Below are positions 1-32,000 of a stretch of DNA of 32,000 nt, one piece after another (positions within the stretch are counted from its first letter, which is position 1; the number at the start of each line of letters is the position of its first letter). The notes beneath the pieces are model-generated. The model worked only from the letters and a program-made list of their open reading frames with translations, searched no databases and was not told the DNA's origin. This DNA comes from Propionibacterium ruminifibrarum (GTDB taxonomy: Bacteria; Actinomycetota; Actinomycetes; Propionibacteriales; Propionibacteriaceae). The translations under genes and the position numbers were made by a program. The stretch covers positions 30,001 through 62,000 of the forward strand of contig NZ_OMOH01000005.1 in NCBI RefSeq assembly GCF_900289195.1, written 5' to 3'.

Positions 1-1905
1 ATCACCGCCCAGCTCGGCCGCGCCGACGCCGTGATCACCATCCACGGCGGCACCAGCCGCGAGGACCGCAAGGCCGCCCAGGAGCAGTTCACCCACAGTC
101 CCGAGACCGTGGTGCTGCTGGCCACCGACGCCGCAGGCGAGGGCCTCAACCTGCAACGCGCCCACCTCATGGTGAACTACGACCTGCCGTGGAACCCCAA
201 CCGCATCGAACAACGCTTCGGACGCATCCACCGCATCGGCCAGCGCGAGGTCTGCCACCTGTGGAACCTGGTGGCCTCCGACACCCGCGAGGGCGACGTG
301 TTCAACCGCCTGCTCAGCAAGATCGACCAGATGGGCAAGGCCTACGACGGCAACCTGTTCAACGTGCTGGGGGAGCGCGACGCCTTCCAGGAGCGCTCAC
401 TGCGCGATCTGCTCATCGAGGCCATCCGCTACGGCGACCAGCCCGAGGTCAAGGCCAGGCTGGGCAAGATCATCGACGCCGGGGTCTCGGCCGGCCTGGG
501 CGAGATGATACGCGAACGGGCCCTGCACCCCCAGATGTTCAGCGCCCTCGACCTGGACGCGGTACGGGCCCGCATGGAGCTGGCCAGGGAACGACGCCTG
601 CAACCCGGCTACATCGCCGCCTTCTTCCTGTCCGCATTCGAGCGGCTCGGCGGCCGCATCCGACGGCGCGAGAGCGGCCGCTACCAGATCACCCGCGTCC
701 CCGAGCGCCTCGTGGGCATCGCGCGGCGCGCCAACCGGTGGGCGCCGGTCGCGGACTCCTACGAACGCGTCACCTTCGAACTGGAGCGGGTCAGGGTCGA
801 CGGGCGCCCCACCGCCTCCCTCATCGCCCCCGGCCATCCGCTGCTGGGCGCCGTGATCGAGGCCACCATCGCCGACCTCGGCGAGGCCCTGTCCGCCGGC
901 ACCGTCCTGGTGGACCGCCGCAGCACCCAGGCCGAGACGCCCATGCTCATGTACACCGTCGAGCAGCGCATCCACAACGCCACATCGAAGGCCGACACCG
1001 TCTCACATCACTTCGACTACCCGCTCCTGGCCCGCGACGGCACGGTCACCGTCTCACCGGCCCCGCCCTACCTCGACTACGAGTCCCCGCGCGCGGGCGA
1101 ACGTGAGGCCATCGCAGCGGTGATTCGCGGCGAGTGGGTGCGTCAGAGCCACGACAAGGCGGTGCGGGCACACGCCTACCGCGAGGGGCTCTTGCCCAGG
1201 ATGGAAGAGGTCAGGGCCCGGCTGGAGGCCGAGGCGGCCCGCACCCGGGTGCAGGTCAAGGACCGGCTGCTGGCCGAGGTCAACCACTGGGACGCCGAGT
1301 ACAACCGCCTCGACGCCCTGGAGCGCTCCGGGGTCATCGGCCGGCTGCGGGCCGAGACCGCGCTGGCGAGGGCCCGCCAGCTCGACGACCGGCTCGACCG
1401 GCGCCTTCACGAACTCGACCAGGTGACGAATCTCGTCGCCGTGCCCTCGGTGATCCGCGGCACGGCACTCATCGTCCCCTCCCGCATGCTCGCACCCAGC
1501 CCCGGCGTGTTCGCCCACGAGACCGAGCAGGTGGAACGCCGCGCCGTCGAGGCGGTGCTCGCCGCGGAACGCGCCCTGGGGCGTACGCCGGTGGAGATGC
1601 CCCGCAACAATCCCGGCTACGACATCCGCTCCATCGACCAGGCCGGACGCACCCACTACATCGAGGTGAAGGGCCGCATCCACGGCGCCGAGACCTTCAC
1701 GATCACCACCAACGAGGTCACCTTCGCCCAGACCCAGGGCGACCGCCACCGGCTGGCGCTGGTCGAGGTCTCACCCGACGGCCCCGGGCATGACCGGCTC
1801 CGCTACGTGACGCAGGCCTTCTCACACATCGAACCGTCCGCCACCACCCGCTCCTACAACGAGGAGTGGCGCGGCTACTGGACCAGGGGCGGCCCGCCCC
1901 GATGA
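1..1905 (+). CDS. SNF2-family helicase, C-terminal part (5' end lies outside the window), with a C-terminal DUF3883-type PD-(D/E)xK nuclease-like domain
   Basis: Frame 1 is open from base 1 (ITAQLGRADA precedes the tracked GTG at 31). Helicase motif V is LLATDAAGEGLNLQ and motif VI is QRFGRIHRIGQ. The C-terminal GYDIRS...HYIEVKGR...FTITTNEVTFAQ...RLALVEV matches the DUF3883 signature. Confidence 0.85.
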   Translation: MTAQLGRADAVITIHGGTSREDRKAAQEQFTHSPETVVLLATDAAGEGLNLQRAHLMVNYDLPWNPNRIEQRFGRIHRIGQREVCHLWNLVASDTREGDVFNRLLSKIDQMGKAYDGNLFNVLGERDAFQERSLRDLLIEAIRYGDQPEVKARLGKIIDAGVSAGLGEMIRERALHPQMFSALDLDAVRARMELARERRLQPGYIAAFFLSAFERLGGRIRRRESGRYQITRVPERLVGIARRANRWAPVADSYERVTFELERVRVDGRPTASLIAPGHPLLGAVIEATIADLGEALSAGTVLVDRRSTQAETPMLMYTVEQRIHNATSKADTVSHHFDYPLLARDGTVTVSPAPPYLDYESPRAGEREAIAAVIRGEWVRQSHDKAVRAHAYREGLLPRMEEVRARLEAEAARTRVQVKDRLLAEVNHWDAEYNRLDALERSGVIGRLRAETALARARQLDDRLDRRLHELDQVTNLVAVPSVIRGTALIVPSRMLAPSPGVFAHETEQVERRAVEAVLAAERALGRTPVEMPRNNPGYDIRSIDQAGRTHYIEVKGRIHGAETFTITTNEVTFAQTQGDRHRLALVEVSPDGPGHDRLRYVTQAFSHIEPSATTRSYNEEWRGYWTRGGPPR

Positions 1906-1948
1906 TCCATCCCCGCCGCCCAATCTCACCGTCGACGAAAGCAGTCCC

Positions 1949-4717
1949 GTGACCAAGAAGAAACTCATCGAGACCTCCCTGCCGCTGGAGGCCATCAACG
2001 CCGCCTCCGCCCGCGAGAAGTCGATTCGTCACGGGCACCCGTCCACCCTGCACCTGTACTGGTCCCGCAAACCATTGGCCACCGCCCGTGCCGTGCTGTT
2101 CGCCCAACTCGTCGACGACCCCGCCTCCCGGCCCGAGGAATTCCCCACGACCGCGGAGCAGGATGCCGAGCGGGCGAGACTGCACGCGCTCATGGAGAAG
2201 CTGGTGGTCTGGGAGAACAGCTGGGACGAAGGTCTGCTGCGCCAGGCTCGTGACGAGATCCGCAAGAGCAACGACGGCCGGCTCCCGCCGGTGCTCGACC
2301 CGTTCGCCGGTGGCGGTTCCATCCCGCTGGAGGCGCAGCGGCTCGGCCTGGAGGCCCACGCCAGCGACCTCAACCCCCTCGCCGTGCTCATCAACAAGGC
2401 GCTCATCGAGATCCCGCCCAAGTTCGCAGGAATGGCCCCGGTCAACCCGGACGCCCGCGACCAGAGCCTCTACCAGCGCGCGGAGGGGCTGGCCGCGGAC
2501 GTGCGCTACTACGGGCAGTGGATGCGCGACGAGGCGGAGCGCCGCATCGGTCACCTCTACCCGAAGGTCACCGCCCCCGACGGAACCGAGCACACCGTCA
2601 TCGCTTGGAAATGGGCGCGCACCGTCAAGAGTCCCAACCCGGCCAACCCCATCGAGGTGCCCCTGGTGAACTCGTGGTGGCTCAGCAAGAAGAAGGGCAA
2701 AGAGGCTTGGGTGCGCGCCACAGTGCGGGGCGGACAGGTGCACTACGAGGTAGTGCACAGCGCCGATGGGCCACGCGGCGAGGACGAGTGGACTATCAAG
2801 CATGGGAAAGGTGCGAAAGCAGTTGGTGATGGAACTCCCTTCAGCTACGACTACATCCGAGAAGAGGGGCTCAATGGTCGAATAGGATCCCATCTCATCG
2901 GTATTGTGGCAGAAGGGCAGCGGGGGCGTTTGTATTTCTCGCCATCGCAGGATCATGTTGCTGCGGCGCAGGTGGCACGTCCTGATATCAGTGTAGATGG
3001 CCAGATCGCAACCAATCCCAGGTGGTTCTCGCCTCCGGCCTATGGGAAGAAATACTTCTCCGAACTTTTCACGAACCGCCAGCTCGTGGCCATGACGACC
3101 CTCAGTGACCTCGTCGCTGAGGCGCGGGAGCGAGTAGTGAATGATGCTCTGCCTAAGGGGTTGCCAACAGGAGACCGTCTTGAGGCTGGTGGCAATGGCG
3201 CCCAAGCCTACGCCGATGCGGTGGCTACGTACCTTGCGCTAGGGGTGAGTCGTACTGTCGACTACTGCAATGCCATGTGTAGCTGGCATTCTGGGCGAGA
3301 TACGATCCGTAACATTTTTTCAAGGCAAGCCATTCCTATGGTCTGGGATTACGCCGAGGTGAATCCTTTTTCGGGTTCTTCGGGTAATTTTCTTGGTCAA
3401 GTTGAATGGGTTGTCAAAGCTCTCGAGTGTGTTCCAGCATCTGCCTGTGGCACTGCTGCACAAATCAGTGCTGTGGAGCGTGACTACAGTGGCCTCGTTG
3501 TCTCGACGGATCCGCCCTACTACGACAACATCGGTTACTCTGATTTGTCGGATTTCTTCTACGTTTGGCTGCGCCGCTCACTCAGGGACATTCATCCGAC
3601 GGTTGTCAGCACGATGCTCACCCCCAAGGCCGACGAACTCGTCGCCAATCCGTACCGTCACGACGGCAAGGAAGGGGCGGAACGGTTCTTCATCGACGGC
3701 TTCAACTCCGTCTTCGCTCGCGTCCGCCAAGGCGACAACCAAGCGGTGCCTATGACGGTGTACTACGCCTACAAACAGCAGGACGCGGAGGCCGATGGTA
3801 CCTCGTCCACCGGCTGGCACACCCTTCTTGACGGGCTCATCAAGGCCGGCTGGGAGATCACCGCCACGTGGCCGATGCGTAGCGAACTGACAAATCGGAT
3901 GCTCTCTCAGGGCACCAATGCTCTGGCGTCCTCGATCGTTCTGGCCTGCCGCCCCCGCCCCGTCGATGCGGAGTCCACCACCCGCCGGGCGTTCGTGGCT
4001 CGCCTCAAATCTGAACTGCCGGGGGCACTGCGCACGCTCATGCAGGGCGCCATCGCTCCGGTGGATCTGGCGCAGGCCGCCATCGGCCCCGGCATCTCGG
4101 TGTTCTCCCGGTATGCGCGGGTGCGTGAGGCGGACGGCTCCGACATGAGCGTGAAGGACGCGTTGCTGCTGATCAACGCAACCCTCGACGAGGTGCTCGG
4201 TGAGCAGGAGTCCGACTTCGACCCCGACACCCGTTTCGCCGTCAGGTGGTACCGCAGCTACGGCTGGGCCACCGAGAGCTCGGGCATGGCCGACCAGCTC
4301 GCCCGCGCCTCGGACACCTCCATCGGGGCGCTGGAACGCGGCGGAATCTTCGAAGCCAAGGGCGGCAAGGCCCGGCTGCTGCCGCCGGCCGAGCTGCAGG
4401 ACGCCTGGAACCCCGCGTCCGACGAACGCCTGAGCGTCTGGGAGGCCACGGTGCGCCTGGCCGCGGTCATGGACGATCAGGGAGCCGACGCGGTGGCCCA
4501 ACTACTGGCCGAGGCGCGGGACCACGTGAACCTCGACGCCGTCAAGGAACTGGGCTTCCTGCTGTTCCACGAGGCCGAGAAGAAGAACCAGGCCAAGGAC
4601 GCGCTGCTGTTCAACGGCCTCGTCAGCGCCTGGGGCGACATAGCGGAGCAGGCCCGCCGCATCGACCCGAGCTCCCGATCGGCACAGGCGGCGTTCGACT
4701 TCAACGAGGAAGAGTAA
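1949..4717 (+). CDS. DUF1156-family DNA methyltransferase (amino-methyltransferase type with DPPY catalytic motif)
   Basis: 922-aa ORF with a GTG start 43 nt after the helicase stop. N-terminal LIETSLPLEAINAASAREKSIRHGHPSTLHLYWSRKPL is the DUF1156 signature. SAM-binding motif I is LDPFAGGGSIPLEA. Catalytic motif IV is STDPPYY (DPPY at nt 3509-3520). Confidence 0.9.
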   Translation: MTKKKLIETSLPLEAINAASAREKSIRHGHPSTLHLYWSRKPLATARAVLFAQLVDDPASRPEEFPTTAEQDAERARLHALMEKLVVWENSWDEGLLRQARDEIRKSNDGRLPPVLDPFAGGGSIPLEAQRLGLEAHASDLNPLAVLINKALIEIPPKFAGMAPVNPDARDQSLYQRAEGLAADVRYYGQWMRDEAERRIGHLYPKVTAPDGTEHTVIAWKWARTVKSPNPANPIEVPLVNSWWLSKKKGKEAWVRATVRGGQVHYEVVHSADGPRGEDEWTIKHGKGAKAVGDGTPFSYDYIREEGLNGRIGSHLIGIVAEGQRGRLYFSPSQDHVAAAQVARPDISVDGQIATNPRWFSPPAYGKKYFSELFTNRQLVAMTTLSDLVAEARERVVNDALPKGLPTGDRLEAGGNGAQAYADAVATYLALGVSRTVDYCNAMCSWHSGRDTIRNIFSRQAIPMVWDYAEVNPFSGSSGNFLGQVEWVVKALECVPASACGTAAQISAVERDYSGLVVSTDPPYYDNIGYSDLSDFFYVWLRRSLRDIHPTVVSTMLTPKADELVANPYRHDGKEGAERFFIDGFNSVFARVRQGDNQAVPMTVYYAYKQQDAEADGTSSTGWHTLLDGLIKAGWEITATWPMRSELTNRMLSQGTNALASSIVLACRPRPVDAESTTRRAFVARLKSELPGALRTLMQGAIAPVDLAQAAIGPGISVFSRYARVREADGSDMSVKDALLLINATLDEVLGEQESDFDPDTRFAVRWYRSYGWATESSGMADQLARASDTSIGALERGGIFEAKGGKARLLPPAELQDAWNPASDERLSVWEATVRLAAVMDDQGADAVAQLLAEARDHVNLDAVKELGFLLFHEAEKKNQAKDALLFNGLVSAWGDIAEQARRIDPSSRSAQAAFDFNEEE

Positions 4718-4720
4718 GCC

Positions 4721-5551
4721 ATGGCCACGAAGCAGTCCCAGCCCCCACGTGGCCAAAAGGATGGCCCCGGCGCGGCGACCGCGTCCGCGGCCTCGTCCGG
4801 GGCTTACGTGCCCAAGGCTACCACCCCGGGTGACGCTTGGACCAGTCCGGTGGTTCCGTCCGATGCCTCGGATGGATCGTCCTCGGCTCCAGTTCCGGTC
4901 GGCATGCTGTTCCGACTGTTGAGCACAGAACGTATGGCCACCTATGCTGCCGAGTGCGCAGAGGACATGGAGCAGGCTCTGCGCCTTTACGCGTGGAACA
5001 CCGCGGTCTCCGCAGCCCTATGGGGAAGCTTCAACATTCTTGAGGTCACGCTGCGGAACGCTGTCGATCGTCAGCTGGCTGAACTTGCAGGGCGCACGGA
5101 CTGGTGGCGCGGGGAGAACCTGCTGCGCGATCAGGAAAGCCGTATTGCTCAGGATGCGGTGAGGGCGGCGAAGCGAACACACTCCGACCTCGAGATCCAG
5201 CCCGGGCACACCGTGGCAGAACTGACTCTTGGCTTCTGGGTCGGACTGCTCGCCAACAGGTATCACCAGCGGCTGTGGGTGCCCGCTCTTCATCGAGCCT
5301 TCCCCTACTGGCACGAAACGCGTAGGGAGCTGCATCGCAGGCTCGAGTCGCTGCGCAAGCTTCGTAACCGAGTTGCCCACCACGAACCGATCTTTGCCCG
5401 AAAACTAGTGGTAGACCATGACCAGTTGCTCGAAATTCTCGAAGGAATCGCCCCAGAGGCGGCAGCATGGGTTCGGCAGAACTCTCGCGTCCCGGACGTG
5501 CTCAGCCGACGCGCCCAGATTATTGCAGGCGCTGACAGTACCACCTTCTAG
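4721..5551 (+). CDS. Abi_2 / AbiD-AbiF-like abortive-infection protein (HEPN fold)
   Basis: LRKLRNRVAHHEPIF (RNxxAH HEPN motif, nt 5363-5380) plus N-terminal LRLYAWNTAVSAALWGSFNILEVTLRNAV are typical of the Abi_2 family. ATG 4721 lies 3 nt after the methylase stop and has a GAGGA Shine-Dalgarno about 10 nt upstream. The recognisable domain only begins near the alternative ATG at 4904 (MLFRLLSTER), so the start is ambiguous. Confidence 0.7.
   Translation: MATKQSQPPRGQKDGPGAATASAASSGAYVPKATTPGDAWTSPVVPSDASDGSSSAPVPVGMLFRLLSTERMATYAAECAEDMEQALRLYAWNTAVSAALWGSFNILEVTLRNAVDRQLAELAGRTDWWRGENLLRDQESRIAQDAVRAAKRTHSDLEIQPGHTVAELTLGFWVGLLANRYHQRLWVPALHRAFPYWHETRRELHRRLESLRKLRNRVAHHEPIFARKLVVDHDQLLEILEGIAPEAAAWVRQNSRVPDVLSRRAQIIAGADSTTF
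4761..4820 (+). repeat. Junction repeat copy A (hairpin-forming, GC-rich)
   Basis: atGgccccggcgcggcgaccgcGTCCgcggcctcgtccggggctTacgtG... aligns without gaps to 6691-6750 at about 50 of 60 positions. The outer 7-bp stem is gccccgg/ccggggc, and an inner stem flanks the variable centre. Confidence 0.8.
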
Positions 5552-5581
5552 AGGACAACGATGGCGATGAACAACCGAGAT
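5542..5581 (+). repeat. Direct repeat copy 1 (Abi stop, RBS and codons 1-7 MAMNNRD)
   Basis: cacCttctagAGgacaacgatggcgatgaacaaccgagat matches 7452-7491 at 37 of 40 positions. Weaker similarity extends about 12 nt further upstream. Confidence 0.9.
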
Positions 5582-6676
5582 AAAGCGCGGCGTGATGGTG
5601 CAGCAAGCCGCCATTCTGCCCCAGGTCTGACGCCGTTCCCGGCCTTCGCGGAATCGGTCAGTGCTGGTGACGGTGAACTCGTGGAGCAGGTGTCGGCTCT
5701 GATCGACCAGGCTCAAGCGTTCGCTGCGGCGCAGGCGAACGCGACCTTGACCCTGCGGAACTGGTACATCGGGCGCTTGATTGACGTAGCCGTGCTGCGC
5801 GAGGGCCGCGCAGGGCACGATCAAGAACTTGTTGCGTCACTGGCGCAACAATTGACCTCAAGGTACGGGCGCGGCTATGACCGGACAAACCTGTACCGGA
5901 TGGTGCGATTCTCCCAACAGTTCACCGATCCAGAACGTGTTGCGTCGCTGGCGCAACATGTCAGTTGGACTCACTTCCGCGAGCTGCTCCCACTCGGCTC
6001 CGATGAGGCGCGCATCTTCTACGTGCAGGAGACTATCGATCGCCGACTCAGCGTCCGGGAGCTGCGCCACGCCATCTCCCGCAAGGCTTTCGAGCGCCGC
6101 GAGATCGCCGACTCACAGATTCCCGAAGGGTCAGGAACGCCACTGGACGCGTTCCGCGACCCGATGCTGCTCGACATGCTCGGTCTCGCGGACACGTTCC
6201 TGGAGCGCGACCTCGAAGCCGCCCTGCGTCATGACATGGAGGCGTTCCTGCTGGAAGCCGGCCGCGGGTGGGCGTTCGTTGAACGGCAGAAGCGCATGAC
6301 CTTCGACGGCGATGACTACTTCCTCGACCTGCTGTTCTACTCAAGGCCACTGCATCGGTTGATTGCGGTTGAGCTGAAGGTCGGAAAATTCAAGCCCAGT
6401 TATCAAGGGCAGATGAACTTCTATCTGAAGTGGCTCGACAGGTACGAACGGCAGGCTGACGAGAACCCGCCCATTGGCCTGATCCTGTGCACCGAGGCGA
6501 GCCGGGACCAGATCGAGTTGCTTGAGTTGCACAAGGACGGGATTGTCGTCGCCGAGTACTGGACGACGCTGCCGCCCAAGGCCGAGCTCCAGGCCCGGAT
6601 CGCCCAGATCTACCGGGAGGCCCAGGAGCGGATCGCCCGGCGGCAGCTCACGGCGCCGGAGGCCAGCGATGAGTAA
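5561..6676 (+). CDS. DUF1016 / YhcG-like PD-(D/E)xK nuclease domain protein
   Basis: N-terminal helical region ANATLTLRNWYIGRLI. C-terminal nuclease core YFLDLLFYSRPLHRLIAVELKVGKFKPSYQGQMNFYLKWLD (D...ExK). The first 7 codons (MAMNNRD) and the RBS are a copy of the DUF499 gene start. Confidence 0.85.
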   Translation: MAMNNRDKARRDGAASRHSAPGLTPFPAFAESVSAGDGELVEQVSALIDQAQAFAAAQANATLTLRNWYIGRLIDVAVLREGRAGHDQELVASLAQQLTSRYGRGYDRTNLYRMVRFSQQFTDPERVASLAQHVSWTHFRELLPLGSDEARIFYVQETIDRRLSVRELRHAISRKAFERREIADSQIPEGSGTPLDAFRDPMLLDMLGLADTFLERDLEAALRHDMEAFLLEAGRGWAFVERQKRMTFDGDDYFLDLLFYSRPLHRLIAVELKVGKFKPSYQGQMNFYLKWLDRYERQADENPPIGLILCTEASRDQIELLELHKDGIVVAEYWTTLPPKAELQARIAQIYREAQERIARRQLTAPEASDE

Positions 6677-6690
6677 CCCCACATACAACG

Positions 6691-6750
6691 ATTGCCCCGG
6701 CGCGGCGACCGCTGGAGCGGCCTCGTCCGGGGCTCACGTCGACAATGCTA
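6691..6750 (+). repeat. Junction repeat copy B
   Basis: atTgccccggcgcggcgaccgcTGGAgcggcctcgtccggggctCacgtC...; see copy A. It begins 15 nt after the DUF1016 stop. Confidence 0.8.
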
Positions 6751-6767
6751 TAGGGGCCAGCAAACCG
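6749..6767 (+). repeat. Left inverted repeat bracketing the mazEF module
   Basis: The reverse complement of tataggggccagcaaaccg matches cggtttgctggccctata at 7395-7412, with a single 1-nt indel (gggg versus ccc). Confidence 0.8.
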
Positions 6768-6821
6768 CGTCGGGCCGGGTGGGGTGGGGGATCGGTAAAC
6801 CGACAGGGATACACTCAAGGT

Positions 6822-7070
6822 ATGACTTCGTTGACCACTATCAAGGTGTCCACGGGCACCAGGGACCGGCTGCGCGAGGCCTCCCGCGCCGCGGGCATCT
6901 CTCAGGCTGCGCTCATCGAGCAGATGCTCGACGCGCGCGAGGAGGCCGCCTTCTGGGAGGCCCTCGATGCCGCGCCCCCGTACACCGACGAGGAGCGGGA
7001 GGAGTTCCGTCGCGGCGAGGCGGCCTCGTTGGCGGATGCGGCGCGCCTGTTGGAGGATGAGGAGCGGTGA
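6822..7070 (+). CDS. Ribbon-helix-helix type antitoxin, partner of the MazF/PemK toxin
   Basis: 82-aa acidic protein. N-terminal TTIKVSTGTRDRLREASRAAGISQAALIEQML looks like an RHH beta-strand plus two helices. Its stop overlaps the toxin start (GTGA at 7067-7070). An alternative upstream ATG at 6669 has GGAGG 6 nt upstream and would add a 51-aa N-terminal extension, so the start is uncertain. Confidence 0.7.
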   Translation: MTSLTTIKVSTGTRDRLREASRAAGISQAALIEQMLDAREEAAFWEALDAAPPYTDEEREEFRRGEAASLADAARLLEDEER

Positions 7071-7381
7071 CGCCTCTGCCCCATCCGGGCGACGTGGCGT
7101 GGCTTGACATGTCCCCGACCATCGGGCGGGAGCAGCGGGGCCACCGCCCCTATCTCGTGCTCTCCGATGCCCGGCTCCACCGGGCGCGACAGCTGGTGAT
7201 CGGGGTGCCGCTCACGACGCGCAACAGTCCGATCCCCACGCGCGTCGCCGTCGGCGAGGGGTCGTACGCCATCGCGGAACAACCCACGACGTTCTCGATG
7301 GAGAGGATCACCAGGGTGGAGGCCCGCGGCCTCGACACCGCCGAGGTGCGGCGCGTCATCGTTCGGCTGCTCGGGGGATGA
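7067..7381 (+). CDS. mazF: MazF/PemK-family type II toxin (endoribonuclease)
   Basis: 104 aa. PGDVAWLDMSPTIGREQRGHRPYLVLS ... VIGVPLTTR is the typical PemK/MazF N-terminal SH3-like signature. There is a 4-nt overlap with the upstream antitoxin. Confidence 0.85.
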   Translation: MTPLPHPGDVAWLDMSPTIGREQRGHRPYLVLSDARLHRARQLVIGVPLTTRNSPIPTRVAVGEGSYAIAEQPTTFSMERITRVEARGLDTAEVRRVIVRLLGG

Positions 7382-7394
7382 ACCTCCTTGAGGT

Positions 7395-7412
7395 CGGTTT
7401 GCTGGCCCTATA
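7395..7412 (+). repeat. Right inverted repeat bracketing the mazEF module
   Basis: cggtttgctggccctata, 14 nt after the mazF stop; see the left repeat. Confidence 0.8.
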
Positions 7413-7451
7413 CAAGCATCACCCGGGACGTCGTCACCGGGACTGAAGCAT

Positions 7452-7491
7452 CACGTTCTAGGAGACAACGATGGCGATGAACAACCGAGAT
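7452..7491 (+). repeat. Direct repeat copy 2 (RBS and codons 1-7 of the DUF499 ATPase gene)
   Basis: cacGttctagGAgacaacgatggcgatgaacaaccgagat; see copy 1. Confidence 0.9.
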
Positions 7492-10400
7492 CGAGTGGGC
7501 AGGGCCTTCGACCTGCTCTCCGAGGGTCTCCACGACCTGGTGGACGAGGTGATGACCAAGACCTACAACTCATCGCAGTGGCCTGACGCGTGGGCCGAGG
7601 AGGATGCCCGGCGTCGGGGTGGCCCCGTGAGGACCATGACCAAGCAGGACGTCCAAGTGCAGCTTCGCGCCATCACCGAACGCGGCTACGAGTTCAAGGA
7701 CGTGCTGTCCCGGGCTCAGCAGAGCTTCGCCTCCGAACTGCGCGAGACCCGCAACAAGTGGGCGCACAACGAGCCGTTCAGCTCCGACGACACCGTCCGC
7801 GCCCTCGACACCATCGAACGGCTCCTCGAAGCAGCGGGATCCACCGACTCGGCCGCCGACGTGCGCAAACTGCGCACCGACCTGCAACGCACCGTCTACG
7901 AGGAACAGACCCGCAAGCAGGCCAAGAAGGCCACCACGGTGTCCCTCGAACCTGGGGCCGGGCTGAAACCCTGGCGCGAGGTGATAAGGCCCCACGACGA
8001 CGTGGCCAGGGGCGAGTTCACCGCCTCCGAGTTCGCCGCCGACCTGCACTTGGTGCACACCGGACAGGCCACCAGCCCGGAGTACGGCGACCCGGTGGAG
8101 TTCTTCTCCCGCACCTACCTCACCGAGGGCCTGCGCGATCTGCTGTCCCGGGCCCTGCGCCGCCTGGATGGCGACGGCAACGCCAGCCCGGTGGTGAACC
8201 TTCAGACCAACTTCGGCGGCGGCAAGACCCACTCCATGCTCGCCCTCTACCACCTGTTCTCCGGAACCCCGGCGCAGCGCCTCCCGCAGGACGTGCAGGA
8301 ACTCGTCGCCGAGGTCGGCAACCCCGACCTGGCGGCGCTCAACGTCAGGCGGGTCGCCCTGGTCGGCACATACCTGAAGGCGGGATCGCCGCAGGTCAAA
8401 CCGGACGGCACCCAGGTGCACACCCTGTGGGGCGAGCTGGCATGGCAGCTCGGCGGGCGCGAGGCCTATGACATCGTCGCCGACGACGACCGGGCGGGCA
8501 CCAGCCCCGGCGAGGCGCTGCGAAGGCTGATCCAGGCCTACGCCCCGGCGCTCATCCTCATCGACGAGTGGGTGGCCTACGCCCGCCAGTTGGTCACCGA
8601 CCAGGAACTCCCCGCCGGCTCCTTCGACACCCAGTTCACCTTCGCCCAGTCCCTGACCGAGGTGGTGCGGTCGGTCCCGGGGGCCATGCTCGTGGTCTCC
8701 ATCCCCGCCTCCGACAGCGGCGACCGGGGAAGCGACATCGAGATCGGCGGGGCCAACGGGCAGCTCGCCCTCGACCGCCTCCAGAACGTCATCCGCAGGG
8801 TGGCCGACCAGTGGAGGCCCTCCAGCCGGGACGAGTCCTTCGAGATCGTCCGCCGACGCCTGTTCCAGGCCCCGGACGCCGCAGGACTCACCTACATCTC
8901 GGCAGTGGCCCGCACCTTCGCCACCATGTACCGGAACAACTCGGCGCTGTTCCCCCGGGACGCGGCGACACCGAACGACGACTACGAGAAACGCATCCGC
9001 GCCTCGTACCCCCTGCACCCCGAACTGCTGGACCGGCTGTACGAGGACTGGTCCGCGTTGGAACGGTTCCAGCGCACCCGCGGGGTGCTGAAACTGGTGT
9101 CGTCCATCGTCCATGAGCTGTGGGCCTCGAACGACACGTCCCCGCTGATCCTGCCCGGCAATGTGCCGCTGGACGCCACGACGGTGAACACCGATCTGAC
9201 CCAGTACCTGGAGGACCAGTGGAAGCCGATCATCGACTCCGACATCGACGGCGCCAGCTCGACGGCCCAGCGGATCGACCTGGACCGTCCCAGTCTGGGG
9301 CAGCGGTTCGTGACACAGCGCATCGCCCGCACCATCTTCATGGGGGCGGCGCCCCGCAGCCGGAGTGCCCGCAAGGGGCTGGACAAGCAGTACGTGTGGC
9401 TCGGCACCGCCGTGCCCGGCGACGTGCTGGGCAACTTTGGTAGCGCCATCGAGCAGCTGGCCCAGCGCTCCACGTACTTCTACGAGGAGCAGGGCCACTA
9501 CTGGTTCGACACCCAACCGTCCGTCACCAAGACCGCCAGCGACTACGCCGAGAGGCTGCGCGAGGACGTCGAGACGGTGTGGAACGAGATCACCAGGCGG
9601 CTCCGCGGCGAGGAACGCAGCCGCGCCGAGTTCGACCGGGTGCACGTGGCCCCCGAATCCAGCGCCGACATCCCCGACCTGGAGGACACGCGGCTGGTGA
9701 TCGCGCACCCCAGGCACAGCGTCCGCAGGCAGGATGGACCCGACTCGGAGGCCTTCCAGTGGGTGCACGAGGCGGTCGAGACGAAGGGGGCCGGGCAGCG
9801 CATCCACCGCAACACGCTGATCTTCCTGCTGGCCGATTCGGGCCAGCTGGAGAGCCTGGAGTCCGCGACGCGCACCTACCTGGGCTGGAAGCAGGTGCAG
9901 GCGACCAGTGAGACCTTGAACCTCACGGCCCAGCAGCACAAACAGGCCGACGAGTGGGTGAGTCGTCTGGACCAGACCGTCACCGACCGGATCCGCGACA
10001 CCTTCGTGTGGGCGCTGTACCCCGAGCAATTCGACCCGACCAAACCCTTCGACGTGGTGTCGAGCAGGATCCTCGACTCCGGCACACGCTCCCTCGCCGA
10101 ACGGGTGAGCACGAAACTCGTACGCGAGGAACAGCTGATCACCCAGCTGGGCGCGGCCAGCCTGGGGGACGCGCTGCACCGGGAACTGGGGGCGCTGTGG
10201 CAGGACAGGGGCGAGATCACGGCCGAGGAACTGTGGGGCTACTTCACCCGGTACACCTACATGCCGAGGCTGGCCAGCCGGGACGTGCTCGACAACGCCA
10301 TCAAGCAGTCACTGACCGCCGTGCTTGTCGAGAACGAACGCTTCGCGATCGCCACCGGCAAGGACGAGGAAACGGGCCGCTACCGCGGCCTGCTCATCCC

Positions 10401-10872
10401 GCCCGACCCCAACGCCACGCTTCAGGTCACCGACGGCACGCTGCTCGTCGCAATCGAGCGCGCCCAGCAGCAGGTCGATGCGGAACAGGCCGATGCCGCC
10501 CAACCCGCCGGAACCAGTGTGGCAACGGATGCCGGTCAGACGGCTGCGGGTGGTTCAGCCGACTACGTGTGGGCCAGCGGCATACCCGCGGCAACGGGGA
10601 GCGAACAGTCCGGTGCTGAATCGGAACTGGAGGCCGTGCTCGGTCGTTTCTTCGGGTCGGTCAGGATCAACTCCGACCGCTACAACCGCGACATCGGCAA
10701 CATCACCCGCGAGGTCATCGACCGGCTGGCCGGCTCCGGTGCCCAGCTGGAAATCACCATCGACATTCAGGCCATCAAGAAGGAAGGATTCACCGAGTCC
10801 GAGGTGCGTACCATCAGCGAGAATGCGCGGGTGCTGAAGTTTGACCCCGATTCGGGCTTCGAGCAGGACTGA
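7471..10872 (+). CDS. DUF499-family P-loop ATPase with N-terminal Swt1-like HEPN domain
   Basis: 1133 aa. HEPN motif ETRNKWAHNEPF (nt 7750-7767). Walker A is NFGGGKTHSML and Walker B is ALILIDEWVAY. C-terminal FFGSVRINSDRYNRDIGNITREVIDRL...ENARVLKF is typical of DUF499-type ATPases. Confidence 0.85.
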   Translation: MAMNNRDRVGRAFDLLSEGLHDLVDEVMTKTYNSSQWPDAWAEEDARRRGGPVRTMTKQDVQVQLRAITERGYEFKDVLSRAQQSFASELRETRNKWAHNEPFSSDDTVRALDTIERLLEAAGSTDSAADVRKLRTDLQRTVYEEQTRKQAKKATTVSLEPGAGLKPWREVIRPHDDVARGEFTASEFAADLHLVHTGQATSPEYGDPVEFFSRTYLTEGLRDLLSRALRRLDGDGNASPVVNLQTNFGGGKTHSMLALYHLFSGTPAQRLPQDVQELVAEVGNPDLAALNVRRVALVGTYLKAGSPQVKPDGTQVHTLWGELAWQLGGREAYDIVADDDRAGTSPGEALRRLIQAYAPALILIDEWVAYARQLVTDQELPAGSFDTQFTFAQSLTEVVRSVPGAMLVVSIPASDSGDRGSDIEIGGANGQLALDRLQNVIRRVADQWRPSSRDESFEIVRRRLFQAPDAAGLTYISAVARTFATMYRNNSALFPRDAATPNDDYEKRIRASYPLHPELLDRLYEDWSALERFQRTRGVLKLVSSIVHELWASNDTSPLILPGNVPLDATTVNTDLTQYLEDQWKPIIDSDIDGASSTAQRIDLDRPSLGQRFVTQRIARTIFMGAAPRSRSARKGLDKQYVWLGTAVPGDVLGNFGSAIEQLAQRSTYFYEEQGHYWFDTQPSVTKTASDYAERLREDVETVWNEITRRLRGEERSRAEFDRVHVAPESSADIPDLEDTRLVIAHPRHSVRRQDGPDSEAFQWVHEAVETKGAGQRIHRNTLIFLLADSGQLESLESATRTYLGWKQVQATSETLNLTAQQHKQADEWVSRLDQTVTDRIRDTFVWALYPEQFDPTKPFDVVSSRILDSGTRSLAERVSTKLVREEQLITQLGAASLGDALHRELGALWQDRGEITAEELWGYFTRYTYMPRLASRDVLDNAIKQSLTAVLVENERFAIATGKDEETGRYRGLLIPPDPNATLQVTDGTLLVAIERAQQQVDAEQADAAQPAGTSVATDAGQTAAGGSADYVWASGIPAATGSEQSGAESELEAVLGRFFGSVRINSDRYNRDIGNITREVIDRLAGSGAQLEITIDIQAIKKEGFTESEVRTISENARVLKFDPDSGFEQD

Positions 10873-10914
10873 ACTAAATTAAGGCTGAAATCAGAGATGC
10901 TGCTGACAGGGAGT

Positions 10915-10932
10915 AAAACCATTTTTGGTTTT
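10915..10932 (+). terminator. Weak AU-rich hairpin plus T-rich tail after the DUF499 gene
   Basis: aaaacca-tttt-tggtttt followed by gtgtattgtttc, 43 nt after the stop codon. The stem has only 2 G:C pairs. Confidence 0.35.
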
Positions 10933-11735
10933 GTGTATTGTTTCTGATGTGCAGGCTGGGGTCACATTCGAAGAAGTTTTCACCCTTGCCGCGTGGAAGG
11001 AATGGTTGCCATCTATGTGTTAGCTCGGATGGGGACCGAAGCGATCTGTTATGCTTCAAGGGACCGGTGATTAGGATCTTGCGTAGTGGGAAGGCTACAC
11101 GGGGATGGTTTGCAGACTGATAGGGCACCAGGATGTGCTTGACCCCGATTCGTTACGTGAGGAACCCAGCCGTTGTGAAACTCTCCTGTGCTCAGAAAGA
11201 AAAGGAAGAAGAGTTTCGACTAGTCATCAAAACTAGTGTTCATGATGGATTCGGGCTTGACGTCTTGAAAATCCTGAATGTGTTACTACGTTTTGATCCA
11301 CTGGCATCGTAAATCCGGTTAGCTGTACATTTTCTTGACGCATTTCAAAGTGACATTTTACCAATCCGATGCTTAGTGTCCTGGGTTTTCGATTCTCTGG
11401 CATGTCTAACTTCATACAGATAAATGCCGCTACTTCTGCTAAACTGGTCTGTATATCAGTCACACATCTCAATCGATTTTCCATAAGAGCGAACTCTATC
11501 ATAGAGTGATAAAGCGCCTCCGGGGTGCATGTCAGATCAAGGGCGCGTTATGTGTGAAAAGACTGGGTTGTAGTAAGCTCAGTCTGAGTGTGTGAGGACA
11601 ACTAAAGCAGGACATGGCGGGTGGGAACTATCGGTGCTGAATCCAAGGCCTGAGCGGTTGTGAACTCAACAAGACAGTTTGAATACTGCTTGCGGGAAAA
11701 GGGATTGGGCTTCACTGGAAACGCATAAAGTGAAA

Positions 11736-11778
11736 GAATAGACGCTATCATGATAGCGGAGTACTTCGGCGTCTATTC
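11736..11778. repeat. Nested palindrome in the non-coding part of the AT-rich island
   Basis: The 10-bp arms gaatagacgc (11736-11745) and gcgtctattc (11769-11778) enclose a perfect 14-bp palindrome gctatcatgatagc (11744-11757). The palindrome shares 2 nt with the left arm, so the two pairings compete. Confidence 0.7.
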
Positions 11779-11854
11779 GCGGAGTGATACAAGTAAAGTT
11801 GCTAAAATCTGTTCTATGGTGCTCCTCCGATGTTGCCCTCGCCAAGACTGATCG

Positions 11855-13111
11855 ATGTTTTCTGCTATCGTTCCGAGTATGAAAGGTCATCCACGCATGC
11901 CTCCTTACGGATCTGCACGGGATCTCCCATCAGTCAAGGAGATAGAACAGCAAATAGCAGCATTCAAGAAGGTGATGTTCTTTTCGCGTGATAAACGGAG
12001 GCGGCTAGAGCAGTTAGAAAACAAGCATCGACATATAATAGAAACCGTTGACACTTTCTATGACTTGCTCGGGGCGCGCAACTGGGTTTTCACTGATGAT
12101 CTCAACTTAGATGAGATTCAAAAAGTCGTGGCTGGCTCTGATTCGCAGGTGGCGGAAAAGCGTCTTATTGAGTATTACCAGAAAACTGGACGAATCTCAT
12201 CTCTACTTCGTCAGCTCAGCCGATTTGACGAGATGCAGAAGCGTCTTCCCCTGCTACAGAAGGCGCTGGCTGATTATGAAGCGGGTCGCTACTACAGCAC
12301 CGTTCTTGTCATACTTTCAATGATGGATGGTTCCGTCAATGACCAGGACACGGCACAACGCAGAGGACTGCATGCACGTTCGCCCGAAGATATGATGGCC
12401 TGGGATAGCGTCGTCGGGCATCATCTTGGGCTGGGGCATGCTCACAAATCCTTCGTTAAAGCGTATTTCAAGACAGATGAAACCGAAATTACTGAGCTGG
12501 CTCGTAATGGAATCATGCACGGCACTTTGGTGAACTATGACAACGTAGTAGTCGCAACAAAAGCTTGGAATCGTCTTTTTGCAGTTGCTGACTGGGCTGA
12601 TGCGCGGAAGCGACAAAAACGACCTGTTGAACCAGCGCCCTCGTATAGAGAATTAATGACACGTTGGTGTAAAATCCAGTCTAACAAGACTAAGATTGAA
12701 CAGTGGCAGCCGTATGAGTATGATCCAAACTTACCGCATGAAGATCCCGCTGAAGTTGCCATGGTGTGCGCAGACTTTCTTGAGCGATGGAGTAAGCGCC
12801 AATGGGCGCCGATGGGTGAGTACTTTATAAAACTCGTGAACCCCCAGCGGCCCCCCGGCCAACTTGCGCGAGAAGCCAGGGATCTTTACGAGCAGTTCAA
12901 TCTTGACGAATGGAAGATCCTTAGAGTGCGACACGAGGCCGCTGCCGTCGCGTATACTGATGTGCAGCTCATAGTGAATTCCAGGATTTACCTGGCTGAT
13001 CTACGTTGGATTCATGTTGACGGTAATGAGAAAACTGCCATGGAATGGGAACCTGGACGTTGGGTGCTGTCACCGTATGGGCCAAATAAATTCCTCAGTA
13101 TCGACGATTAA
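11855..13111 (+). CDS. Hypothetical protein (418 aa) with a HEPN-like Rx4H motif; orphan gene of the AT-rich island
   Basis: This is the only long ORF in the island, and its low-GC codon usage is consistent with the island. The pattern LQKALADYEAGRYYSTVLVILSMMDG ... ELARNGIMHG (R217-x4-H222, nt 12503-12520) resembles a HEPN four-helix bundle. The N-terminus is predicted coiled-coil-like, and the C-terminal ~150 aa is an unrecognised globular region. The start is uncertain (ATGs at 11855, 11879, 11897). Confidence 0.6.
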   Translation: MFSAIVPSMKGHPRMPPYGSARDLPSVKEIEQQIAAFKKVMFFSRDKRRRLEQLENKHRHIIETVDTFYDLLGARNWVFTDDLNLDEIQKVVAGSDSQVAEKRLIEYYQKTGRISSLLRQLSRFDEMQKRLPLLQKALADYEAGRYYSTVLVILSMMDGSVNDQDTAQRRGLHARSPEDMMAWDSVVGHHLGLGHAHKSFVKAYFKTDETEITELARNGIMHGTLVNYDNVVVATKAWNRLFAVADWADARKRQKRPVEPAPSYRELMTRWCKIQSNKTKIEQWQPYEYDPNLPHEDPAEVAMVCADFLERWSKRQWAPMGEYFIKLVNPQRPPGQLAREARDLYEQFNLDEWKILRVRHEAAAVAYTDVQLIVNSRIYLADLRWIHVDGNEKTAMEWEPGRWVLSPYGPNKFLSIDD

Positions 13112-13476
13112 AGTTATTCATGGTGCCCGCGGATGAGGTATAGTATCGCGACACTTCGAGTGAAGGCTTCTGCTGATAAGGTTGCTAGTGTCGCGAGTCG
13201 TTAGTTTTGATGGTTTGGGGTCAGGGAAGATCTCGCCGTGAGGAATTCTCTGGTTCCTGTTTTAGTGTTAAATGGTTATGGTTGGGGTTGCTGTAGTTAT
13301 GGGCGGGCTGTCATTGACTTGCACTGGGCCTGCGATGAGGGATTGGGGCCGTGCTGCTCGCGATTGGACGGGTTCAGATGCGGGTCTCATGCGCTCCATT
13401 CATCAGCGTGTCGGAGCGTGACGTCGTACTCGTTGTCGGAAGGCCGCCCCCGACATATACATGTTAGATTGTATGT

Positions 13477-14040
13477 ATGAGACGGACGGCTGAGGCTGCG
13501 GAGCAGACGCGGCGCGCGCTGCTGGAGGCGGCGCTGTTGACCTTCGAGGAGAGGGGCTGACGCGGGGCGACCTTCGAGGTCGTCGCCGCTCGCGCAGGTG
13601 TCACCCGCGGCGCGTTGCACCATCACTTCAGTTCCAAGGCCGTGCTGCTCGAGGACGCGCTCGCATGGGGCTGGGCCGAGTACGGGGCACGGCTCTTCGA
13701 TGTCGAACCCGCGGACCTGGCGGCACTGCTGCCCGAGTTCGTGCACCTCCTGCGCGAGGACGCCAGGTTCCGCGCCCTGGCGGCCTGCACGGTGCTCGTC
13801 GCGCCGCAGGCCCTCGGCGACACCGCCGGGAAGAACGCCGCACTCGATGCCTGGCGCGACCGTATCGCCGCCGGCCTCCCCGCCACTTCCGAATCCACCC
13901 CAGAAACGGTCGCAGCCCTGGCGCTGGTGCTCGTGCAGGGGCTCACCGTGACAGCCGTGATGCGCCCCGACGATCTTCCCCGGCCCGACGAGCTGAGCGC
14001 CACGATCTCGGCGCTGGCAAGGGGGTTGCGCCCGACATAG
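13477..14040 (+). pseudogene. TetR-family transcriptional regulator interrupted by an in-frame TGA at 13558-13560
   Basis: ATG 13477 gives MRRTAEAAEQTRRALLEAALLTFEERG, then TGA. The same frame continues RGATFEVVAARAGVTRGALHHHFSSK (TetR HTH) into the tracked ORF 13615-14040. The stop falls just before the HTH. Confidence 0.75.
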
Positions 14041-14061
14041 TCAGAAAGGAGTCGTCACCTC

Positions 14062-15231
14062 ATGGCGACACCCGACACCACCTCCGCCACCACTCCAAGC
14101 CATGCCCTCGTCGTCGGCTCGGTGGCACTGTTCACCGACATGCTCGTACACGGCCTCGCCGTGCCCGTGCTCCCGCTGCTCCCGTCAGTGGTCGCCCGTG
14201 GCCCGGCCGCCACGGGCGTCCTGTTCTCGGCGTACGCGGCAGCGATGATCGTCTCGACACTGTTCGCCGGCCGTGTCGTCGACCGTCGCGGGCCGCGGAT
14301 GCCGCTGCTCATCGGCCTTGTGGGCCTGGCCGTGGCCACGCCGCTGTTCGCCACCGGCGGCCCCTACTGGCTGCTGCTCGTCGCCCGGCTCGCACAAGGC
14401 GTCGCGGGCGGCATGTCCTGGGTCGCCGCGCTCTCGCTGATCGCCGCGACGACGAGCCTCGAACGACGCGGACAGGCGATGGGGATCGCCATGTCCACCA
14501 TCACCCTCGGCGTGCTGATCGGCCCGCCGCTGTCCGGGTTCATGGTCGAACGCCTCGGTACGGCCGCCCCGTTCCTGCTCGCCGCCGCCGTCGCCCTCGC
14601 CGACGGTATGCTGCGCATCCTCCTCGTCAAGGATTCACCACGAGTCACCGACGACACCGCGGGCCCGCGACAGGTGCTGCGGGTCCCCGGCTCGGCCGCC
14701 ATCGTCACCGCCATCGCGATCGGGGCGGGCGTGCTCTCCGCCGTCGAACCGGTGCTCCCGGTGCACCTGGGGGCCGGATCGCTCCTCATCGGCCTGCTGT
14801 TCGCCCTGGCCTCGCTCGCCGCGATCCTCGCCAATCCCGTGGTGGGGCGCTGCGTTGCGACGGCCCCGCCGCGACTGCTCATCGGCTCGGGCGTGGCCAC
14901 GGCCTCGGCATCGCTGGCCCTCATCGGTTGGGCCGACCGGCTGTGGCAGACCGGTGTGGCCATGGCGCTGCTCGGCGTCTCGTCGGCGCTGCTGCTCGCC
15001 CCGGCGACCACCCTCATCGGCGAGCAGGGCCTCCGGGTCGACCCGCCCACACTCGGCGGCTCCTACGCGCTGTACAACCTCGCCTACGCGGCCGGCCTGT
15101 CGCTCGGGCCCCTGCTCGCCGGGCTCGGCGTGCAGCGGGCGGGCTTCACCGCCGCGATGACGACAGGGGCCGTGCTCCTGGTCGCCGTCGGCGGAACGGT
15201 CCTGCCGGGTCTTCCACGGACCGTGCCGTGA
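14062..15231 (+). CDS. MFS transporter (probable efflux pump paired with the upstream TetR)
   Basis: 389 aa with a polytopic hydrophobic profile. MFS motif A is FAGRVVDRRGPRMPLLIG. Confidence 0.85.
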   Translation: MATPDTTSATTPSHALVVGSVALFTDMLVHGLAVPVLPLLPSVVARGPAATGVLFSAYAAAMIVSTLFAGRVVDRRGPRMPLLIGLVGLAVATPLFATGGPYWLLLVARLAQGVAGGMSWVAALSLIAATTSLERRGQAMGIAMSTITLGVLIGPPLSGFMVERLGTAAPFLLAAAVALADGMLRILLVKDSPRVTDDTAGPRQVLRVPGSAAIVTAIAIGAGVLSAVEPVLPVHLGAGSLLIGLLFALASLAAILANPVVGRCVATAPPRLLIGSGVATASASLALIGWADRLWQTGVAMALLGVSSALLLAPATTLIGEQGLRVDPPTLGGSYALYNLAYAAGLSLGPLLAGLGVQRAGFTAAMTTGAVLLVAVGGTVLPGLPRTVP

Positions 15232-15273
15232 CGCGCGAAACCGCACGTCCGGACGGCAGGACAGTCCGGCGTA

Positions 15274-16476
15274 TCAGGACGGCGACACGGGACGCCTGAA
15301 GGCGCCGCCCAGGGCGTACGTGCCGAGAGCGACCAGGTAGGCGGCGGCGGTGAAGACCGCTATGCCGCTGTAGCCGGTGAAACGGGTCAGAAGCTGCCCG
15401 CCGATGGCCCCGCTGATCGTCGTCCCGGCGTACATGGCAGCGTTCGACAGGGAGGACACCGTGCCGCGCGCGAGATCGGTGTGGCTCTGGAGCTCGCTCA
15501 TGAGGACGGGGAAGAGGAACCCGGCGACCAGCATTGCCAGGGCCAGTACGGGCACGGCGACCCGCAACGTGCCGACGAGGGCGGTGCCGAGATAGATCGT
15601 CCCGAGGGCGATGATCCCGAACAGGAGCGAGCGCTGCTGCCCGAGACGGGCGACCAGCCGCGAGCCGGTCAATGATCCGACGGCATTACCGAGGCCGATG
15701 ACGATCATCGCCGAACCGATCACGGTCTGGGACGCGCCGAAGTCCTGGGCGAACCACGAGCCGATGAAGGACAGCGCCGCGAAGTTGCCGGTCTGGAACA
15801 CCAGATAGGCCGTCAGCGACAGCATCAAGGGACGGGAACGCCCCACCTGCGCATAAGGGGCGAGCAGCCGGCCCTGAGACGCCGCGTCGACAGGACGCAC
15901 ATTCGGGAACCGTGCATACAGCAGGATCCACAGTAGGACGCTGGCCGACGCGATCACCAGAAAGGGCACGCGCCATCCCAGGGACGACAGGAACGAGCCG
16001 ATCGGGATCCCCACGACCTGGGCGATCGCCAGCCCCGCTGTCGCGTAACCCATCGTCCCGACGATCGACGACGCGGGCACCGTCACCGGAATCGCCGCCC
16101 AGATCTGAGGCGTCACGAACGCTGCGGCGACGCCGGCGAGCAGCCGGGTGGTGAACAGGGACCAGAAGTCCCAGGTGCCACCGCAGGCCGCAGTGAACAC
16201 GGTGAACCCGACCAGTCCCGACAGGAGAACGGTCCGCCGGTCGAAACGGTCCGAGAGGGGGCCCGCGACAAGGGCGAACACCGCGTAACCGAGTGCATAT
16301 GCCGAGACGAGCCAGCCGGACCGCGACACGCTCACGCCCAACTCGCGCTGCAGGAGCGGCAGCAGCGGCGCGGTGAGGAATGTGTCGGTGCCGATCACGA
16401 AGAGCGTGGCGAAGGAGATCAGTCGCATCGTCGGTTCGGAAACCGACCTGAGTGAGACATTCGGGGATGATGTCAT
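15274..16476 (-). CDS. MFS transporter
   Basis: 400 aa, polytopic. MFS motif A is GPLSDRFDRRTVLLSGL. It is convergent with the previous MFS gene and divergent from the ArsR-type regulator. Confidence 0.85.
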   Translation of the reverse strand: MTSSPNVSLRSVSEPTMRLISFATLFVIGTDTFLTAPLLPLLQRELGVSVSRSGWLVSAYALGYAVFALVAGPLSDRFDRRTVLLSGLVGFTVFTAACGGTWDFWSLFTTRLLAGVAAAFVTPQIWAAIPVTVPASSIVGTMGYATAGLAIAQVVGIPIGSFLSSLGWRVPFLVIASASVLLWILLYARFPNVRPVDAASQGRLLAPYAQVGRSRPLMLSLTAYLVFQTGNFAALSFIGSWFAQDFGASQTVIGSAMIVIGLGNAVGSLTGSRLVARLGQQRSLLFGIIALGTIYLGTALVGTLRVAVPVLALAMLVAGFLFPVLMSELQSHTDLARGTVSSLSNAAMYAGTTISGAIGGQLLTRFTGYSGIAVFTAAAYLVALGTYALGGAFRRPVSPS

Positions 16477-16541
16477 GGGGTATCCTTCCGGTCCCTTCGC
16501 TCGTTGCCGGGCAGCATGAAGGGGAGGGACAGACCTGATAT

Positions 16542-16565
16542 TTATTTAGAAGTTTGACGAAATAA
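16542..16565. promoter_or_regulatory. AT-rich inverted repeat in the MFS/ArsR divergent intergenic region (possible operator)
   Basis: ttattt-N12-aaataa inside the only AT-rich stretch (tatttatttagaagtttgacgaaataagaattgacc) of the 16477-16662 intergenic region. Two TTGAC boxes lie nearby. Confidence 0.3.
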
Positions 16566-16662
16566 GAATTGACCTGTCGGGCTCGCTTGTCAAGCCGATC
16601 AGTTCACTTGGCGGTCGTCCTCTGGTCGGTAGCATGGGCACGACCGGGGGGAAGGGCGGACA

Positions 16663-17028
16663 GTGGGCAGAGAGCGGTTGCACCATCCCAGTCAGGGCGA
16701 CATCGACCTCGATCGTGTGCTCGGTGCCCTGTCGGATCCGATCCGGCGCGACATCCTCAGCCGGATCGCCTCGGACGGCCCGCAGTTCTGCGGCGATCTC
16801 GACTACGACGTCGCCAGGTCGACCATGTCCTACCACTTCAAGGTGCTCAGGGAATCCGGGCTCATGCACACCGAGGCGCTCGGCAGGCACCGCCGTATCA
16901 CCCGCCGGGACGCCGTGATCGAGGCGCTCTTCCCGGGGCTCCTCGAGGCGGTCGGGCTCCCACCGGGGGAGGGGCAGTGGCCGGAACCGGCTGTCTCCAC
17001 CGAGGCGGATGTTGGCAGGGCGTCCTGA
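16663..17028 (+). CDS. ArsR/SmtB-family helix-turn-helix transcriptional regulator
   Basis: LGALSDPIRRDILSRI and STMSYHFKVLRESGLM match the ArsR-family wHTH signatures. GTG start as tracked. Confidence 0.75.
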   Translation: MGRERLHHPSQGDIDLDRVLGALSDPIRRDILSRIASDGPQFCGDLDYDVARSTMSYHFKVLRESGLMHTEALGRHRRITRRDAVIEALFPGLLEAVGLPPGEGQWPEPAVSTEADVGRAS

Positions 17029-17110
17029 GGTCTTCGGCTGAGGATGTCGCCCATTGGTTCAGGGACGAGCGGACTCGAGTCGGTGATCCTGGGGCCGCGA
17101 GTCACTGTCC

Positions 17111-17947
17111 TCAGGCGGCGGGGTAGTGCTCGGCGAGGAAGTCCAGCAGCACCCGGTTGAAGAACTCCGGATTGTCCTGATTCGCGTTGTGGCCGGCCAG
17201 CGGGATCACCACGTGTCGGCAGTACGGGTCCCGGGCTGCCCAGGCGGGGGCGGTGCGCACGATGTCGCCCGTACGGTCCAGCGCGCCATGGGTCAGCAGC
17301 AGCGGCACCTCGATCCGGTACCCCGGTTCCGGGCGCAGCGAGCGGGTCACGCCCCGCCAGATCTGAAGAAAATCAGCCTTCGGAATCGCGTCGACCGCGT
17401 CCCTGGCGTAGGCGCGCACCGGCGGCCGGTCGGCCGTCGTCGTCGCGATCACGTGCTTCAGGTGGTCCCATGGCCAGAACCTGAACCACCACAGCGAGGA
17501 CCTCAGCGCCCACTGCTCCCACCGTGGGATCGGCAGCGTGATGCACGTCGACCCGATGATCACCAGGACCGCCACCCGCTCCGGTGCGCGGTACACCAGT
17601 TCCTGGGCGATGACTCCGCCCAGCGACTGCCCGCCGACGCAGACCGGGCCCCGGACGTCGAGATGGTCCAGCAGGGCGACCAGGTCATCGGCCATGTCGG
17701 CGACGCCCATCGGAACCCGGCCGATGGGGCGGGACCGGCCATGGCCGCGGATGTCCCAGGTGAGCACCCGGTAGCCCGCCCCGGCGAGCGGACCGACCTG
17801 GTCGTCGAACATTCGATGATCCATCGACGCGCCGTGGCTGAGGACGACCAGTGGGCCATCGGCGGGCCCCGCCGTCCAGGCGTGCACCGACGAACCCGCC
17901 CGCGCCACAACGTGCTCGGTCCGCGGCGGGTCCTCCCAGGTGCTCAT
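17111..17947 (-). CDS. Alpha/beta hydrolase fold protein
   Basis: Nucleophile elbow GGQSLGG. N-terminal PLVVLSHGASMDHRMF ... WDIRGHGRS. The ATG at 17947 (MSTWEDPP) is preferred over the tracked upstream GTG at 18073, which would overlap the neighbouring TetR gene. Confidence 0.8.
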   Translation of the reverse strand: MSTWEDPPRTEHVVARAGSSVHAWTAGPADGPLVVLSHGASMDHRMFDDQVGPLAGAGYRVLTWDIRGHGRSRPIGRVPMGVADMADDLVALLDHLDVRGPVCVGGQSLGGVIAQELVYRAPERVAVLVIIGSTCITLPIPRWEQWALRSSLWWFRFWPWDHLKHVIATTTADRPPVRAYARDAVDAIPKADFLQIWRGVTRSLRPEPGYRIEVPLLLTHGALDRTGDIVRTAPAWAARDPYCRHVVIPLAGHNANQDNPEFFNRVLLDFLAEHYPAA

Positions 17948-18056
17948 GGCAACACTGTGATCTGGATCCACGAGCCGGTCAATCTTCGTCACGCCCACCG
18001 TGGCCGGTGAGCGGCTCGTCGCGCCGGGCACCGAGCACTGGTGCCCCGCCGGGTCA

Positions 18057-18932
18057 TCACGTCGGGTCGCCACGTGCCTGGTCCGGTGACGCGCCGAGTG
18101 ACGCGGCGATCGCGGCGAACTGCTCCTCGGACGCCGCGATCCGCTCCGGGGTCCAGACGACCGAAGGATCGGGCTCGAGGTGGCCGAGCAGCACCGTGGT
18201 CAGGGCGATCTCGGGCTGTGACCACGGGGCCGGGCCGCTGGCCCCGAAGAGGGCCAGCTCGGTGCGTTCATCGAGCCAGTCCGGGTCCCCCAGTGCGCGC
18301 GAGAGCACGCCGCGCATGGTCAGCCCGGACAGCTGCGACAACGCCATGAACCCCTCCTCGCCGCTCCACGGCGGGCGCTGACGGTAGCCGATCATGGCCG
18401 CCATCGTCTCGTAGATCTCCGCCCGCCGCTGCACCATGGCGTGCTCCATCTCGGCCAGGGAAGCCGCCACGGTCGCGCGCAGGTCCTCGTCGGGCAACGT
18501 CTGATGCGTGACGGACAGGGCCATGAACAGCCGCCATTTCGGCGAGGCCAGCATGCGGCGGATGTCGGCGTCCAATGAGACCCGCAGCGCCTCGACGACC
18601 ACGTCGCGGCGCCCCTGCTCGGTGCCCAGCACGTCTCGGCGCGCCTCGAGAACGCCCAGCAGCCGGCGAATGGTCTCGTCGTCCTCGGGGACGAGGCTGG
18701 TGCGGCCGATGGCGTGGACGAGCGCGTCCGCGAGGAAGTCGGCGCGGTGCGGCCAGCAGCGGTAGGCGCTCGCGCGCGAGACACCCGCCTCGGCGATGAC
18801 CTGCTCCATGCGAAGGGCGTCCAGCCCGACGGACAGTCCCTGCTCGACGAGGCGGTCACTGGCCAGGTCGAGGACGCGTTCGCGCGTCTCCTGTTCGCTC
18901 ATCCGGCGGCGGGTAGCGGGGTTGACAGCCAT
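18057..18932 (-). CDS. TetR-family transcriptional regulator
   Basis: N-terminal HTH region ETRERVLDLASDRLVEQGLSVGLDALRMEQVIAEAGVSRASAYRCWP. Possible starts at 18965, 18932 and 18902, none with a clear SD. Confidence 0.8.
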   Translation of the reverse strand: MAVNPATRRRMSEQETRERVLDLASDRLVEQGLSVGLDALRMEQVIAEAGVSRASAYRCWPHRADFLADALVHAIGRTSLVPEDDETIRRLLGVLEARRDVLGTEQGRRDVVVEALRVSLDADIRRMLASPKWRLFMALSVTHQTLPDEDLRATVAASLAEMEHAMVQRRAEIYETMAAMIGYRQRPPWSGEEGFMALSQLSGLTMRGVLSRALGDPDWLDERTELALFGASGPAPWSQPEIALTTVLLGHLEPDPSVVWTPERIAASEEQFAAIAASLGASPDQARGDPT

Positions 18933-18949
18933 GAGACATAGTGTATCTT
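18922..18949 (+). promoter_or_regulatory. Candidate sigma70-type promoter for the cyt-b5-like / CHY genes
   Basis: TTGACA (18922-18927), a 16-nt spacer, then TATCTT (18944-18949). It overlaps direct repeat 1. Confidence 0.35.
18930..18947. promoter_or_regulatory. Direct repeat 1 of a putative TetR operator pair in the divergent promoter region
   Basis: catgagacatAgtgtatc matches catgagacatCgtgtatc (18956-18973) at 17 of 18 positions, offset 26 bp. It lies between the TetR gene and the cyt-b5-like gene. Confidence 0.45.
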
Positions 18950-18955
18950 CATCGT

Positions 18956-18973
18956 CATGAGACATCGTGTATC
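18956..18973. promoter_or_regulatory. Direct repeat 2 of the putative TetR operator pair
   Basis: See repeat 1. Confidence 0.45.
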
Positions 18974-18995
18974 AAAAAGAAGGGGGAACCGTCTC

Positions 18996-19361
18996 ATGCG
19001 GTGGATCGTCATCGGCGTCCTCGTGCTCGTGGCCATCGTGGTCGCCTGGGTGCTGCTGCACCCCTCGAACGTCGGGGATCGCACGAAACTGGACCGGGAG
19101 TTCTCCAGCGACGAGCAGCACCGGATCGACACAGTGGCCATCACCGCCGGCGAACTCGCCGAGGCCACCTGCGCCGATGGGGCGCAGTGCTGGGTCGCCG
19201 TCGACAGGGTCGTCTACGACCTGGGTTCGGTGCCGACGTGGCAGGGCGGGACGCATCACGGGGTGAGCGCCGGCACCGACGCCACCGAGGCCTTCGTCAG
19301 ATCGGGACACGGCAGGCAGATCCTGGAGCACCTGCCAGTGGTGGGCCGGTACCAGCCGTGA
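18996..19361 (+). CDS. Membrane-anchored cytochrome b5-like heme/steroid-binding domain protein
   Basis: N-terminal TM helix MRWIVIGVLVLVAIVVAWVLL. Then ITAGELAEA...WVAVDRVVYDLGSVPTWQGGTHHGVSAGTDATEAF, which resembles the cyt-b5-like pattern (VYDvt...H.G....aG.DAT..F). The SD AAGGGGGAA ends 7 nt upstream of ATG 18996. Confidence 0.55.
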   Translation: MRWIVIGVLVLVAIVVAWVLLHPSNVGDRTKLDREFSSDEQHRIDTVAITAGELAEATCADGAQCWVAVDRVVYDLGSVPTWQGGTHHGVSAGTDATEAFVRSGHGRQILEHLPVVGRYQP

Positions 19362-19459
19362 ACCTCGGGCTCGTCGAAGGACGACCTGGCGTCTGCGCGG
19401 CGGACGGCCGCCCGTCGCAGCGGTTTGCCGGGGGTGAGGGTGATGAGACAATACGGCCC

Positions 19460-19765
19460 ATGACCGTGATCCGGGGCGTCGAGGTGGACGAGCAGGGTCG
19501 CTGCGCCCACTGGCACACCGAGCGCGATGTCGTGGCCAACCTGTGCGAGGCCTGCGGGCAGTTCTGGGCCTGCCACGAGTGCCACGATGCGCTGGCCGAT
19601 CACCCGTTCGACAGGGTCGACCCGGCCGCCCCCGGCACCGTGCTGTGCGGGGTGTGCGGGCACCTCAGCTCCTACGCCGACTACTCCGCCGCGCACGTCT
19701 GCGCCGGCTGCGGCCACGCGTTCAACCCGCGGTGCGCGCTGCACCGGGGACTGTACGTGGCGTGA
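19460..19765 (+). CDS. CHY-type zinc-finger protein
   Basis: 101 aa. CAHWHTERDVVANLCEACGQFWACHECHDALADHPF followed by CGVCGH...CAGCGHAFNPRC is the Cys/His spacing typical of zf-CHY. Confidence 0.75.
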   Translation: MTVIRGVEVDEQGRCAHWHTERDVVANLCEACGQFWACHECHDALADHPFDRVDPAAPGTVLCGVCGHLSSYADYSAAHVCAGCGHAFNPRCALHRGLYVA

Positions 19766-19959
19766 CACCCGGCCGTCCCCGGGATGCCCCTCGAGCCCCG
19801 GCACCGCTGGGAAGCAGGGCCCGCCGGTGCCCTGCACGGCACGCGCTCGCCGCACACGGGTGGCGCGGGCGGGGCACCGGACAGACCCCACAGGCGTGCG
19901 ACCTGTCGGCGCAGCGGCGGACGACACGCTGCTGAACCGGGTGTGACGACCGAGTGCCC

Positions 19960-20592
19960 TCACGAGGGCCGCGGGGGATCCGGCTCGTCCCGGGTGAGCC
20001 GCCGTGGTTTCGGTGCCTGCCAGTGGAACCTGAGGGCGAGCACCCGCATGCCGAAGACGAACGCCACGAGCAGCCACAGCGTGAGCGTGTTGTAGAGGCC
20101 GAAACGCACGCACAGGTCGGTGCCGAGGGAGCCGAGGAGGGCCGGTGCGGCATAGATGTCCTGGGTCAGGACGCTCGGCACCGTACCGGCGAGCATGTCG
20201 CGGATGATGCCGCCACCGATGGCGGTGATCGTGCCGATCAGGACCGCCTCGACGCCCGGGTGTCCGGTCCGGATGGCGAGCAGCGTGGCGGCCACGGCGA
20301 AGGCGCCCAGGCCTGCGGCGTCGGCCAGCAGGATGAGTCTGCGCACCCGGTCGAGGCTGCCCGAGAAGCGGAACGTGATGAGACCAGCCACGACTGCCGT
20401 GGCGAGGAACGGGATGTTCGTCAGGTTCGACGGGGGAGTGATGCCCAGCAGCAGGTCGCGGACCACGCCGCCGCCCAGGGCCGTCACGAGCGCCAGGACG
20501 AGGATGCCGAAGATGTCGAAGCGCCGGCGGACCCCGACGAGCCCGCCGGAGACGGCGAAGGCGAAGACGCCGACGAAGTTGAGCAGATCCAC
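19960..20592 (-). CDS. Trimeric intracellular cation channel (TRIC) / UPF0126 family membrane protein
   Basis: Two copies of the glycine-rich motif (LGGGVVRDLLLG and IGGGIIRDMLAG) and seven hydrophobic segments. The GTG start at 20592 was chosen to give ~210 aa; the tracked ORF extends to 20688. Confidence 0.8.
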   Translation of the reverse strand: MDLLNFVGVFAFAVSGGLVGVRRRFDIFGILVLALVTALGGGVVRDLLLGITPPSNLTNIPFLATAVVAGLITFRFSGSLDRVRRLILLADAAGLGAFAVAATLLAIRTGHPGVEAVLIGTITAIGGGIIRDMLAGTVPSVLTQDIYAAPALLGSLGTDLCVRFGLYNTLTLWLLVAFVFGMRVLALRFHWQAPKPRRLTRDEPDPPRPS

Positions 20593-20642
20593 GCCCCAAG
20601 GGTAGGGGTGGACGAGTCCACCGGGCCGAGTGACAATGCCGT

Positions 20643-21272
20643 ATGAGCAGGAACGCCTCCGTGGTTGCCGGGGCCGTGGTGGCCGCACTCCTGGTCAGCG
20701 GGTGCGCGGCCCAGGGTGGACGGTCCGATCGGGCCGGCTCCTCCGGGCAGTCCACTGGCGGGACGGCCGACACGCCTCGGCCCTCTGCCGTCACGGCGGA
20801 GCCATCCCAGCGGACGAGCAGCGCCGGGCGGAGAACCGCCGATGTCACGGCCCATGACCTGCTCACTGCGGTGTCACCCGGGTGTGCCTACGAGAGCGAG
20901 AGGATGGTCGGCGGGCAGGTGCCGGGGGCGATCACGGCGTACGTTCGTCATGAGCCGGGTCATCCGTGGTCACCGGTCTACCTGGACATGGCCGCCCTCG
21001 GCTACCGGCAGGCGCTGTCGGTGTTCGTCTGCGGCGGCGAGAGCATGGACCCGGACCGGCTCATGCTGACTGGCGCCGGGGGCGAACTCATCGACTCCCT
21101 GGTGCTGGGTGGTTCCGGCGAGGCGCCGTACTCCGATGTGCGGTCGATGGAGCCGGTCGGTAACTCGGTGCGCGTCACGTGGGTGGCGAGCGGGGCCGCT
21201 GGGAAGGATCCGGTCGAGCATGCGGGCACGGTGCGCTACGAGGACGGAAACCTCACCTACACGGAGGACTGA
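20643..21272 (+). CDS. Lipoprotein, paralog 1 of a tandem triplet (uncharacterised family)
   Basis: Signal peptide with lipobox AALLVSGC. Conserved C-terminal domain with EPGHPWSPVYLDM, YRQALSVF, LMLTGAGGEL, SVRVTWVASG and GTVRYEDGNLTY. Confidence 0.7.
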   Translation: MSRNASVVAGAVVAALLVSGCAAQGGRSDRAGSSGQSTGGTADTPRPSAVTAEPSQRTSSAGRRTADVTAHDLLTAVSPGCAYESERMVGGQVPGAITAYVRHEPGHPWSPVYLDMAALGYRQALSVFVCGGESMDPDRLMLTGAGGELIDSLVLGGSGEAPYSDVRSMEPVGNSVRVTWVASGAAGKDPVEHAGTVRYEDGNLTYTED

Positions 21273-21397
21273 CCAGGATCGTAACCGGGCGATCATGGTG
21301 CCGGGACGGCCGCGTGACCAGGATCGTTCGTGACGAAACCCCTCCGAACCCAGGGCCCGGGGACGGAGGCGGGCTCTGCGAGGTGAAGAATACGGCC

Positions 21398-22045
21398 ATG
21401 GGTAAGAGCATCACTGTGGTCGCGGGCGTGGCGATGGCCGCACTGCTGGTCGGCGGGTGCGGGACGCAGGGCGGGCAACCCGAACGGGCTGCTTCGCCCG
21501 AGCAGTCCTCCGTCGAAACGACCGGCACGCCGCAGCCCACGGCATGGCCGACCCCCACTGCCGCGACGACGGAGCAGACCCAGCAGGGTGGTGCCACCGA
21601 GGAGACGCCGGCCGATGTCACGGTCGAGGACCTGCTGACGGCCGTGTCTCCCGACGCCTGCCAGCCGAGCACGAGAATGATCGACGGAATGGTTCCCCTG
21701 ACGACCATCGACCACATCGAGTACGAGCCGGGCCATCCGTGGTCGCCGGTCTACCTCGACATGGCGGGCCTGGGCTACCGGCAGGCGCTGTCGGTGTTCG
21801 CCTGCGGCGGGGCCAACTTCATACCGAACTATCTGATGCTGACCGGCTCAGGCGGTGAACTCATCGGAGTCGTTTCGCTGTCCGACCACACGGACACCGA
21901 TCACGGCGACGTGCGGTCCATGGAGCAGGACGGGGACTCGGTGCGCGTCACATGGGTGGCGAGCGGGAGCGCGGGAGCGAATCCTGTCGAGCGCTCGGGA
22001 ACGGTGCGCTACGAGGACGGCCGCCTCGTCTACACCGAGGACTGA
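21398..22045 (+). CDS. Lipoprotein, paralog 2 of the tandem triplet
   Basis: Internal ATG at 21398 of tracked ORF 21179-22045 gives MGKSITVVAGVAMAALLVGGC (lipobox). It has the same conserved C-terminal domain. Confidence 0.7.
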   Translation: MGKSITVVAGVAMAALLVGGCGTQGGQPERAASPEQSSVETTGTPQPTAWPTPTAATTEQTQQGGATEETPADVTVEDLLTAVSPDACQPSTRMIDGMVPLTTIDHIEYEPGHPWSPVYLDMAGLGYRQALSVFACGGANFIPNYLMLTGSGGELIGVVSLSDHTDTDHGDVRSMEQDGDSVRVTWVASGSAGANPVERSGTVRYEDGRLVYTED

Positions 22046-22172
22046 ACGAGCCCGGCCCAGCGCCAAGCCCGGCGGCCGCCGGGCCGCACGGGGAGACACC
22101 GCTGAGCCTGTTCCCGATTGCCCAGTCACGACTCCAGGAGCCTGGCCGGCGAGAAGGGTGAAGAATGCTGCC

Positions 22173-22679
22173 ATGAGCAAGAGCACCACCGCGATTGCCG
22201 GGGCCGTGATGGCCGCGATCCTGGCCAGCGGGTGCGGCATGCAGGCCCCCGGTGTCACGGTCGTCGACCTGCAGACTGCGGAGGCGCCCTACCCATACGA
22301 GGGCACGAGGATGGTTGACGGGAAGGTGCCGGGGGCGACCATGGGGTACGTTCGTCACGAGCCGGGTCATCCGTGGTCGCCGGTCTACCTCGACATGATG
22401 GGACGGGGCTACCAGCAGGCGCTGTCGGTATTCGTCAGCGGCGGGGTCCAGATGGATCCGGACCGTCTCATGCTGACCGGTCTGGGCGGGCAGCTCGTCG
22501 ACACCCTGTGGCTGGGCCGCTCCGACGAAGCGCCGTATGCCGACGTGCAGTCGATGGAGCAGGACGGGGACTCGGTGCGCGTCACGTGGGTGTCGCACGG
22601 GGCCGCCGGGGCGGGTGCGGTCGAGCACGCGGGTACGGTGCGCTACGAGGACGGGCGGCTCACCTACTCCGGGGACTGA
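22173..22679 (+). CDS. Lipoprotein, paralog 3 of the tandem triplet (short linker, lacks the Cys pair)
   Basis: Internal ATG at 22173 of tracked ORF 21855-22679 gives MSKSTTAIAGAVMAAILASGC (lipobox). It has the same conserved C-terminal domain. Confidence 0.7.
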   Translation: MSKSTTAIAGAVMAAILASGCGMQAPGVTVVDLQTAEAPYPYEGTRMVDGKVPGATMGYVRHEPGHPWSPVYLDMMGRGYQQALSVFVSGGVQMDPDRLMLTGLGGQLVDTLWLGRSDEAPYADVQSMEQDGDSVRVTWVSHGAAGAGAVEHAGTVRYEDGRLTYSGD

Positions 22680-22800
22680 CCAGGGAGAACATGACCCGGA
22701 CCGGGTCCGGCCAGAGCTTGCCCGCCGGTCGGGGTGGACAAGGCGTGTCGACTGGGAACATGGCCGGTCCGGGGCTTCGCCGCGTGGGCATAATCGGTGC

Positions 22801-23520
22801 GTGAACGGCGTCCTGACACAGATCTGGGGCCGGCTCGGCGCGAGCTGGCACCCCGGCCCGGCGCCCACCGAGACGTCCGTGCTCGTCGCCGTCGCAGCGG
22901 CACTGGCGGCCGTCCTCCTCGGACCGGCCTGGCGCATCCTGCGGGTCGTCGTGACGCTCGTCCACGAACTCGGGCACGCTCTCGTCGGCCTGGCCACCGG
23001 CCGCCGATTCGCCGGTTTCACCGTCAACCCCGACATGTCGGGCGCCACCACGACGAGCGGCGCCACCCGCGGCCCGGGCCTCGTCCTCACGACACTGGCC
23101 GGCTACCCGATGCCCGCCCTCGTCGGCGCCCTCATCGGGCAGGCGGCGCTGGGCGGCTACGCCCGGGCGGTGCTGATCGGGGTCGCCGCCGTCCTGTTGC
23201 TCGTGCTGCCCAGGGCGCGCTCGGCGCACACCGTGGCGGCCCTGCTCGGCACCCTCGCGGCGAGCATCGCCCTGTGGTGGTACGCCGACTCCGCGCTGGC
23301 CTCGGCCACGGTCCTCGGACTGGGCGTCTTTCTCATCGCCGGGGCATGGCGTCAACTCGTCAACGTCTCGTTGCACGGCGACCGATCCCAGGACCCCGGT
23401 GTCCTGGCCGCCCGGACCCATCTACCGGCGATGCTGTGGAATCTCGTCTTCGCCCTCGTCCTGGCGGCCGCGTCCTGGTGGCTCGGACGCGTCCTCGTGC
23501 CGCGCCTGCCGCTGCAGTGA
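22801..23520 (+). CDS. Integral-membrane HExxH metallopeptidase (M50-like)
   Basis: GTG 22801 gives VNGVLTQIW... with VVTLVHELGHALVGLATG (HExxH inside a TM helix) and several further TM segments. Confidence 0.7.
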   Translation: MNGVLTQIWGRLGASWHPGPAPTETSVLVAVAAALAAVLLGPAWRILRVVVTLVHELGHALVGLATGRRFAGFTVNPDMSGATTTSGATRGPGLVLTTLAGYPMPALVGALIGQAALGGYARAVLIGVAAVLLLVLPRARSAHTVAALLGTLAASIALWWYADSALASATVLGLGVFLIAGAWRQLVNVSLHGDRSQDPGVLAARTHLPAMLWNLVFALVLAAASWWLGRVLVPRLPLQ

Positions 23521-23684
23521 GACCCTGCCATCTGACTGAGGTCGTACACCAACCCTGAGACGGACTCGGGGTTTAGCCCGGGGGTCGTATCGACCATGTG
23601 GATGATGCCGGGTGAGCCGGATCCCCCGTAGTTTCTGTGGCGCCGAATGAGGAAGCCACGGACGAGAAGACGAGGGGGCGGGGC

Positions 23685-24410
23685 ATGGGCGAACCGGCAC
23701 GGGCAGTGGTCGAGACCCGGGACCTCAGCAAGGTGTACCAGGTGGGCAGCCAGCCGGTGGTGGCGCTCAACCGCGTCAGCCTGTCGATCCCGGCCGGTAC
23801 CTTCGCCGCGGTCGTCGGCACCTCCGGGTCGGGCAAGTCCACGCTGCTCAATATGATCGGCGGGCTCGAGAAACCGACCGCCGGCGAGGTCTGGGTGGCC
23901 GGCCACCCGCTCCACGAGTTCAGCGAGGAGGAACTGGTCTCCTTCCGCCGCGAACAGGTCGGTTTCGTCTTCCAGTCGTTCAACCTCATCCCGACGATGA
24001 CGGCCGTGGAGAACGTCGCCTGGCCACTCGCCTTCCAGGGCGTGGCCAAGGCCGAGCGTCTCGCCCGGGCCGCCGCCTCGCTGCGCACCGTCGGTCTCGG
24101 CAAGCACCTCGACCACAAGCCCACCCAGATGTCGGGCGGTCAGCAGCAGCGCGTCGGCATCGCCCGGGCCCTCGTCGTGAACCCCAGGATCGTCTTCGCC
24201 GACGAGCCCACCGGCAACCTCGACTCCCACACCGCCGAGCGGACCCTCGAACTCTTCAGGCGCTTCATCGAGCGCTACCACCAGACGTGGGTGATGGTCA
24301 CCCACGACCAGCACCTCGCCTCCTTCGCCGACATGATCATCCGGATCGGCGACGGATGCGTCACCGACATCGACCGCAGCGGGCCCGCGACTGGGCAGGA
24401 AGGGGCATGA
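23685..24410 (+). CDS. ABC transporter ATP-binding protein (MacB/LolD/FtsE-like)
   Basis: Walker A GTSGSGKST, signature MSGGQQQRV, Walker B IVFADEPTGNLD. The SD GAGGGGG precedes ATG 23685; an alternative GTG lies at 23637. Confidence 0.9.
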   Translation: MGEPARAVVETRDLSKVYQVGSQPVVALNRVSLSIPAGTFAAVVGTSGSGKSTLLNMIGGLEKPTAGEVWVAGHPLHEFSEEELVSFRREQVGFVFQSFNLIPTMTAVENVAWPLAFQGVAKAERLARAAASLRTVGLGKHLDHKPTQMSGGQQQRVGIARALVVNPRIVFADEPTGNLDSHTAERTLELFRRFIERYHQTWVMVTHDQHLASFADMIIRIGDGCVTDIDRSGPATGQEGA

Positions 24411-25411
24411 GACTCATGAGACATCTGGTACGGCAGGCGCGACGCGTCGGCCTCGTCGGCGTCCTCGCCGCGGTCCTGGCGCTCCTCGCGCCGGGCCCGG
24501 CCAAGGCGGCGCCCGCCGAGGCGATGGCGCCCCGGGTGCTCCTCTCCGCCTTCGCCACGATCCCCGAGGAACCCGCGGCCGGCGAGGAGTTCACCGTCAA
24601 CCTCACGCTGAAGAACGCGTCATCCACCACCGGTGTGCAGAACCTCAAGACGACCATCAGCGCCCCCGACGGCTCCCTGCTGCCGGTCGGCGGCGCCGCC
24701 TCGGTGTACACCCAGTGGATCGGGGCGGGGGCCGCCGTCGGCTACGAGCTGCGGTTCCAGTCCCTGCCGACCGCAGAGGAGGGCCCGCACCAGCTCACCC
24801 TGCACGTCGACTACGAGGAGGCGGCCGGCGGCACCGCGCTGGTCTCCGACGAGACGATGACGGTGCGCGTCAGACAGCACACCCGGGTCGAGACCTCGGA
24901 GCTGGAGCTGCAGCCGTCGAACCTGACCGTCGGCCAGGACACCAACCTCAGCTTCAGCGTGCTGAACAAGGGCAAGAACAAGCTCTACAACACCTCCGTC
25001 GCTGTCAAACCCGACCAGGCGGTCACCGCGCCGGAGCAGTTCGTCGGCACTATCGAGGCCGGCACGGCGGGGGCGGTGGACATGGTGCTGCACGCCGATG
25101 CCGCATCGAACGCCCCGGTGACCCTGGTGATCAGTTACGAGGACGCGGGCGGGACCGTCACGACGTTCGAACGGCAGGTCGAGCTGATCATCGACGAGCC
25201 GCCCACCTCGGAACCAGTCCCCGAGGAGCAGATGCAGTCCACCGGCGTGGCACTGAGCCCGCTGGCGATCGTGGTGCCGCTCGCCCTCGTGGTTGCCCTG
25301 GTCATCGTTCTCATCGTGCGCAGGCGGCGCAAGCGGGCTGCTGCTAACGCCGAGGAGTTCCTCGCCGCCCTCGACGCCGAGCCCCCGCTCATGCCCGAGG
25401 ACCAGGAGTGA
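24407..25411 (+). CDS. Secreted, C-terminally membrane-anchored beta-rich surface protein of the ABC operon
   Basis: ATGA overlap with the ATPase stop. Signal peptide MRLMRHLVRQARRVGLVGVLAAVLALLAPGPAKAAPA. Two repeated beta-sandwich-like segments (EEFTVNLTLKNAS..., QDTNLSFSVLNKG...). C-terminal TM helix followed by RRRRKR. Confidence 0.65.
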   Translation: MRLMRHLVRQARRVGLVGVLAAVLALLAPGPAKAAPAEAMAPRVLLSAFATIPEEPAAGEEFTVNLTLKNASSTTGVQNLKTTISAPDGSLLPVGGAASVYTQWIGAGAAVGYELRFQSLPTAEEGPHQLTLHVDYEEAAGGTALVSDETMTVRVRQHTRVETSELELQPSNLTVGQDTNLSFSVLNKGKNKLYNTSVAVKPDQAVTAPEQFVGTIEAGTAGAVDMVLHADAASNAPVTLVISYEDAGGTVTTFERQVELIIDEPPTSEPVPEEQMQSTGVALSPLAIVVPLALVVALVIVLIVRRRRKRAAANAEEFLAALDAEPPLMPEDQE

Positions 25412-25414
25412 GCC

Positions 25415-26740
25415 ATGCGCTGGGGCGACCTGTTCGAGATGAGCCTGTCGAGCCTGCGTCAGCGCCGCTTCCGCACGGCGCTGACCGCGCTCGGCGTGGT
25501 CATCGGCACGATGTCCGTCATCGTCATGGTCTCGCTCGGCCTGGGCATGTCGAGGGCGACGATGGAGTCCTTCGGTGAGAACTCCAGCTTCACCCGGGTG
25601 AGTGTGCTGCCCAACCAGGGGTCGACGAAGAAGTACAAGCTCGACGCGGAGACGATCAACGACCTGACCGGCAGGAACGGCGTCACCCATGTCACGCCCG
25701 TCTATGACGTGTCCATGACGGCAAGGGTCGGGACCAAGACCGGCACCATCACCGTCTCGGGCATGTCGGCCGAGCACCTGGAGCACCGGAATCTGCAGTT
25801 GTCGGAAGGCGCCCTGCCCAAACCCGGCAACGGTCTCACCTTCGCCGTGGGCGGCTCCCTGGGCACCTTCTTCGGTGAGGATCCCTATGGCGAGATGCCG
25901 GCCGACAAGAGCATCGACTTCATGGCCCAGCCGATGTTCGTCACGCCGGCGAGCGACCAGACGCGGAACGGGGCCGCCGAGGTGCCGACCTCCGACCTGC
26001 AGGGGTCGGCGGCCCAGGAGCACTCCAAGAAACTCGTCGTGCCGGTTACGGGGGTTGTTCAGAAGAGCGCGAGTGGTTACGCCGCCGAGGACACCGCCGT
26101 CTACTGCGACCTCGACGAACTCGTCAGGGCGTTGCAGCGGGCGAATCCCGGCAGGGCCCTGCCCGGCCAGCCGAGCAACACCTCCGGCGGACCCAAGGGC
26201 CCCTTCATCTACTCGCACATCGACCTCGACACCGAGAGCGTCGAACAGGCCGAGGCGCTCACCCGAGAGCTCCGCTCGGCCGGCTACACGGTGCAGAGCA
26301 ATGTGGAACTCCTGCAGGAACTGCAGAGGCAGTCGGCCATCGTGCAGGGCGTGTTCGGTGGCATCGGCTTCATCTCGCTGTTCGTCGCAGCCATCGGCAT
26401 CGCAAACACGATGATGATGTCGGTGTACGAACGCACCCGCCAGATCGGCATCATGAAGGTGCTCGGTGCGGCGATCCGCGACATCCGGCGGGCCTTCCTG
26501 GTGGAGGCCGCGACGATCGGTTTCCTCGGTGGCACGGCAGGGCTGCTGCTGAGCCTGCTGCTGTCGGCGGCGCTCAACGCGACCCTCGGCGTCTCCGTCG
26601 GCGCCGACATCTCGGTGATCACCCCGTGGATGGCCGTCGCCGCGGTCGTCTTCTCGACGCTCATCGGCACGGTGGCGGGGCTCATGCCCGCCCAGCGGGC
26701 GATGCGGCTGAGCCCCCTGGCCGCCCTGCGCGCCGAGTGA
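25415..26740 (+). CDS. ABC transporter permease, FtsX/MacB type
   Basis: N-terminal TM FRTALTALGVVIGTMSVIVMVSLG, a large extracytoplasmic domain, and a C-terminal FtsX-type three-helix domain (IGIANTMMMSVYERTRQIGIMKVLGA). Confidence 0.9.
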   Translation: MRWGDLFEMSLSSLRQRRFRTALTALGVVIGTMSVIVMVSLGLGMSRATMESFGENSSFTRVSVLPNQGSTKKYKLDAETINDLTGRNGVTHVTPVYDVSMTARVGTKTGTITVSGMSAEHLEHRNLQLSEGALPKPGNGLTFAVGGSLGTFFGEDPYGEMPADKSIDFMAQPMFVTPASDQTRNGAAEVPTSDLQGSAAQEHSKKLVVPVTGVVQKSASGYAAEDTAVYCDLDELVRALQRANPGRALPGQPSNTSGGPKGPFIYSHIDLDTESVEQAEALTRELRSAGYTVQSNVELLQELQRQSAIVQGVFGGIGFISLFVAAIGIANTMMMSVYERTRQIGIMKVLGAAIRDIRRAFLVEAATIGFLGGTAGLLLSLLLSAALNATLGVSVGADISVITPWMAVAAVVFSTLIGTVAGLMPAQRAMRLSPLAALRAE

Positions 26741-26788
26741 CCAGGAGCGGCCGGGGGCTGTTTCGGTGCGTGGTCTCCGCCGTCTCCG

Positions 26789-26830
26789 CCGGTCGGGCGG
26801 CCCGCTCCTCCTGACGGGCCGCCCGACCGG
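26789..26830. terminator. Strong bidirectional hairpin between the convergent ABC permease and GH3 genes
   Basis: Perfect 15-bp arms ccggtcgggcggccc / gggccgcccgaccgg with a 12-nt loop. Confidence 0.7.
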
Positions 26831-26845
26831 GTTCGGGCCCGAGGG

Positions 26846-29179
26846 TCAGGCCTGACGGGCCTGCACTTCGTCGAGCAGCGCCCGGTAGGCGTCCTGGGCC
26901 AGGAGTGAGCCGGGCATCCGCACGAGCCGCTCCAGCGGCATCGAGGCGAACAGCTCGTAGGCGTCTGAGGACTCCATGTCCGCGACGAAGGCCTCGGCCT
27001 CGGCGCGCAGCAGCGGCCCGCCGTCCGGGTGCGCCACCCACTCGGCGTAGGTGGAGTTGTGGCGGAGCGGGGGCACGGGCTCCGGCGCGGTGACCTGCAG
27101 GGGCAGCACCGCCCCGGCATCCCTGCTGGAGAAGCCGACCTGGGCGTCGTAGGCGCCGGGTTCGACCTGCCAGGCGCTGGTGTCCTCGTCCCAGAAGGAG
27201 AGGTCTCGCCGGGTCACGGCGAACTCGAACGGCGCCGACTGTCCCGGGGCCAGGGTGATCTTCTCGTAGCCGCGCAGCTCGCGGGGCACCCGCGCGACCC
27301 GCGACCCGTCGCGCCTGCCCAGGTAGAGCTGGACGACCTGGGAGCCCTCACGGCGGCCCGTGTTCGTCAGCGTGCCGCGGACGACGGCGACGGTCTCGCC
27401 CAGGCCGGTGCCTTCGGTGACCGTCACGGCGGGATCGGCGCGCACGTCGGAGAGCTCGAACGTCGTGTACGTGAGGCCGAAACCGAACGGGTAGGCGACC
27501 TCCCGGCCCATCGCGTCCAGGCCCCGGTACCCGACGAAGACGCCCTCGCCGTAGTCGACCCGTGAACCGGAGCCGGGGAAGTTGAGCTGGGCCGGTACGT
27601 CGGCCAGTGCCAGGGGGATCGACTCGGCGAGGTGCCCGCCGGGGCAGACCCTGCCGAGCAGGACGTCTGCGGTGGCCGAGCCGCCGCCCTGGCCGCCCAG
27701 CCAGCACTCCAGCAGGGCATCGACCCTCTCGTGCCACGGCGCCACCGAGACCATCGAGCCGTTGGCCAGGACGACGACGGTGCGTGCGGCGACCGACGCA
27801 ACGCGCTCGACGAGAGCGGTCTGGGCGGCCGGCAGGTCGATGCCGTCCCGGTCGTAGCCCTCGGACTCGGCCGCGGCGGGGAGCCCGGCGAAGAGAACGA
27901 CCGTGGCCCCACGGGCCGCCTCGACGGCCCGGTCGGCCAGTTCGTCGTCGGTGAGTTGCTGCCCCGGCTCGCCGGCGGCCTCGGCCAGCCGGTAGCCGGG
28001 CTCGAACCGGACGGCCCCGCCAAGCCGTTCGCGCAGCGCGTCGAGCGCCGAGTCCAGCATCGTGGGATTGACCTGGCTCGACCCGGCGCCCTGGTAGCGG
28101 GGCGTGCGGGCGAACTCGCCGATCACGACGAGTGGATCCTCGGCGGTGACGTGCCCGGCGTCGAGCGGCAGGGCCGGCGAGCCGTCCACCTGCTCGTTGC
28201 GCAGCAGCACGGTGCCTGCCACGGCCGCCCGGCGGGCGAGCTCGTGGTGGGCCGCCGCGTCGTAGCCGTCGCCAGTGCCGGCGGCCTGGGCGGCGAGGAT
28301 GAGCGCCACGATGCGCCGGGCGGACCGGTCGAGCACCGCCTCGTCGAGCTCCCCGGAGCGCACCGCCCGGGCGATCTGCTCGTCGGTCTCCCCGCCCGAG
28401 GCCGGCATCTCGAGGTCGAGGCCGGCGGCCAGGGCCGGCACCCGCTGGTCGACCGCACCCCAGTCGGAGACGACGAGCCCGCCGAAGCCCCAGTCCTCGC
28501 GCAGCACCGTCGTGAGCAGCCAGGGGTGCTGTGAGGCGTAGGTGCCGTTCACCTTGTTGTACGAGCACATCACCGTCCACGGGCGGGTCTGCGTGACGAT
28601 CCGCTCGAAGGCCGGCAGGTAGATCTCGCGCAGCGCCCGTTCGCCGACGCGGGCGTCGACGCGCATCCGGTCGGTCTCCTGGCTGTTCGCGGCGAAGTGC
28701 TTCACGCTCGTGCCCACCCCTTGGGACTGCACGCCGCGGACCATCGCGGCCCCGGCGCGCCCGGCGACCAGGGGGTCCTCGGAGAAGTACTCGAAGTTGC
28801 GGCCGCACAGGGGCGACCGCTTCATGTTGACGCCCGGGCCGAGGATGACCGCCACGTCGGCCGCCCGCGCCTCCCGGCCGAGAGCGGCACCCACCTGTTC
28901 GAGCAGGGCGTCGTCCCACGTCGAGCCGAGGGCCGCCGCGGTGGGGAAACACGTCGCCGGCACCGCCTGACCGATGCCGAACTCGGCGCTGTCGGTCGCC
29001 TTCCGCAGCCCGTGCGGGCCGTCGGTGACCATGACGGATCCCAGGCCCAGTCGCTCGACCGTCTTGAGGTGCCAGAAGTCGGCTCCGGATGTGAGGGAGG
29101 CCTTCTCGTCGAGCGACATGGCCGCGACGAGCTCACGGGCCCGCTCGGTGAAGTCATCGGGGTGAACGGTGGTGCTCAT
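26846..29179 (-). CDS. Glycoside hydrolase family 3 (beta-glucosidase-like)
   Basis: ATG 29179 with SD GAAGGAG. MSLDEKASLTSGADFWH, VMVTDGPHGLRK, and GH3 nucleophile region GLVVSDWGA. The tracked N-terminal extension to 29515 is rejected. Confidence 0.9.
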   Translation of the reverse strand: MSTTVHPDDFTERARELVAAMSLDEKASLTSGADFWHLKTVERLGLGSVMVTDGPHGLRKATDSAEFGIGQAVPATCFPTAAALGSTWDDALLEQVGAALGREARAADVAVILGPGVNMKRSPLCGRNFEYFSEDPLVAGRAGAAMVRGVQSQGVGTSVKHFAANSQETDRMRVDARVGERALREIYLPAFERIVTQTRPWTVMCSYNKVNGTYASQHPWLLTTVLREDWGFGGLVVSDWGAVDQRVPALAAGLDLEMPASGGETDEQIARAVRSGELDEAVLDRSARRIVALILAAQAAGTGDGYDAAAHHELARRAAVAGTVLLRNEQVDGSPALPLDAGHVTAEDPLVVIGEFARTPRYQGAGSSQVNPTMLDSALDALRERLGGAVRFEPGYRLAEAAGEPGQQLTDDELADRAVEAARGATVVLFAGLPAAAESEGYDRDGIDLPAAQTALVERVASVAARTVVVLANGSMVSVAPWHERVDALLECWLGGQGGGSATADVLLGRVCPGGHLAESIPLALADVPAQLNFPGSGSRVDYGEGVFVGYRGLDAMGREVAYPFGFGLTYTTFELSDVRADPAVTVTEGTGLGETVAVVRGTLTNTGRREGSQVVQLYLGRRDGSRVARVPRELRGYEKITLAPGQSAPFEFAVTRRDLSFWDEDTSAWQVEPGAYDAQVGFSSRDAGAVLPLQVTAPEPVPPLRHNSTYAEWVAHPDGGPLLRAEAEAFVADMESSDAYELFASMPLERLVRMPGSLLAQDAYRALLDEVQARQA

Positions 29180-29300
29180 GGCTGCTCCTTCGGCAGGGCG
29201 GATTTCATCAGGGTAGTGCCGTCCCGGTCGGCCGCCGCAGACCAGCGGACCGGGCATCGGCCGGGGTCGGGAAGAGTGGGGCCATGACCCCGTATGCGAG

Positions 29301-29331
29301 CTCCCCCGGAGCCGTGGAGGCGCCGGGGGAG
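29301..29331 (-). terminator. Hairpin downstream of uidA
   Basis: 9-bp arms ctcccccgg / ccgggggag with a 13-nt loop, 21 nt past the uidA stop on the minus strand. Confidence 0.45.
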
Positions 29332-29351
29332 TGCTCACTGGCCGGTCGGGG

Positions 29352-31190
29352 TCACTTCTTGTAGTCGAAGTCGGGGATCTCGTGCCAGCGCCGCCTGAAC
29401 CAGTGGGCCGCCAGCTTCGGCTTGCGGTCGCGGGTGAAGACGCCCTTCTTGTTGCCCTGGACGCGCAGCATCGACTGGCTCGTGGCGAAGTCCGCGAAGT
29501 TCCACAGCTGCTCACCGACGACGAAGTCGAACTCGTCGAGCACCCGGCAGTTCATCGCGTAGTAGTCCACCTGGTACTCCTCGGTGTACATGACCGGGGT
29601 CGTGTCGTGCAGGCCGGCCACCGTGTCCGCCCCGAACTCGGTCATCACGACCGGCTTGCCGAGCTCGGCCCAGCCGGTCAGCTCGTCCCGGAAGGCCCGC
29701 TCGGAGACCTCCAGGTCGGGGCCGCCGAAGTACCAGCCGTAGTAGCGGTTGAGGCAGATGACATCGCTCAGCCGCGCCGAGCAGTCGGTGTGCGGGGCGT
29801 CGTTCATCTGCACCGAGACGAGCGTGCACGGCCGCTTGGCCGGGTCGAGCTCACGGGCCAGGTCGAACAGTGGTTTGAAGTACTCGTAGGCGCCCTCGGC
29901 GCCGGAGTCCGGCTCGTTCGCGATGCTCCAGAGCACGACGCAGGCGTGGTTCTTGTCGCGGGCGATGAGGTCGCGGATGACCTCGCGATGCGCCTGCGCC
30001 GTCCGGACGCCGCGCTCGGGGTCGAAGGTCTCGATGCGTTCGCCGCCGAAATTGGCGCCGCCGCCGAACTTCAGGTTGATGCCGACGGCCGTGGTCTCGT
30101 CGATGACGACGATGCCCTCGGCGTCGCACTGGCGCATCATCTCCTCCGAGTACGGGTAGTGGCTCGTGCGGAAGCTGTTGGCGCCCTGCCAGCCCATGAT
30201 CGCGATGTCGCGGGTGTTCATCGGCAGGTTGATGCCGCGGCCGGCCGGGAAGGTGTCCTCGTGCTTGCCGTAGCCCTTGAAGTAGAAGGGCCGTTCGTTG
30301 ATGAGGAATTTCGTGCCGTCGACGCGAACCGTGCGGATGCCGAAGGGCTCGGTGTAGACGTCCTCGCCGAACCGCACCCGCACCTGGTACAGGTGGCCGG
30401 CGCCCGGCTGCCACAGCGTCGGGTTGGCGACCGTGAGCCGGCCGCTCGTGCCGGAGGACTCGTCGATCCGCGTGCCGTCGGCGTCGAGCAGCTCGACGGA
30501 GCACGCCCCGTCGCCGACCGTGGTGACCTGGTAGTTCACGGTGGCCCTGGCCGCCGTGCCCGCCTCGGCGTCGATGCCCTCGACGTCGCTGGTCAGGGCG
30601 ATGTCGGCGATGTAGGACCGGGGCGTGGTGCAGAGCCGGACCGGGCGAGTGATACCGCAGTAGTTGAAGAAGTCGAAGTTGGGGTGGTTCTGCTTCTTGG
30701 CCTGCTCGGGGGCCTCGGCGATACCGCCCATCATGCCGCCGAGCATGTCACCTTTGCCGCCCACCGGCAGCGTCGTGTAGTCGATGACGTTGTCGACGGC
30801 GATGGTCAGCAGGTTCTCGCCCTCATCCAGGTGCCCGTCCAGTTCGACCTCGAACGGCAGGAAGCCGCCGTGGTGCTCGGCGACGAGTTCACCGTTCAGG
30901 TACACCCGCGCGTGGTGGGTGACTGCGTCGGCGCGCAGCACGACGCGCTGGTCGCGCAGGGCGGCCGGCACCGAGATCGTGCGCTGGTAGAAGACCCAGC
31001 CGTAGTGGTCACGGAAGTCGATGCCCTCCTTCAGGTCGTTGTAGGAGGCCGGCACCGGCATGGTCATGGCATCGGCGAGAGGGGCGGCGTACCACTTCTC
31101 GTCGAAGCCGGTGCCGTCGTCGAGCTTGAAGTCCCAGACGCCGCCGAGGTCGACGACCACGCGGGAGTCGGTCATTGTCGGGTAGAGCAT
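29352..31190 (-). CDS. uidA: Beta-glucuronidase (GH2)
   Basis: ATG 31190 with SD GAGGAG. Acid/base region VVLWSIANEP and nucleophile region VVMTEFGAD. The glucuronidase-specific WNFADFATSQSMLRVQGNKKGVFTRDRKPK closely mirrors the E. coli GUS C-terminal N-K motif. 612 aa. Confidence 0.9.
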   Translation of the reverse strand: MLYPTMTDSRVVVDLGGVWDFKLDDGTGFDEKWYAAPLADAMTMPVPASYNDLKEGIDFRDHYGWVFYQRTISVPAALRDQRVVLRADAVTHHARVYLNGELVAEHHGGFLPFEVELDGHLDEGENLLTIAVDNVIDYTTLPVGGKGDMLGGMMGGIAEAPEQAKKQNHPNFDFFNYCGITRPVRLCTTPRSYIADIALTSDVEGIDAEAGTAARATVNYQVTTVGDGACSVELLDADGTRIDESSGTSGRLTVANPTLWQPGAGHLYQVRVRFGEDVYTEPFGIRTVRVDGTKFLINERPFYFKGYGKHEDTFPAGRGINLPMNTRDIAIMGWQGANSFRTSHYPYSEEMMRQCDAEGIVVIDETTAVGINLKFGGGANFGGERIETFDPERGVRTAQAHREVIRDLIARDKNHACVVLWSIANEPDSGAEGAYEYFKPLFDLARELDPAKRPCTLVSVQMNDAPHTDCSARLSDVICLNRYYGWYFGGPDLEVSERAFRDELTGWAELGKPVVMTEFGADTVAGLHDTTPVMYTEEYQVDYYAMNCRVLDEFDFVVGEQLWNFADFATSQSMLRVQGNKKGVFTRDRKPKLAAHWFRRRWHEIPDFDYKK

Positions 31191-31229
31191 TCTCCTCGTC
31201 TCCGTTCGATTGTGCTGAGGATGGGCTGA

Positions 31230-31273
31230 GGCGCCCCGCGGTGCCGGCCGTGGCCGGCTCACCGCGGGGCGCC
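31230..31273 (-). terminator. Long GC hairpin between the GPH transporter and uidA (terminator or attenuator)
   Basis: ggcgccccgcggtg-ccggcc-gt-ggccgg-ct-caccgcggggcgcc gives about 20 bp of stem with one 2-nt bulge. It lies in the 95-nt gap between two co-directional genes. Confidence 0.55.
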
Positions 31274-31285
31274 GGAGGGGGTTGG

Positions 31286-32000
31286 TCAGGCCTTGGCCTC
31301 GCGCTGGGCGGCAAGCTGGGCGGCGTTGGCGTCCACGCGCTTCTTGTTCAGCGGGTACAGGAACCACAGGGCGAAGAAGAGCAGGGCGAAGGAGACGCCG
31401 GGCACCAGGCAGGTGATGTTGTAGATGCCGTCGGTGACCTCGGGGGTGAAGCCGGTCTCCGCCTTGTAGCCCACGACCGACAACAGGATGCCGGTCAGGC
31501 CGGCAGATCCGGCCTGACCGAGCTTGCGGGCCCACGAGTAGGTGGCGTACACGGTGCCGTCCTGGCGGTCGCCGAAACGCACCTCGGTGTCGTCGATGAC
31601 GTCGATGATCATGGCCCAGCAGATGAGCGAGAAGGAGGCCACACCGAGCCAGGCGAAGACGTAGAAGGCGATCCAGACTCGGACGTCATGGGTGTGGGCG
31701 AAGAAGGCGGCGAACAGGGCCACGGCGGAGATGGCGATGGTCACCATGGAGATCTCCTTCTTGCCGAACCTGCGGGCCAGGGCCGGCGTGAAGACCGACA
31801 GCACCAGCGTGATCGCGGCGCCGATGAAGGTGATGTACGAGAGCATCGAGGGGCTGTTGAAGTAGTTCGGGTAGATGTAGTTGCCCATGTTGCCCAGCGA
31901 GAGCTGGCCGACGAGCAGCAGCAGCGCGCAGACGACGATGCCGATGAGCGCGCGGTTGGTGAACAGGTACTTCAGCAGGTAGGTGAGGGAGAACTTCTGG
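31286..32000 (-). CDS. Glycoside-pentoside-hexuronide (GPH) family symporter, probable glucuronide transporter; 5' end beyond the window
   Basis: Polytopic C-terminal half with a GPH-like sequence (DDTEVRFGDRQDGTVYATYSWARKLGQA). The frame stays open to base 32000. It lies immediately upstream of uidA on the same strand. Confidence 0.85.
   Translation of the reverse strand, partial: QKFSLTYLLKYLFTNRALIGIVVCALLLLVGQLSLGNMGNYIYPNYFNSPSMLSYITFIGAAITLVLSVFTPALARRFGKKEISMVTIAISAVALFAAFFAHTHDVRVWIAFYVFAWLGVASFSLICWAMIIDVIDDTEVRFGDRQDGTVYATYSWARKLGQAGSAGLTGILLSVVGYKAETGFTPEVTDGIYNITCLVPGVSFALLFFALWFLYPLNKKRVDANAAQLAAQREAKA

Follow-up and report, generated by a model that had tools for sequence, protein, structure and literature searches.

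The stretch of DNA analyzed here (32,000 nucleotides of Propionibacterium ruminifibrarum, referred to as the window) opens within an operon of three large genes, hmaA, hmaB and hmaC, which also encloses four smaller genes, two copies of a conserved hairpin and a small inverted-repeat element. These features are as follows, in window coordinates and with the source of each annotation in brackets:

1..1905, + strand, 3' part of hmaA, residues 537-1170 of 1170 aa, Swi2/Snf2 helicase ending in a NOV_C/DUF3883 PD-(D/E)xK nuclease (Pfam, PADLOC)
1949..4717, + strand, hmaB, predicted DUF1156 N6-adenine DNA methyltransferase (Pfam, PADLOC)
2681..3508, + strand, variable target-recognition region of hmaB, residues 245-520 (drop in identity against the P. 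australiense island, L002)
4721..5551, + strand, gene 1, Abi_2-family HEPN protein with the motif RNRVAH (Pfam, PADLOC)
4755..4812, core 4764-4803, + strand, D1a, conserved hairpin 5' of the Abi_2 domain (repeat, covariance model)
5537..5581, + strand, D3a, copy of the hmaC ribosome-binding region and first 7 codons (ATGGCGATGAACAACCGAGAT, encoding MAMNNRD) (direct repeat)
5561..6676, + strand, gene 2, DUF1016_N and YhcG_C PD-(D/E)xK nuclease, chimeric at its N-terminus (Pfam, PADLOC)
6685..6742, core 6694-6733, + strand, D1b, second hairpin copy with loop UGGA (repeat, covariance model)
6751..7410, unstranded, transposase-less element of 660 bp with the RHH-MazF pair (inverted repeats and TA)
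6822..7070, + strand, gene 3, ribbon-helix-helix (RHH) antitoxin (RHH_10 at 3.8e-4, below the Pfam cut-off)
7067..7381, + strand, gene 4, MazF/PemK endoribonuclease toxin (Pfam, NCBIfam)
7447..7491, + strand, D3b, native hmaC leader and first 7 hmaC codons (direct repeat with D3a)
7471..10872, + strand, hmaC, DUF499 STAND/ORC-like AAA+ ATPase carrying an N-terminal Swt1-type HEPN domain (Pfam, PADLOC)

The triad is near certainly an intact Hma system, i.e., a Type-1 DUF499-centred BREX-related system, because of its PADLOC scores for HmaA, HmaB and HmaC, its Pfam domains, its conserved catalytic motifs and the gene order in relatives. The ORF at 1-1905 is truncated at its 5' end; the complete hmaA gene of 1170 aa is located at positions 6445-9957 of the source contig (L001). 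The HmaA fragment contains Helicase_C (1.4e-19) and NOV_C, formerly DUF3883 (3.7e-20), and matches positions 532-1159 of the 1176 of the PADLOC HmaA profile (1.7e-176), and the full protein carries ResIII/SNF2 with the Walker A motif DDPGAGKT and the DEAH box VVDEAH. The D...ExK...E residues of the NOV_C PD-(D/E)xK domain (D541, E555, K557 and E572 in the fragment, corresponding to D1077, E1091, K1093 and E1108 in the full-length protein) are invariant among 61 relatives. HmaB matches DUF1156 (2.7e-29) and PADLOC HmaB (E=0); its motif I (DPFAGGGS, residues 117-124) and motif IV (DPPY, residues 521-524) are kept across 75 relatives, the sole DPPY exception being one substitution at D. HmaC combines HEPN_Swt1 (1.8e-34, residues 11-121) with DUF499 (1.5e-32) and matches PADLOC HmaC at 4.7e-271. 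In its motifs RNKWAH of the HEPN domain (94-99), GGGKT of Walker A (249-253) and LIDEW of Walker B (363-367), the residues R94, H99, the entire GGGKT and D365/E366 are invariant in 64/64 relatives, with conservative variation at I364 and W367 of Walker B. Catalytic residues are thus invariant or nearly so in all three proteins (61-75 relatives, drawn from 80 genome loci). No solved structure was found among the relatives of HmaB or HmaC. Side matches in PADLOC to BrxHII (3e-36) and DrmD (8.5e-31), together with a weak match of HmaC to BrxC (1e-4), point to a kinship of the Hma core with BREX type 3 and DISARM (PMC12839542). A preliminary description of this DNA, based on its letters alone, had placed SNF2/DUF3883, DUF1156/DPPY and HEPN/DUF499 domains at these positions of the + strand and had named a helicase/methylase/ATPase system listed by annotation tools. 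Pfam and PADLOC searches recovered every one of these domains, the listed system is Hma in PADLOC, and a classical restriction enzyme gene is indeed absent.

In most of 80 related loci the core genes are contiguous in the order hmaA-hmaB-hmaC. Here they share the + strand, as had been described, and span at most 14.5 kb of the source contig, but hmaB and hmaC are not adjacent, being set apart by 2.75 kb with four more genes. The Hma locus is part of an island of ~18 kb that adjoins tRNA-Ala in Propionibacterium. Upstream of hmaA the source contig contains only divergent small genes and this tRNA-Ala; hmaA is therefore the first gene of the operon, which removes the additional upstream components once thought possible. 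The genes of the operon lie close together, mostly with coupled starts and stops, and co-expression as a multi-effector defence operon is therefore most likely. The core itself is already catalogued and ordinary, and taken alone the triad is one further intact Hma/Type-1 BREX-related locus beside a few thousand catalogued ones. What is unusual is the combination of four inserted toxin/nuclease genes and a conserved RNA hairpin in the middle of the operon.

The inserted genes widen the range of candidate effectors. The DUF3883 and HEPN domains had been considered the only ones, and an Abi_2 HEPN protein, a DUF1016/YhcG nuclease and MazF are encoded in the same operon; both DNA-targeting and RNA-targeting outputs stay plausible, as had been proposed. 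In gene 1, the Abi_2 domain begins near 4904 and is preceded by a leader (4721-4903) containing hairpin D1a. The protein matches Abi_2 at 6.8e-6 (26.9 bits, with a Pfam cut-off of 25.6) and the PADLOC families PD-T4-5 (2.5e-18) and AbiD (3.2e-6), and R154, N155 and H160 of its RNRVAH motif are invariant in 41 homologues. Its AF2 model is entirely helical (pLDDT 96.8); similarity to solved structures was undetectable, with the AbiF structure 8VZ6 (PMC12737573) absent from the matches. Gene 2 matches YhcG_C (1.2e-43), DUF1016_N (1.4e-33) and the PADLOC candidate PDC-S02 (3.4e-107), and is evidently driven from a copied hmaC start. D3a and D3b form a 45-nt direct repeat of 89% identity, the final 28 nt of which are identical. 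D3b contains the last codons of a former Abi_2 gene (..TTCTAG), followed by GGAGACAACG and ATG, and D3a now provides the DUF1016 gene with its start. This chimera is common to the related locus L129, and in relatives without the Abi_2 insertion DUF1016 begins with MPGSRD or MSGGRD.

Genes 3 and 4 reside on the 660-bp element. The RHH gene is 99% identical in the P. australiense island and overlaps the start of mazF; a longer reading of 133 aa from 6669 is also possible. MazF is recognized by PemK_toxin (2.5e-15) and by NCBIfam MazF (1.5e-13, under the equivalog cut-off). The element is bounded by inverted repeats of 17 and 16 nt, TAGGGGCCAGCAAACCG (6751-6767) and CGGTTTGCTGGCCCTA (7395-7410), with TA on both flanks (6749-6750 and 7411-7412). 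Comparison of the empty site in L129, AATGC-TA-CGGCATC, with the filled site, AATGC-TA-(element)-TA-CAAGCATC, gives a single TA versus a TA duplication, which together with the terminal inverted repeats is a feature of non-autonomous IS630/Tc1-mariner-like elements. Neither more copies nor a cognate transposase were found among all loci, and the repeat ends occur only at this insertion in the window, the source contig and the P. australiense island. Two viral-contig matches to the element ends were rejected as single chance arms.

The D1a core is a 40-nt hairpin, GCCCCGGCGCGGCGACCGC-GTCC-GCGGCCUCGUCCGGGGC. D1b is identical to it at 37/37 specified bases and differs in the 4-nt loop; the covariance model scores the two copies at 78 and 75 bits, respectively. 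Across 18 sequences the pairing is kept in 98.6% of cells, with G.U pairs and compensatory changes, and on the sense strand only; further compensatory pairs are present in the hairpin of locus L133, which was folded separately. D1 accompanies Abi_2 homologues of 47-89% identity, in Hma as well as stand-alone contexts, as one hairpin per gene that is usually located within the translated leader or N-terminal extension. It is retained at loci where Abi_2 has been deleted. D1b occupies the same position in the P. australiense island and in L129, and is interpreted as the remnant of a gutted second Abi_2 gene. No Rfam family matched D1, and the abiF motif (RF03085) was absent even at E<=10 in a 221-nt stretch. 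The locus and its relatives thereby bring to light a conserved hairpin outside Rfam that is attached to Abi_2 genes of Actinomycetota.

The closest analogues of this hairpin are the AbiF/Abi_2 type III toxin-antitoxin systems (AbiF-AbiFr, C. difficile AbiF-RCd22, RF03085) and the translational control of AbiD1 (PMC12373285, PMC12737573, PMC2661086). Like its counterparts in those systems, D1 is a stable, co-varying hairpin of ~40 nt, cis-encoded on the same strand upstream of an Abi_2-family HEPN gene with Rx4-6H, and it travels with that gene across genomic contexts. D1 differs in matching neither RF03085 nor any other Rfam family, in being a single hairpin per gene that usually lies within a translated leader or N-terminal extension, and in showing no sign of a separate small RNA. 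By analogy, D1 might serve the Abi_2 toxin as an RNA antitoxin or regulator of the AbiF type. Going further, we tentatively suggest, as a conjecture that is somewhat more likely to fail than to hold, that D1 represents an undescribed class of AbiF-type RNA partners (antitoxin or translational gate) of an actinobacterial Abi_2 HEPN clade, unrelated in sequence to the abiF motif, placed in translated leaders and nested in BREX-related operons, with the orphan D1b serving as a second RNA for a dimeric toxin. If true, whether an abortive RNase is set free would depend, through D1, on the state of the restriction operon mRNA.

A second kind of exchange affects hmaB. Between the P. ruminifibrarum and P. 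australiense proteins, identity is 97.9% in the N-terminal part and 95.4% in the C-terminal part, and drops to 60.9% in the target-recognition region; at the nucleotide level, it is 54-84% across this region versus 95-100% in the flanks. The target-recognition region has thus been swapped between otherwise near-identical islands. A divergent region between flanks of 95-98% identity is the pattern expected for a modification enzyme under diversifying selection, and such a swap is sensible only where the sequence specificity of the methylase matters. Since the two islands differ in this region, the two methylomes could tie target-recognition sequence to methylation motif.

We propose a mechanism in four steps. 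HmaB would methylate adenines in a motif that its variable target-recognition region recognizes, and thereby mark self DNA. HmaC, a BrxC-like STAND/ORC-type ATPase with wHTH domains, would assemble on or scan DNA and license the attack on unmarked DNA. HmaA would then translocate by its Snf2 motor and nick or cut with its C-terminal PD-(D/E)xK domain, and the HEPN domain fused to HmaC would act as a second-line RNase, shutting down the cell once DNA restriction fails. The extra layers (the Abi_2-family HEPN toxin, the DUF1016/YhcG nuclease and MazEF on the small inverted-repeat element) would have been gained via recombination between hma alleles and one transposition. The Abi_2 toxin is probably restrained by, or regulated through, its leader hairpin D1, in analogy with AbiF-AbiFr and AbiD1. 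Counting against this are the missing match of D1 to the abiF motif, the undetectable similarity of the protein to solved structures and the retention of D1 at loci from which Abi_2 is deleted. These four steps are mostly drawn from family knowledge, with the HmaA step alone demonstrated, in another species. The preliminary description had assumed no characterized mechanism, which is outdated by the demonstration of HmaA as an anti-T4 nickase (Liu et al., 2024, PMC11232893) and by the classification of the system as Type-1 BREX-related, with all its domains described, by Rakesh & Krishnan (2026, PMC12839542), who likewise proposed an RM-like model. Taken as a whole, the explanation combining Hma identity, an RM-like mechanism and acquired extra layers is in our view probable.

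The most serious alternative holds that HmaA is a self-sufficient Abi-type effector (helicase and nickase), with HmaB and HmaC being accessory or regulatory and forming no R-M-like pair. Indeed, Halomonas HmaA alone guards E. coli from T4, depending on its helicase domain and NOV_C PD-(D/E)xK residues; its C-terminal domain nicks supercoiled DNA; and infected cells become dormant instead of lysing, an Abi-like phenotype (PMC11232893). In the same study, prior growth of T4 on a host expressing HmaB gave no escape from HmaA, and 14.7% of hmaA loci were without hmaB and 19.3% without hmaC (PMC11232893). Against this stand the synteny and contiguity of the three genes in most loci, the near-invariant catalytic motifs of the methylase and the swap of its target-recognition region, and in L129 a single deletion took hmaA and hmaB together, as expected of a toxin/antidote-like pair. 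In addition, T4 DNA is heavily modified and thus a poor test of escape by adenine methylation. We therefore regard an HmaA acting on its own as unlikely, and retain the RM-like mechanism.

Loci such as L129, which is without hmaA and most of hmaB and has kept Abi_2, DUF1016 and hmaC, or L127, where all three core genes are gone and DUF1016, Abi_2 and fragments remain, could suggest that the system is a decaying relic, in which the coupling of hmaC to hmaB was lost through the 2.75-kb insertion, the triad is dead and the embedded toxins alone matter. Here, however, none of the three core ORFs falls short of its profile and every catalytic residue is intact, hmaC retains its own ribosome-binding region and the gene junctions keep coupled starts. 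The same arrangement recurs on most of the 10 contigs listed, from several samples, several of these contigs being incomplete. Insertions of defence genes within hma operons, including auxiliary nucleases, have published precedent (PMC12839542, PMC11232893) and occur in about two thirds of hma systems (PMC11232893). A dead triad is thus very improbable. Least credible of all, to the point of being nearly negligible, is a reading of the triad as the core of the eight-gene MADS system or as a reduced version of it; the preliminary description had suggested a possible relation to MADS, for which no support emerged. Both are methylation-associated multi-gene systems, but no protein here has a MADS family among its PADLOC matches, the text of the MADS preprint uses none of the terms DUF499, DUF1156, helicase and ATPase and describes an eight-gene operon with MAD6-8 mandatory versus three core genes here, and the 2026 survey sets the system beside BREX type 3 with MADS unmentioned (PMC12839542).

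The locus is best compared with its own family and with BREX. With Hma/Type-1 BREX-related systems the core is identical in kind, sharing the three proteins, their architectures, the gene order and full-length profile matches. The larger part of the surveyed taxa (1370 of 2446) have the HEPN-DUF499 fusion, as does this locus (PMC12839542). Type 3 BREX, composed of the BrxHII helicase, BrxXI methylase, BrxC ATPase, PglZ and BrxA/B, has a homologous Snf2 helicase, an N6-methylase with an inserted target-recognition domain and a STAND/ORC-like ATPase (PMC12839542). The present system differs in the nuclease fused to the helicase, the DUF1156 N-terminus on the methylase and the HEPN domain on the ATPase, and the ORFs of the operon and flanks include no PglZ (phosphatase/nuclease), BrxA, BrxB or BrxL-type gene. 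Defence islands within operons are also known from Type I R-M and BREX loci, where embedded toxin/nuclease genes sit between modification and restriction subunits and alleles exchange target-recognition domains (PMC12839542, PMC11232893). What sets this locus apart from other Hma systems is its particular passengers (Abi_2 with its hairpin, a chimeric DUF1016 and MazEF on a mobile element), and from those embedded-gene loci the base-resolution junctions, i.e., the copied hmaC start for DUF1016 and the TA duplication around MazEF. Together with L129, L127, L020 and L133, it provides a base-resolution series of passengers entering and outliving a defence operon.

The three large genes are the Hma system of PADLOC (hmaA, hmaB and hmaC) in its commonest form and as such are already known. 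The value of the locus lies mainly in an unlisted hairpin associated with an Abi_2 gene and in a natural pair of loci with an apparent swap of the target-recognition region (TRD) of HmaB. The window has a GC content of ~70% and a run of + strand genes spans 1-10872, with the following core:

1-1905, + strand: 3' part of hmaA, with Pfam Helicase_C and NOV_C (former DUF3883) domains; PADLOC HmaA, 1.7e-176; the ORF exits the left end of the window
1949-4717, + strand: hmaB, with DUF1156; PADLOC HmaB, E=0
7471-10872, + strand: hmaC, with HEPN_Swt1 (residues 11-121) and DUF499; PADLOC HmaC, 4.7e-271

The domain triad of the preliminary description is real and on the + strand (Pfam, PADLOC), and all quoted motifs are found, far beyond chance: DPPY at 521-524 of HmaB, GGGKT at 249-253 and RNKWAH at 94-99 of HmaC, and D...ExK within the NOV_C domain of HmaA. 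Alignments of 61-75 relatives show little or no variation at these residues. On the window's own contig (L001, identified by exact-protein look-up; L001 position = window + 8052), full-length HmaA has 1170 amino acids with intact Walker A (DDPGAGKT) and DEAH motifs. It had been suggested that further components may exist upstream, yet none is hidden 5' of hmaA, which is the first gene of the system since it is preceded only by small divergent genes, an HTH gene and a tRNA gene:

L001 3302-6340: upstream flank, with tRNA-Ala(CGC), then an excisionase-like HTH gene; three small genes (DUF3039, DUF3024 and a 72-aa ORF) on the opposite strand

This tRNA-Ala/HTH/DUF3039/DUF3024 stretch is an island-like setting.

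The earlier statement that annotation tools list a helicase/methylase/ATPase system is correct (PADLOC Hma), whereas the addition that it has no characterised mechanism does not hold in view of the nickase-based defence of HmaA (PMC11232893). The supposed relation to MADS finds no textual or profile support in the PADLOC matches, the text of the MADS preprint or the 2026 survey of BREX-related systems. Kinship of the triad with BREX type 3 agrees with PADLOC cross-matches to BrxHII, DrmD and, weakly, BrxC; unlike in canonical BREX, PglZ and BrxA/B are absent from the locus. Rakesh and Krishnan (NAR 2026; PMC12839542) have re-described the triad as a Type-1 DUF499-centred BREX-related system, present in 2446 taxa and fused to HEPN in 1370 of these (1370/2446), and credit its first notice to a 2013 HEPN survey. 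In the RM-like model that they propose, the HEPN domain is a last-resort RNase (PMC12839542). Solved structures were found for no relative of HmaB or HmaC, and the structure matches of HmaA are limited to generic Snf2 proteins and RapA.

A working model can be proposed from these elements. Defence would be provided by the helicase and nickase of HmaA, as shown elsewhere. HmaB would mark self DNA at a TRD-defined motif, as homology and the TRD swap suggest, and HmaC, with its BrxC-like architecture, may sense or license. By HEPN precedent the fused HEPN domain could serve as a back-up RNase, and the position and families of Abi_2, DUF1016 and MazF point to putative extra abortive or auxiliary layers. 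The main competing explanation, in which HmaA acts alone in an Abi-like manner and self-marking is not the role of the methylase, has real experimental backing: Halomonas HmaA on its own protects E. coli against T4, this protection requires both the helicase domain and the D/ExK/E residues of NOV_C, and supercoiled plasmid is nicked by the C-terminal domain in isolation (Liu et al., 2024; PMC11232893). In addition, the sole attempt at methylation-dependent discrimination, with T4 propagated on an HmaB host, was negative (PMC11232893). We nevertheless consider this rival unlikely and retain the model in which HmaB would mark self DNA.

Four passenger genes are located between hmaB and hmaC:

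4721-5551: Abi_2-family HEPN protein, motif RNRVAH; PADLOC PD-T4-5, 2.5e-18
5561-6676: DUF1016_N/YhcG_C PD-(D/E)xK nuclease; PADLOC candidate PDC-S02, 3.4e-107
6822-7070: ribbon-helix-helix antitoxin
7067-7381: MazF toxin

The operon encodes five nuclease-type effectors (Pfam, PADLOC, NCBIfam) instead of the only two candidates, DUF3883 and HEPN, that had been recognised. Inserted defence genes occur in about two thirds of hma loci (PMC11232893), and the behaviour of hma operons as insertion hotspots is already published. Most junctions are tight: 3 nt separate the hmaB stop from the start of Abi_2 and 9 nt the Abi_2 stop from the start of DUF1016, while the ORFs of the antitoxin and mazF overlap. 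A sigma-70 promoter/terminator scan of 1-13700 gave nothing above chance within the operon, nor did an Rfam search of window positions 1-14000 give a match. Abi_2 matches no solved structure by sequence, profile or fold; a PDB comparison of its model (pLDDT 96.8) gave no significant neighbour. Within the DUF1016_N coding region, a 33-nt direct repeat (5818-5850 and 5926-5958, 91% identical, 108 nt apart) may represent an internal helix duplication.

The passenger region is framed by two direct repeats, the origin of which was read from a comparison with 80 related loci and with protein-anchored loci:

4757-4820 and 6687-6750: D1 (copies D1a and D1b), a hairpin repeat
5537-5581 and 7447-7491: D3 (copies D3a and D3b), a 45-nt direct repeat

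In most relatives hmaC starts 10-15 nt past hmaB. D3 corresponds to the ribosome-binding region of hmaC and its first seven codons (MAMNNRD). The same MAMNNRD forms the N-terminus of DUF1016 in the window and in L129, an Actinomycetaceae MAG, while DUF1016 begins with MPGSRD or MSGGRD where the upstream Abi_2 gene is absent (L002, L008, L015, L028); the join lies at a common CGAGAT. This difference indicates the fusion to DUF1016 of a segment in which Abi_2 is followed by the start of hmaC. D1 represents the leader of Abi_2, and D1b together with the ..TTCTAG tail just 5' of hmaC is the residue of a second, gutted Abi_2 gene of which the last ~29 nt alone are recognisable. A search for further parts of the Abi_2 body in the stretch from MazF to hmaC gave nothing, as similarity beyond these ~29 nt is no better than that of shuffles. 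D1 and D3 are not integron-like cassette recombination sites, D3 being a copied hmaC start and D1 a duplicated Abi_2 leader; a D1 covariance model has no matches elsewhere in 1.47 Mb of loci. The locus of L129 has the architecture of the window without MazEF, with D1b followed by an empty slot of ~100 nt. Compared to L129, the window contains an insertion of 660 bp (6751-7410) that carries MazEF; its ends are inverted repeats of 17/16 nt, and a TA adjoins each of them (6749-7412 overall), against a single TA in the empty site (L129 11985-12010), from which we infer that MazEF came on a small, transposase-less, TA-duplicating element. No other copies of its ends are present in the sequences examined, and viral contigs gave chance single arms only.

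D1 is a conserved RNA hairpin of 40 nt, its 4-nt loop being hypervariable, that occurs with Abi_2 HEPN genes of an actinobacterial clade, both in and outside hma operons. Its core is GCCCCGGCGCGGCGACCGC-NNNN-GCGGCCUCGUCCGGGGC, with 37/37 stem positions the same in both window copies and differing loops.

4755-4812 and 6685-6742: D1 hairpins of the window
L020 12804-12861; L129 10035-10092 and 11954-12011; L127 6035-6092; L002 13888-13945; L133 7898-7953: D1 hairpins of relatives

A scan of metagenome contigs with the 24-nt core of D1, which yields an ascertainment-biased set, gave 30 matches, of which 16 are complete hairpins within hma loci, situated either 5' of Abi_2 homologues of only 49-62% protein identity or in the hmaB-hmaC gap after Abi_2 deletion. 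The unbiased copies are those in loci reached via protein homology (L020, L124-L129, L133), all of which carry the hairpin. In an alignment of 18 sequences 98.6% of the cells pair, with double changes at two positions, four C>U changes giving G.U pairs and two invariant G.U pairs, a pattern that fits an RNA of the sense strand only. The covariance model recovers known D1 copies alone, all on the + strand, and no Rfam family matches D1, even at E<=10. A conserved N-terminal peptide (NCPGAATAxAASSGAY) as the main constraint is rejected since in several loci D1 and Abi_2 are in different reading frames. L133, a stand-alone Abi_2 gene of Subtercola (47% identical; no hma, upstream gene divergent), also counts against it: here the hairpin, located in the untranslated leader, retains its outer stem, its inner stem reads AACG/CGUU instead of CCGC/GCGG, and pairing persists although the would-be peptide is scrambled. 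For AbiF/Abi_2 toxins, the neutralising partner is a structured RNA encoded in cis (PMC12373285; PMC12737573), and a leader hairpin gates abiD1 translation (PMC2661086). By analogy D1 may act as an RNA antitoxin of the AbiF type or gate translation. We keep this reading conditional because D1 lies mostly within a translated leader or N-terminal extension, stays after Abi_2 loss and is not the abiF motif, and because the Abi_2 model has no PDB neighbour.

The island of P. australiense (L002) is 95-100% identical to that of the window at the nucleotide level with three exceptions: Abi_2 is missing, the 5' half of DUF1016 differs and so does the TRD of the methylase. Residues 245-520 of HmaB (window 2681-3508) are 60.9% identical between both species compared to 95-98% in the flanks, which looks like a specificity swap by recombination. 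Passengers outlive the host hma system in decayed relatives. In L129 (9590-15480) one deletion has left the N-terminus of hmaA fused to the C-terminus of hmaB while Abi_2, DUF1016 and hmaC are retained; L127 (4694-6939) keeps only DUF1016 and Abi_2, besides a 46-aa stub of hmaC and an hmaC(1-17)::hmaB-3' fusion ORF. The decayed locus of L127 adjoins a ParD/Zeta pair.

The whole locus is an ~18-kb island adjoining a tRNA, and ordinary housekeeping genes follow from 13.6 kb on. Neither an integrase nor an att repeat was found around it, and a repeat of the tRNA-Ala 3' end was rejected as island boundary, none being found. The segment from 10873 to ~13300 (47% GC), missing from P. australiense, holds one orphan gene:

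11855-13111, + strand: orf418, 418 aa, in a foreign-looking low-GC segment directly 3' of hmaC

The AT-rich gap between hmaC and orf418 (10873-11854, ~980 nt) contains no convincing ORF and no Rfam match, and its sequence is not conserved 5' of the orf418 homologues in L092 or L093. The orf418 product shares 100% identity with a Propionibacterium ruminifibrarum hypothetical protein, which makes this species the probable source of the window. The product has no match in Pfam, PADLOC, NCBIfam or PHROGs. Its family has at least 683 members, every source-named one being an actinobacterial hypothetical protein; homologues also occur on Rhodococcus plasmids and elsewhere beside TIR, HigB and transposase genes. 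The model combines a helical N-terminal part with an NTF2-like C-terminal cone. An invariant RNGIMH, which aligns with the HEPN domain of HmaC at hhalign E 0.07 and probability <1% in a part of low model confidence, hints at a HEPN domain in orf418.

Follow-up and report, generated by a model that had tools for sequence, protein, structure and literature searches.

Probable stepwise build-up of three accessory modules within the hmaB-hmaC junction of a predicted Hma anti-phage operon in Propionibacterium ruminifibrarum

The closest described counterparts of the locus presented here are the embedded systems of Payne, Hughes, Fineran and Jackson (Payne et al. 2024, 10.1101/2024.01.29.577857), whose census covered 1,485 Hma systems, found 62.7% of them to harbour embedded genes, distinguished 376 cassette types and listed PD-T4-5 as embedded only once. 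Our locus has in common with them the HmaA/B/C host, the nesting of extra genes in operon orientation, and a defence-type content (PD-T4-5-like, PDC-S02, a toxin-antitoxin pair) that varies between loci; the census, however, left the origin of embedding open (a term search of it returned no junction scars, Abi2 remnant or inverted-repeat-bounded toxin-antitoxin insertion), whereas the analysis given here reads the junctions. The type-1 DUF499-centred BREX-related systems surveyed in NAR in 2026 (PMC12839542) are likewise similar, since they combine a HEPN-fused DUF499 ATPase, a DUF1156-type methyltransferase with a nested TRD and a helicase with a C-terminal nuclease, together with standalone HEPN and PD-(D/E)xK genes within the core locus. 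In that survey, nucleases of this kind count as functional partners that recur as auxiliary or backup effectors; it names neither DUF1016/YhcG nor Abi2 nor Swt1, and does not analyse insertion junctions. Effector genes nested within a restriction or modification operon are further exemplified by PrrC (EcoprrI type I R-M operon) and BrxU (pEFER BREX operon), which the available accounts present as independent effectors that presumably serve as a backup upon inhibition of the host system; PrrC, by these accounts, has been demonstrated to couple with its host enzyme both physically and functionally, whereas the modules described here are predicted from sequence and are three stacked instead of one. 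Since nested genes have been described in Hma operons before, the present locus adds a well-resolved example to a known phenomenon; what is new is how a three-module stack appears to have been built (Abi2 remnant, CCGAGAT scar and inverted-repeat-bounded toxin-antitoxin insertion).

The window (i.e. the whole 32,000-nt stretch of P. ruminifibrarum DNA that was analysed) carries a gene triad that PADLOC and Pfam profile searches assign to the Hma / type-1 BREX-related system, and by these profiles the locus is a predicted Hma (helicase-methylase-ATPase) anti-phage operon, in which all features given below lie on the + strand. The 3' part of hmaA (31..1905; PADLOC HmaA 4.5e-173; Pfam Helicase_C and NOV_C) encodes a helicase of the SNF2 type that carries a nuclease-like NOV_C domain at its C-terminus, the match spanning positions 543-1159 of the 1176 of the PADLOC model, with the 5' end of the gene cut off at the window start. 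It is followed by hmaB (1949..4717; PADLOC HmaB E=0, 1106 bits; Pfam DUF1156), a DUF1156 N6-adenine methyltransferase gene, and by hmaC (7471..10872; PADLOC HmaC 4.7e-271, 900 bits), whose product joins an N-terminal Swt1-like HEPN domain (HEPN_Swt1 1.8e-34; RNKWAH from residue 94) to a DUF499 AAA+ ATPase (1.5e-32). The 2,753-nt gap between hmaB and hmaC holds Abi2, DUF1016 and MazE-like/MazF genes; the four ORFs reported in the preliminary description between methylase and ATPase were all recovered in place on the operon strand. Its account of tight or overlapping spacing was correct for the 3-nt and 9-nt spacers and the GTGA overlap, and left out two long spacers, one of 145 nt from the DUF1016 stop (6676) to the antitoxin start (6822) and one of 89 nt from the MazF stop (7381) to the hmaC start (7471). 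With spacers of 3 nt and 9 nt, Abi2 and DUF1016 would plausibly be translated as part of the operon mRNA; as regards the tying of expression to the operon, the toxin-antitoxin pair is set apart by the two long spacers and by a promoter-like motif of its own.

The Abi2 gene (4721..5551) encodes a 276-aa Abi_2/PD-T4-5-like HEPN protein, an assignment that survived HMM searching, marginally in Pfam (Abi_2 26.9 bits, cutoff 25.6) and with the agreement of PADLOC (PD-T4-5 2.5e-18; AbiD 3e-6). We use the upstream start of this gene because the related locus L025 has no internal Met. The protein resembles the single-gene abortive-infection proteins PD-T4-5 and AbiD-AbiF in its Abi_2 domain and in its HEPN Rx4-6H motif (RNRVAHH, from residue 215), and differs from them by the marginal Pfam similarity and by an extra conserved N-terminal motif (NCPGAATASAASSGAY), the leader carrying GPGAATASAASSGAYV, which is conserved across 16 diverged homologues. 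Outside Hma, this family (like PD-T4-5 and AbiD-AbiF) occurs solo or adjoining type I hsdM/S; homologues of the toxin-antitoxin pair lie in housekeeping or ordinary chromosomal contexts. The second gene (5561..6676) encodes a 371-aa DUF1016/YhcG-type PD-(D/E)xK nuclease (D...ELK motif spanning residues 249-273) with strong scores in both Pfam (DUF1016_N 1.4e-33, YhcG_C 1.2e-43) and PADLOC (candidate PDC-S02, 3e-107). The third module pairs an 82-aa MazE-like (RHH-type) antitoxin (6822..7070) with a 104-aa MazF/PemK toxin (7067..7381), the GTG start of the toxin overlapping the antitoxin stop; the toxin match is strong (PemK_toxin 2.5e-15; E. coli MazF structure 1ub4 4e-9), and the antitoxin (homologues of which measure 73-81 aa) falls below the RHH_10 cutoff (21.1 bits against 27) but is supported by M. 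tuberculosis MazE7 (6a6x, 1.1e-5).

A comparison of the junction across 51 related species loci supports its description as a hotspot for nested defence genes: 23/51 are empty and 22/51 contain DUF1016 only, with Abi2 only, Abi2+DUF1016 and DUF1016+toxin-antitoxin found in single loci. Since the gap content varies in this manner (five states), the three genes are not a fixed core, and their domain assignments survive HMM searches. GC3 is 0.70 in Abi2 and 0.77 in DUF1016 (below the 0.90-0.93 of hmaA/hmaC), and the central part of hmaB (about 2600-3600) is lower in GC (0.565) and diverged. Identity to the related locus L022 is mosaic, at 98% in hmaA/hmaC and 64-88% across the middle of hmaB and the N-domain of DUF1016 (64-84% nt identity at hmaB 2600-3600, against 91-99% in its flanks).

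Two pairs of direct repeats frame the stack. The first copy of D1 (4757..4820, 64 nt), which codes for the Abi2 N-terminal leader, is 83% identical to 6687-6750 (self-blastn E 1e-13), and the first copy of D3 (5537..5581, 45 nt) is 89% identical to its second copy (7447-7491). D3 copy 1 is a chimeric junction in which the last Abi2 codons, TAG, an RBS, ATGGCGATGAACAAC (hmaC codons 1-5) and a shared CGAGAT precede DUF1016 sequence, and a six-way junction alignment places the switch of parent sequence at CCGAGAT. The DUF1016 N-terminus here reads MAMNNRD, borrowed from hmaC (native form MPGSRD), a chimeric start met only where Abi2 lies upstream (window and L025). The second D1 copy falls in the left half of an Abi2 remnant (6669..6750), homologous to the Abi2 leader, whose ATG overlaps the DUF1016 stop (ATGAGTAA); the right half (7413..7461) is colinear with L025 9947-10000 and ends in the ancestral Abi2 stop TAG (7459-7461), within the hmaC Shine-Dalgarno AGGAG (7460-7464). 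L025 keeps an uninterrupted 42-codon remnant made of the Abi2 leader and the last Abi2 codons; in the window, a GC3 of 0.63 argues against the remnant being coding. The Abi2-TAG-RBS-hmaC arrangement is seen in L028 and L163, and L162 preserves a fusion of a DUF1016-type with an Abi2-type Hma locus, its joint retaining the 3' end of hmaB together with hmaC fragments from codons 1-17 and about 80-90. By sequence comparison, the two repeat pairs are read as an intact Abi2 gene plus the in-frame deletion remnant of a second copy, and the RBS and first hmaC codons on DUF1016 as the scar of recombination between two Hma loci.

Taken together, these observations suggest, with a probability that we put at about 0.78, that the hmaB-hmaC junction gathered three self-contained accessory modules in at least three separate events. 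The DUF1016/YhcG nuclease would be the old resident, passed on jointly with the Hma core genes within a single clade of actinobacteria. An Abi_2-type HEPN gene would first have stood directly upstream of hmaC (its stop inside the hmaC Shine-Dalgarno), where one copy would have decayed until a short in-frame stretch was left between DUF1016 and hmaC; another copy, still intact, may then have arrived from another Hma locus, carrying the hmaC RBS and first codons, and have been joined to DUF1016 at the 7-nt microhomology CCGAGAT. It is to this decay, re-entry and joining that the two repeat pairs and the MAMNNRD start would be due. Finally, the MazE-like/MazF pair would have been inserted (~660 nt), with its own promoter-like motif, into the Abi2 remnant. 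Domain identities, inter-locus variability, repeats, junction chimerism, empty site and identity mosaic were observed directly, and the order of the events is proposed on grounds of parsimony. Tandem-locus deletion and homology-facilitated illegitimate recombination would leave the same product.

The last insertion is delimited by terminal inverted repeats, TATAGGGGCCAGCAAACCG on the left (6749..6767) and CGGTTTGCTGGCCCTATA on the right (7395..7412), which share a perfect core of 14 nt (18 nt if one indel is allowed) and coincide with the boundaries set by the exact empty site of L025; the outer TA dinucleotide at the left repeat may be a target duplication. At this site, insertion versus deletion rests on two states (window and L025), and the polarity is a parsimony reading. 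The cassette resembles non-autonomous elements (MITE-like; IS630/Tc1-type with TA target duplication) in its 18-nt repeats exactly at the insertion boundaries, its possible TA duplication and the empty site in a related locus; it differs in having no transposase and one copy per genome segment, in that the possible duplication is inseparable from the TATA ends of its repeats, and in that its repeat unit corresponds to the outer unit in a family of palindromic arrays whose polarity is opposite to that of a simple MITE. With type II MazEF systems (1ub4; 6a6x) it shares the PemK-fold toxin, the small upstream antitoxin, the stop/start overlap and a promoter-proximal repeat region, although it lies inside a defence operon, flanked by 18-nt inverted repeats, and the pair has no PADLOC match. 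A -10-like hexamer (TACACT, 6810..6815) stands 6 nt 5' of the antitoxin ATG as a putative leaderless-type promoter motif, and TACACT/TACATT-N6-ATG also precedes 60-67%-identical pairs in unrelated contexts (L066, L068, L069, L071 and L072); GC3 is 0.89 in the antitoxin ORF as compared to 0.63 in its upstream extension.

MazEF pairs frequently have a stabilising or addiction role rather than one in immunity, and it is quite conceivable, at somewhat under even odds, that this pair is a selfish cassette transposed into a permissive non-coding remnant and plays no part in defence: no other insertion is as young (window and L022 agree at 98-100% identity, and L025 lacks it), the inverted repeats that bound it are like those of a mobile element, and its promoter-like motif, its failure to match PADLOC and the ordinary chromosomal setting of its homologues fit such a role. 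Against this, MazF-type toxins and other toxin-antitoxin pairs recur in defence islands, and some mediate abortive infection. The pair also occupies the same position within a defence operon as recognised embedded systems (10.1101/2024.01.29.577857). Addiction and defence roles are not mutually exclusive.

DUF1016, on the evidence of its distribution, is no sporadic passenger; it is quasi-core within the clade and co-inherited with HmaC. With an HmaC identity to the window of 78% or more, a locus invariably contains it (24/24), at 80-89% aa identity (better conserved than HmaB, 62-75%), and its N-domain (65-85% identical to orthologues) and C-domain (90-99%) meet at a recombination breakpoint near 6200. 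Its divergence follows that of HmaC as closely as HmaA divergence does (Spearman rho 0.63 vs 0.62), and it may therefore be functionally integrated, not independent. One could go further and regard the inserted genes, above all DUF1016, as integral auxiliary subunits of an Hma subtype, i.e. extra nuclease/RNase effectors working with HmaABC; the retention, in most DUF1016 loci, of a short ORF leading from the DUF1016 stop to the hmaC Shine-Dalgarno (suggestive of translational coupling) would favour this, as would the auxiliary/backup standing that the NAR survey gives such nucleases (PMC12839542). We nevertheless hold it to be rather unlikely, for hmaB abuts hmaC with no insert in 23 related loci (e.g. 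Microbacterium, HmaC 77% identical), L028 and L163 do without DUF1016, and L162 keeps DUF1016 and Abi2 intact though its hmaB and hmaC have decayed.

It is very improbable that a site-specific cassette system akin to integrons or dif modules uses D1 and D3 as its dedicated recombination sites to shuffle genes at the junction. The [D1...D3] slot does occur twice at near-equal length (717 and 697 nt), and D1 can fold into a GC-rich hairpin, in which L028 shows a single compensatory change (CCCCGG/CCGGGG to CCCCAG/CTGGGG), but D1 is the coding sequence of the conserved Abi2 N-terminal motif, D3 consists of the 3' end of Abi2 and the start of hmaC, and their second copies are explained by the in-frame deletion remnant; moreover, D1 folds no better than shuffled controls (z -0.1 to -0.5), the 16 spacers show no covariation, an Rfam search gave no match, and the window contains no integrase or recombinase gene. 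Finally, that a genome of 70% GC produced these ORFs by chance, with spurious domain calls (many long spurious ORFs being expected in high-GC DNA, and the Abi_2 and RHH matches being weak) is refuted by the strong HMM scores of DUF1016 and MazF, the 891 Abi2 homologues with invariant motif residues, coding-type GC3 (0.70-0.89), module orthologues in related loci (55-89% identity in other genera) and the identical gene set on six independent metagenome contigs.

On the preferred reading of separately acquired modules, the hma core genes would have served as homology arms for the exchange of passengers between loci. By homology and context, each module may be an independent or backup effector in defence, so that the HEPN RNase, the PD-(D/E)xK DNase and the MazF mRNA interferase would trigger growth arrest or degradation once Hma restriction has been bypassed.

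Judged by its PADLOC models, the host operon is an Hma system (i.e. a type-1 BREX-related anti-phage operon), in which a SNF2/DEAD helicase with a C-terminal nuclease-like domain (HmaA: 31-1905, + strand, 5' end truncated by the window start; PADLOC HmaA 4.5e-173, Pfam Helicase_C and NOV_C) is followed by a DUF1156 N6-adenine methyltransferase (HmaB: 1949-4717, + strand, 922 aa; PADLOC HmaB 1106 bits, Pfam DUF1156 2.7e-29) and by a DUF499 AAA+ ATPase fused, as in type 1, to an N-terminal Swt1-like HEPN domain (HmaC: 7471-10872, + strand, 1133 aa; PADLOC HmaC 4.7e-271, HEPN_Swt1 1.8e-34, DUF499 1.5e-32). The gap between hmaB and hmaC (4718-7470, 2,753 nt) harbors four ORFs, all on the + strand and in the orientation of the host genes that enclose them, which corresponds to embedding sensu Payne et al. 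(2024, bioRxiv 10.1101/2024.01.29.577857). The preliminary description of three accessory immunity modules at this position was borne out by the ORFs and their Pfam, PADLOC and PDB matches; its spacings (3 nt, 9 nt and a GTGA overlap) are correct, but it left out the spacers of 145 nt before the antitoxin and 89 nt after MazF. The same gene arrangement is also present on six metagenome contigs.

The first module, an Abi_2/PD-T4-5-like HEPN gene (Abi2: 4721-5551, + strand, 276 aa; PADLOC PD-T4-5 2.5e-18), passes the curated Pfam cutoff for Abi_2 marginally (26.9 bits against 25.6) and carries the HEPN motif RNRVAHH from residue 215, whose Rx4-6H signature is conserved among 19 homologues (R215, N216, R217, H221, E222 and P223 invariant, H220 nearly so). 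Members of its subfamily (about 260 aa) have the N-terminal motif NCPGAATASAASSGAY in common, which shorter homologues lack. A PDB sequence search with Abi2 returned only spurious DARPin low-complexity matches. A derivation of Abi2 by duplication of the HmaC N-terminal HEPN domain was rejected, as the BLASTP alignment is confined to the motif (16/44 identities, E 2e-4); the two are related folds and not the product of a recent duplication. The second module (DUF1016: 5561-6676, + strand, 371 aa; DUF1016_N 1.4e-33, YhcG_C 1.2e-43, PADLOC PDC-S02 3.4e-107) displays the (D/E)xK signature of its nuclease class in the pattern D...ELK (DGDDYFLDLLFYSRPLHRLIAVELK, residues 249-273, read from the sequence); no solved relative was detected by PDB sequence search, and a 33-nt direct repeat (91%; 5818-5850 and 5926-5958) within its N-domain encodes the similar segments ELVASLAQQ and ERVASLAQH. 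The third is a toxin-antitoxin (TA) pair, in which a MazE-like antitoxin (6822-7070, + strand, 82 aa; match to M. tuberculosis MazE7, 6a6x, 1.1e-5; RHH_10 score of 21.1 bits, below the Pfam cutoff of 27) lies directly upstream of a PemK/MazF-fold toxin, to which it is translationally coupled by the GTGA overlap at 7067-7070 (MazF: 7067-7381, + strand, 104 aa; PF02452 57 bits, 2.5e-15; E. coli MazF 1ub4 4e-9). The third-position GC content of Abi2 (0.70) and DUF1016 (0.77) is lower than that of hmaA (0.93) and hmaC (0.90), in a window with a GC content of about 70%. Given the tight spacers and the lack of a terminator-like site on the + strand of the gap (a weak test), Abi2 and DUF1016 are probably transcribed as part of the operon; the underlying promoter/terminator consensus scan found no + strand site in the gap, gave counts at or below the shuffled expectation and is uninformative for actinobacterial promoters. 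Within such an operon HmaABC would supply methylation-based restriction, and the HmaC HEPN domain, Abi2 (HEPN RNase), DUF1016 (PD-(D/E)xK nuclease) and MazF (mRNA interferase) would be candidates for second-line or suicide effectors.

Scanning one genome per species recovered 59 related loci, in 51 of which the hmaB-hmaC junction is visible. Its content differs between these orthologous hosts: hmaB abuts hmaC in 23 (mostly Microbacterium), a non-coding gap of 110-195 nt separates them in three (L032, L045 and L048), DUF1016 stands alone in 22 (one of them, L024, decayed), and single loci hold Abi2 only (L028), Abi2 with DUF1016 (L025) and DUF1016 with TA (L022), with Cutibacterium equinum (L163) representing an additional Abi2-only locus. 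The orthologous loci thus do not always carry the same three genes (23/51 are empty and 22/51 have DUF1016 only), and this variability supports the earlier view of the junction as a hotspot for nested defence genes. Moreover, all three families occur outside an intact host system: Abi2 (891 homologues) is found solo in Leifsonia (L164) and directly upstream of a type I hsdM-hsdS in Streptomonospora (L165), the closest TA homologues (60-67% identity) reside in ordinary chromosomal or housekeeping contexts (e.g. L066 and L068), and DUF1016 is intact, like Abi2, in the decayed locus L162. Nesting of this kind has previously been documented in Hma, BREX, DISARM and type I R-M operons: embedded genes are present in 62.7% of Hma systems (931 of 1,485), known defence systems account for 22.8% of such genes, the PADLOC 'PDC' candidates were derived from them, and the mechanism of embedding was explicitly left open (Payne et al. 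2024, bioRxiv 10.1101/2024.01.29.577857). Furthermore, Hma-type loci have been renamed type-1 DUF499-centred BREX-related systems, with note taken of the HEPN-DUF499 fusion and with PD-(D/E)xK and HEPN genes in core loci regarded as auxiliary/backup effectors (NAR 2026, PMC12839542). Since Hma embedding is published, the initial interpretation was right yet not new, and the window locus is mainly one more instance, unusually dense in its three stacked modules.

Within this variable junction, DUF1016 was found in every locus whose HmaC is at least 78% identical to that of the window, is more conserved than HmaB and diverges in step with HmaC (rho 0.63; HmaA 0.62); on these comparisons it behaves like a fourth gene, stable within the clade. 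HmaB identity shows no correlation to HmaC across loci (rho -0.06). The nearest genome locus (L022, P. australiense; HmaC 98% identical) forms a mosaic with the window, in which hmaA (96-99%) and the stretch from 6200 to the hmaC end (94-100%) are nearly identical, the hmaB centre (64-84%) and the DUF1016 N-domain (74-88%) are not, and 4714-5626 has no counterpart; this mosaic shows allelic exchange between Hma loci. The hmaB centre (2600-3600; GC 56.5%) is 64-84% identical to L022 against 91-99% in its flanks, and looks like a target-recognition region swapped between Hma loci. For DUF1016, identity across loci is 65-85% in the N-domain (5561-6200) against 90-99% in the nuclease domain (6200-6676), with identities to L022 of 78% and 99% respectively, and an apparent recombination breakpoint lies near 6200. 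The hmaC ribosome-binding site (RBS) and first 10 codons (7455-7500) are 100% identical at DNA level to L001, L006, L034, L040, L049, L058 and others; as the HmaC proteins of the genera sharing this DNA are only about 80% identical, the start would be either unusually constrained for translation or a recombination hot spot.

Two pairs of direct repeats in the gap, D1 (64 nt, 83%; 4757-4820 and 6687-6750) and D3 (45 nt, 89%; 5537-5581 and 7447-7491), are explained by related loci. D1 codes for the conserved Abi2 N-terminal motif (present in 16 diverged homologues), and D3 includes the RBS together with the seven opening codons, MAMNNRD, that DUF1016 and hmaC share. In Abi2-only loci the gene ends as ...ACCTTC TAG GAGACAAC.. 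ATG(hmaC), so that the Abi2 stop lies within the hmaC Shine-Dalgarno, and the spacer between DUF1016 and hmaC in L025 consists of an ORF of 42 codons (MGNPTYNDCPGAATAGAASSGAYAGNATASPRVVTGTEDNTF) in which the Abi2 leader runs on, without a change of frame, into the final Abi2 codons. We interpret this ORF as an Abi2 deletion remnant, and the second copies of D1 and D3 in the window as the two halves of such a remnant. Integron-like site-specific cassette sites were rejected as an explanation, as both repeats consist of Abi2 coding sequence and hmaC start, and no integrase was found in the window. A structured RNA at D1 or the hmaC leader was likewise rejected: Rfam gave no match at E<=1, RNAalifold on 16 spacers found essentially no covariation, and single-sequence folds were not better than shuffles. 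D1 DNA (4757-4820) can form a GC-rich hairpin (CCCCGG...CCGGGG, with a folding energy not better than that of shuffles), and L028 (9259-9310) has the compensatory pair CCCCAG...CTGGGG.

Most members of the DUF1016-hmaC spacer set (L001-L009, L021, L024-L026, L034, L039-L042, L049, L055 and L058) contain an ORF of 12-42 codons; shorter sORFs (12-21 codons) were seen in about 16 of 19 DUF1016 loci, starting on the DUF1016 stop (ATGA...). The bridging sORF ends with a TAG inside the hmaC Shine-Dalgarno, 9 nt before the hmaC ATG, and its length variants are frame-keeping in five cases and frame-breaking in three (P about 0.09); it may represent an Abi2-derived bridge retained for translational coupling. 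The native DUF1016 start reads TAG-gtc-ATG CCS GGC AGY CGA GAT (MPGSRD), and the form ATGGCGATGAACAAC-CGAGAT, in which the parent sequence switches at the shared CCGAGAT, was encountered solely downstream of an intact Abi2 (the window and L025). This restriction argues that the intact Abi2 and an hmaC translation start arrived together, with an Abi2-type Hma locus as the putative donor. Loss could likewise be mediated by the D1 and D3 repeats, with D3 x D3 recombination restoring an Abi2-only arrangement like that of L028 and L163. The Abi2 stop codon of L025 has changed from TAG to TTG (8740-8770; ORF 8 codons longer) and the protein (P0014) reads RNRVAYH where the window has RNRVAHH; these changes may reflect early decay of the L025 copy.

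The opposite gene order is found in L162, a decayed Hma locus (5600-8260, GCA_039812525.1), where DUF1016 follows an hmaB 3' remnant and is separated by an sORF spacer from a chimera of 41 codons, which combines codons 1-17 and about 80-90 of hmaC with the hmaB C-terminus; Abi2 and an hmaC pseudogene come next. From this arrangement we infer a fossil of an Hma x Hma fusion. DUF1016 and Abi2 are intact in this locus, whereas what is left of hmaB and hmaC is pseudogenic (hmaC stop at codon 47); the passengers have outlived the host system. A ParD-like/zeta toxin pair follows DUF1016-Abi2 in L162, and a Fic gene precedes them.

The TA pair has a different signature. The window and L022 carry about 660 nt that L025 lacks: window 4457-6750 aligns to L025 7662-9944, and 7416-10866 to L025 9947-13399. 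The segment starts with TATAGGGGCCAGCAAACCG and ends with CGGTTTGCTGGCCCTATA (14-nt perfect core, or 18 nt with one indel), i.e. terminal inverted repeats (6749-6767 and 7395-7412; ends TATAGGGCCAGCAAACCG) situated at the exact insertion boundaries, as defined by the empty site AATGCTA^CGGCATCACC of L025. Judged by these boundaries, the TA pair is a separate, transposon-like insertion, and it splits the Abi2 remnant. A TA target duplication is possible but ambiguous, as the TA (up to CTATA) on both sides could equally be part of the TATA with which the repeats end; no transposase was found in the window, and no second copy of the cassette in the window or the 59 related loci. That the repeats are an intrinsic operator or terminator of the TA family was rejected, since five homologous TA loci lack them. 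These loci have in common with the window (6810-6815) a TACACT/TACATT hexamer placed 6 nt upstream of the antitoxin ATG, typical of actinobacterial leaderless promoters; the window TACACT is accordingly a putative promoter element of this kind, and a predicted promoter of its own probably drives autoregulated expression of MazEF. The lengths of the homologous antitoxins (73-81 aa) and a third-position GC content of 0.89, as compared to 0.63 for the upstream extension, favor the start giving 82 aa rather than the one called on some metagenome contigs, which gives 133 aa.

A metagenome scan for the 17-nt cassette end returned 89 stretches, in about half of which it forms the outer unit of palindromic arrays roughly 128 nt long (GSCCAGCAAACCG units, 19-20-nt spacing). 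Array-bearing contigs have at least five different outer flanks. The identity of the outer array unit with the cassette terminal repeat suggests that the cassette ends derive from a dispersed repeat family, although the polarity of the unit in the arrays is not that of a simple MITE. Several of these high-GC metagenome contigs have arrays on both sides of a DUF4143/AAA_14 ATPase gene: in L116 the arrays lie at 3887-4014 and 5444-5571, and in L078, L104, L153 and L160 they flank a similar interval of ~1.5 kb. Arrays also occur in L124.

A low-GC island (10873-13371, 48% vs about 68%) begins right after the hmaC stop. It contains a 418-aa ORF (11855-13111, + strand) with no match in Pfam, PADLOC, PHROGs or NCBIfam, whose family counts at least 683 actinobacterial members, all annotated as 'hypothetical'; the homologue in L166 adjoins genes for a TIR-domain protein, a HigB-like toxin and an IS3-family transposase. 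The window protein is 100% identical to one from Propionibacterium ruminifibrarum. The AF2 model (pLDDT 76) displays a helical N-domain and a weakly NTF2-like C-domain, and Foldseek returned only weak NTF2-like matches to the latter (E about 0.02-0.1), which give no functional call. The equivalent slot of P. australiense (L022, 13392-17957) holds Gabija (GajA 4.7e-165, GajB 9.3e-153). The 418-aa ORF is by position a candidate defence gene, and the comparison suggests that the region downstream of hmaC is another variable slot.

Taken together, the observation of nested modules is confirmed and its interpretation supported; what the window locus adds to a published phenomenon is an unusually legible junction archaeology, and the contrast of DUF1016, a clade-stable resident, with the recently arrived Abi2 copy and TA cassette. 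We tentatively propose (at a probability of roughly 0.3) that passenger stacking in Hma follows a specific, readable route and not random insertion into a 'genomic sink'. Along this route, two Hma loci with different passengers would recombine by way of two arms, the conserved 3' end of hmaB and the nearly invariant start of hmaC (RBS and MAMNNRD), leaving duplicated hmaC-start scars; decayed passengers would be trimmed in frame to a short ORF that keeps its start on the upstream stop and its end in the hmaC Shine-Dalgarno, preserving translational coupling; and further cargo, here MazEF, would arrive as inverted-repeat-bounded units, with a 17-nt end that belongs, as the outer unit, to a dispersed family of palindromic arrays (GGCCAGCAAACCG units, 20-nt spacing) found on either side of other genes in related actinobacteria. 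The value of the locus lies in illustrating how genes become embedded, the question left open by Payne et al., with scars of Hma x Hma recombination (the duplicated hmaC start, the Abi2 remnant and the L162 fusion) and of allelic mosaicism in hmaB and DUF1016, and it flags DUF1016 as a clade-stable Hma partner whose function deserves attention. Should this route prove general, one could reconstruct where embedded defence genes came from, and their history, from junction scars in the sequence alone.

Follow-up and report, generated by a model that had tools for sequence, protein, structure and literature searches.

Hma is a BREX-related phage defense system (Type-1 BREX-related system with HEPN-fused DUF499) whose helicase, DUF1156 methyltransferase, and HEPN-DUF499 ATPase are encoded in one operon. 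Its anti-phage activity is reported in literature cited by PMC12839542, and that article places PD-(D/E)xK, HEPN, and other nucleases near, or sometimes inside, Hma-type loci; keyword searches of it returned no junction scars, Abi pseudogene, or leader hairpin. AbiF/Abi_2 proteins with a cognate hairpin ncRNA are represented by RCd22 with its abiF motifs (PMC12373285) and by the PbAbiF-ncRNA complex 8vz6. In the displacement arrays of Rhs, CDI, and T6SS effector-immunity loci, which form by homology-facilitated illegitimate recombination (PMC5361080), a conserved flank provides the anchor and an illegitimate joint brings in a new module; the older one is displaced downstream and survives as an orphan remnant, and ordinary homologous recombination then spreads the completed mosaic.

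The locus analyzed here is an Hma phage defense operon that shares with the described system the helicase (HmaA), the DUF1156 N6-methyltransferase (HmaB), and the HEPN-DUF499 AAA+ ATPase (HmaC). These three genes are co-oriented, all match PADLOC Hma models, and occur in the identical order in 50+ loci. Unlike known Hma systems, this one has three accessory units (AbiF-like, DUF1016, and mazEF) stacked between hmaB and hmaC, so that the operon reads hmaA, hmaB, Abi, DUF1016, mazEF, HEPN-hmaC within the window, i.e., the whole stretch of 32,000 nucleotides that was analyzed. We compared it with 59 related genomic loci and ~90 metagenomic loci. Across locus types, hmaB and hmaC are homologous (65 to 85%), and a recombination anchor is therefore available. 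The core genes lie as follows.

31 to 1905, + strand: 3' part of hmaA, SNF2 helicase with NOV_C, the gene being cut by the window start (Pfam Helicase_C and NOV_C; PADLOC HmaA, E 4.5e-173, profile positions 543-1159).
1949 to 4717, + strand: hmaB, DUF1156 N6-adenine methyltransferase (Pfam DUF1156; PADLOC HmaB, E 0).
7471 to 10872, + strand: hmaC, DUF499 AAA+ ATPase with an N-terminal Swt1-like HEPN domain (Pfam HEPN_Swt1, residues 11-121, and DUF499; PADLOC HmaC, E 4.7e-271).

A first-pass annotation of this DNA had pointed to a 40-bp direct repeat, referred to here as Y. Read directly, 5542-5581 and 7452-7491 are identical at 37 of 40 positions, and a repeat search extended the pair to 45 nt with 89% identity, around an exact core of 28 nt (5554-5581 = 7464-7491). 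A 36-mer of Y, with up to 3 mismatches allowed, had only two sites in the 32 kb, compared with 0.00 expected in shuffles. As had been noted, each copy contains TTCTAG, a Shine-Dalgarno (SD) sequence (AGAGGA or AGGAGA), the ATG, and six codons, and the ORFs 5561-6676 (DUF1016_N plus YhcG_C) and 7471-10872 (HEPN_Swt1 plus DUF499) both start with MAMNNRD and then diverge. The same double-Y arrangement was present in nine further contigs (L063, L149-L154, and L157, with L151 and L154 stopping short of the Abi end) and is therefore not an assembly artifact. We agree that Y is no transposase target-site duplication: it is 45 nt long and includes coding sequence of two genes. There is also no transposase, and no inverted repeats are found at 5581 or 7447.

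5537 to 5581, + strand: Y copy 1, comprising the C-terminal Abi codons (TTF) and their TAG (5549-5551), which overlaps the SD AGAGGA, then the ATG at 5561 and 7 hmaC-derived codons heading DUF1016 (repeat search; same sequence at native Abi/hmaC junctions).
5561 to 6676, + strand: DUF1016, YhcG-type PD-(D/E)xK nuclease with a chimeric start (Pfam; PADLOC PDC-S02).
7447 to 7491, + strand: Y copy 2 (Y'), native junction of a decayed Abi with hmaC, comprising TTCTAG, the SD AGGAGA, the ATG at 7471, and MAMNNRD.

In the Abi-type loci L064, L067/68, L077/78, and L028, Y is the native Abi/hmaC junction, in which the C-terminal Abi codons (TTF) are followed by a TAG that overlaps the ribosome-binding site and then by the start of hmaC. 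Junctions of the same type occur in the rearranged loci L069, L070, and L065. The TTCTAG belongs to Abi, since nearly all of 75 inspected Abi homologues end in F, most of them in [TS][TS]F. The MAMNNRD start is ancestral in the ATPase, as had been supposed: 49 related hmaC genes, including those of 3-gene, insert-free loci, start MA[MILV]NN-like. Judging from these alignments, Y is best read as the right-hand end common to two Abi modules, one intact and one decayed. One RBS and the first seven codons are common to both genes, which is what would be expected if Y were a functional regulatory element (an operator or translational control site) with two copies selected to co-regulate DUF1016 and hmaC. 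This idea is hardly credible, however, as the synonymous sites of the hmaC 5' codons are conserved no more than those of the remainder of the gene (0.73 versus 0.67, no excess), so that Y itself is not a constrained nucleic acid element. Furthermore, most loci have a single copy, the upstream half is wholly missing from 3-gene loci, and the region has no significant fold or Rfam match.

The DUF1016 gene has its own start (MPGSRDQ or MARNPDE), 3 nt past the hmaB stop, in 23 Abi-less loci from many genera. The chimeric start is restricted to two settings that have Abi upstream, the window lineage and L025, and among the best 120 DUF1016 homologues the sole MAMNNRD start was that of a 99%-identical copy. 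These comparisons bear out the proposal that DUF1016 took the RBS and start of hmaC, probably by recombinational capture, and that the ATPase copy is the ancestral one. In contrast, the ~37-amino-acid extension regarded as an added feature turned out to be native to this DUF1016 clade; just the first 4 codons of the window gene were swapped for 5. A CGAGAT(C) microhomology of 6-10 nt is found in the 5' ends of hmaC and native DUF1016, and in other loci the stretch common to both genes is 7-10 nt, CGAGATC(GAG).

5576 to 5581, + strand: putative recombination joint CGAGAT, common to hmaC codons 6-7 and native DUF1016 codons 5-6 (start regions compared across loci).

The same start regions could be read as the trace of an old founding capture, in which a single fusion onto the start of hmaC gave rise to all Hma-embedded DUF1016 genes; the window and L025 would have retained this state, or returned to it through conversion against Y', and MPGSRDQ and MARNPDE would be diverged copies. 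Indeed, native starts of the form M-[AP]-[RG]-[NS]-[RP]-D are near M-A-M-N-(N)-R-D (the N termini MARNRDE and MPRNRDQ faintly resemble MAMNNRD), CGAGATC(GAG) is common to both genes at a nearly equal offset from the ATG, and the first gene after hmaB begins 3-14 nt past the hmaB stop in 3-gene and 4-gene types alike. We nevertheless regard this scenario as unlikely. At the nucleotide level, the similarity between DUF1016 and hmaC starts was not significant against random windows (median fraction, or p, ~0.08, from sequences that are not independent), the upstream half of Y, with the Abi codons and SD, is missing from native DUF1016 starts, and the chimeric start is confined to loci with Abi.

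A second direct repeat, missed by the first-pass annotation, was found by repeat search: X (4757-4820) and X' (6687-6750), 64 nt with 83% identity. The layout of the window is thus [X-Abi-Y]-DUF1016-[X'-remnant-Y']-hmaC.

4721 to 5551, + strand: intact AbiF/Abi_2-like HEPN gene with an RNRVAHH motif and the C terminus TTF* (Pfam Abi_2, 26.9 bits, cutoff 25.6).
4757 to 4820, + strand: repeat X copy 1, within the Abi leader, a marker of the Abi 5' leader (repeat search).
6677 to 6750, + strand: X', 5' remnant of a second, decayed Abi, the leader kept without a start codon, hairpin core at 6694-6733 (repeat search, alignments).
7413 to 7461, + strand: 3' remnant of the decayed Abi, ending TTCTAG (7456-7461), with homology to L064-type Abi over the final ~57 nt of that gene (..VVTGTQSTTF*).

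The weaker similarity described upstream of the Y copies is present, but its downstream side is not mere noncoding sequence: it pairs the 3' end of an Abi pseudogene with that of the intact Abi. The spacer 7413-7461 aligns with the L064-type Abi 3' end (GTCGTCACCGGGAC..CACGTTCTAG) with a 1-nt deletion that creates an in-frame TGA, and X' to Y' is a decayed Abi frameshifted in its 3' end. The intact Abi ends differently (..IIAGADSTTF, compared with VVTGT..TTF in the remnant), so the two modules are of different lineages. Other 4-gene loci have shorter, further-decayed X'-type remnants between DUF1016 and hmaC. An intact Abi directly between these two genes was not found in any examined locus, and the ancestor of X' to Y' is thus reconstructed from remnants only.

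Two X and two Y copies in equal order, with spacings of 1930 and 1910 nt, might also have arisen if a single [X-Abi-Y] unit had been duplicated locally in tandem around DUF1016 and its downstream copy had then decayed. We consider this very improbable: the near-equal spacing is coincidental because of a later 660-nt mazEF insertion, Y and Y' being 1246 nt apart in L025; X and X' are only 83% identical; and the 3' end of the remnant matches the other Abi lineage rather than the intact one.

6751 to 7410, + strand: mazEF insertion, 660 nt, with mazE at 6822-7070 and mazF at 7067-7381 (imperfect inverted repeats 6751-6767/7395-7410; Pfam).

The inverted repeat around mazEF had also been missed, and a TA lies on both sides of the insertion (6749-6750 and 7411-7412). 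mazE matches RHH_10 weakly, below the cutoff, and mazF matches PemK_toxin at 57 bits. The pairing of a small RHH antitoxin gene with a PemK/MazF toxin gene, overlapping by 4 nt (7067-7070), identifies mazEF as a predicted type II MazEF toxin-antitoxin. L025 keeps the precise empty site (..gcaatgcTA|cggcatcacc..), with X'-remnant-Y' present, and L022 has mazEF with Abi absent. mazEF is an insertion independent of DUF1016.

These distributions bear on the origin first proposed for the repeats, in which a 1.9-kb segment (DUF1016 body, junction repeat, and mazEF) entered an Abi-hmaC locus by homology, took the resident start signals, and could be excised precisely via Y and Y'. Several observations are compatible with it: a search for empty sites did find the Abi stop directly followed by hmaC in L028, L064, L067/68, and L077/78, the hmaC start is ancestral, the 28-nt exact repeat could support rare deletion, and the founding recombinant is symmetric, with DUF1016 possible as the incomer. 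We still judge this origin quite unlikely. The repeats do not bound a DUF1016-mazEF unit, since DUF1016 with its own start is resident in the 23 Abi-less loci and the two have separate histories (DUF1016 without mazEF in L025, mazEF without Abi in L022). The tract in question is also a different one: compared with L022, the nearest relative, whose flanks are 96-99% identical, the divergent tract runs from 4717 to ~6160 and comprises Abi and the first ~600 nt of DUF1016, which are of a lineage other than L022's, whereas the 3' ~500 nt are 98-100% identical. Finally, the X/X' repeat and the Abi 3' remnant are left unexplained, and no deletion product of Y-Y' recombination occurred in ten contigs spanning both Y copies (eight of the window lineage, L065, and L025). 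The center of hmaB (~2600-3600) likewise has diverged from L022 by sliding identity and has a low GC content in the composition profile.

From the observed anatomy, homologies, and distribution across loci, we infer the order of events and the recombination pathway; all compared Hma loci are heavily mosaic, which blurs that order. The two 45-nt copies are probably the right-hand boundaries of two AbiF-like accessory modules stacked by recombination within the Hma operon, with DUF1016 being given the first seven codons of the ATPase gene. A native module would extend from the hmaB stop through an X-hairpin leader, the Abi body, and a TTC-TAG overlapping the Shine-Dalgarno to the hmaC start ATG GCG ATG AAC AAC CGA GAT. 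The downstream module (X' to Y', 6677-7491), between DUF1016 and hmaC, would be the resident one; its body was presumably deleted, leaving the 5' leader and ~50 nt of frameshifted 3' end, and mazEF would have inserted later into this remnant. The upstream module (X to Y, 4721-5581), with an intact Abi of a different lineage, would have come from an Hma locus of the Abi type, brought along the initial 21 nt of the hmaC there, and been fused to the resident DUF1016 (codon 5/6) at the CGAGAT(C) microhomology. The likeliest route would be homology-facilitated illegitimate recombination, in which homology in hmaB anchors the left side and the right-hand joint is illegitimate; the product would be no different if two co-resident Hma variants had undergone unequal crossover. 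DUF1016 would thereby have been uncoupled from hmaB and deprived of its original first 4 codons, and it would now be translated from an hmaC-type RBS and ATG, with the SD overlapping the Abi stop, while hmaC retains its own copy. The founding product is symmetric, as Abi plus Y may have entered a DUF1016-type locus or DUF1016 plus X'Y' an Abi-type locus; parsimony and the L022 comparison alone favor the former.

This stacking would resemble the displacement arrays in its conserved anchoring flank, its illegitimate joint with an orphan remnant downstream, and the spread of the finished mosaic by ordinary homologous recombination. Unlike those arrays, it concerns an RM-like defense operon, the incoming module donates the first codons of its former downstream neighbor to another gene, and the joints lie in short gene-end sequences (CGAGATC; GGCGTTCGAC). 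Independent junctions between Abi-type and DUF1016-type loci were present in three other loci (L069, L065, and L071/72); in L069, the joint lies inside the common GGCGTTCGAC and links hmaC codons 1-14 with the final codons of hmaB. In L070, an Hma remnant adjoins a second Hma locus. The window thus offers a base-by-base case of an RM-like defense operon gaining extra effectors, apparently growing by the stacking of whole modules from variant alleles through recombination at short gene-end sequences, which would produce orphan remnants and chimeric gene starts. For annotation, the MAMNNRD start of DUF1016 and the "intergenic" stretch upstream of hmaC would be scars rather than native features.

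The AlphaFold model of the window Abi (pLDDT 80.6 overall) has a disordered N-terminal leader (residues ~1-54, 4721-4882, pLDDT <50). Its only significant PDB match was 8vz6_A, PbAbiF bound to ncRNA (probability 1.00, TMq 0.55, 255 columns, E 3.9e-3), and an AbiF fold is thus predicted. The HEPN Rx4-6H motif, here RNRVAHH, is invariant in the Abi alignment. The X core (4764-4803) is a 40-nt, 16-bp hairpin, GCCCCGGCGCGGCGACCGC-nnnn-GCGGCCTCGTCCGGGGC, nearly invariant across genera, synonymous sites included. X occurs in 15 distinct Abi or DUF1016 leaders and nowhere else among the fetched loci. The likeness to AbiF-ncRNA systems thus lies in the model match, the Rx4H HEPN motif, and a 40-nt nucleotide-conserved hairpin that directly precedes the Abi domain in the same orientation. 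In contrast to those systems, X is a single hairpin, and a cmscan of 4500-7700 (E <= 10) matched it neither to abiF (Rfam RF03085) nor to another family; a conserved hairpin unlike the abiF motif fills the position 5' of the Abi domain. It also lies inside an open, apparently translated leader, unlike an AbiF-ncRNA 5' UTR with its own promoter and terminator. X may be the cognate RNA of Abi. This 40-nt hairpin, sited at the 5' end of a HEPN gene with an AbiF fold, is a concrete candidate for a novel RNA associated with AbiF in Actinomycetota.

More tentatively, X could be the cognate structured RNA, serving as a type III-like antitoxin or as a regulator, for an AbiF clade of actinobacteria, and the X hairpin, Abi, and stop-overlapping SD could form a self-contained module that plugs in line into RM-like operons (Hma, type I RM) and is moved by recombination at short gene-end sequences, sometimes with its neighbor's start codons. 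If so, accessory effectors would be shuffled cassette-like without a recombinase, with Y and X as the footprints. Integron gene cassettes with attC hairpins are likewise promoterless genes in one orientation with an imperfect hairpin at the module borders. An integron cassette array was rejected, as no integrase domain was found in the nineteen window ORFs scanned against Pfam. Unlike attC, which is conserved in structure only, X is conserved in sequence and lies at the 5' end, within a coding leader, and the joints vary from locus to locus, unlike those of integron cassettes. The X-bearing leader begins 1-8 nt past the stop codon of the upstream gene (3 nt in the window).

The first-pass annotation had reported a 40-bp direct repeat at the translation starts of the DUF1016 nuclease and DUF499 ATPase genes, and this observation holds: 5542-5581 and 7452-7491 match in all but 3 of their 40 bases. 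By a repeat search, we extended the pair to 45 nt (5537-5581 and 7447-7491; 89% identity, with an exact core of 28 nt), hereafter Y and Y'. Each copy contains TTCTAG, a Shine-Dalgarno (SD) sequence, the ATG, and six more codons, and the ORFs at 5561-6676 (DUF1016_N plus YhcG_C) and 7471-10872 (HEPN_Swt1 plus DUF499; the hmaC gene) do share the start MAMNNRD. A dispersed repeat was rejected because a 36-mer of Y, with up to 3 mismatches allowed, has two sites only in the 32 kb, where none is expected by chance. The core genes of the locus are HmaA, HmaB, and HmaC according to PADLOC, and Hma is also described as a Type-1 BREX-related system in which a HEPN domain is fused to the DUF499 ATPase (PMC12839542). 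The accessory genes lie between hmaB and hmaC:

4721-5551, Abi_2-like HEPN gene (Abi)
5561-6676, DUF1016 gene
6822-7381, mazEF

The remainder of the window is ordinary chromosome (MFS transporter, hydrolases, glycosidases), and no match indicating a plasmid origin of the locus was found.

We searched for hmaC relatives and sorted the 59 genomic loci obtained (L numbers denote fetched loci or contigs) by gene order. The hmaB gene is followed directly by hmaC in 26 of them, with a gap of 2 to 14 nt in 23 of the 26, and the order hmaB-DUF1016-hmaC occurs in 23 loci. Locus L028 reads hmaB-Abi-hmaC, L025 reads Abi-DUF1016-hmaC without mazEF, and L022, from the closest genome (Propionibacterium australiense), reads DUF1016-mazEF-hmaC without Abi. 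Since hmaC begins MA[MILV]NN.. in every locus type, it is the ATPase that carries the ancestral copy of the heptapeptide, as had been supposed. Direct succession of the Abi stop and the hmaC start, which the first-pass annotation proposed to seek in relatives, was seen in the Abi-type loci L028, L064, L067/68, and L077/78, where the junction normally reads ..ACC ACG TTC TAG GAGACAAC..ATG GCG ATG AAC AAC CGA GAT CGA..; the same sequence was found in the rearranged loci L065, L069, and L070. Given that Y is the normal junction of Abi-type loci, it is the right-hand end of an Abi module, made of the last Abi codons, a stop overlapping the SD sequence, and the hmaC start. A C-terminal F was present in nearly all of 75 Abi homologues inspected, and [TS][TS]F in most. 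Synonymous sites in the hmaC 5' codons show no more conservation than those in the remainder of the gene (0.73 versus 0.67), and Y is therefore not itself a constrained nucleic acid element. The arrangement of the window recurs in further contigs (L063, L149-L154, and L157; nine by our count), among which L151 and L154 stop short of the Abi end.

A second direct repeat, X/X' (64 nt, 4757-4820 and 6687-6750; 83% identity), had been missed, as had an inverted repeat around mazEF. An N-terminal leader containing ..GQENCPGAATASAASSGAY.. was found in about thirty Abi homologues, and X is the DNA-level form of this leader. The stretch at 6677-6750 that carries X' is an Abi leader without a start codon, and 7413-7461 aligns with the last ∼57 nt of L064-type Abi genes (GTCGTCACCGGGAC..CACGTTCTAG, encoding VVTGTQSTTF*) but has lost 1 nt, which puts a TGA in frame. 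From these two ends, we identify X'..Y' as a decayed Abi gene whose body was deleted. L025 holds the Abi remnant alone, without mazEF, and shorter, more decayed remnants occur in other four-gene loci, with a similarity to X' that reaches significance in L001, L003, and L065 and weakens in the rest. A recent local duplication of the Abi module was ruled out, since the intact window Abi ends ..IIAGADSTTF and the 3' end of the remnant comes from a different Abi lineage. An inverted repeat at 4825-4839 and 7413-7427 was dismissed, since among so many pairs of 15 nt it was judged no better than chance.

Relative to L025, which is the empty site (..gcaatgcTA|cggcatcacc..), a 660-nt insert is present in the window, at 6751-7410, and in L022. 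The insert is bounded by imperfect inverted repeats of 16 to 17 nt, TAGGGGCCAGCAAACCG and CGGTTTGCTGGCCCTA, with TA flanking both sides. The mazEF insertion and the Y duplication are clearly two different events; without mazEF, the Y-Y' distance is 1246 nt, as in L025. With its TA flanks (6749-7412), the insert lies within the Abi remnant, at a distance of 7 nt from the joint that the deletion left. A recurrent mobile element was rejected, as all near-identical (99%) MazF copies share the context of the window and a 67% MazF homologue elsewhere lacks the inverted repeats; no further copy of these repeats was found.

In all Abi-less loci, the native DUF1016 start is M[PS]G[SK]RDQ.. or MARNPDE.., 3 nt past the hmaB stop, and these native-start proteins also possess the N-terminal extension that had been taken for a product of the repeat. 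The chimeric start is limited to the window lineage and L025, both with Abi immediately upstream, and among the best 120 DUF1016 homologues in the protein collection, MAMNNRD heads one 99%-identical copy only. Native DUF1016 codons 5 and 6 read CGAGATC, or CGAGATCGAG in L006, L040, and L049, and hmaC codons 6 to 9 also read CGAGATCGAG; past CGAGAT, the chimeric gene runs homologous to native DUF1016 (CAAGCG.. versus CAAGCC..). ATG CCG GGC AGT was exchanged for the Abi 3' end, the SD sequence, and ATG GCG ATG AAC AAC, with 6 to 10 nt of microhomology at the joint. An ancient homology between the native DUF1016 start and the hmaC start was tested and was not significant.

The window is 96 to 100% identical to L022 outside two tracts, the hmaB center and 4717 to ∼6160, the latter covering Abi and the first ∼600 nt of DUF1016. 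In the window lineage, the exchanged segment thus carried Abi and the chimeric start, and it appears to have ended by homologous recombination inside DUF1016. The window, L022, and L025 are each mosaic with respect to the other two. In L025 (1-7900), hmaA is absent and only the final ∼100 codons of hmaB are left ahead of Abi, so that the Abi/DUF1016/hmaC part persists in a decayed Hma locus. In the hmaB center (∼2600-3600), the GC content falls to 52 to 60% and identity to L022 to 40 to 70%, versus 93 to 98% in the rest of hmaB, and this center looks like a swapped target recognition region. Downstream of hmaC, 10873-13370 is a low-GC segment (43 to 51%) with an orphan 418-amino-acid ORF (11855-13111) lacking any Pfam, PHROG, or PADLOC match; the corresponding place in L022 is occupied by a different segment, 4.5 kb long. 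DUF1016 also contains, in its N-terminal domain, a 33-nt direct repeat (5818-5850 and 5926-5958; 91% identity) that encodes ..LVASLAQQ.. twice.

The earlier reading, in which Y borders a 1.9-kb DUF1016-mazEF cassette, therefore stands in part. Its ancestral ATPase start is upheld, as is the capture of that start by DUF1016 through recombination, and Y is, as stated there, no target site duplication. The unit and the polarity have to be revised: the Y copies end two Abi modules, DUF1016 with its extension is resident rather than incoming, having its own start in Abi-less loci, and mazEF came separately. The founding recombinant is symmetric, so that its polarity rests on parsimony. With an exact repeat of 28 nt, deletion between Y and Y' could occur mechanistically and would yield an ordinary Abi-type locus; among the contigs encoding the exact hmaC, DUF1016, or MazF proteins, we found neither excision products nor alternative contexts. 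We regard the structure as a well-resolved recombination scar.

Three other loci join an Abi-type to a DUF1016-type Hma locus, each differently and at independent joints:

L069, 5787-5850, Abi-Y-hmaC codons 1 to 14 linked to the final hmaB codons and a DUF1016 gene with a native start
L065, 6876-7000, DUF1016-short X'-Y-hmaC codons 1 to 17 linked to the last ∼24 hmaB codons, then X-Abi-Y-hmaC
L071/72, 4900-4975 of L071, truncated DUF1016 joined to the hmaB tail, then X-Abi-Y

The L069 joint falls within GGCGTTCGAC, a sequence that hmaC has near its 5' end (KAFDL) and hmaB near its 3' end (QAFDF) and that thus serves as a natural recombination handle; a 20-amino-acid chimeric ORF, MAMNNRDRVGKAFDLDEDED*, arises there. 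Y is duplicated over 66 nt in L065, and in L070 an Hma remnant adjoins a second Hma locus. The pattern recalls the displacement arrays described for effector-immunity loci of the Rhs and T6SS kinds, whose origin has been attributed to homology-facilitated illegitimate recombination (PMC5361080).

The hairpin in X, located in the N-terminal leader of AbiF-like genes and nearly invariant from genus to genus, most deserves experimental work:

4764-4803 and 6694-6733, 40-nt hairpin core (GCCCCGGCGCGGCGACCGC-nnnn-GCGGCCTCGTCCGGGGC)

It was also found in L025, L028, L060, L064-L067, L069-L073, L075, L077, and L096. Among 15 distinct leaders, the major-allele frequency is 0.96 in the core versus 0.60 to 0.66 in the flanks, and one synonymous codon is used 97% across the 15 codons of the core versus 66% in the Abi body (Mann-Whitney P = 1e-8). 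Pairing within the 16-bp hairpin holds in 98% of cells, with ten invariant pairs and a freely varying loop. Covariation is minimal since the sequence hardly varies (a single compensatory pair change, in L028), and folding energies are not exceptional versus shuffles (z, −0.6 to −1.7). X matches no Rfam family (no credible match over 4500-7700 at E ≤ 10), is absent from phages, and has two partial plasmid matches only (32 to 33 nt at 91 to 94%, inside unrelated genes). Consensus scans found no promoter or terminator at X or Y. X as a dispersed repeat was also rejected, as it occurs twice only in the window and, in ∼150 fetched loci, is confined to Abi or DUF1016 leaders. The AlphaFold model of Abi (pLDDT 80.6, leader disordered) gave one meaningful PDB match by fold comparison, ncRNA-bound PbAbiF (8vz6; probability 1.00, TM 0.55); the sequence search against PDB returned nothing. 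Toxins of the AbiF family are neutralized by hairpin RNAs whose genes lie immediately upstream (PMC12373285). By analogy with this precedent, the fold match and the near-invariant hairpin suggest that X may serve this Abi clade as its cognate RNA, which we offer as a lead rather than as a result; in contrast to the described abiF motif, X sits inside an open, apparently translated leader.

The leader-X-Abi module is also present in L066 (6900-7860) as part of a type I RM operon (hsdR-hsdS-DUF4357-Abi-hsdM), where the Abi stop TTCTAG overlaps the hsdM SD sequence and the hsdM start (ATGGCGA..AACAA) may bear a faint likeness to that of hmaC. In L060-L062 (e.g., L060 5900-6130), the leader and a partly mutated X come after an hmaB 3' remnant and run directly into DUF1016 as a fusion, such that the leader heads the nuclease in place of Abi, and a type I RM system adjoins.

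Follow-up and report, generated by a model that had tools for sequence, protein, structure and literature searches.

An AT-rich cassette beside the Hma defence operon of Propionibacterium ruminifibrarum and the gene family it carries

Immediately after the last gene of an Hma defence operon in Propionibacterium ruminifibrarum the GC content drops abruptly, and it recovers just before a TetR-family gene. This raises the questions of how the AT-rich segment came to lie there and what its one gene does. We analyzed a window of 32,000 nucleotides around this locus (contig NZ_OMOH01000005.1, positions 30,001 to 62,000; all coordinates below are those of the window), together with contigs of related strains and homologues of the gene elsewhere. 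The best explanation, on balance a probable one, is that a foreign cassette recently entered a replaceable slot and carries a gene of a mobile family, perhaps a conflict effector.

A foreign cassette in a replaceable slot

All genes flanking the segment lie on the + strand. Pfam and PADLOC place the rest of the Hma operon at 31-7381: hmaA (31-1905, cut by the window edge), hmaB (1949-4717), an embedded Abi_2 gene (4721-5551), an embedded YhcG/DUF1016 gene (5561-6676) and a putative antitoxin with a PemK toxin (6822-7070 and 7067-7381). The last gene of the operon, hmaC (7471-10872; PADLOC HmaC E=4.7e-271; HEPN_Swt1 and DUF499 ATPase in Pfam), is the left anchor of the slot, and the TetR-family gene (13477-14040) is its native right flank. 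The latter had been called a pseudogene, and it does carry a nonsense codon (TGG>TGA at 13558-13560, W28*), while in relatives it is intact and encodes 187 aa.

Comparison with L088, a contig whose flanking genes are 99.1% identical, resolved both edges of the segment. The match at 99.1% resumes at window positions 10873 and 13452, and between these same two junctions L088 carries an unrelated 989-bp RHH+PIN toxin-antitoxin cassette. A conserved right-hand anchor, GACATATACATGTTAGATTGTATGTATG (13452-13479, + strand), palindrome-rich and promoter/operator-like with the TetR start codon at its end, is the same in the window and in L088, while left of it the two have nothing in common. The variable cassette, with its edges taken from this alignment, spans 10874-13451 (2,578 bp); it begins 1 nt past the hmaC stop codon and ends 25 bp before the TetR start codon. 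The first-pass annotation had placed the island at 10873-13476; the island itself stands, and its right edge moves to 13451/13452.

The computed GC of the cassette is 48.8% compared with 68.6% in the rest of the window, which is 7 sd below that of other 2,578-bp windows (mean 0.686, sd 0.027, minimum 0.626). In 500-bp windows GC passes from 0.67-0.70 to 0.45-0.52 across ~10.8-13.4 kb. At the left edge, 100-bp windows fall from 0.65 through 0.57 to 0.41 at 10873, and at the right edge 100-bp bins starting at 13252-13552 climb through 0.53, 0.63 and 0.60 to 0.70. The sharp fall after the ATPase stop codon and the recovery before TetR, first noted from the sequence, are thus borne out by windowed GC. 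The GC3 of the cassette gene is 0.49 versus 0.87-0.92 for host genes. By its GC and un-ameliorated GC3 the cassette is clearly foreign DNA.

An old, species-wide structural or regulatory locus whose AT-richness is under selection is highly improbable as an account of this segment. The cassette is present, syntenic and almost free of SNPs (0-1 per kb) in all strains 99.6-100% identical, its gene being intact in L084-L087 and L093 and cut at the contig end in L089, and the family is AT-biased in most hosts, both as an old locus would have it. The near absence of SNPs and the intact gene equally fit a recent arrival that has become fixed. However, L088 holds a different cassette at the same junctions, indicating that the segment is replaceable and not an ancient locus; this alternative allele is known from that one contig, and the contigs that are not identical all come from metagenome or draft assemblies. 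Further against great age are a GC3 of 0.49 where genome GC3 is ~0.9 and the distance to other Propionibacteriaceae, whose nearest homologues reach only 57-64% identity and have a different genomic context. A low-GC segment with conserved synteny in every relative had been named beforehand as what would overturn a recent acquisition, and L088 departs from this. The earlier description "recently acquired" accordingly holds, given the GC3, the swap in L088 and the restriction of cassette gene copies at least 90% identical to the same species, the next-closest being 61-64% identical. A donor search gave no copy at least 90% identical outside the species and no phage copy.

Strong compositional deviation from the host and a replacement polymorphism with defined junctions among close relatives (L088), the marks of a horizontal islet, are both present here. 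Those of a classical integrative island (integrase or transposase, tRNA target, direct repeats) were found neither in the window nor in ~6 kb upstream of hmaA, so that the first report of no mobility genes extends over both regions. The window likewise gave no Rfam match, no tRNA, no flanking direct repeats and no tandem arrays. The slot between the hmaC stop codon and the TetR promoter would hold recently acquired foreign DNA, and since its content differs between close strains while the junctions are identical, we infer that the content is swapped by homologous recombination through the conserved flanks. The Hma operon of L096 has nothing after hmaC, and that of L098 is followed by a Gabija-like pair and a related PIN pair.

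Published work describes slots ("hotspots") in defence islands whose cargo varies, as well as genes that are embedded in Hma, BREX and type I R-M operons or appended to them (PMC8565338; 10.1101/2024.01.29.577857). As in such hotspots, a foreign cassette here adjoins a defence system of several genes and shares its orientation, one position is used by different conflict modules in related strains, and mobility genes are not required. Three modules (Abi_2, YhcG and PemK) are already embedded in this Hma operon. Unlike genes embedded between the hma genes of one operon (10.1101/2024.01.29.577857), however, the cassette gene lies after hmaC at a distance of 981 bp, fits none of the HEC or PDC models of PADLOC-DB 2.0, and shows no association with Hma elsewhere: tblastn of all Hma proteins against 80 other homologue loci found no co-occurrence.

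The gene and its long flanks

The only real gene of the island is the 418-aa ORF at 11855-13111 (+ strand), present as first annotated; going by the database calls, translation probably begins at 11879 (410 aa) or 11897 (404 aa). Other island ORFs reach at most 99 aa, and those entirely inside the non-coding flanks at most 89 aa. The AT-rich upstream flank (10874-11854, 981 bp, GC 0.46) holds no convincing ORF, matches no RNA family and bears no likeness to the sequence beside homologues elsewhere. The downstream flank within the cassette (13112-13451) is 340 bp long with GC rising from 0.50 to 0.63; up to the TetR ATG at 13477 it measures 365 bp, so that the flank lengths of about 980 and 365 bp given at first are correct.

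Each flank contains a perfect 10-bp inverted repeat. The downstream one, tcgcgacact (13146-13155) / agtgtcgcga (13187-13196), is exactly as originally described; it lies on the + strand 35-85 nt past the stop codon of the gene, and the hairpin at 13146-13196 (-23.8 kcal/mol), with a U-rich stretch after it, may serve as a terminator or have a stabilising role. The second, GAATAGACGC / GCGTCTATTC (11736-11745 / 11769-11778), has a 23-nt loop and lies 77-119 bp upstream of the ORF; on the minus strand a T-rich run follows it. Shuffled cassettes carried a mean of 0.16 such repeats each, two being reached in 3.8% of shuffles, and folding z-scores of -0.6 to -1.4 are unremarkable.

A search for a clear promoter upstream of the cassette gene, which starts 981 bp from hmaC, found none. 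Lsr2-type xenogeneic silencing is known from actinobacteria, and we speculate that the AT-rich flanks might hold the cassette gene under silencing of this type.

A widespread family in mobile and defence contexts

The cassette gene has at least 683 homologues, and its family, found in Actinomycetota and Chloroflexota, comprises at least 1,194 clusters at 50% identity. In 66 of 70 loci the GC of the family gene was below that of the host (median difference -5.5 points). Copies were found on Rhodococcus, Prescottella and Streptomyces plasmids, some of them close to the ends of plasmids that are linear or large; in 4 loci a TrwC relaxase directly precedes the gene, and integrases, serine recombinases and transposases occur nearby. 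Defence-type neighbours, recorded qualitatively and without a background control, include SIR2_2, HsdR, OLD/GajA/AriA, ShosA-like, Mrr and DUF6119, and a STAND-like ATPase with DUF2971 was a further neighbour. The ~410-aa two-domain family would thus move on conjugative elements, plasmids and defence islands across the two phyla.

These contexts, with homologues next to TrwC relaxases and near plasmid ends, also suit another origin, in which a plasmid or ICE has decayed and left the cassette as all that survives of it, the flanks are eroded genes, and the gene serves maintenance, establishment or anti-defence of the element and not host defence. The unusual length of the ORF-free flanks (981 and 340 bp) and the lack of a known defence domain in the island point the same way. 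Decayed genes were nevertheless sought in the flanks by blastx and tblastx against the homologue neighbours of 80 loci and by plasmid and phage searches, and none was found. No phage-encoded homologue appeared either in tblastn and blastn searches of 50,697 phage records, the only phage-linked likeness being one of fold, and weak, to a single uncharacterised protein of Siphoviridae, and many family copies are chromosomal and adjoin defence genes with no transfer genes nearby. We consider a decayed element unlikely and retain the recent foreign cassette in a replaceable slot as the preferred explanation.

The alternative occupant in L088 raises the comparison with type II toxin-antitoxin systems (VapBC). 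Like these, which are common near Hma (L088, L098), the cassette is a small self-contained module that uses the same junctions without mobility genes. Unlike them, the island holds one gene with no detectable antitoxin partner: neighbour clustering in 80 loci and Pfam and PADLOC scans of the 139 nearest ORFs gave no conserved partner gene or antitoxin, and no co-oriented small ORF recurred as a neighbour. Small ORFs directly upstream in some distant loci are unrelated to one another. Among long members of the family, N-terminal fusions contained one recognisable domain only, an HTH_3 in P0183, which may be a gene-calling fusion. A UniRef "DUF2397" label on one homologue was disregarded because Pfam scans did not reproduce it.

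The cassette protein and its possible function

The protein, confidently modelled by AlphaFold (pLDDT 90.4), is predicted to consist of a helical N-terminal part (residues ~25-283) and an NTF2-like C-terminal domain (~287-413). Neither the sequence by itself nor a profile matched anything in Pfam, PADLOC, NCBIfam, PHROGs or PDB sequences; PADLOC-DB 2.0 defence HMMs gave 0 families at E<=0.01, and no similarity to known defence, toxin or nuclease families was found in the searched libraries. As judged from sequence and from the model, this large family appears to be absent from curated libraries and its helical main domain to have no solved relative.

In the model the C-terminal ~120 residues form an alpha+beta cone that resembles NTF2-like/SnoaL folds (limonene epoxide hydrolase, ketosteroid isomerase, PBP5 N-terminal domain), a weak match with E ~4e-3 and TM 0.43-0.51; across the top PDB structures E was 4e-3 to 3e-2 and TM 0.41-0.51. 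None of the catalytic residues of these enzymes could be identified in the cassette protein, and conservation in its C-terminal domain is confined to structural Trp and Leu residues (W312, L350, W385, W403). Invariant residues in the helical part, catalytic in appearance, are D158, H189, H190, R217, H222, N230, N239 and D246; in 96 sequences R217 and H222 are invariant, with Asn or His following the Arg. The active centre would be this His/Arg/Asp cluster, proposed to include H197 as well and to contain R217-N-x3-H222, and the NTF2-like domain, predicted to pack against it, could serve as a sensor or regulatory module.

At least 90% of family members have Phe at position 160, within the motif MDGFVN. 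At codon 160 (12332-12334, + strand) four relatives have TTC (Phe), this strain and its identical twin L086 have TCC (Ser), and the copy of this strain may be impaired through F160S at this near-invariant position.

The R-N-x3-H motif at a helix end and the all-helical domain recall HEPN abortive-infection proteins (Abi_2: AbiD/AbiF; Swt1-like), which share with the cassette protein a single-gene architecture and defence or mobile contexts. The protein could on these grounds be a HEPN-superfamily ribonuclease, a very divergent Abi_2/AbiD-type relative that cleaves RNA once activated. After the invariant R217-N-G-I-x-H222 come a loop and a long helix, as they do in Abi_2, hhalign pairs exactly this motif, which has the R-x4-6-H form of HEPN proteins, with RNRxAHH of Abi_2, and the classical four-helix HEPN domains 1wol and 1o3u are alone among PDB structures in matching the N-terminal model compactly (TM 0.49, at E 3-6); the HEPN protein HepS (9oij) matched far more weakly (TM 0.2). 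Yet the hhalign probability against the Abi_2 family was 0.4%, over 13 columns only, Foldseek E-values for the N-terminal model were 3-7, and 0 of 29 family members matched Pfam HEPN models even at E<=10. When the C-terminal domain was removed, the N-terminal-only model fell to a pLDDT of 71, and below 50 around the motif. The additional His-rich motif HHxGLxxAH and the NTF2-like C-terminal domain are moreover untypical of HEPN. Profile-profile comparison with Abi_2 and the fold search with the separate N-terminal model thus gave no significant similarity, HEPN homology is unsupported beyond the motif, and we regard a HEPN ribonuclease as improbable.

The cassette had at first been taken for defence or anti-defence cargo. 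Its mobile and defence neighbours and the toxin-antitoxin cassette as alternative occupant keep this plausible, while the gene matched no known defence family and showed no link to Hma in 80 other loci. We tentatively propose, at somewhat less than even confidence, that the gene encodes a stand-alone conflict effector acting in phage or mobile-element defence or in abortive infection. A bolder and rather doubtful form of this proposal is that the ~410-aa family would be a new single-gene anti-phage or anti-plasmid system, with an undescribed nuclease/RNase-type fold around D158, HHxGLxxAH and R-N-x3-H, gating by an NTF2-like sensor, and functional AT-richness (e.g. Lsr2-type silencing until infection).

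As an island the segment is ordinary: it is a textbook example of how cargo turns over beside defence genes, with both junctions resolved to the nucleotide and no mobility gene. Its gene family can reasonably be considered a candidate defence or conflict gene of a new kind, and the locus flags a large family, at least 1,194 clusters, that is undescribed in curated libraries and behaves like mobile conflict cargo. If the gene does act in defence or anti-defence, it would represent a new single-gene system for high-GC Gram-positives, a group under-represented in defence-system discovery.

Composition and boundaries of the island

Measured in 500-bp windows, GC content fell from 0.67-0.70 across hmaC to 0.45-0.52 at ~10.8-13.4 kb and rose to 0.72 beyond. 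At 100-bp resolution the left-hand drop (0.65 to 0.41) was located at position 10873, and recovery on the right proceeded through 0.53, 0.63 and 0.60 to 0.70 in bins starting at 13252-13552. The GC content of the segment 10874-13451 is 0.488, as compared with a mean of 0.686 (sd 0.027, minimum 0.626) for the remaining windows of equal size (2,578 bp) in the 32 kb, indicating that the AT-rich island proposed by the first-pass annotation is real and sharp. As also proposed, it carries one convincing ORF, of 418 aa, on the + strand (11855-13111); all other ORFs are at most 99 aa (at most 89 aa for those wholly inside the non-coding flanks), and searches with these small ORFs returned no match.

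We retrieved same-species contigs by exact-protein look-up of the two MFS transporter genes that follow TetR (start 13477) 3' of the island. Six sequences (L084-L087, L089 and L093) match the window at 99.6-100% identity and share its hmaC-island-TetR layout. The close relative L088 matches the window at 99.1% identity on the MFS/TetR side, reaching position 13452, then carries 989 bp of GC 0.61 unrelated to the island and coding for a 76-aa antitoxin-like protein and a PIN toxin on the opposite strand, beyond which it matches the 3' end of hmaC at 93.5%, stopping exactly at 10873. On the left, homology ends one base past the hmaC stop codon, and on the right it restarts at GACATATACATGTTAGATTGTATGTATG, the final three bases of which are the TetR start codon. 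The two breakpoints define the cassette as 10874-13451. Together, the data show that the island DNA is foreign, that its junctions are exact and that another cassette occupies the same slot in L088. The alternative, that the island is an ancient conserved locus, is disfavoured both by the other cassette in L088 and by the GC3 value of the island gene.

The 10-bp inverted repeat described downstream of the ORF lies exactly where it had been placed (13146-13155 and 13187-13196), and another perfect 10-bp inverted repeat is found 77-119 bp 5' of the ORF. Two such repeats were reached in just 3.8% of dinucleotide shuffles; the stability of the predicted hairpins was unremarkable (z-scores -0.6 to -1.4). 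The island contains no tRNA, Rfam family or tandem array, and direct repeats sought at its edges were absent. No integrase or transposase was detected in the window or in the 6 kb upstream of hmaA, where only DUF3024, DUF3039 and HTH_17 genes are present, so that the reported lack of mobility genes, tRNA and flanking direct repeats holds and, for mobility genes, extends beyond the window.

The Hma operon and its variable cargo site

PADLOC identified the operon 5' of the island as an Hma system (originally described in PMC8565338). It comprises hmaA (31-1905, truncated by the window edge), hmaB encoding a DUF1156 methylase (1949-4717) and hmaC carrying HEPN_Swt1 and DUF499 (7471-10872; E=4.7e-271). 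Three modules are nested in this single operon: genes for an Abi_2/PD-T4-5-like HEPN protein (4721-5551) and a YhcG/DUF1016 PD-(D/E)xK protein (PDC-S02; 5561-6676) between hmaB and hmaC, and, between YhcG and hmaC, a PemK/MazF toxin gene (7067-7381) preceded by an 82-aa ORF (6822-7070). This arrangement agrees with the published pattern, embedded genes being present in 62.7% of Hma systems (preprint 10.1101/2024.01.29.577857). GC falls a second time, to 0.55, at ~2750-3750 inside hmaB, in what may be a variable target-recognition region.

Past hmaC, the Hma operon of L096 (HmaC 88% identical) has no cargo, and that of L098 (HmaC 79% identical) is followed by a Gabija-like ATPase+UvrD pair and then a PIN pair. 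Given that the content past hmaC differs among the window, L088, L096 and L098, we concluded that this is a variable cargo site. The PIN toxins of L098 and L088 are 46% identical, and the PIN pair, better ameliorated and recurrent near Hma, is plausibly an earlier occupant of the slot; slot alleles would have been exchanged by homologous recombination through the conserved flanks. The Hma system of L088 is decayed. Its hmaC consists of two fragments only (L088 ~10930-11740; window equivalents 10458-10873 and 10004-10161), after which lies a YhcG-like gene of 70% identity.

Among the near-identical strains, SNP density was 0-1 per kb in the cassette and core genes and 13-15 per kb in hmaC (43-44 SNPs, 36 synonymous and 7 non-synonymous, at 7614-10326); this excess over its neighbours points to an hmaC allele that was probably imported or recombined. 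L093 carries ~177 extra bp near the hmaC 3' end (L093 ~6496-6672; window equivalent ~10657-10733), made up of a 77-bp duplication plus ~100 bp, and the HmaC predicted there is 1,088 aa long. The island gene is intact in all relatives readable in full (L084-L087 and L093; L089 holds part only), with a single variable site at 12333 (codon 12332-12334). Residue 160 is Ser in the window and in L086, which is identical to it, and Phe in four relatives; as Phe160 (MDGFVN) is present in at least 90% of the family, F160S changes a near-invariant residue. The same two strains carry TGG>TGA at 13558-13560 (W28*), TetR being a pseudogene in the window strain, while the four sister strains have neither change. 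The remaining window genes encode hydrolases, transporters and glycosidases. Three tandem paralogous genes (products of 168, 243 and 203 aa; 69-79% mutual nucleotide identity), none with a Pfam domain, lie at ~20660-22690, and SNPs relative to L084 are densely clustered at 25279-25359, in the CARDB/FtsX transporter region.

Predicted structure of the island protein

An AlphaFold2 model built on a 96-sequence alignment (mean pLDDT 90.4, pTM 0.76) has a helical domain (~25-283) and an alpha+beta domain (~287-413). Foldseek against the PDB placed the C-terminal domain alone, and weakly, with NTF2-like/SnoaL proteins (E 4e-3, TM 0.43-0.51); the top viral fold match was an uncharacterised Siphoviridae protein (TM 0.57, E 0.02). 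The N-terminal domain harbors the invariant residues D158-G159, H189-H190-x-G-L-x-x-A, R217-x-G-I-x-H222, N230, N239 and D246.

Because an R-N-x3-H motif suggested HEPN, we tested whether the protein is a HEPN RNase. None of 29 family members matched a Pfam HEPN model at E<=10, profile-profile comparison with the Abi_2 family aligned the 13-column motif alone at 0.4% probability, and the sole compact matches of an N-terminal-only model were the HEPN domains 1wol and 1o3u (TM 0.49, E 3-6). HEPN membership is therefore not established, the resemblance being confined to the motif. The N-terminal-only model had a pLDDT of 71, falling below 50 at residues 181-223; this loss of confidence in the motif region without the C-terminal domain suggests that the conserved patch is located at the interface of the two modelled domains.

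Distribution, neighbours and possible role of the island-gene family

The island ORF encodes a genuine, conserved protein, with 683 matches among scored candidates and a family of at least 1,194 clusters at 50% identity (exhaustive profile search, E<=1e-3). A scan of species-representative genomes revealed 80 loci in Actinomycetota (including Schaalia, Corynebacterium, Kocuria, Leucobacter, Tessaracoccus, Streptomyces, Kitasatospora and Nocardia) and Chloroflexota/Dehalococcoidia, the nearest homologues being just 61-64% identical. In 66 of 70 loci the homologue was poorer in GC than the surrounding sequence (median difference, 5.5 points); no other copy is as AT-rich as that in the window, and AT-rich single-gene islets recur, as in a Streptomyces locus (L056; 0.52 in a 0.72 background). 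Hma genes and the island flanks were found in none of the other homologue loci, leaving the island gene as the only shared unit, and no conserved neighbour gene was found.

Plasmid-borne copies occur in Rhodococcus, Prescottella and Streptomyces, and none of 50,697 phage records contained a homologue. A TrwC relaxase gene lies directly upstream in four loci (L005, L016, L054 and L072), tyrosine integrases are near the homologue in six loci and serine recombinases in four, and DDE, rve and ISL3 transposases also occur. The recurrent neighbours of defence type are SIR2_2, HsdR, OLD/GajA/AriA, ShosA-like DprA, Mrr, DUF6119 and a PHP-SMC ATPase. Upstream of the homologue in five loci from Dehalococcoidia (L065, L070, L071, L077 and L078; ~7.8-12.1 kb of each), and overlapping or nearly abutting it, is a STAND-like ATPase gene, AAA_16/ORC-CDC6-like with a TrmB wHTH domain; a DUF2971 gene follows in all but L070, forming an apparent three-gene unit, possibly a multi-gene form of the system.

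These data show that the island gene belongs to a real, widespread family without known domain that is tied to mobile elements and defence islands. We give a conflict-related role somewhat less than an even chance, the product possibly being a nuclease/RNase-type effector. In the main rival reading, the island would be the remnant of a decayed mobile element, with a surviving gene that serves the element, its establishment or anti-defence. Silencing of the island gene by its AT-rich flanks through an Lsr2-type mechanism is speculative. The island is a well-documented yet ordinary case of cargo turnover beside a defence locus, and the island-gene family is a reasonable candidate for a new defence or conflict gene.

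Follow-up and report, generated by a model that had tools for sequence, protein, structure and literature searches.

The window analysed here (a whole stretch of 32,000 nt from Propionibacterium ruminifibrarum) encodes a protein with a single HEPN-type R-x4-H motif, whose gene lies in DNA of foreign base composition, ∼1 kb away from a defence operon on its downstream side. Is this gene a defence effector, as the original prediction proposed, and does its motif mark a HEPN ribonuclease or an enzyme of another kind? The 418-aa ORF on which that prediction was based does exist, and we verified it in the window ORF list at 11855..13111 (+), where it opens with an in-frame ATG at 11855. The start codon, however, is most likely M9 (11879), since most aligned homologues begin there and the database copy of the protein (P0001) is 410 aa long; a few homologues carry longer N-terminal extensions. 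Combining the ORF, the homologue starts and the database copy, we placed the coding sequence at 11879..13111 (+), that is, 410 aa plus stop. Residues are numbered here on the 410-aa protein, which corresponds to the 418-aa numbering minus 8, so that R217 and H222 of the longer version become R209 and H214. Among the family members longer than the norm, P0177 has an N-terminal HTH_3 extension, possibly a merged gene call, and the other over-length proteins offered nothing informative beyond this extension.

The surroundings of the gene in the window agree with what had been described. The gene lies in a low-GC island that runs from the hmaC stop codon to a TetR-family gene (10873..13470, ∼39-58% GC per 100 bp); this stretch of ∼2.6 kb averages ∼49% GC in a genome of ∼68-70% GC, and GC content is 49.3% within the gene and 68.5% in the remaining window. 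The operon located ∼1 kb upstream is of the PADLOC type Hma and comprises HmaA (helicase, cut by the window edge), HmaB (DUF1156 methylase) and HmaC (DUF499 ATPase), the latter carrying an N-terminal Swt1-type HEPN fusion. It also hosts several guest genes, namely Abi_2, YhcG/DUF1016 (PDC-S02) and a PemK-type toxin pair. Two HEPN proteins are encoded 1-7 kb upstream of the gene within the window. The TetR-family gene and MFS transporters lie downstream. The low-GC spacer of ∼1 kb between the operon and the gene contained no conserved ORF, Rfam match, tRNA, tandem repeats or similarity to other loci; its fold z-score of -1.5 was unremarkable, and promoter and terminator scans gave background levels. 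The corresponding contig of a sibling strain (L091) stops short of the gene.

The protein had been called an orphan, and this description did not survive the database searches. A word-indexed search retrieved 683 homologues (E ≤ 1e-3), the nearest of them just 61-64% identical, and an exhaustive search of 50%-identity representatives matched 824 clusters, 182 of which at E ≤ 1e-30. A pattern-limited scan of species-representative genomes located 57 loci, distributed among many actinobacterial genera (Streptomyces, Kitasatospora, Rhodococcus, Nocardia, Corynebacterium, Leucobacter, Arthrobacter, Brevibacterium, Schaalia and others) and Chloroflexota MAGs. The family is therefore found in Actinomycetota and Chloroflexota and, more distantly, in low-GC bacteria: relatives with 23-29% identity, encoded on contigs of 30-55% GC, keep the full architecture and the motif in the form PYRNGIxHG. 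The statement that the protein belongs to no recognised family, on the other hand, held, as no model of Pfam (2025), NCBIfam (2026), PADLOC 2.0 or PHROGs covers it, and defence-annotation tools are consequently blind to the family. The only match in PADLOC-DB v2.0.0 was Csm2 (E 0.025, without a passing stretch), and we regarded the Csm2 and Occludin_ELL matches from the Pfam, NCBIfam, PADLOC and PHROG scans of the protein as noise. PDB sequence searches with full-length and central-domain profiles likewise returned noise only (histone H2B, NifU-like and other proteins). Hits that bear a source name are all labelled hypothetical or uncharacterised, with the exception of one homologue with a weak UniRef ‘DUF2397’ label; the families listed by the Pfam scans did not include DUF2397, and the label was also discarded as noise.

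We then asked whether the motif is more than a chance occurrence. RNGIMHG (12503..12523, +), which contains R209 and H214, is located inside the predicted ELARNGIMHG peptide and provides the sole Rx4-6H of the whole protein. Given that 0.96 Rx4H per sequence, that is, about one, is expected by chance in a protein of such composition, a single occurrence is uninformative, and the signal comes from the invariance of the motif across the family. The pattern R[NH]G[IL]xHG was present in 251 family sequences, with N or H as the only residues at position R+1; three long sequences fell outside it, two of them reading RHA[LI]xHG and the third being disrupted. The R, G, I and H of ELxR[N/H]GIxHG were invariant in a 35-sequence alignment, and the R, H and G of the motif were invariant in a 46-sequence alignment of the central domain (A4). 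In an alignment of 114 sequences reaching down to 25% identity, ELARNGIMHG was the most conserved 10-mer of the family, followed by ATKAWNRLFA and LSMMDGSVND. Conservation of the R/H pair among homologues, fixed beforehand as a check on the prediction, is accordingly essentially complete. The same 114-sequence alignment showed at least 90% conservation of D58, F60, W69 and E93 in the N-terminal region and of R122, A129, D150, G151, V153, N154, G184, L185, N222, A226, K228, W230, L233, A235, D238, W239, W304 and W395. Two of the conserved segments flank the motif: MMDGSVND (12320..12343, +), where D150 and G151 are invariant in A4, and ATKAW (12554..12568, +), where K228 is invariant, as is W230 in A4 (in A3, W230 is at least 90% conserved). 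By region, conservation peaks in the central domain (2.47 bits per column, compared to 1.4-1.7 elsewhere) and is lowest in the C-terminal domain (1.36 bits per column).

All structural elements described here are taken from an AlphaFold2 (AF2) run with 114 sequences, which reached a pLDDT of 95.9 and a pTM of 0.88 and superseded an earlier run with 35 sequences, in which the motif region had a pLDDT below 50. The protein is modelled with high confidence as a three-part architecture. The N-terminal helical region (aa 1-115; 11879..12223, +) consists of predicted helices 17-31, 37-67, 77-83, 89-100 and 105-113 and holds the conserved peptide PYGSARDLPS together with the segment VDxFYxLLGxRNW. 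The first ∼130 aa had been expected to form a coiled coil; their helical nature is supported by the model, including one helix of 31 residues, whereas the coiled coil is not borne out. The central, all-alpha and catalytic-looking domain (aa 116-250; 12224..12628, +), delimited by AF2 secondary structure and by the conservation peak, opens in the model with an alpha-hairpin (helices 123-134 and 138-156); an insert and a short helix (185-192) separate this hairpin from the motif, after which comes a long helix (223-247). MMDGSVND closes the hairpin's second helix, and ATKAW opens the long helix behind the motif. The hairpin replaces the single long amphipathic helix initially read from the sequence; its two helices correspond to 131-142 and 146-164 in the 418-aa numbering. 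The motif itself is placed in a five-residue helix (209-213, R209 to M213) preceded by 16 non-helical residues. A linker with a long helix (aa 256-275; 12629..12718, +) leads in the model to the C-terminal part of the protein.

The presence of a separate C-terminal alpha+beta domain was confirmed by the model and by Foldseek, with a size of ∼130 aa. This domain (aa 281-410; 12719..13108, +), which spans residues 279-405 in the AF2 model, is the least conserved part of the protein. DSSP assigned helices 292-305, 309-313 and 326-337 and strands 342-354, 357-366, 369-380 and 394-397 to it, an arrangement of helices on a curved antiparallel sheet that, together with the Foldseek results, identifies an NTF2-like fold. 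Comparison of the full-length model with the PDB using Foldseek gave 334 matches at E ≤ 10. The best 50 of these 334 (E ≤ 0.19) were NTF2-like or curved-beta-sheet proteins, with probabilities mostly of 0.9-1.0 and E values of 0.02-0.2, and included limonene epoxide hydrolase, ketosteroid isomerase and the N-domain of PBP5/PBP2a. In agreement with this assignment, the Pfam MecA_N model weakly matched 4 of the 114 members (best E 1.3e-4). None of the best 50 PDB matches covered the 275 helical residues. The best match in BFVD was an uncharacterised 217-aa Siphoviridae protein (E 2.3e-3, target-normalised TM-score 0.56, 214 aligned columns).

Whether the central domain belongs to the HEPN superfamily was examined by comparing it with the known properties of the fold. 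[quoted passage not shown] R209-N-G-I-M-H214 follows the Rx4-6H pattern with a polar residue at R+1, and the modelled order of elements (alpha-hairpin, insert, short helix, motif, loop and long helix) is compatible with HEPN, helix 3 being short. Unlike in HEPN, the motif is not modelled at the end of a long helix 3. D150 (MDG), invariant in A4, ends helix 138-156, a position that speaks for HEPN, but is not part of an Ex3[KR] motif. N154, N222, K228 and D238 are additional invariant polar residues outside the HEPN signature. At the sequence level, HEPN models were absent among the matches listed in a Pfam scan of the 114 members at E ≤ 10, and the single-sequence Pfam and PADLOC scans were negative. 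We also used hhalign with profiles built from the window's own Abi_2 and Swt1 HEPN domains, which represent two closely related HEPN families. As a control, these two profiles matched each other with 59% probability (E 9e-5). The central-domain profile gave no significant match to Abi_2 (E 0.22-0.35, probability 0.2-0.3%) or to the Swt1 HEPN domain (E 0.13-0.32, probability 0.2-0.5%). One detail favours HEPN: the best local alignment to Swt1 placed R on R and H on H with the next helix in register, at a non-significant probability of 0.2%. In the study that defined the superfamily, HHpred values for matches to a recognised HEPN family were 75-98% (PMC3710099). No HEPN protein appeared among the best 50 of the 334 Foldseek PDB matches obtained with the full-length model (E up to 0.19), and a literature search for a defence protein combining HEPN and NTF2 retrieved nothing relevant. 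On the remaining check set in advance, a HEPN-like bundle around the motif, the evidence thus points both ways. Taken together, these comparisons leave HEPN membership of the central domain a real possibility, slightly short of evenly balanced.

The neighbourhoods of the homologues were examined next. ORFs of at least 70 aa within ±8 kb were clustered for the 57 genome loci, L001 and the window. No conserved partner gene emerged, as no neighbour cluster was present in more than 5 of the 57 loci, and the 148 nearest neighbours matched 134 different Pfam families. There was also no sign of a type II toxin-antitoxin pair: a conserved small adjacent partner was absent among ORFs of at least 70 aa, and the upstream and downstream neighbours in other loci were unrelated to each other. 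Defence genes, in contrast to any single partner, recurred. Raw counts of neighbour families included GajA/OLD (three), SIR2_2 (three), AAA_21 (four), Mrr_cat (two) and ResIII (two). One copy (L069) accompanies a type II CBASS system (TIR-SAVED, SMODS, E1/JAB), and neighbours at other loci are a TIR-DUF1883 protein and HigB, an M78 peptidase with DUF4411, a 1187-aa SIR2 protein, DUF6119 and an Abi_2-like gene on pVAPN. The gene had lower GC than its flanks in 52 of 54 loci, and five actinobacterial plasmids carry the family. Speaking against a defence role, some copies are lone insertions among housekeeping genes (for example, L084). The gene has no fixed partner and a foreign base composition, and it recurs beside defence genes and on mobile elements. 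The proximity of homologues to defence genes, another of the checks set in advance, thus gave a positive answer in terms of raw counts.

These observations could also be accounted for by a gene for the maintenance, addiction or establishment of mobile elements such as conjugative elements, linear plasmids and transposable prophages, whose closeness to defence genes would merely reflect the variable regions they share. In support of such a role, a relaxase ends 72-84 bp upstream of the gene in three loci (typed as TrwC in L005, with the L006 and L016 proteins in the same cluster); the L069 element carries a TrwC relaxase and serine recombinases; the gene is found within a few kb of the record start in linear plasmids of Rhodococcus and Streptomyces and in pVAPN; and the IS3-type rve transposase of L001 belongs to the largest shared neighbour cluster (5 loci). 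Distant relatives are moreover present on four IMG/VR contigs, and the PHROG matches on the three contigs examined include a Mu-like transposase and a transposition protein together with portal, terminase, head and endolysin genes, which suggests occasional carriage as prophage cargo. However, an antitoxin-like partner is not conserved, and many chromosomal copies lack a mobile-element gene within two genes, so that we consider a pure mobile-element function improbable. Note that this reading and the defence reading overlap, because defence genes themselves ride on such elements. The same phage contigs, the Siphoviridae origin of the best structural analogue and the position of the window copy next to Hma might instead indicate that the protein is encoded by phages or plasmids for counter-defence, inhibiting an immune system of the host; a counter-defence role had been allowed for in the original prediction. 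This is very unlikely, since three different family members used as queries found no match in 50,697 GenBank phage genomes, at least 57 species genomes have a chromosomal copy in varied contexts, and no consistent pairing with any one defence system is apparent.

Other alternatives concern the protein rather than its surroundings. The central domain might be a new all-alpha enzyme fold, unrelated to HEPN, within a defence or conflict effector, in which R209, H214, D150, N154, N222, K228 and D238 would serve another chemistry, for example by attacking DNA, nucleotides or NAD or by modifying a protein. Several of the results presented above point in this direction: the HMM and profile comparisons and the best 50 PDB matches revealed no link to HEPN, the invariant polar residues far exceed the HEPN dyad, the helical part is left uncovered by the best 50 PDB matches and has an uncharacterised 217-aa phage protein as structural analogue, the motif is within a loop-rich segment, and one Rx4H per protein is the chance level. 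Against it, R-[N/H]-x3-H-G with a strict preference at R+1 and a helix after it is the classic HEPN signature, the linear order of elements fits HEPN, and sequence comparison often fails to link one HEPN family to another. We therefore regard a new fold as rather unlikely. The same rather low likelihood applies to a more far-reaching version, in which the helical core (aa ∼1-275) would be an unrecognised catalytic fold defining a widespread single-gene conflict system, and the NTF2-like pocket would respond to a small molecule or peptide by activating an R/H/K/D site with a chemistry unlike that of known HEPN RNases. Such a system would have the reach of the family, which comprises 824 or more clusters at 50% identity and extends from Streptomyces to Mu-like prophages and gut bacteria of 30% GC. 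Finally, the NTF2-like domain could make the protein an immunity protein (for instance, against a polymorphic toxin) or a binding adaptor with a non-enzymatic helical part, and one copy, on a Streptomyces plasmid, indeed has a polymorphic-toxin HINT protein encoded upstream of it. But this toxin neighbour was seen only once, and the strongest conservation resides in the helical domain with its invariant polar residues and not in the NTF2-like domain, making this explanation hardly probable.

The best reading of the data, which we put forward tentatively, is a stand-alone mobile RNase of the abortive-infection type with a HEPN-type site and an NTF2-like sensor. What makes the protein a candidate single-gene immune effector is the combination of an invariant R-N-x-x-x-H, a C-terminal domain of a ligand-binding type and a single mobile gene that is often beside anti-phage systems. 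Under this reading, the gene would encode a horizontally mobile conflict protein directed against phages or plasmids. Its central all-alpha domain would, most likely, cleave RNA in a metal-independent manner through R209 and H214 of the R-[N/H]-x3-H site, assisted by D150, N154, N222 and K228. The variable NTF2-like domain, possibly with the N-terminal helical region and its conserved peptide, would most likely hold the enzyme off until binding of a phage-derived protein or a small ligand releases it, and the ensuing RNA cleavage would lead to growth arrest or abortive infection. The low conservation of the C-terminal domain would be expected of a sensor under diversifying pressure. Beyond the modelled anatomy and the observed conservation and gene contexts, we infer that the central domain adopts a HEPN fold and cleaves RNA, that the NTF2-like domain acts as a sensor, which trigger it responds to and that the gene protects against phages. 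As a candidate assignment, the defence-effector interpretation was reasonable: the invariant R/H pair and the defence and mobile neighbours speak for it, whereas the orphan status did not stand and the counter-defence role is unlikely.

If the protein is an anti-phage effector, it would add a compact single-gene system common in Actinomycetota, among them industrial Streptomyces, Rhodococcus and Corynebacterium, and present on pVAPN, the virulence plasmid of Prescottella equi. It would also represent a new sensor-effector pairing of an NTF2-like domain with a HEPN-type motif. Because the R/H dyad is invariant, two point mutants would suffice for a direct test of the hypothesis. A large family that extends across several phyla and is modelled at very high confidence, yet is uncatalogued, merits experimental follow-up.

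With regard to known systems, Hma is the immediate upstream neighbour of the gene in the window. We consider it a neighbour and not a system to which the gene belongs, because the 57 loci share no Hma-type cluster, neither DUF499 nor DUF1156 is among the 25 most frequent families of the 148 neighbours, and a low-GC spacer of ∼1 kb and a 20-point drop in GC lie between the gene and hmaC. The C-terminal domain resembles limonene epoxide hydrolase, ketosteroid isomerase and the MecA_N domain of PBP2a/PBP5 in having helices followed by a curved antiparallel sheet, and its single-domain Foldseek matches reach target-normalised TM-scores of 0.42-0.53, with an identity of only 8-16% and E values of only 0.02-0.2; unlike in these relatives, the domain is here an appendage of a larger cytoplasmic protein. 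A further parallel is with the single-gene HEPN Abi effectors (Abi_2/AbiD-AbiF, PD-T4-5, ApeA and the AbiJ/Abi_C type). Like them, the family is encoded by a stand-alone gene in defence islands and mobile elements, shows a loop and a long helix after an invariant R-[N/H]-x3-H, has an alpha-hairpin and an insert upstream of the motif, and fuses the effector domain to extra, presumably regulatory, domains. It differs from them in showing no significant HMM or profile match, not even to the pair of HEPN proteins whose genes lie 1-7 kb upstream, in the placement of the motif on a short helix preceded by a long non-helical stretch, and in the extra invariant MDG..N, N222, K228 and D238. It also differs in its NTF2-like fusion, which is unlisted in the 2013 HEPN survey, where the term ‘NTF2’ has no occurrence (PMC3710099). 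Overall, this is a large uncatalogued bacterial family that brings a new architecture into a well-known kind of protein, the single-gene effectors with a HEPN-type motif found in defence islands.

Three related actinobacterial loci share a common arrangement, in which the family gene begins 72-84 bp past an upstream gene encoded on the same strand. At L005, this upstream gene (positions 6306-9929 of that locus) encodes a TrwC relaxase-helicase of 1207 aa, and its clustered counterparts occupy the same place at L016 (1203 aa) and L006 (a 325-aa ORF). The arrangement suggests that the family gene is cargo of a conjugative element at these loci. Distant members of the family, with 23-29% identity and the motif retained, were also present in four IMG/VR contigs labelled as viral (L086, L087, L088 and L089). 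PHROG matches in the three of these contigs examined (L086, L088 and L089) included a Mu-like transposase, a transposition protein and portal, terminase and head genes. The lengths and order of the ORFs suggest a distance of a few kb between the family gene and the transposition module, and the copies in the IMG/VR contigs have a GC content below that of their surroundings, like copies elsewhere.

Upstream of the study gene lies a low-GC spacer of ∼1 kb (10873-11878), in which no conserved ORF, Rfam match, tRNA or repeats were found, and comparison with the regions upstream of the homologues revealed no similarity. A 14-nt exact direct repeat, TTGACCCCGATTCG, has one copy in the 3′ end of hmaC (10841-10854) and the other, 298 bp apart, in the spacer (11139-11152); it could be a remnant of the insertion of the island or have arisen by chance. 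A gene for a TetR-family regulator (13477-14040, + strand) adjoins the low-GC island and carries an in-frame TGA at 13558-13560 (…LLTFEERG*RGATFEVVAARAGVTRGALHHHF…), at a position that a tryptophan (TGG) would suit. Either this gene is a pseudogene or the TGA is a sequencing error.

The Hma defence operon holds guest genes in the hmaB-hmaC interval (4721-7381, + strand). These encode an Abi_2/PD-T4-5-like HEPN protein (4721-5551), a YhcG/DUF1016 PD-(D/E)xK nuclease (PDC-S02; 5561-6676), and an RHH antitoxin-like ORF (6669-7070) paired with a PemK-type toxin (7067-7381), the call for the latter being taken from the near-identical sibling-strain contig L091. HmaC itself carries an N-terminal Swt1-type HEPN domain (RNKWAHNEP; 7471-7860, + strand) fused to its DUF499 ATPase and, together with Abi_2, two bona fide HEPN domains are therefore already present in the island. 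Regarding the study protein, the only structural analogue among the Foldseek matches listed, apart from NTF2-like ones, was the BFVD entry A0A8S5NQ77, an uncharacterised protein of 217 aa from Siphoviridae sp. ctpbe1. The alignment covers 214 columns with 14% identity (E = 2.3e-3) and, given its length, the viral protein presumably corresponds to the helical part.
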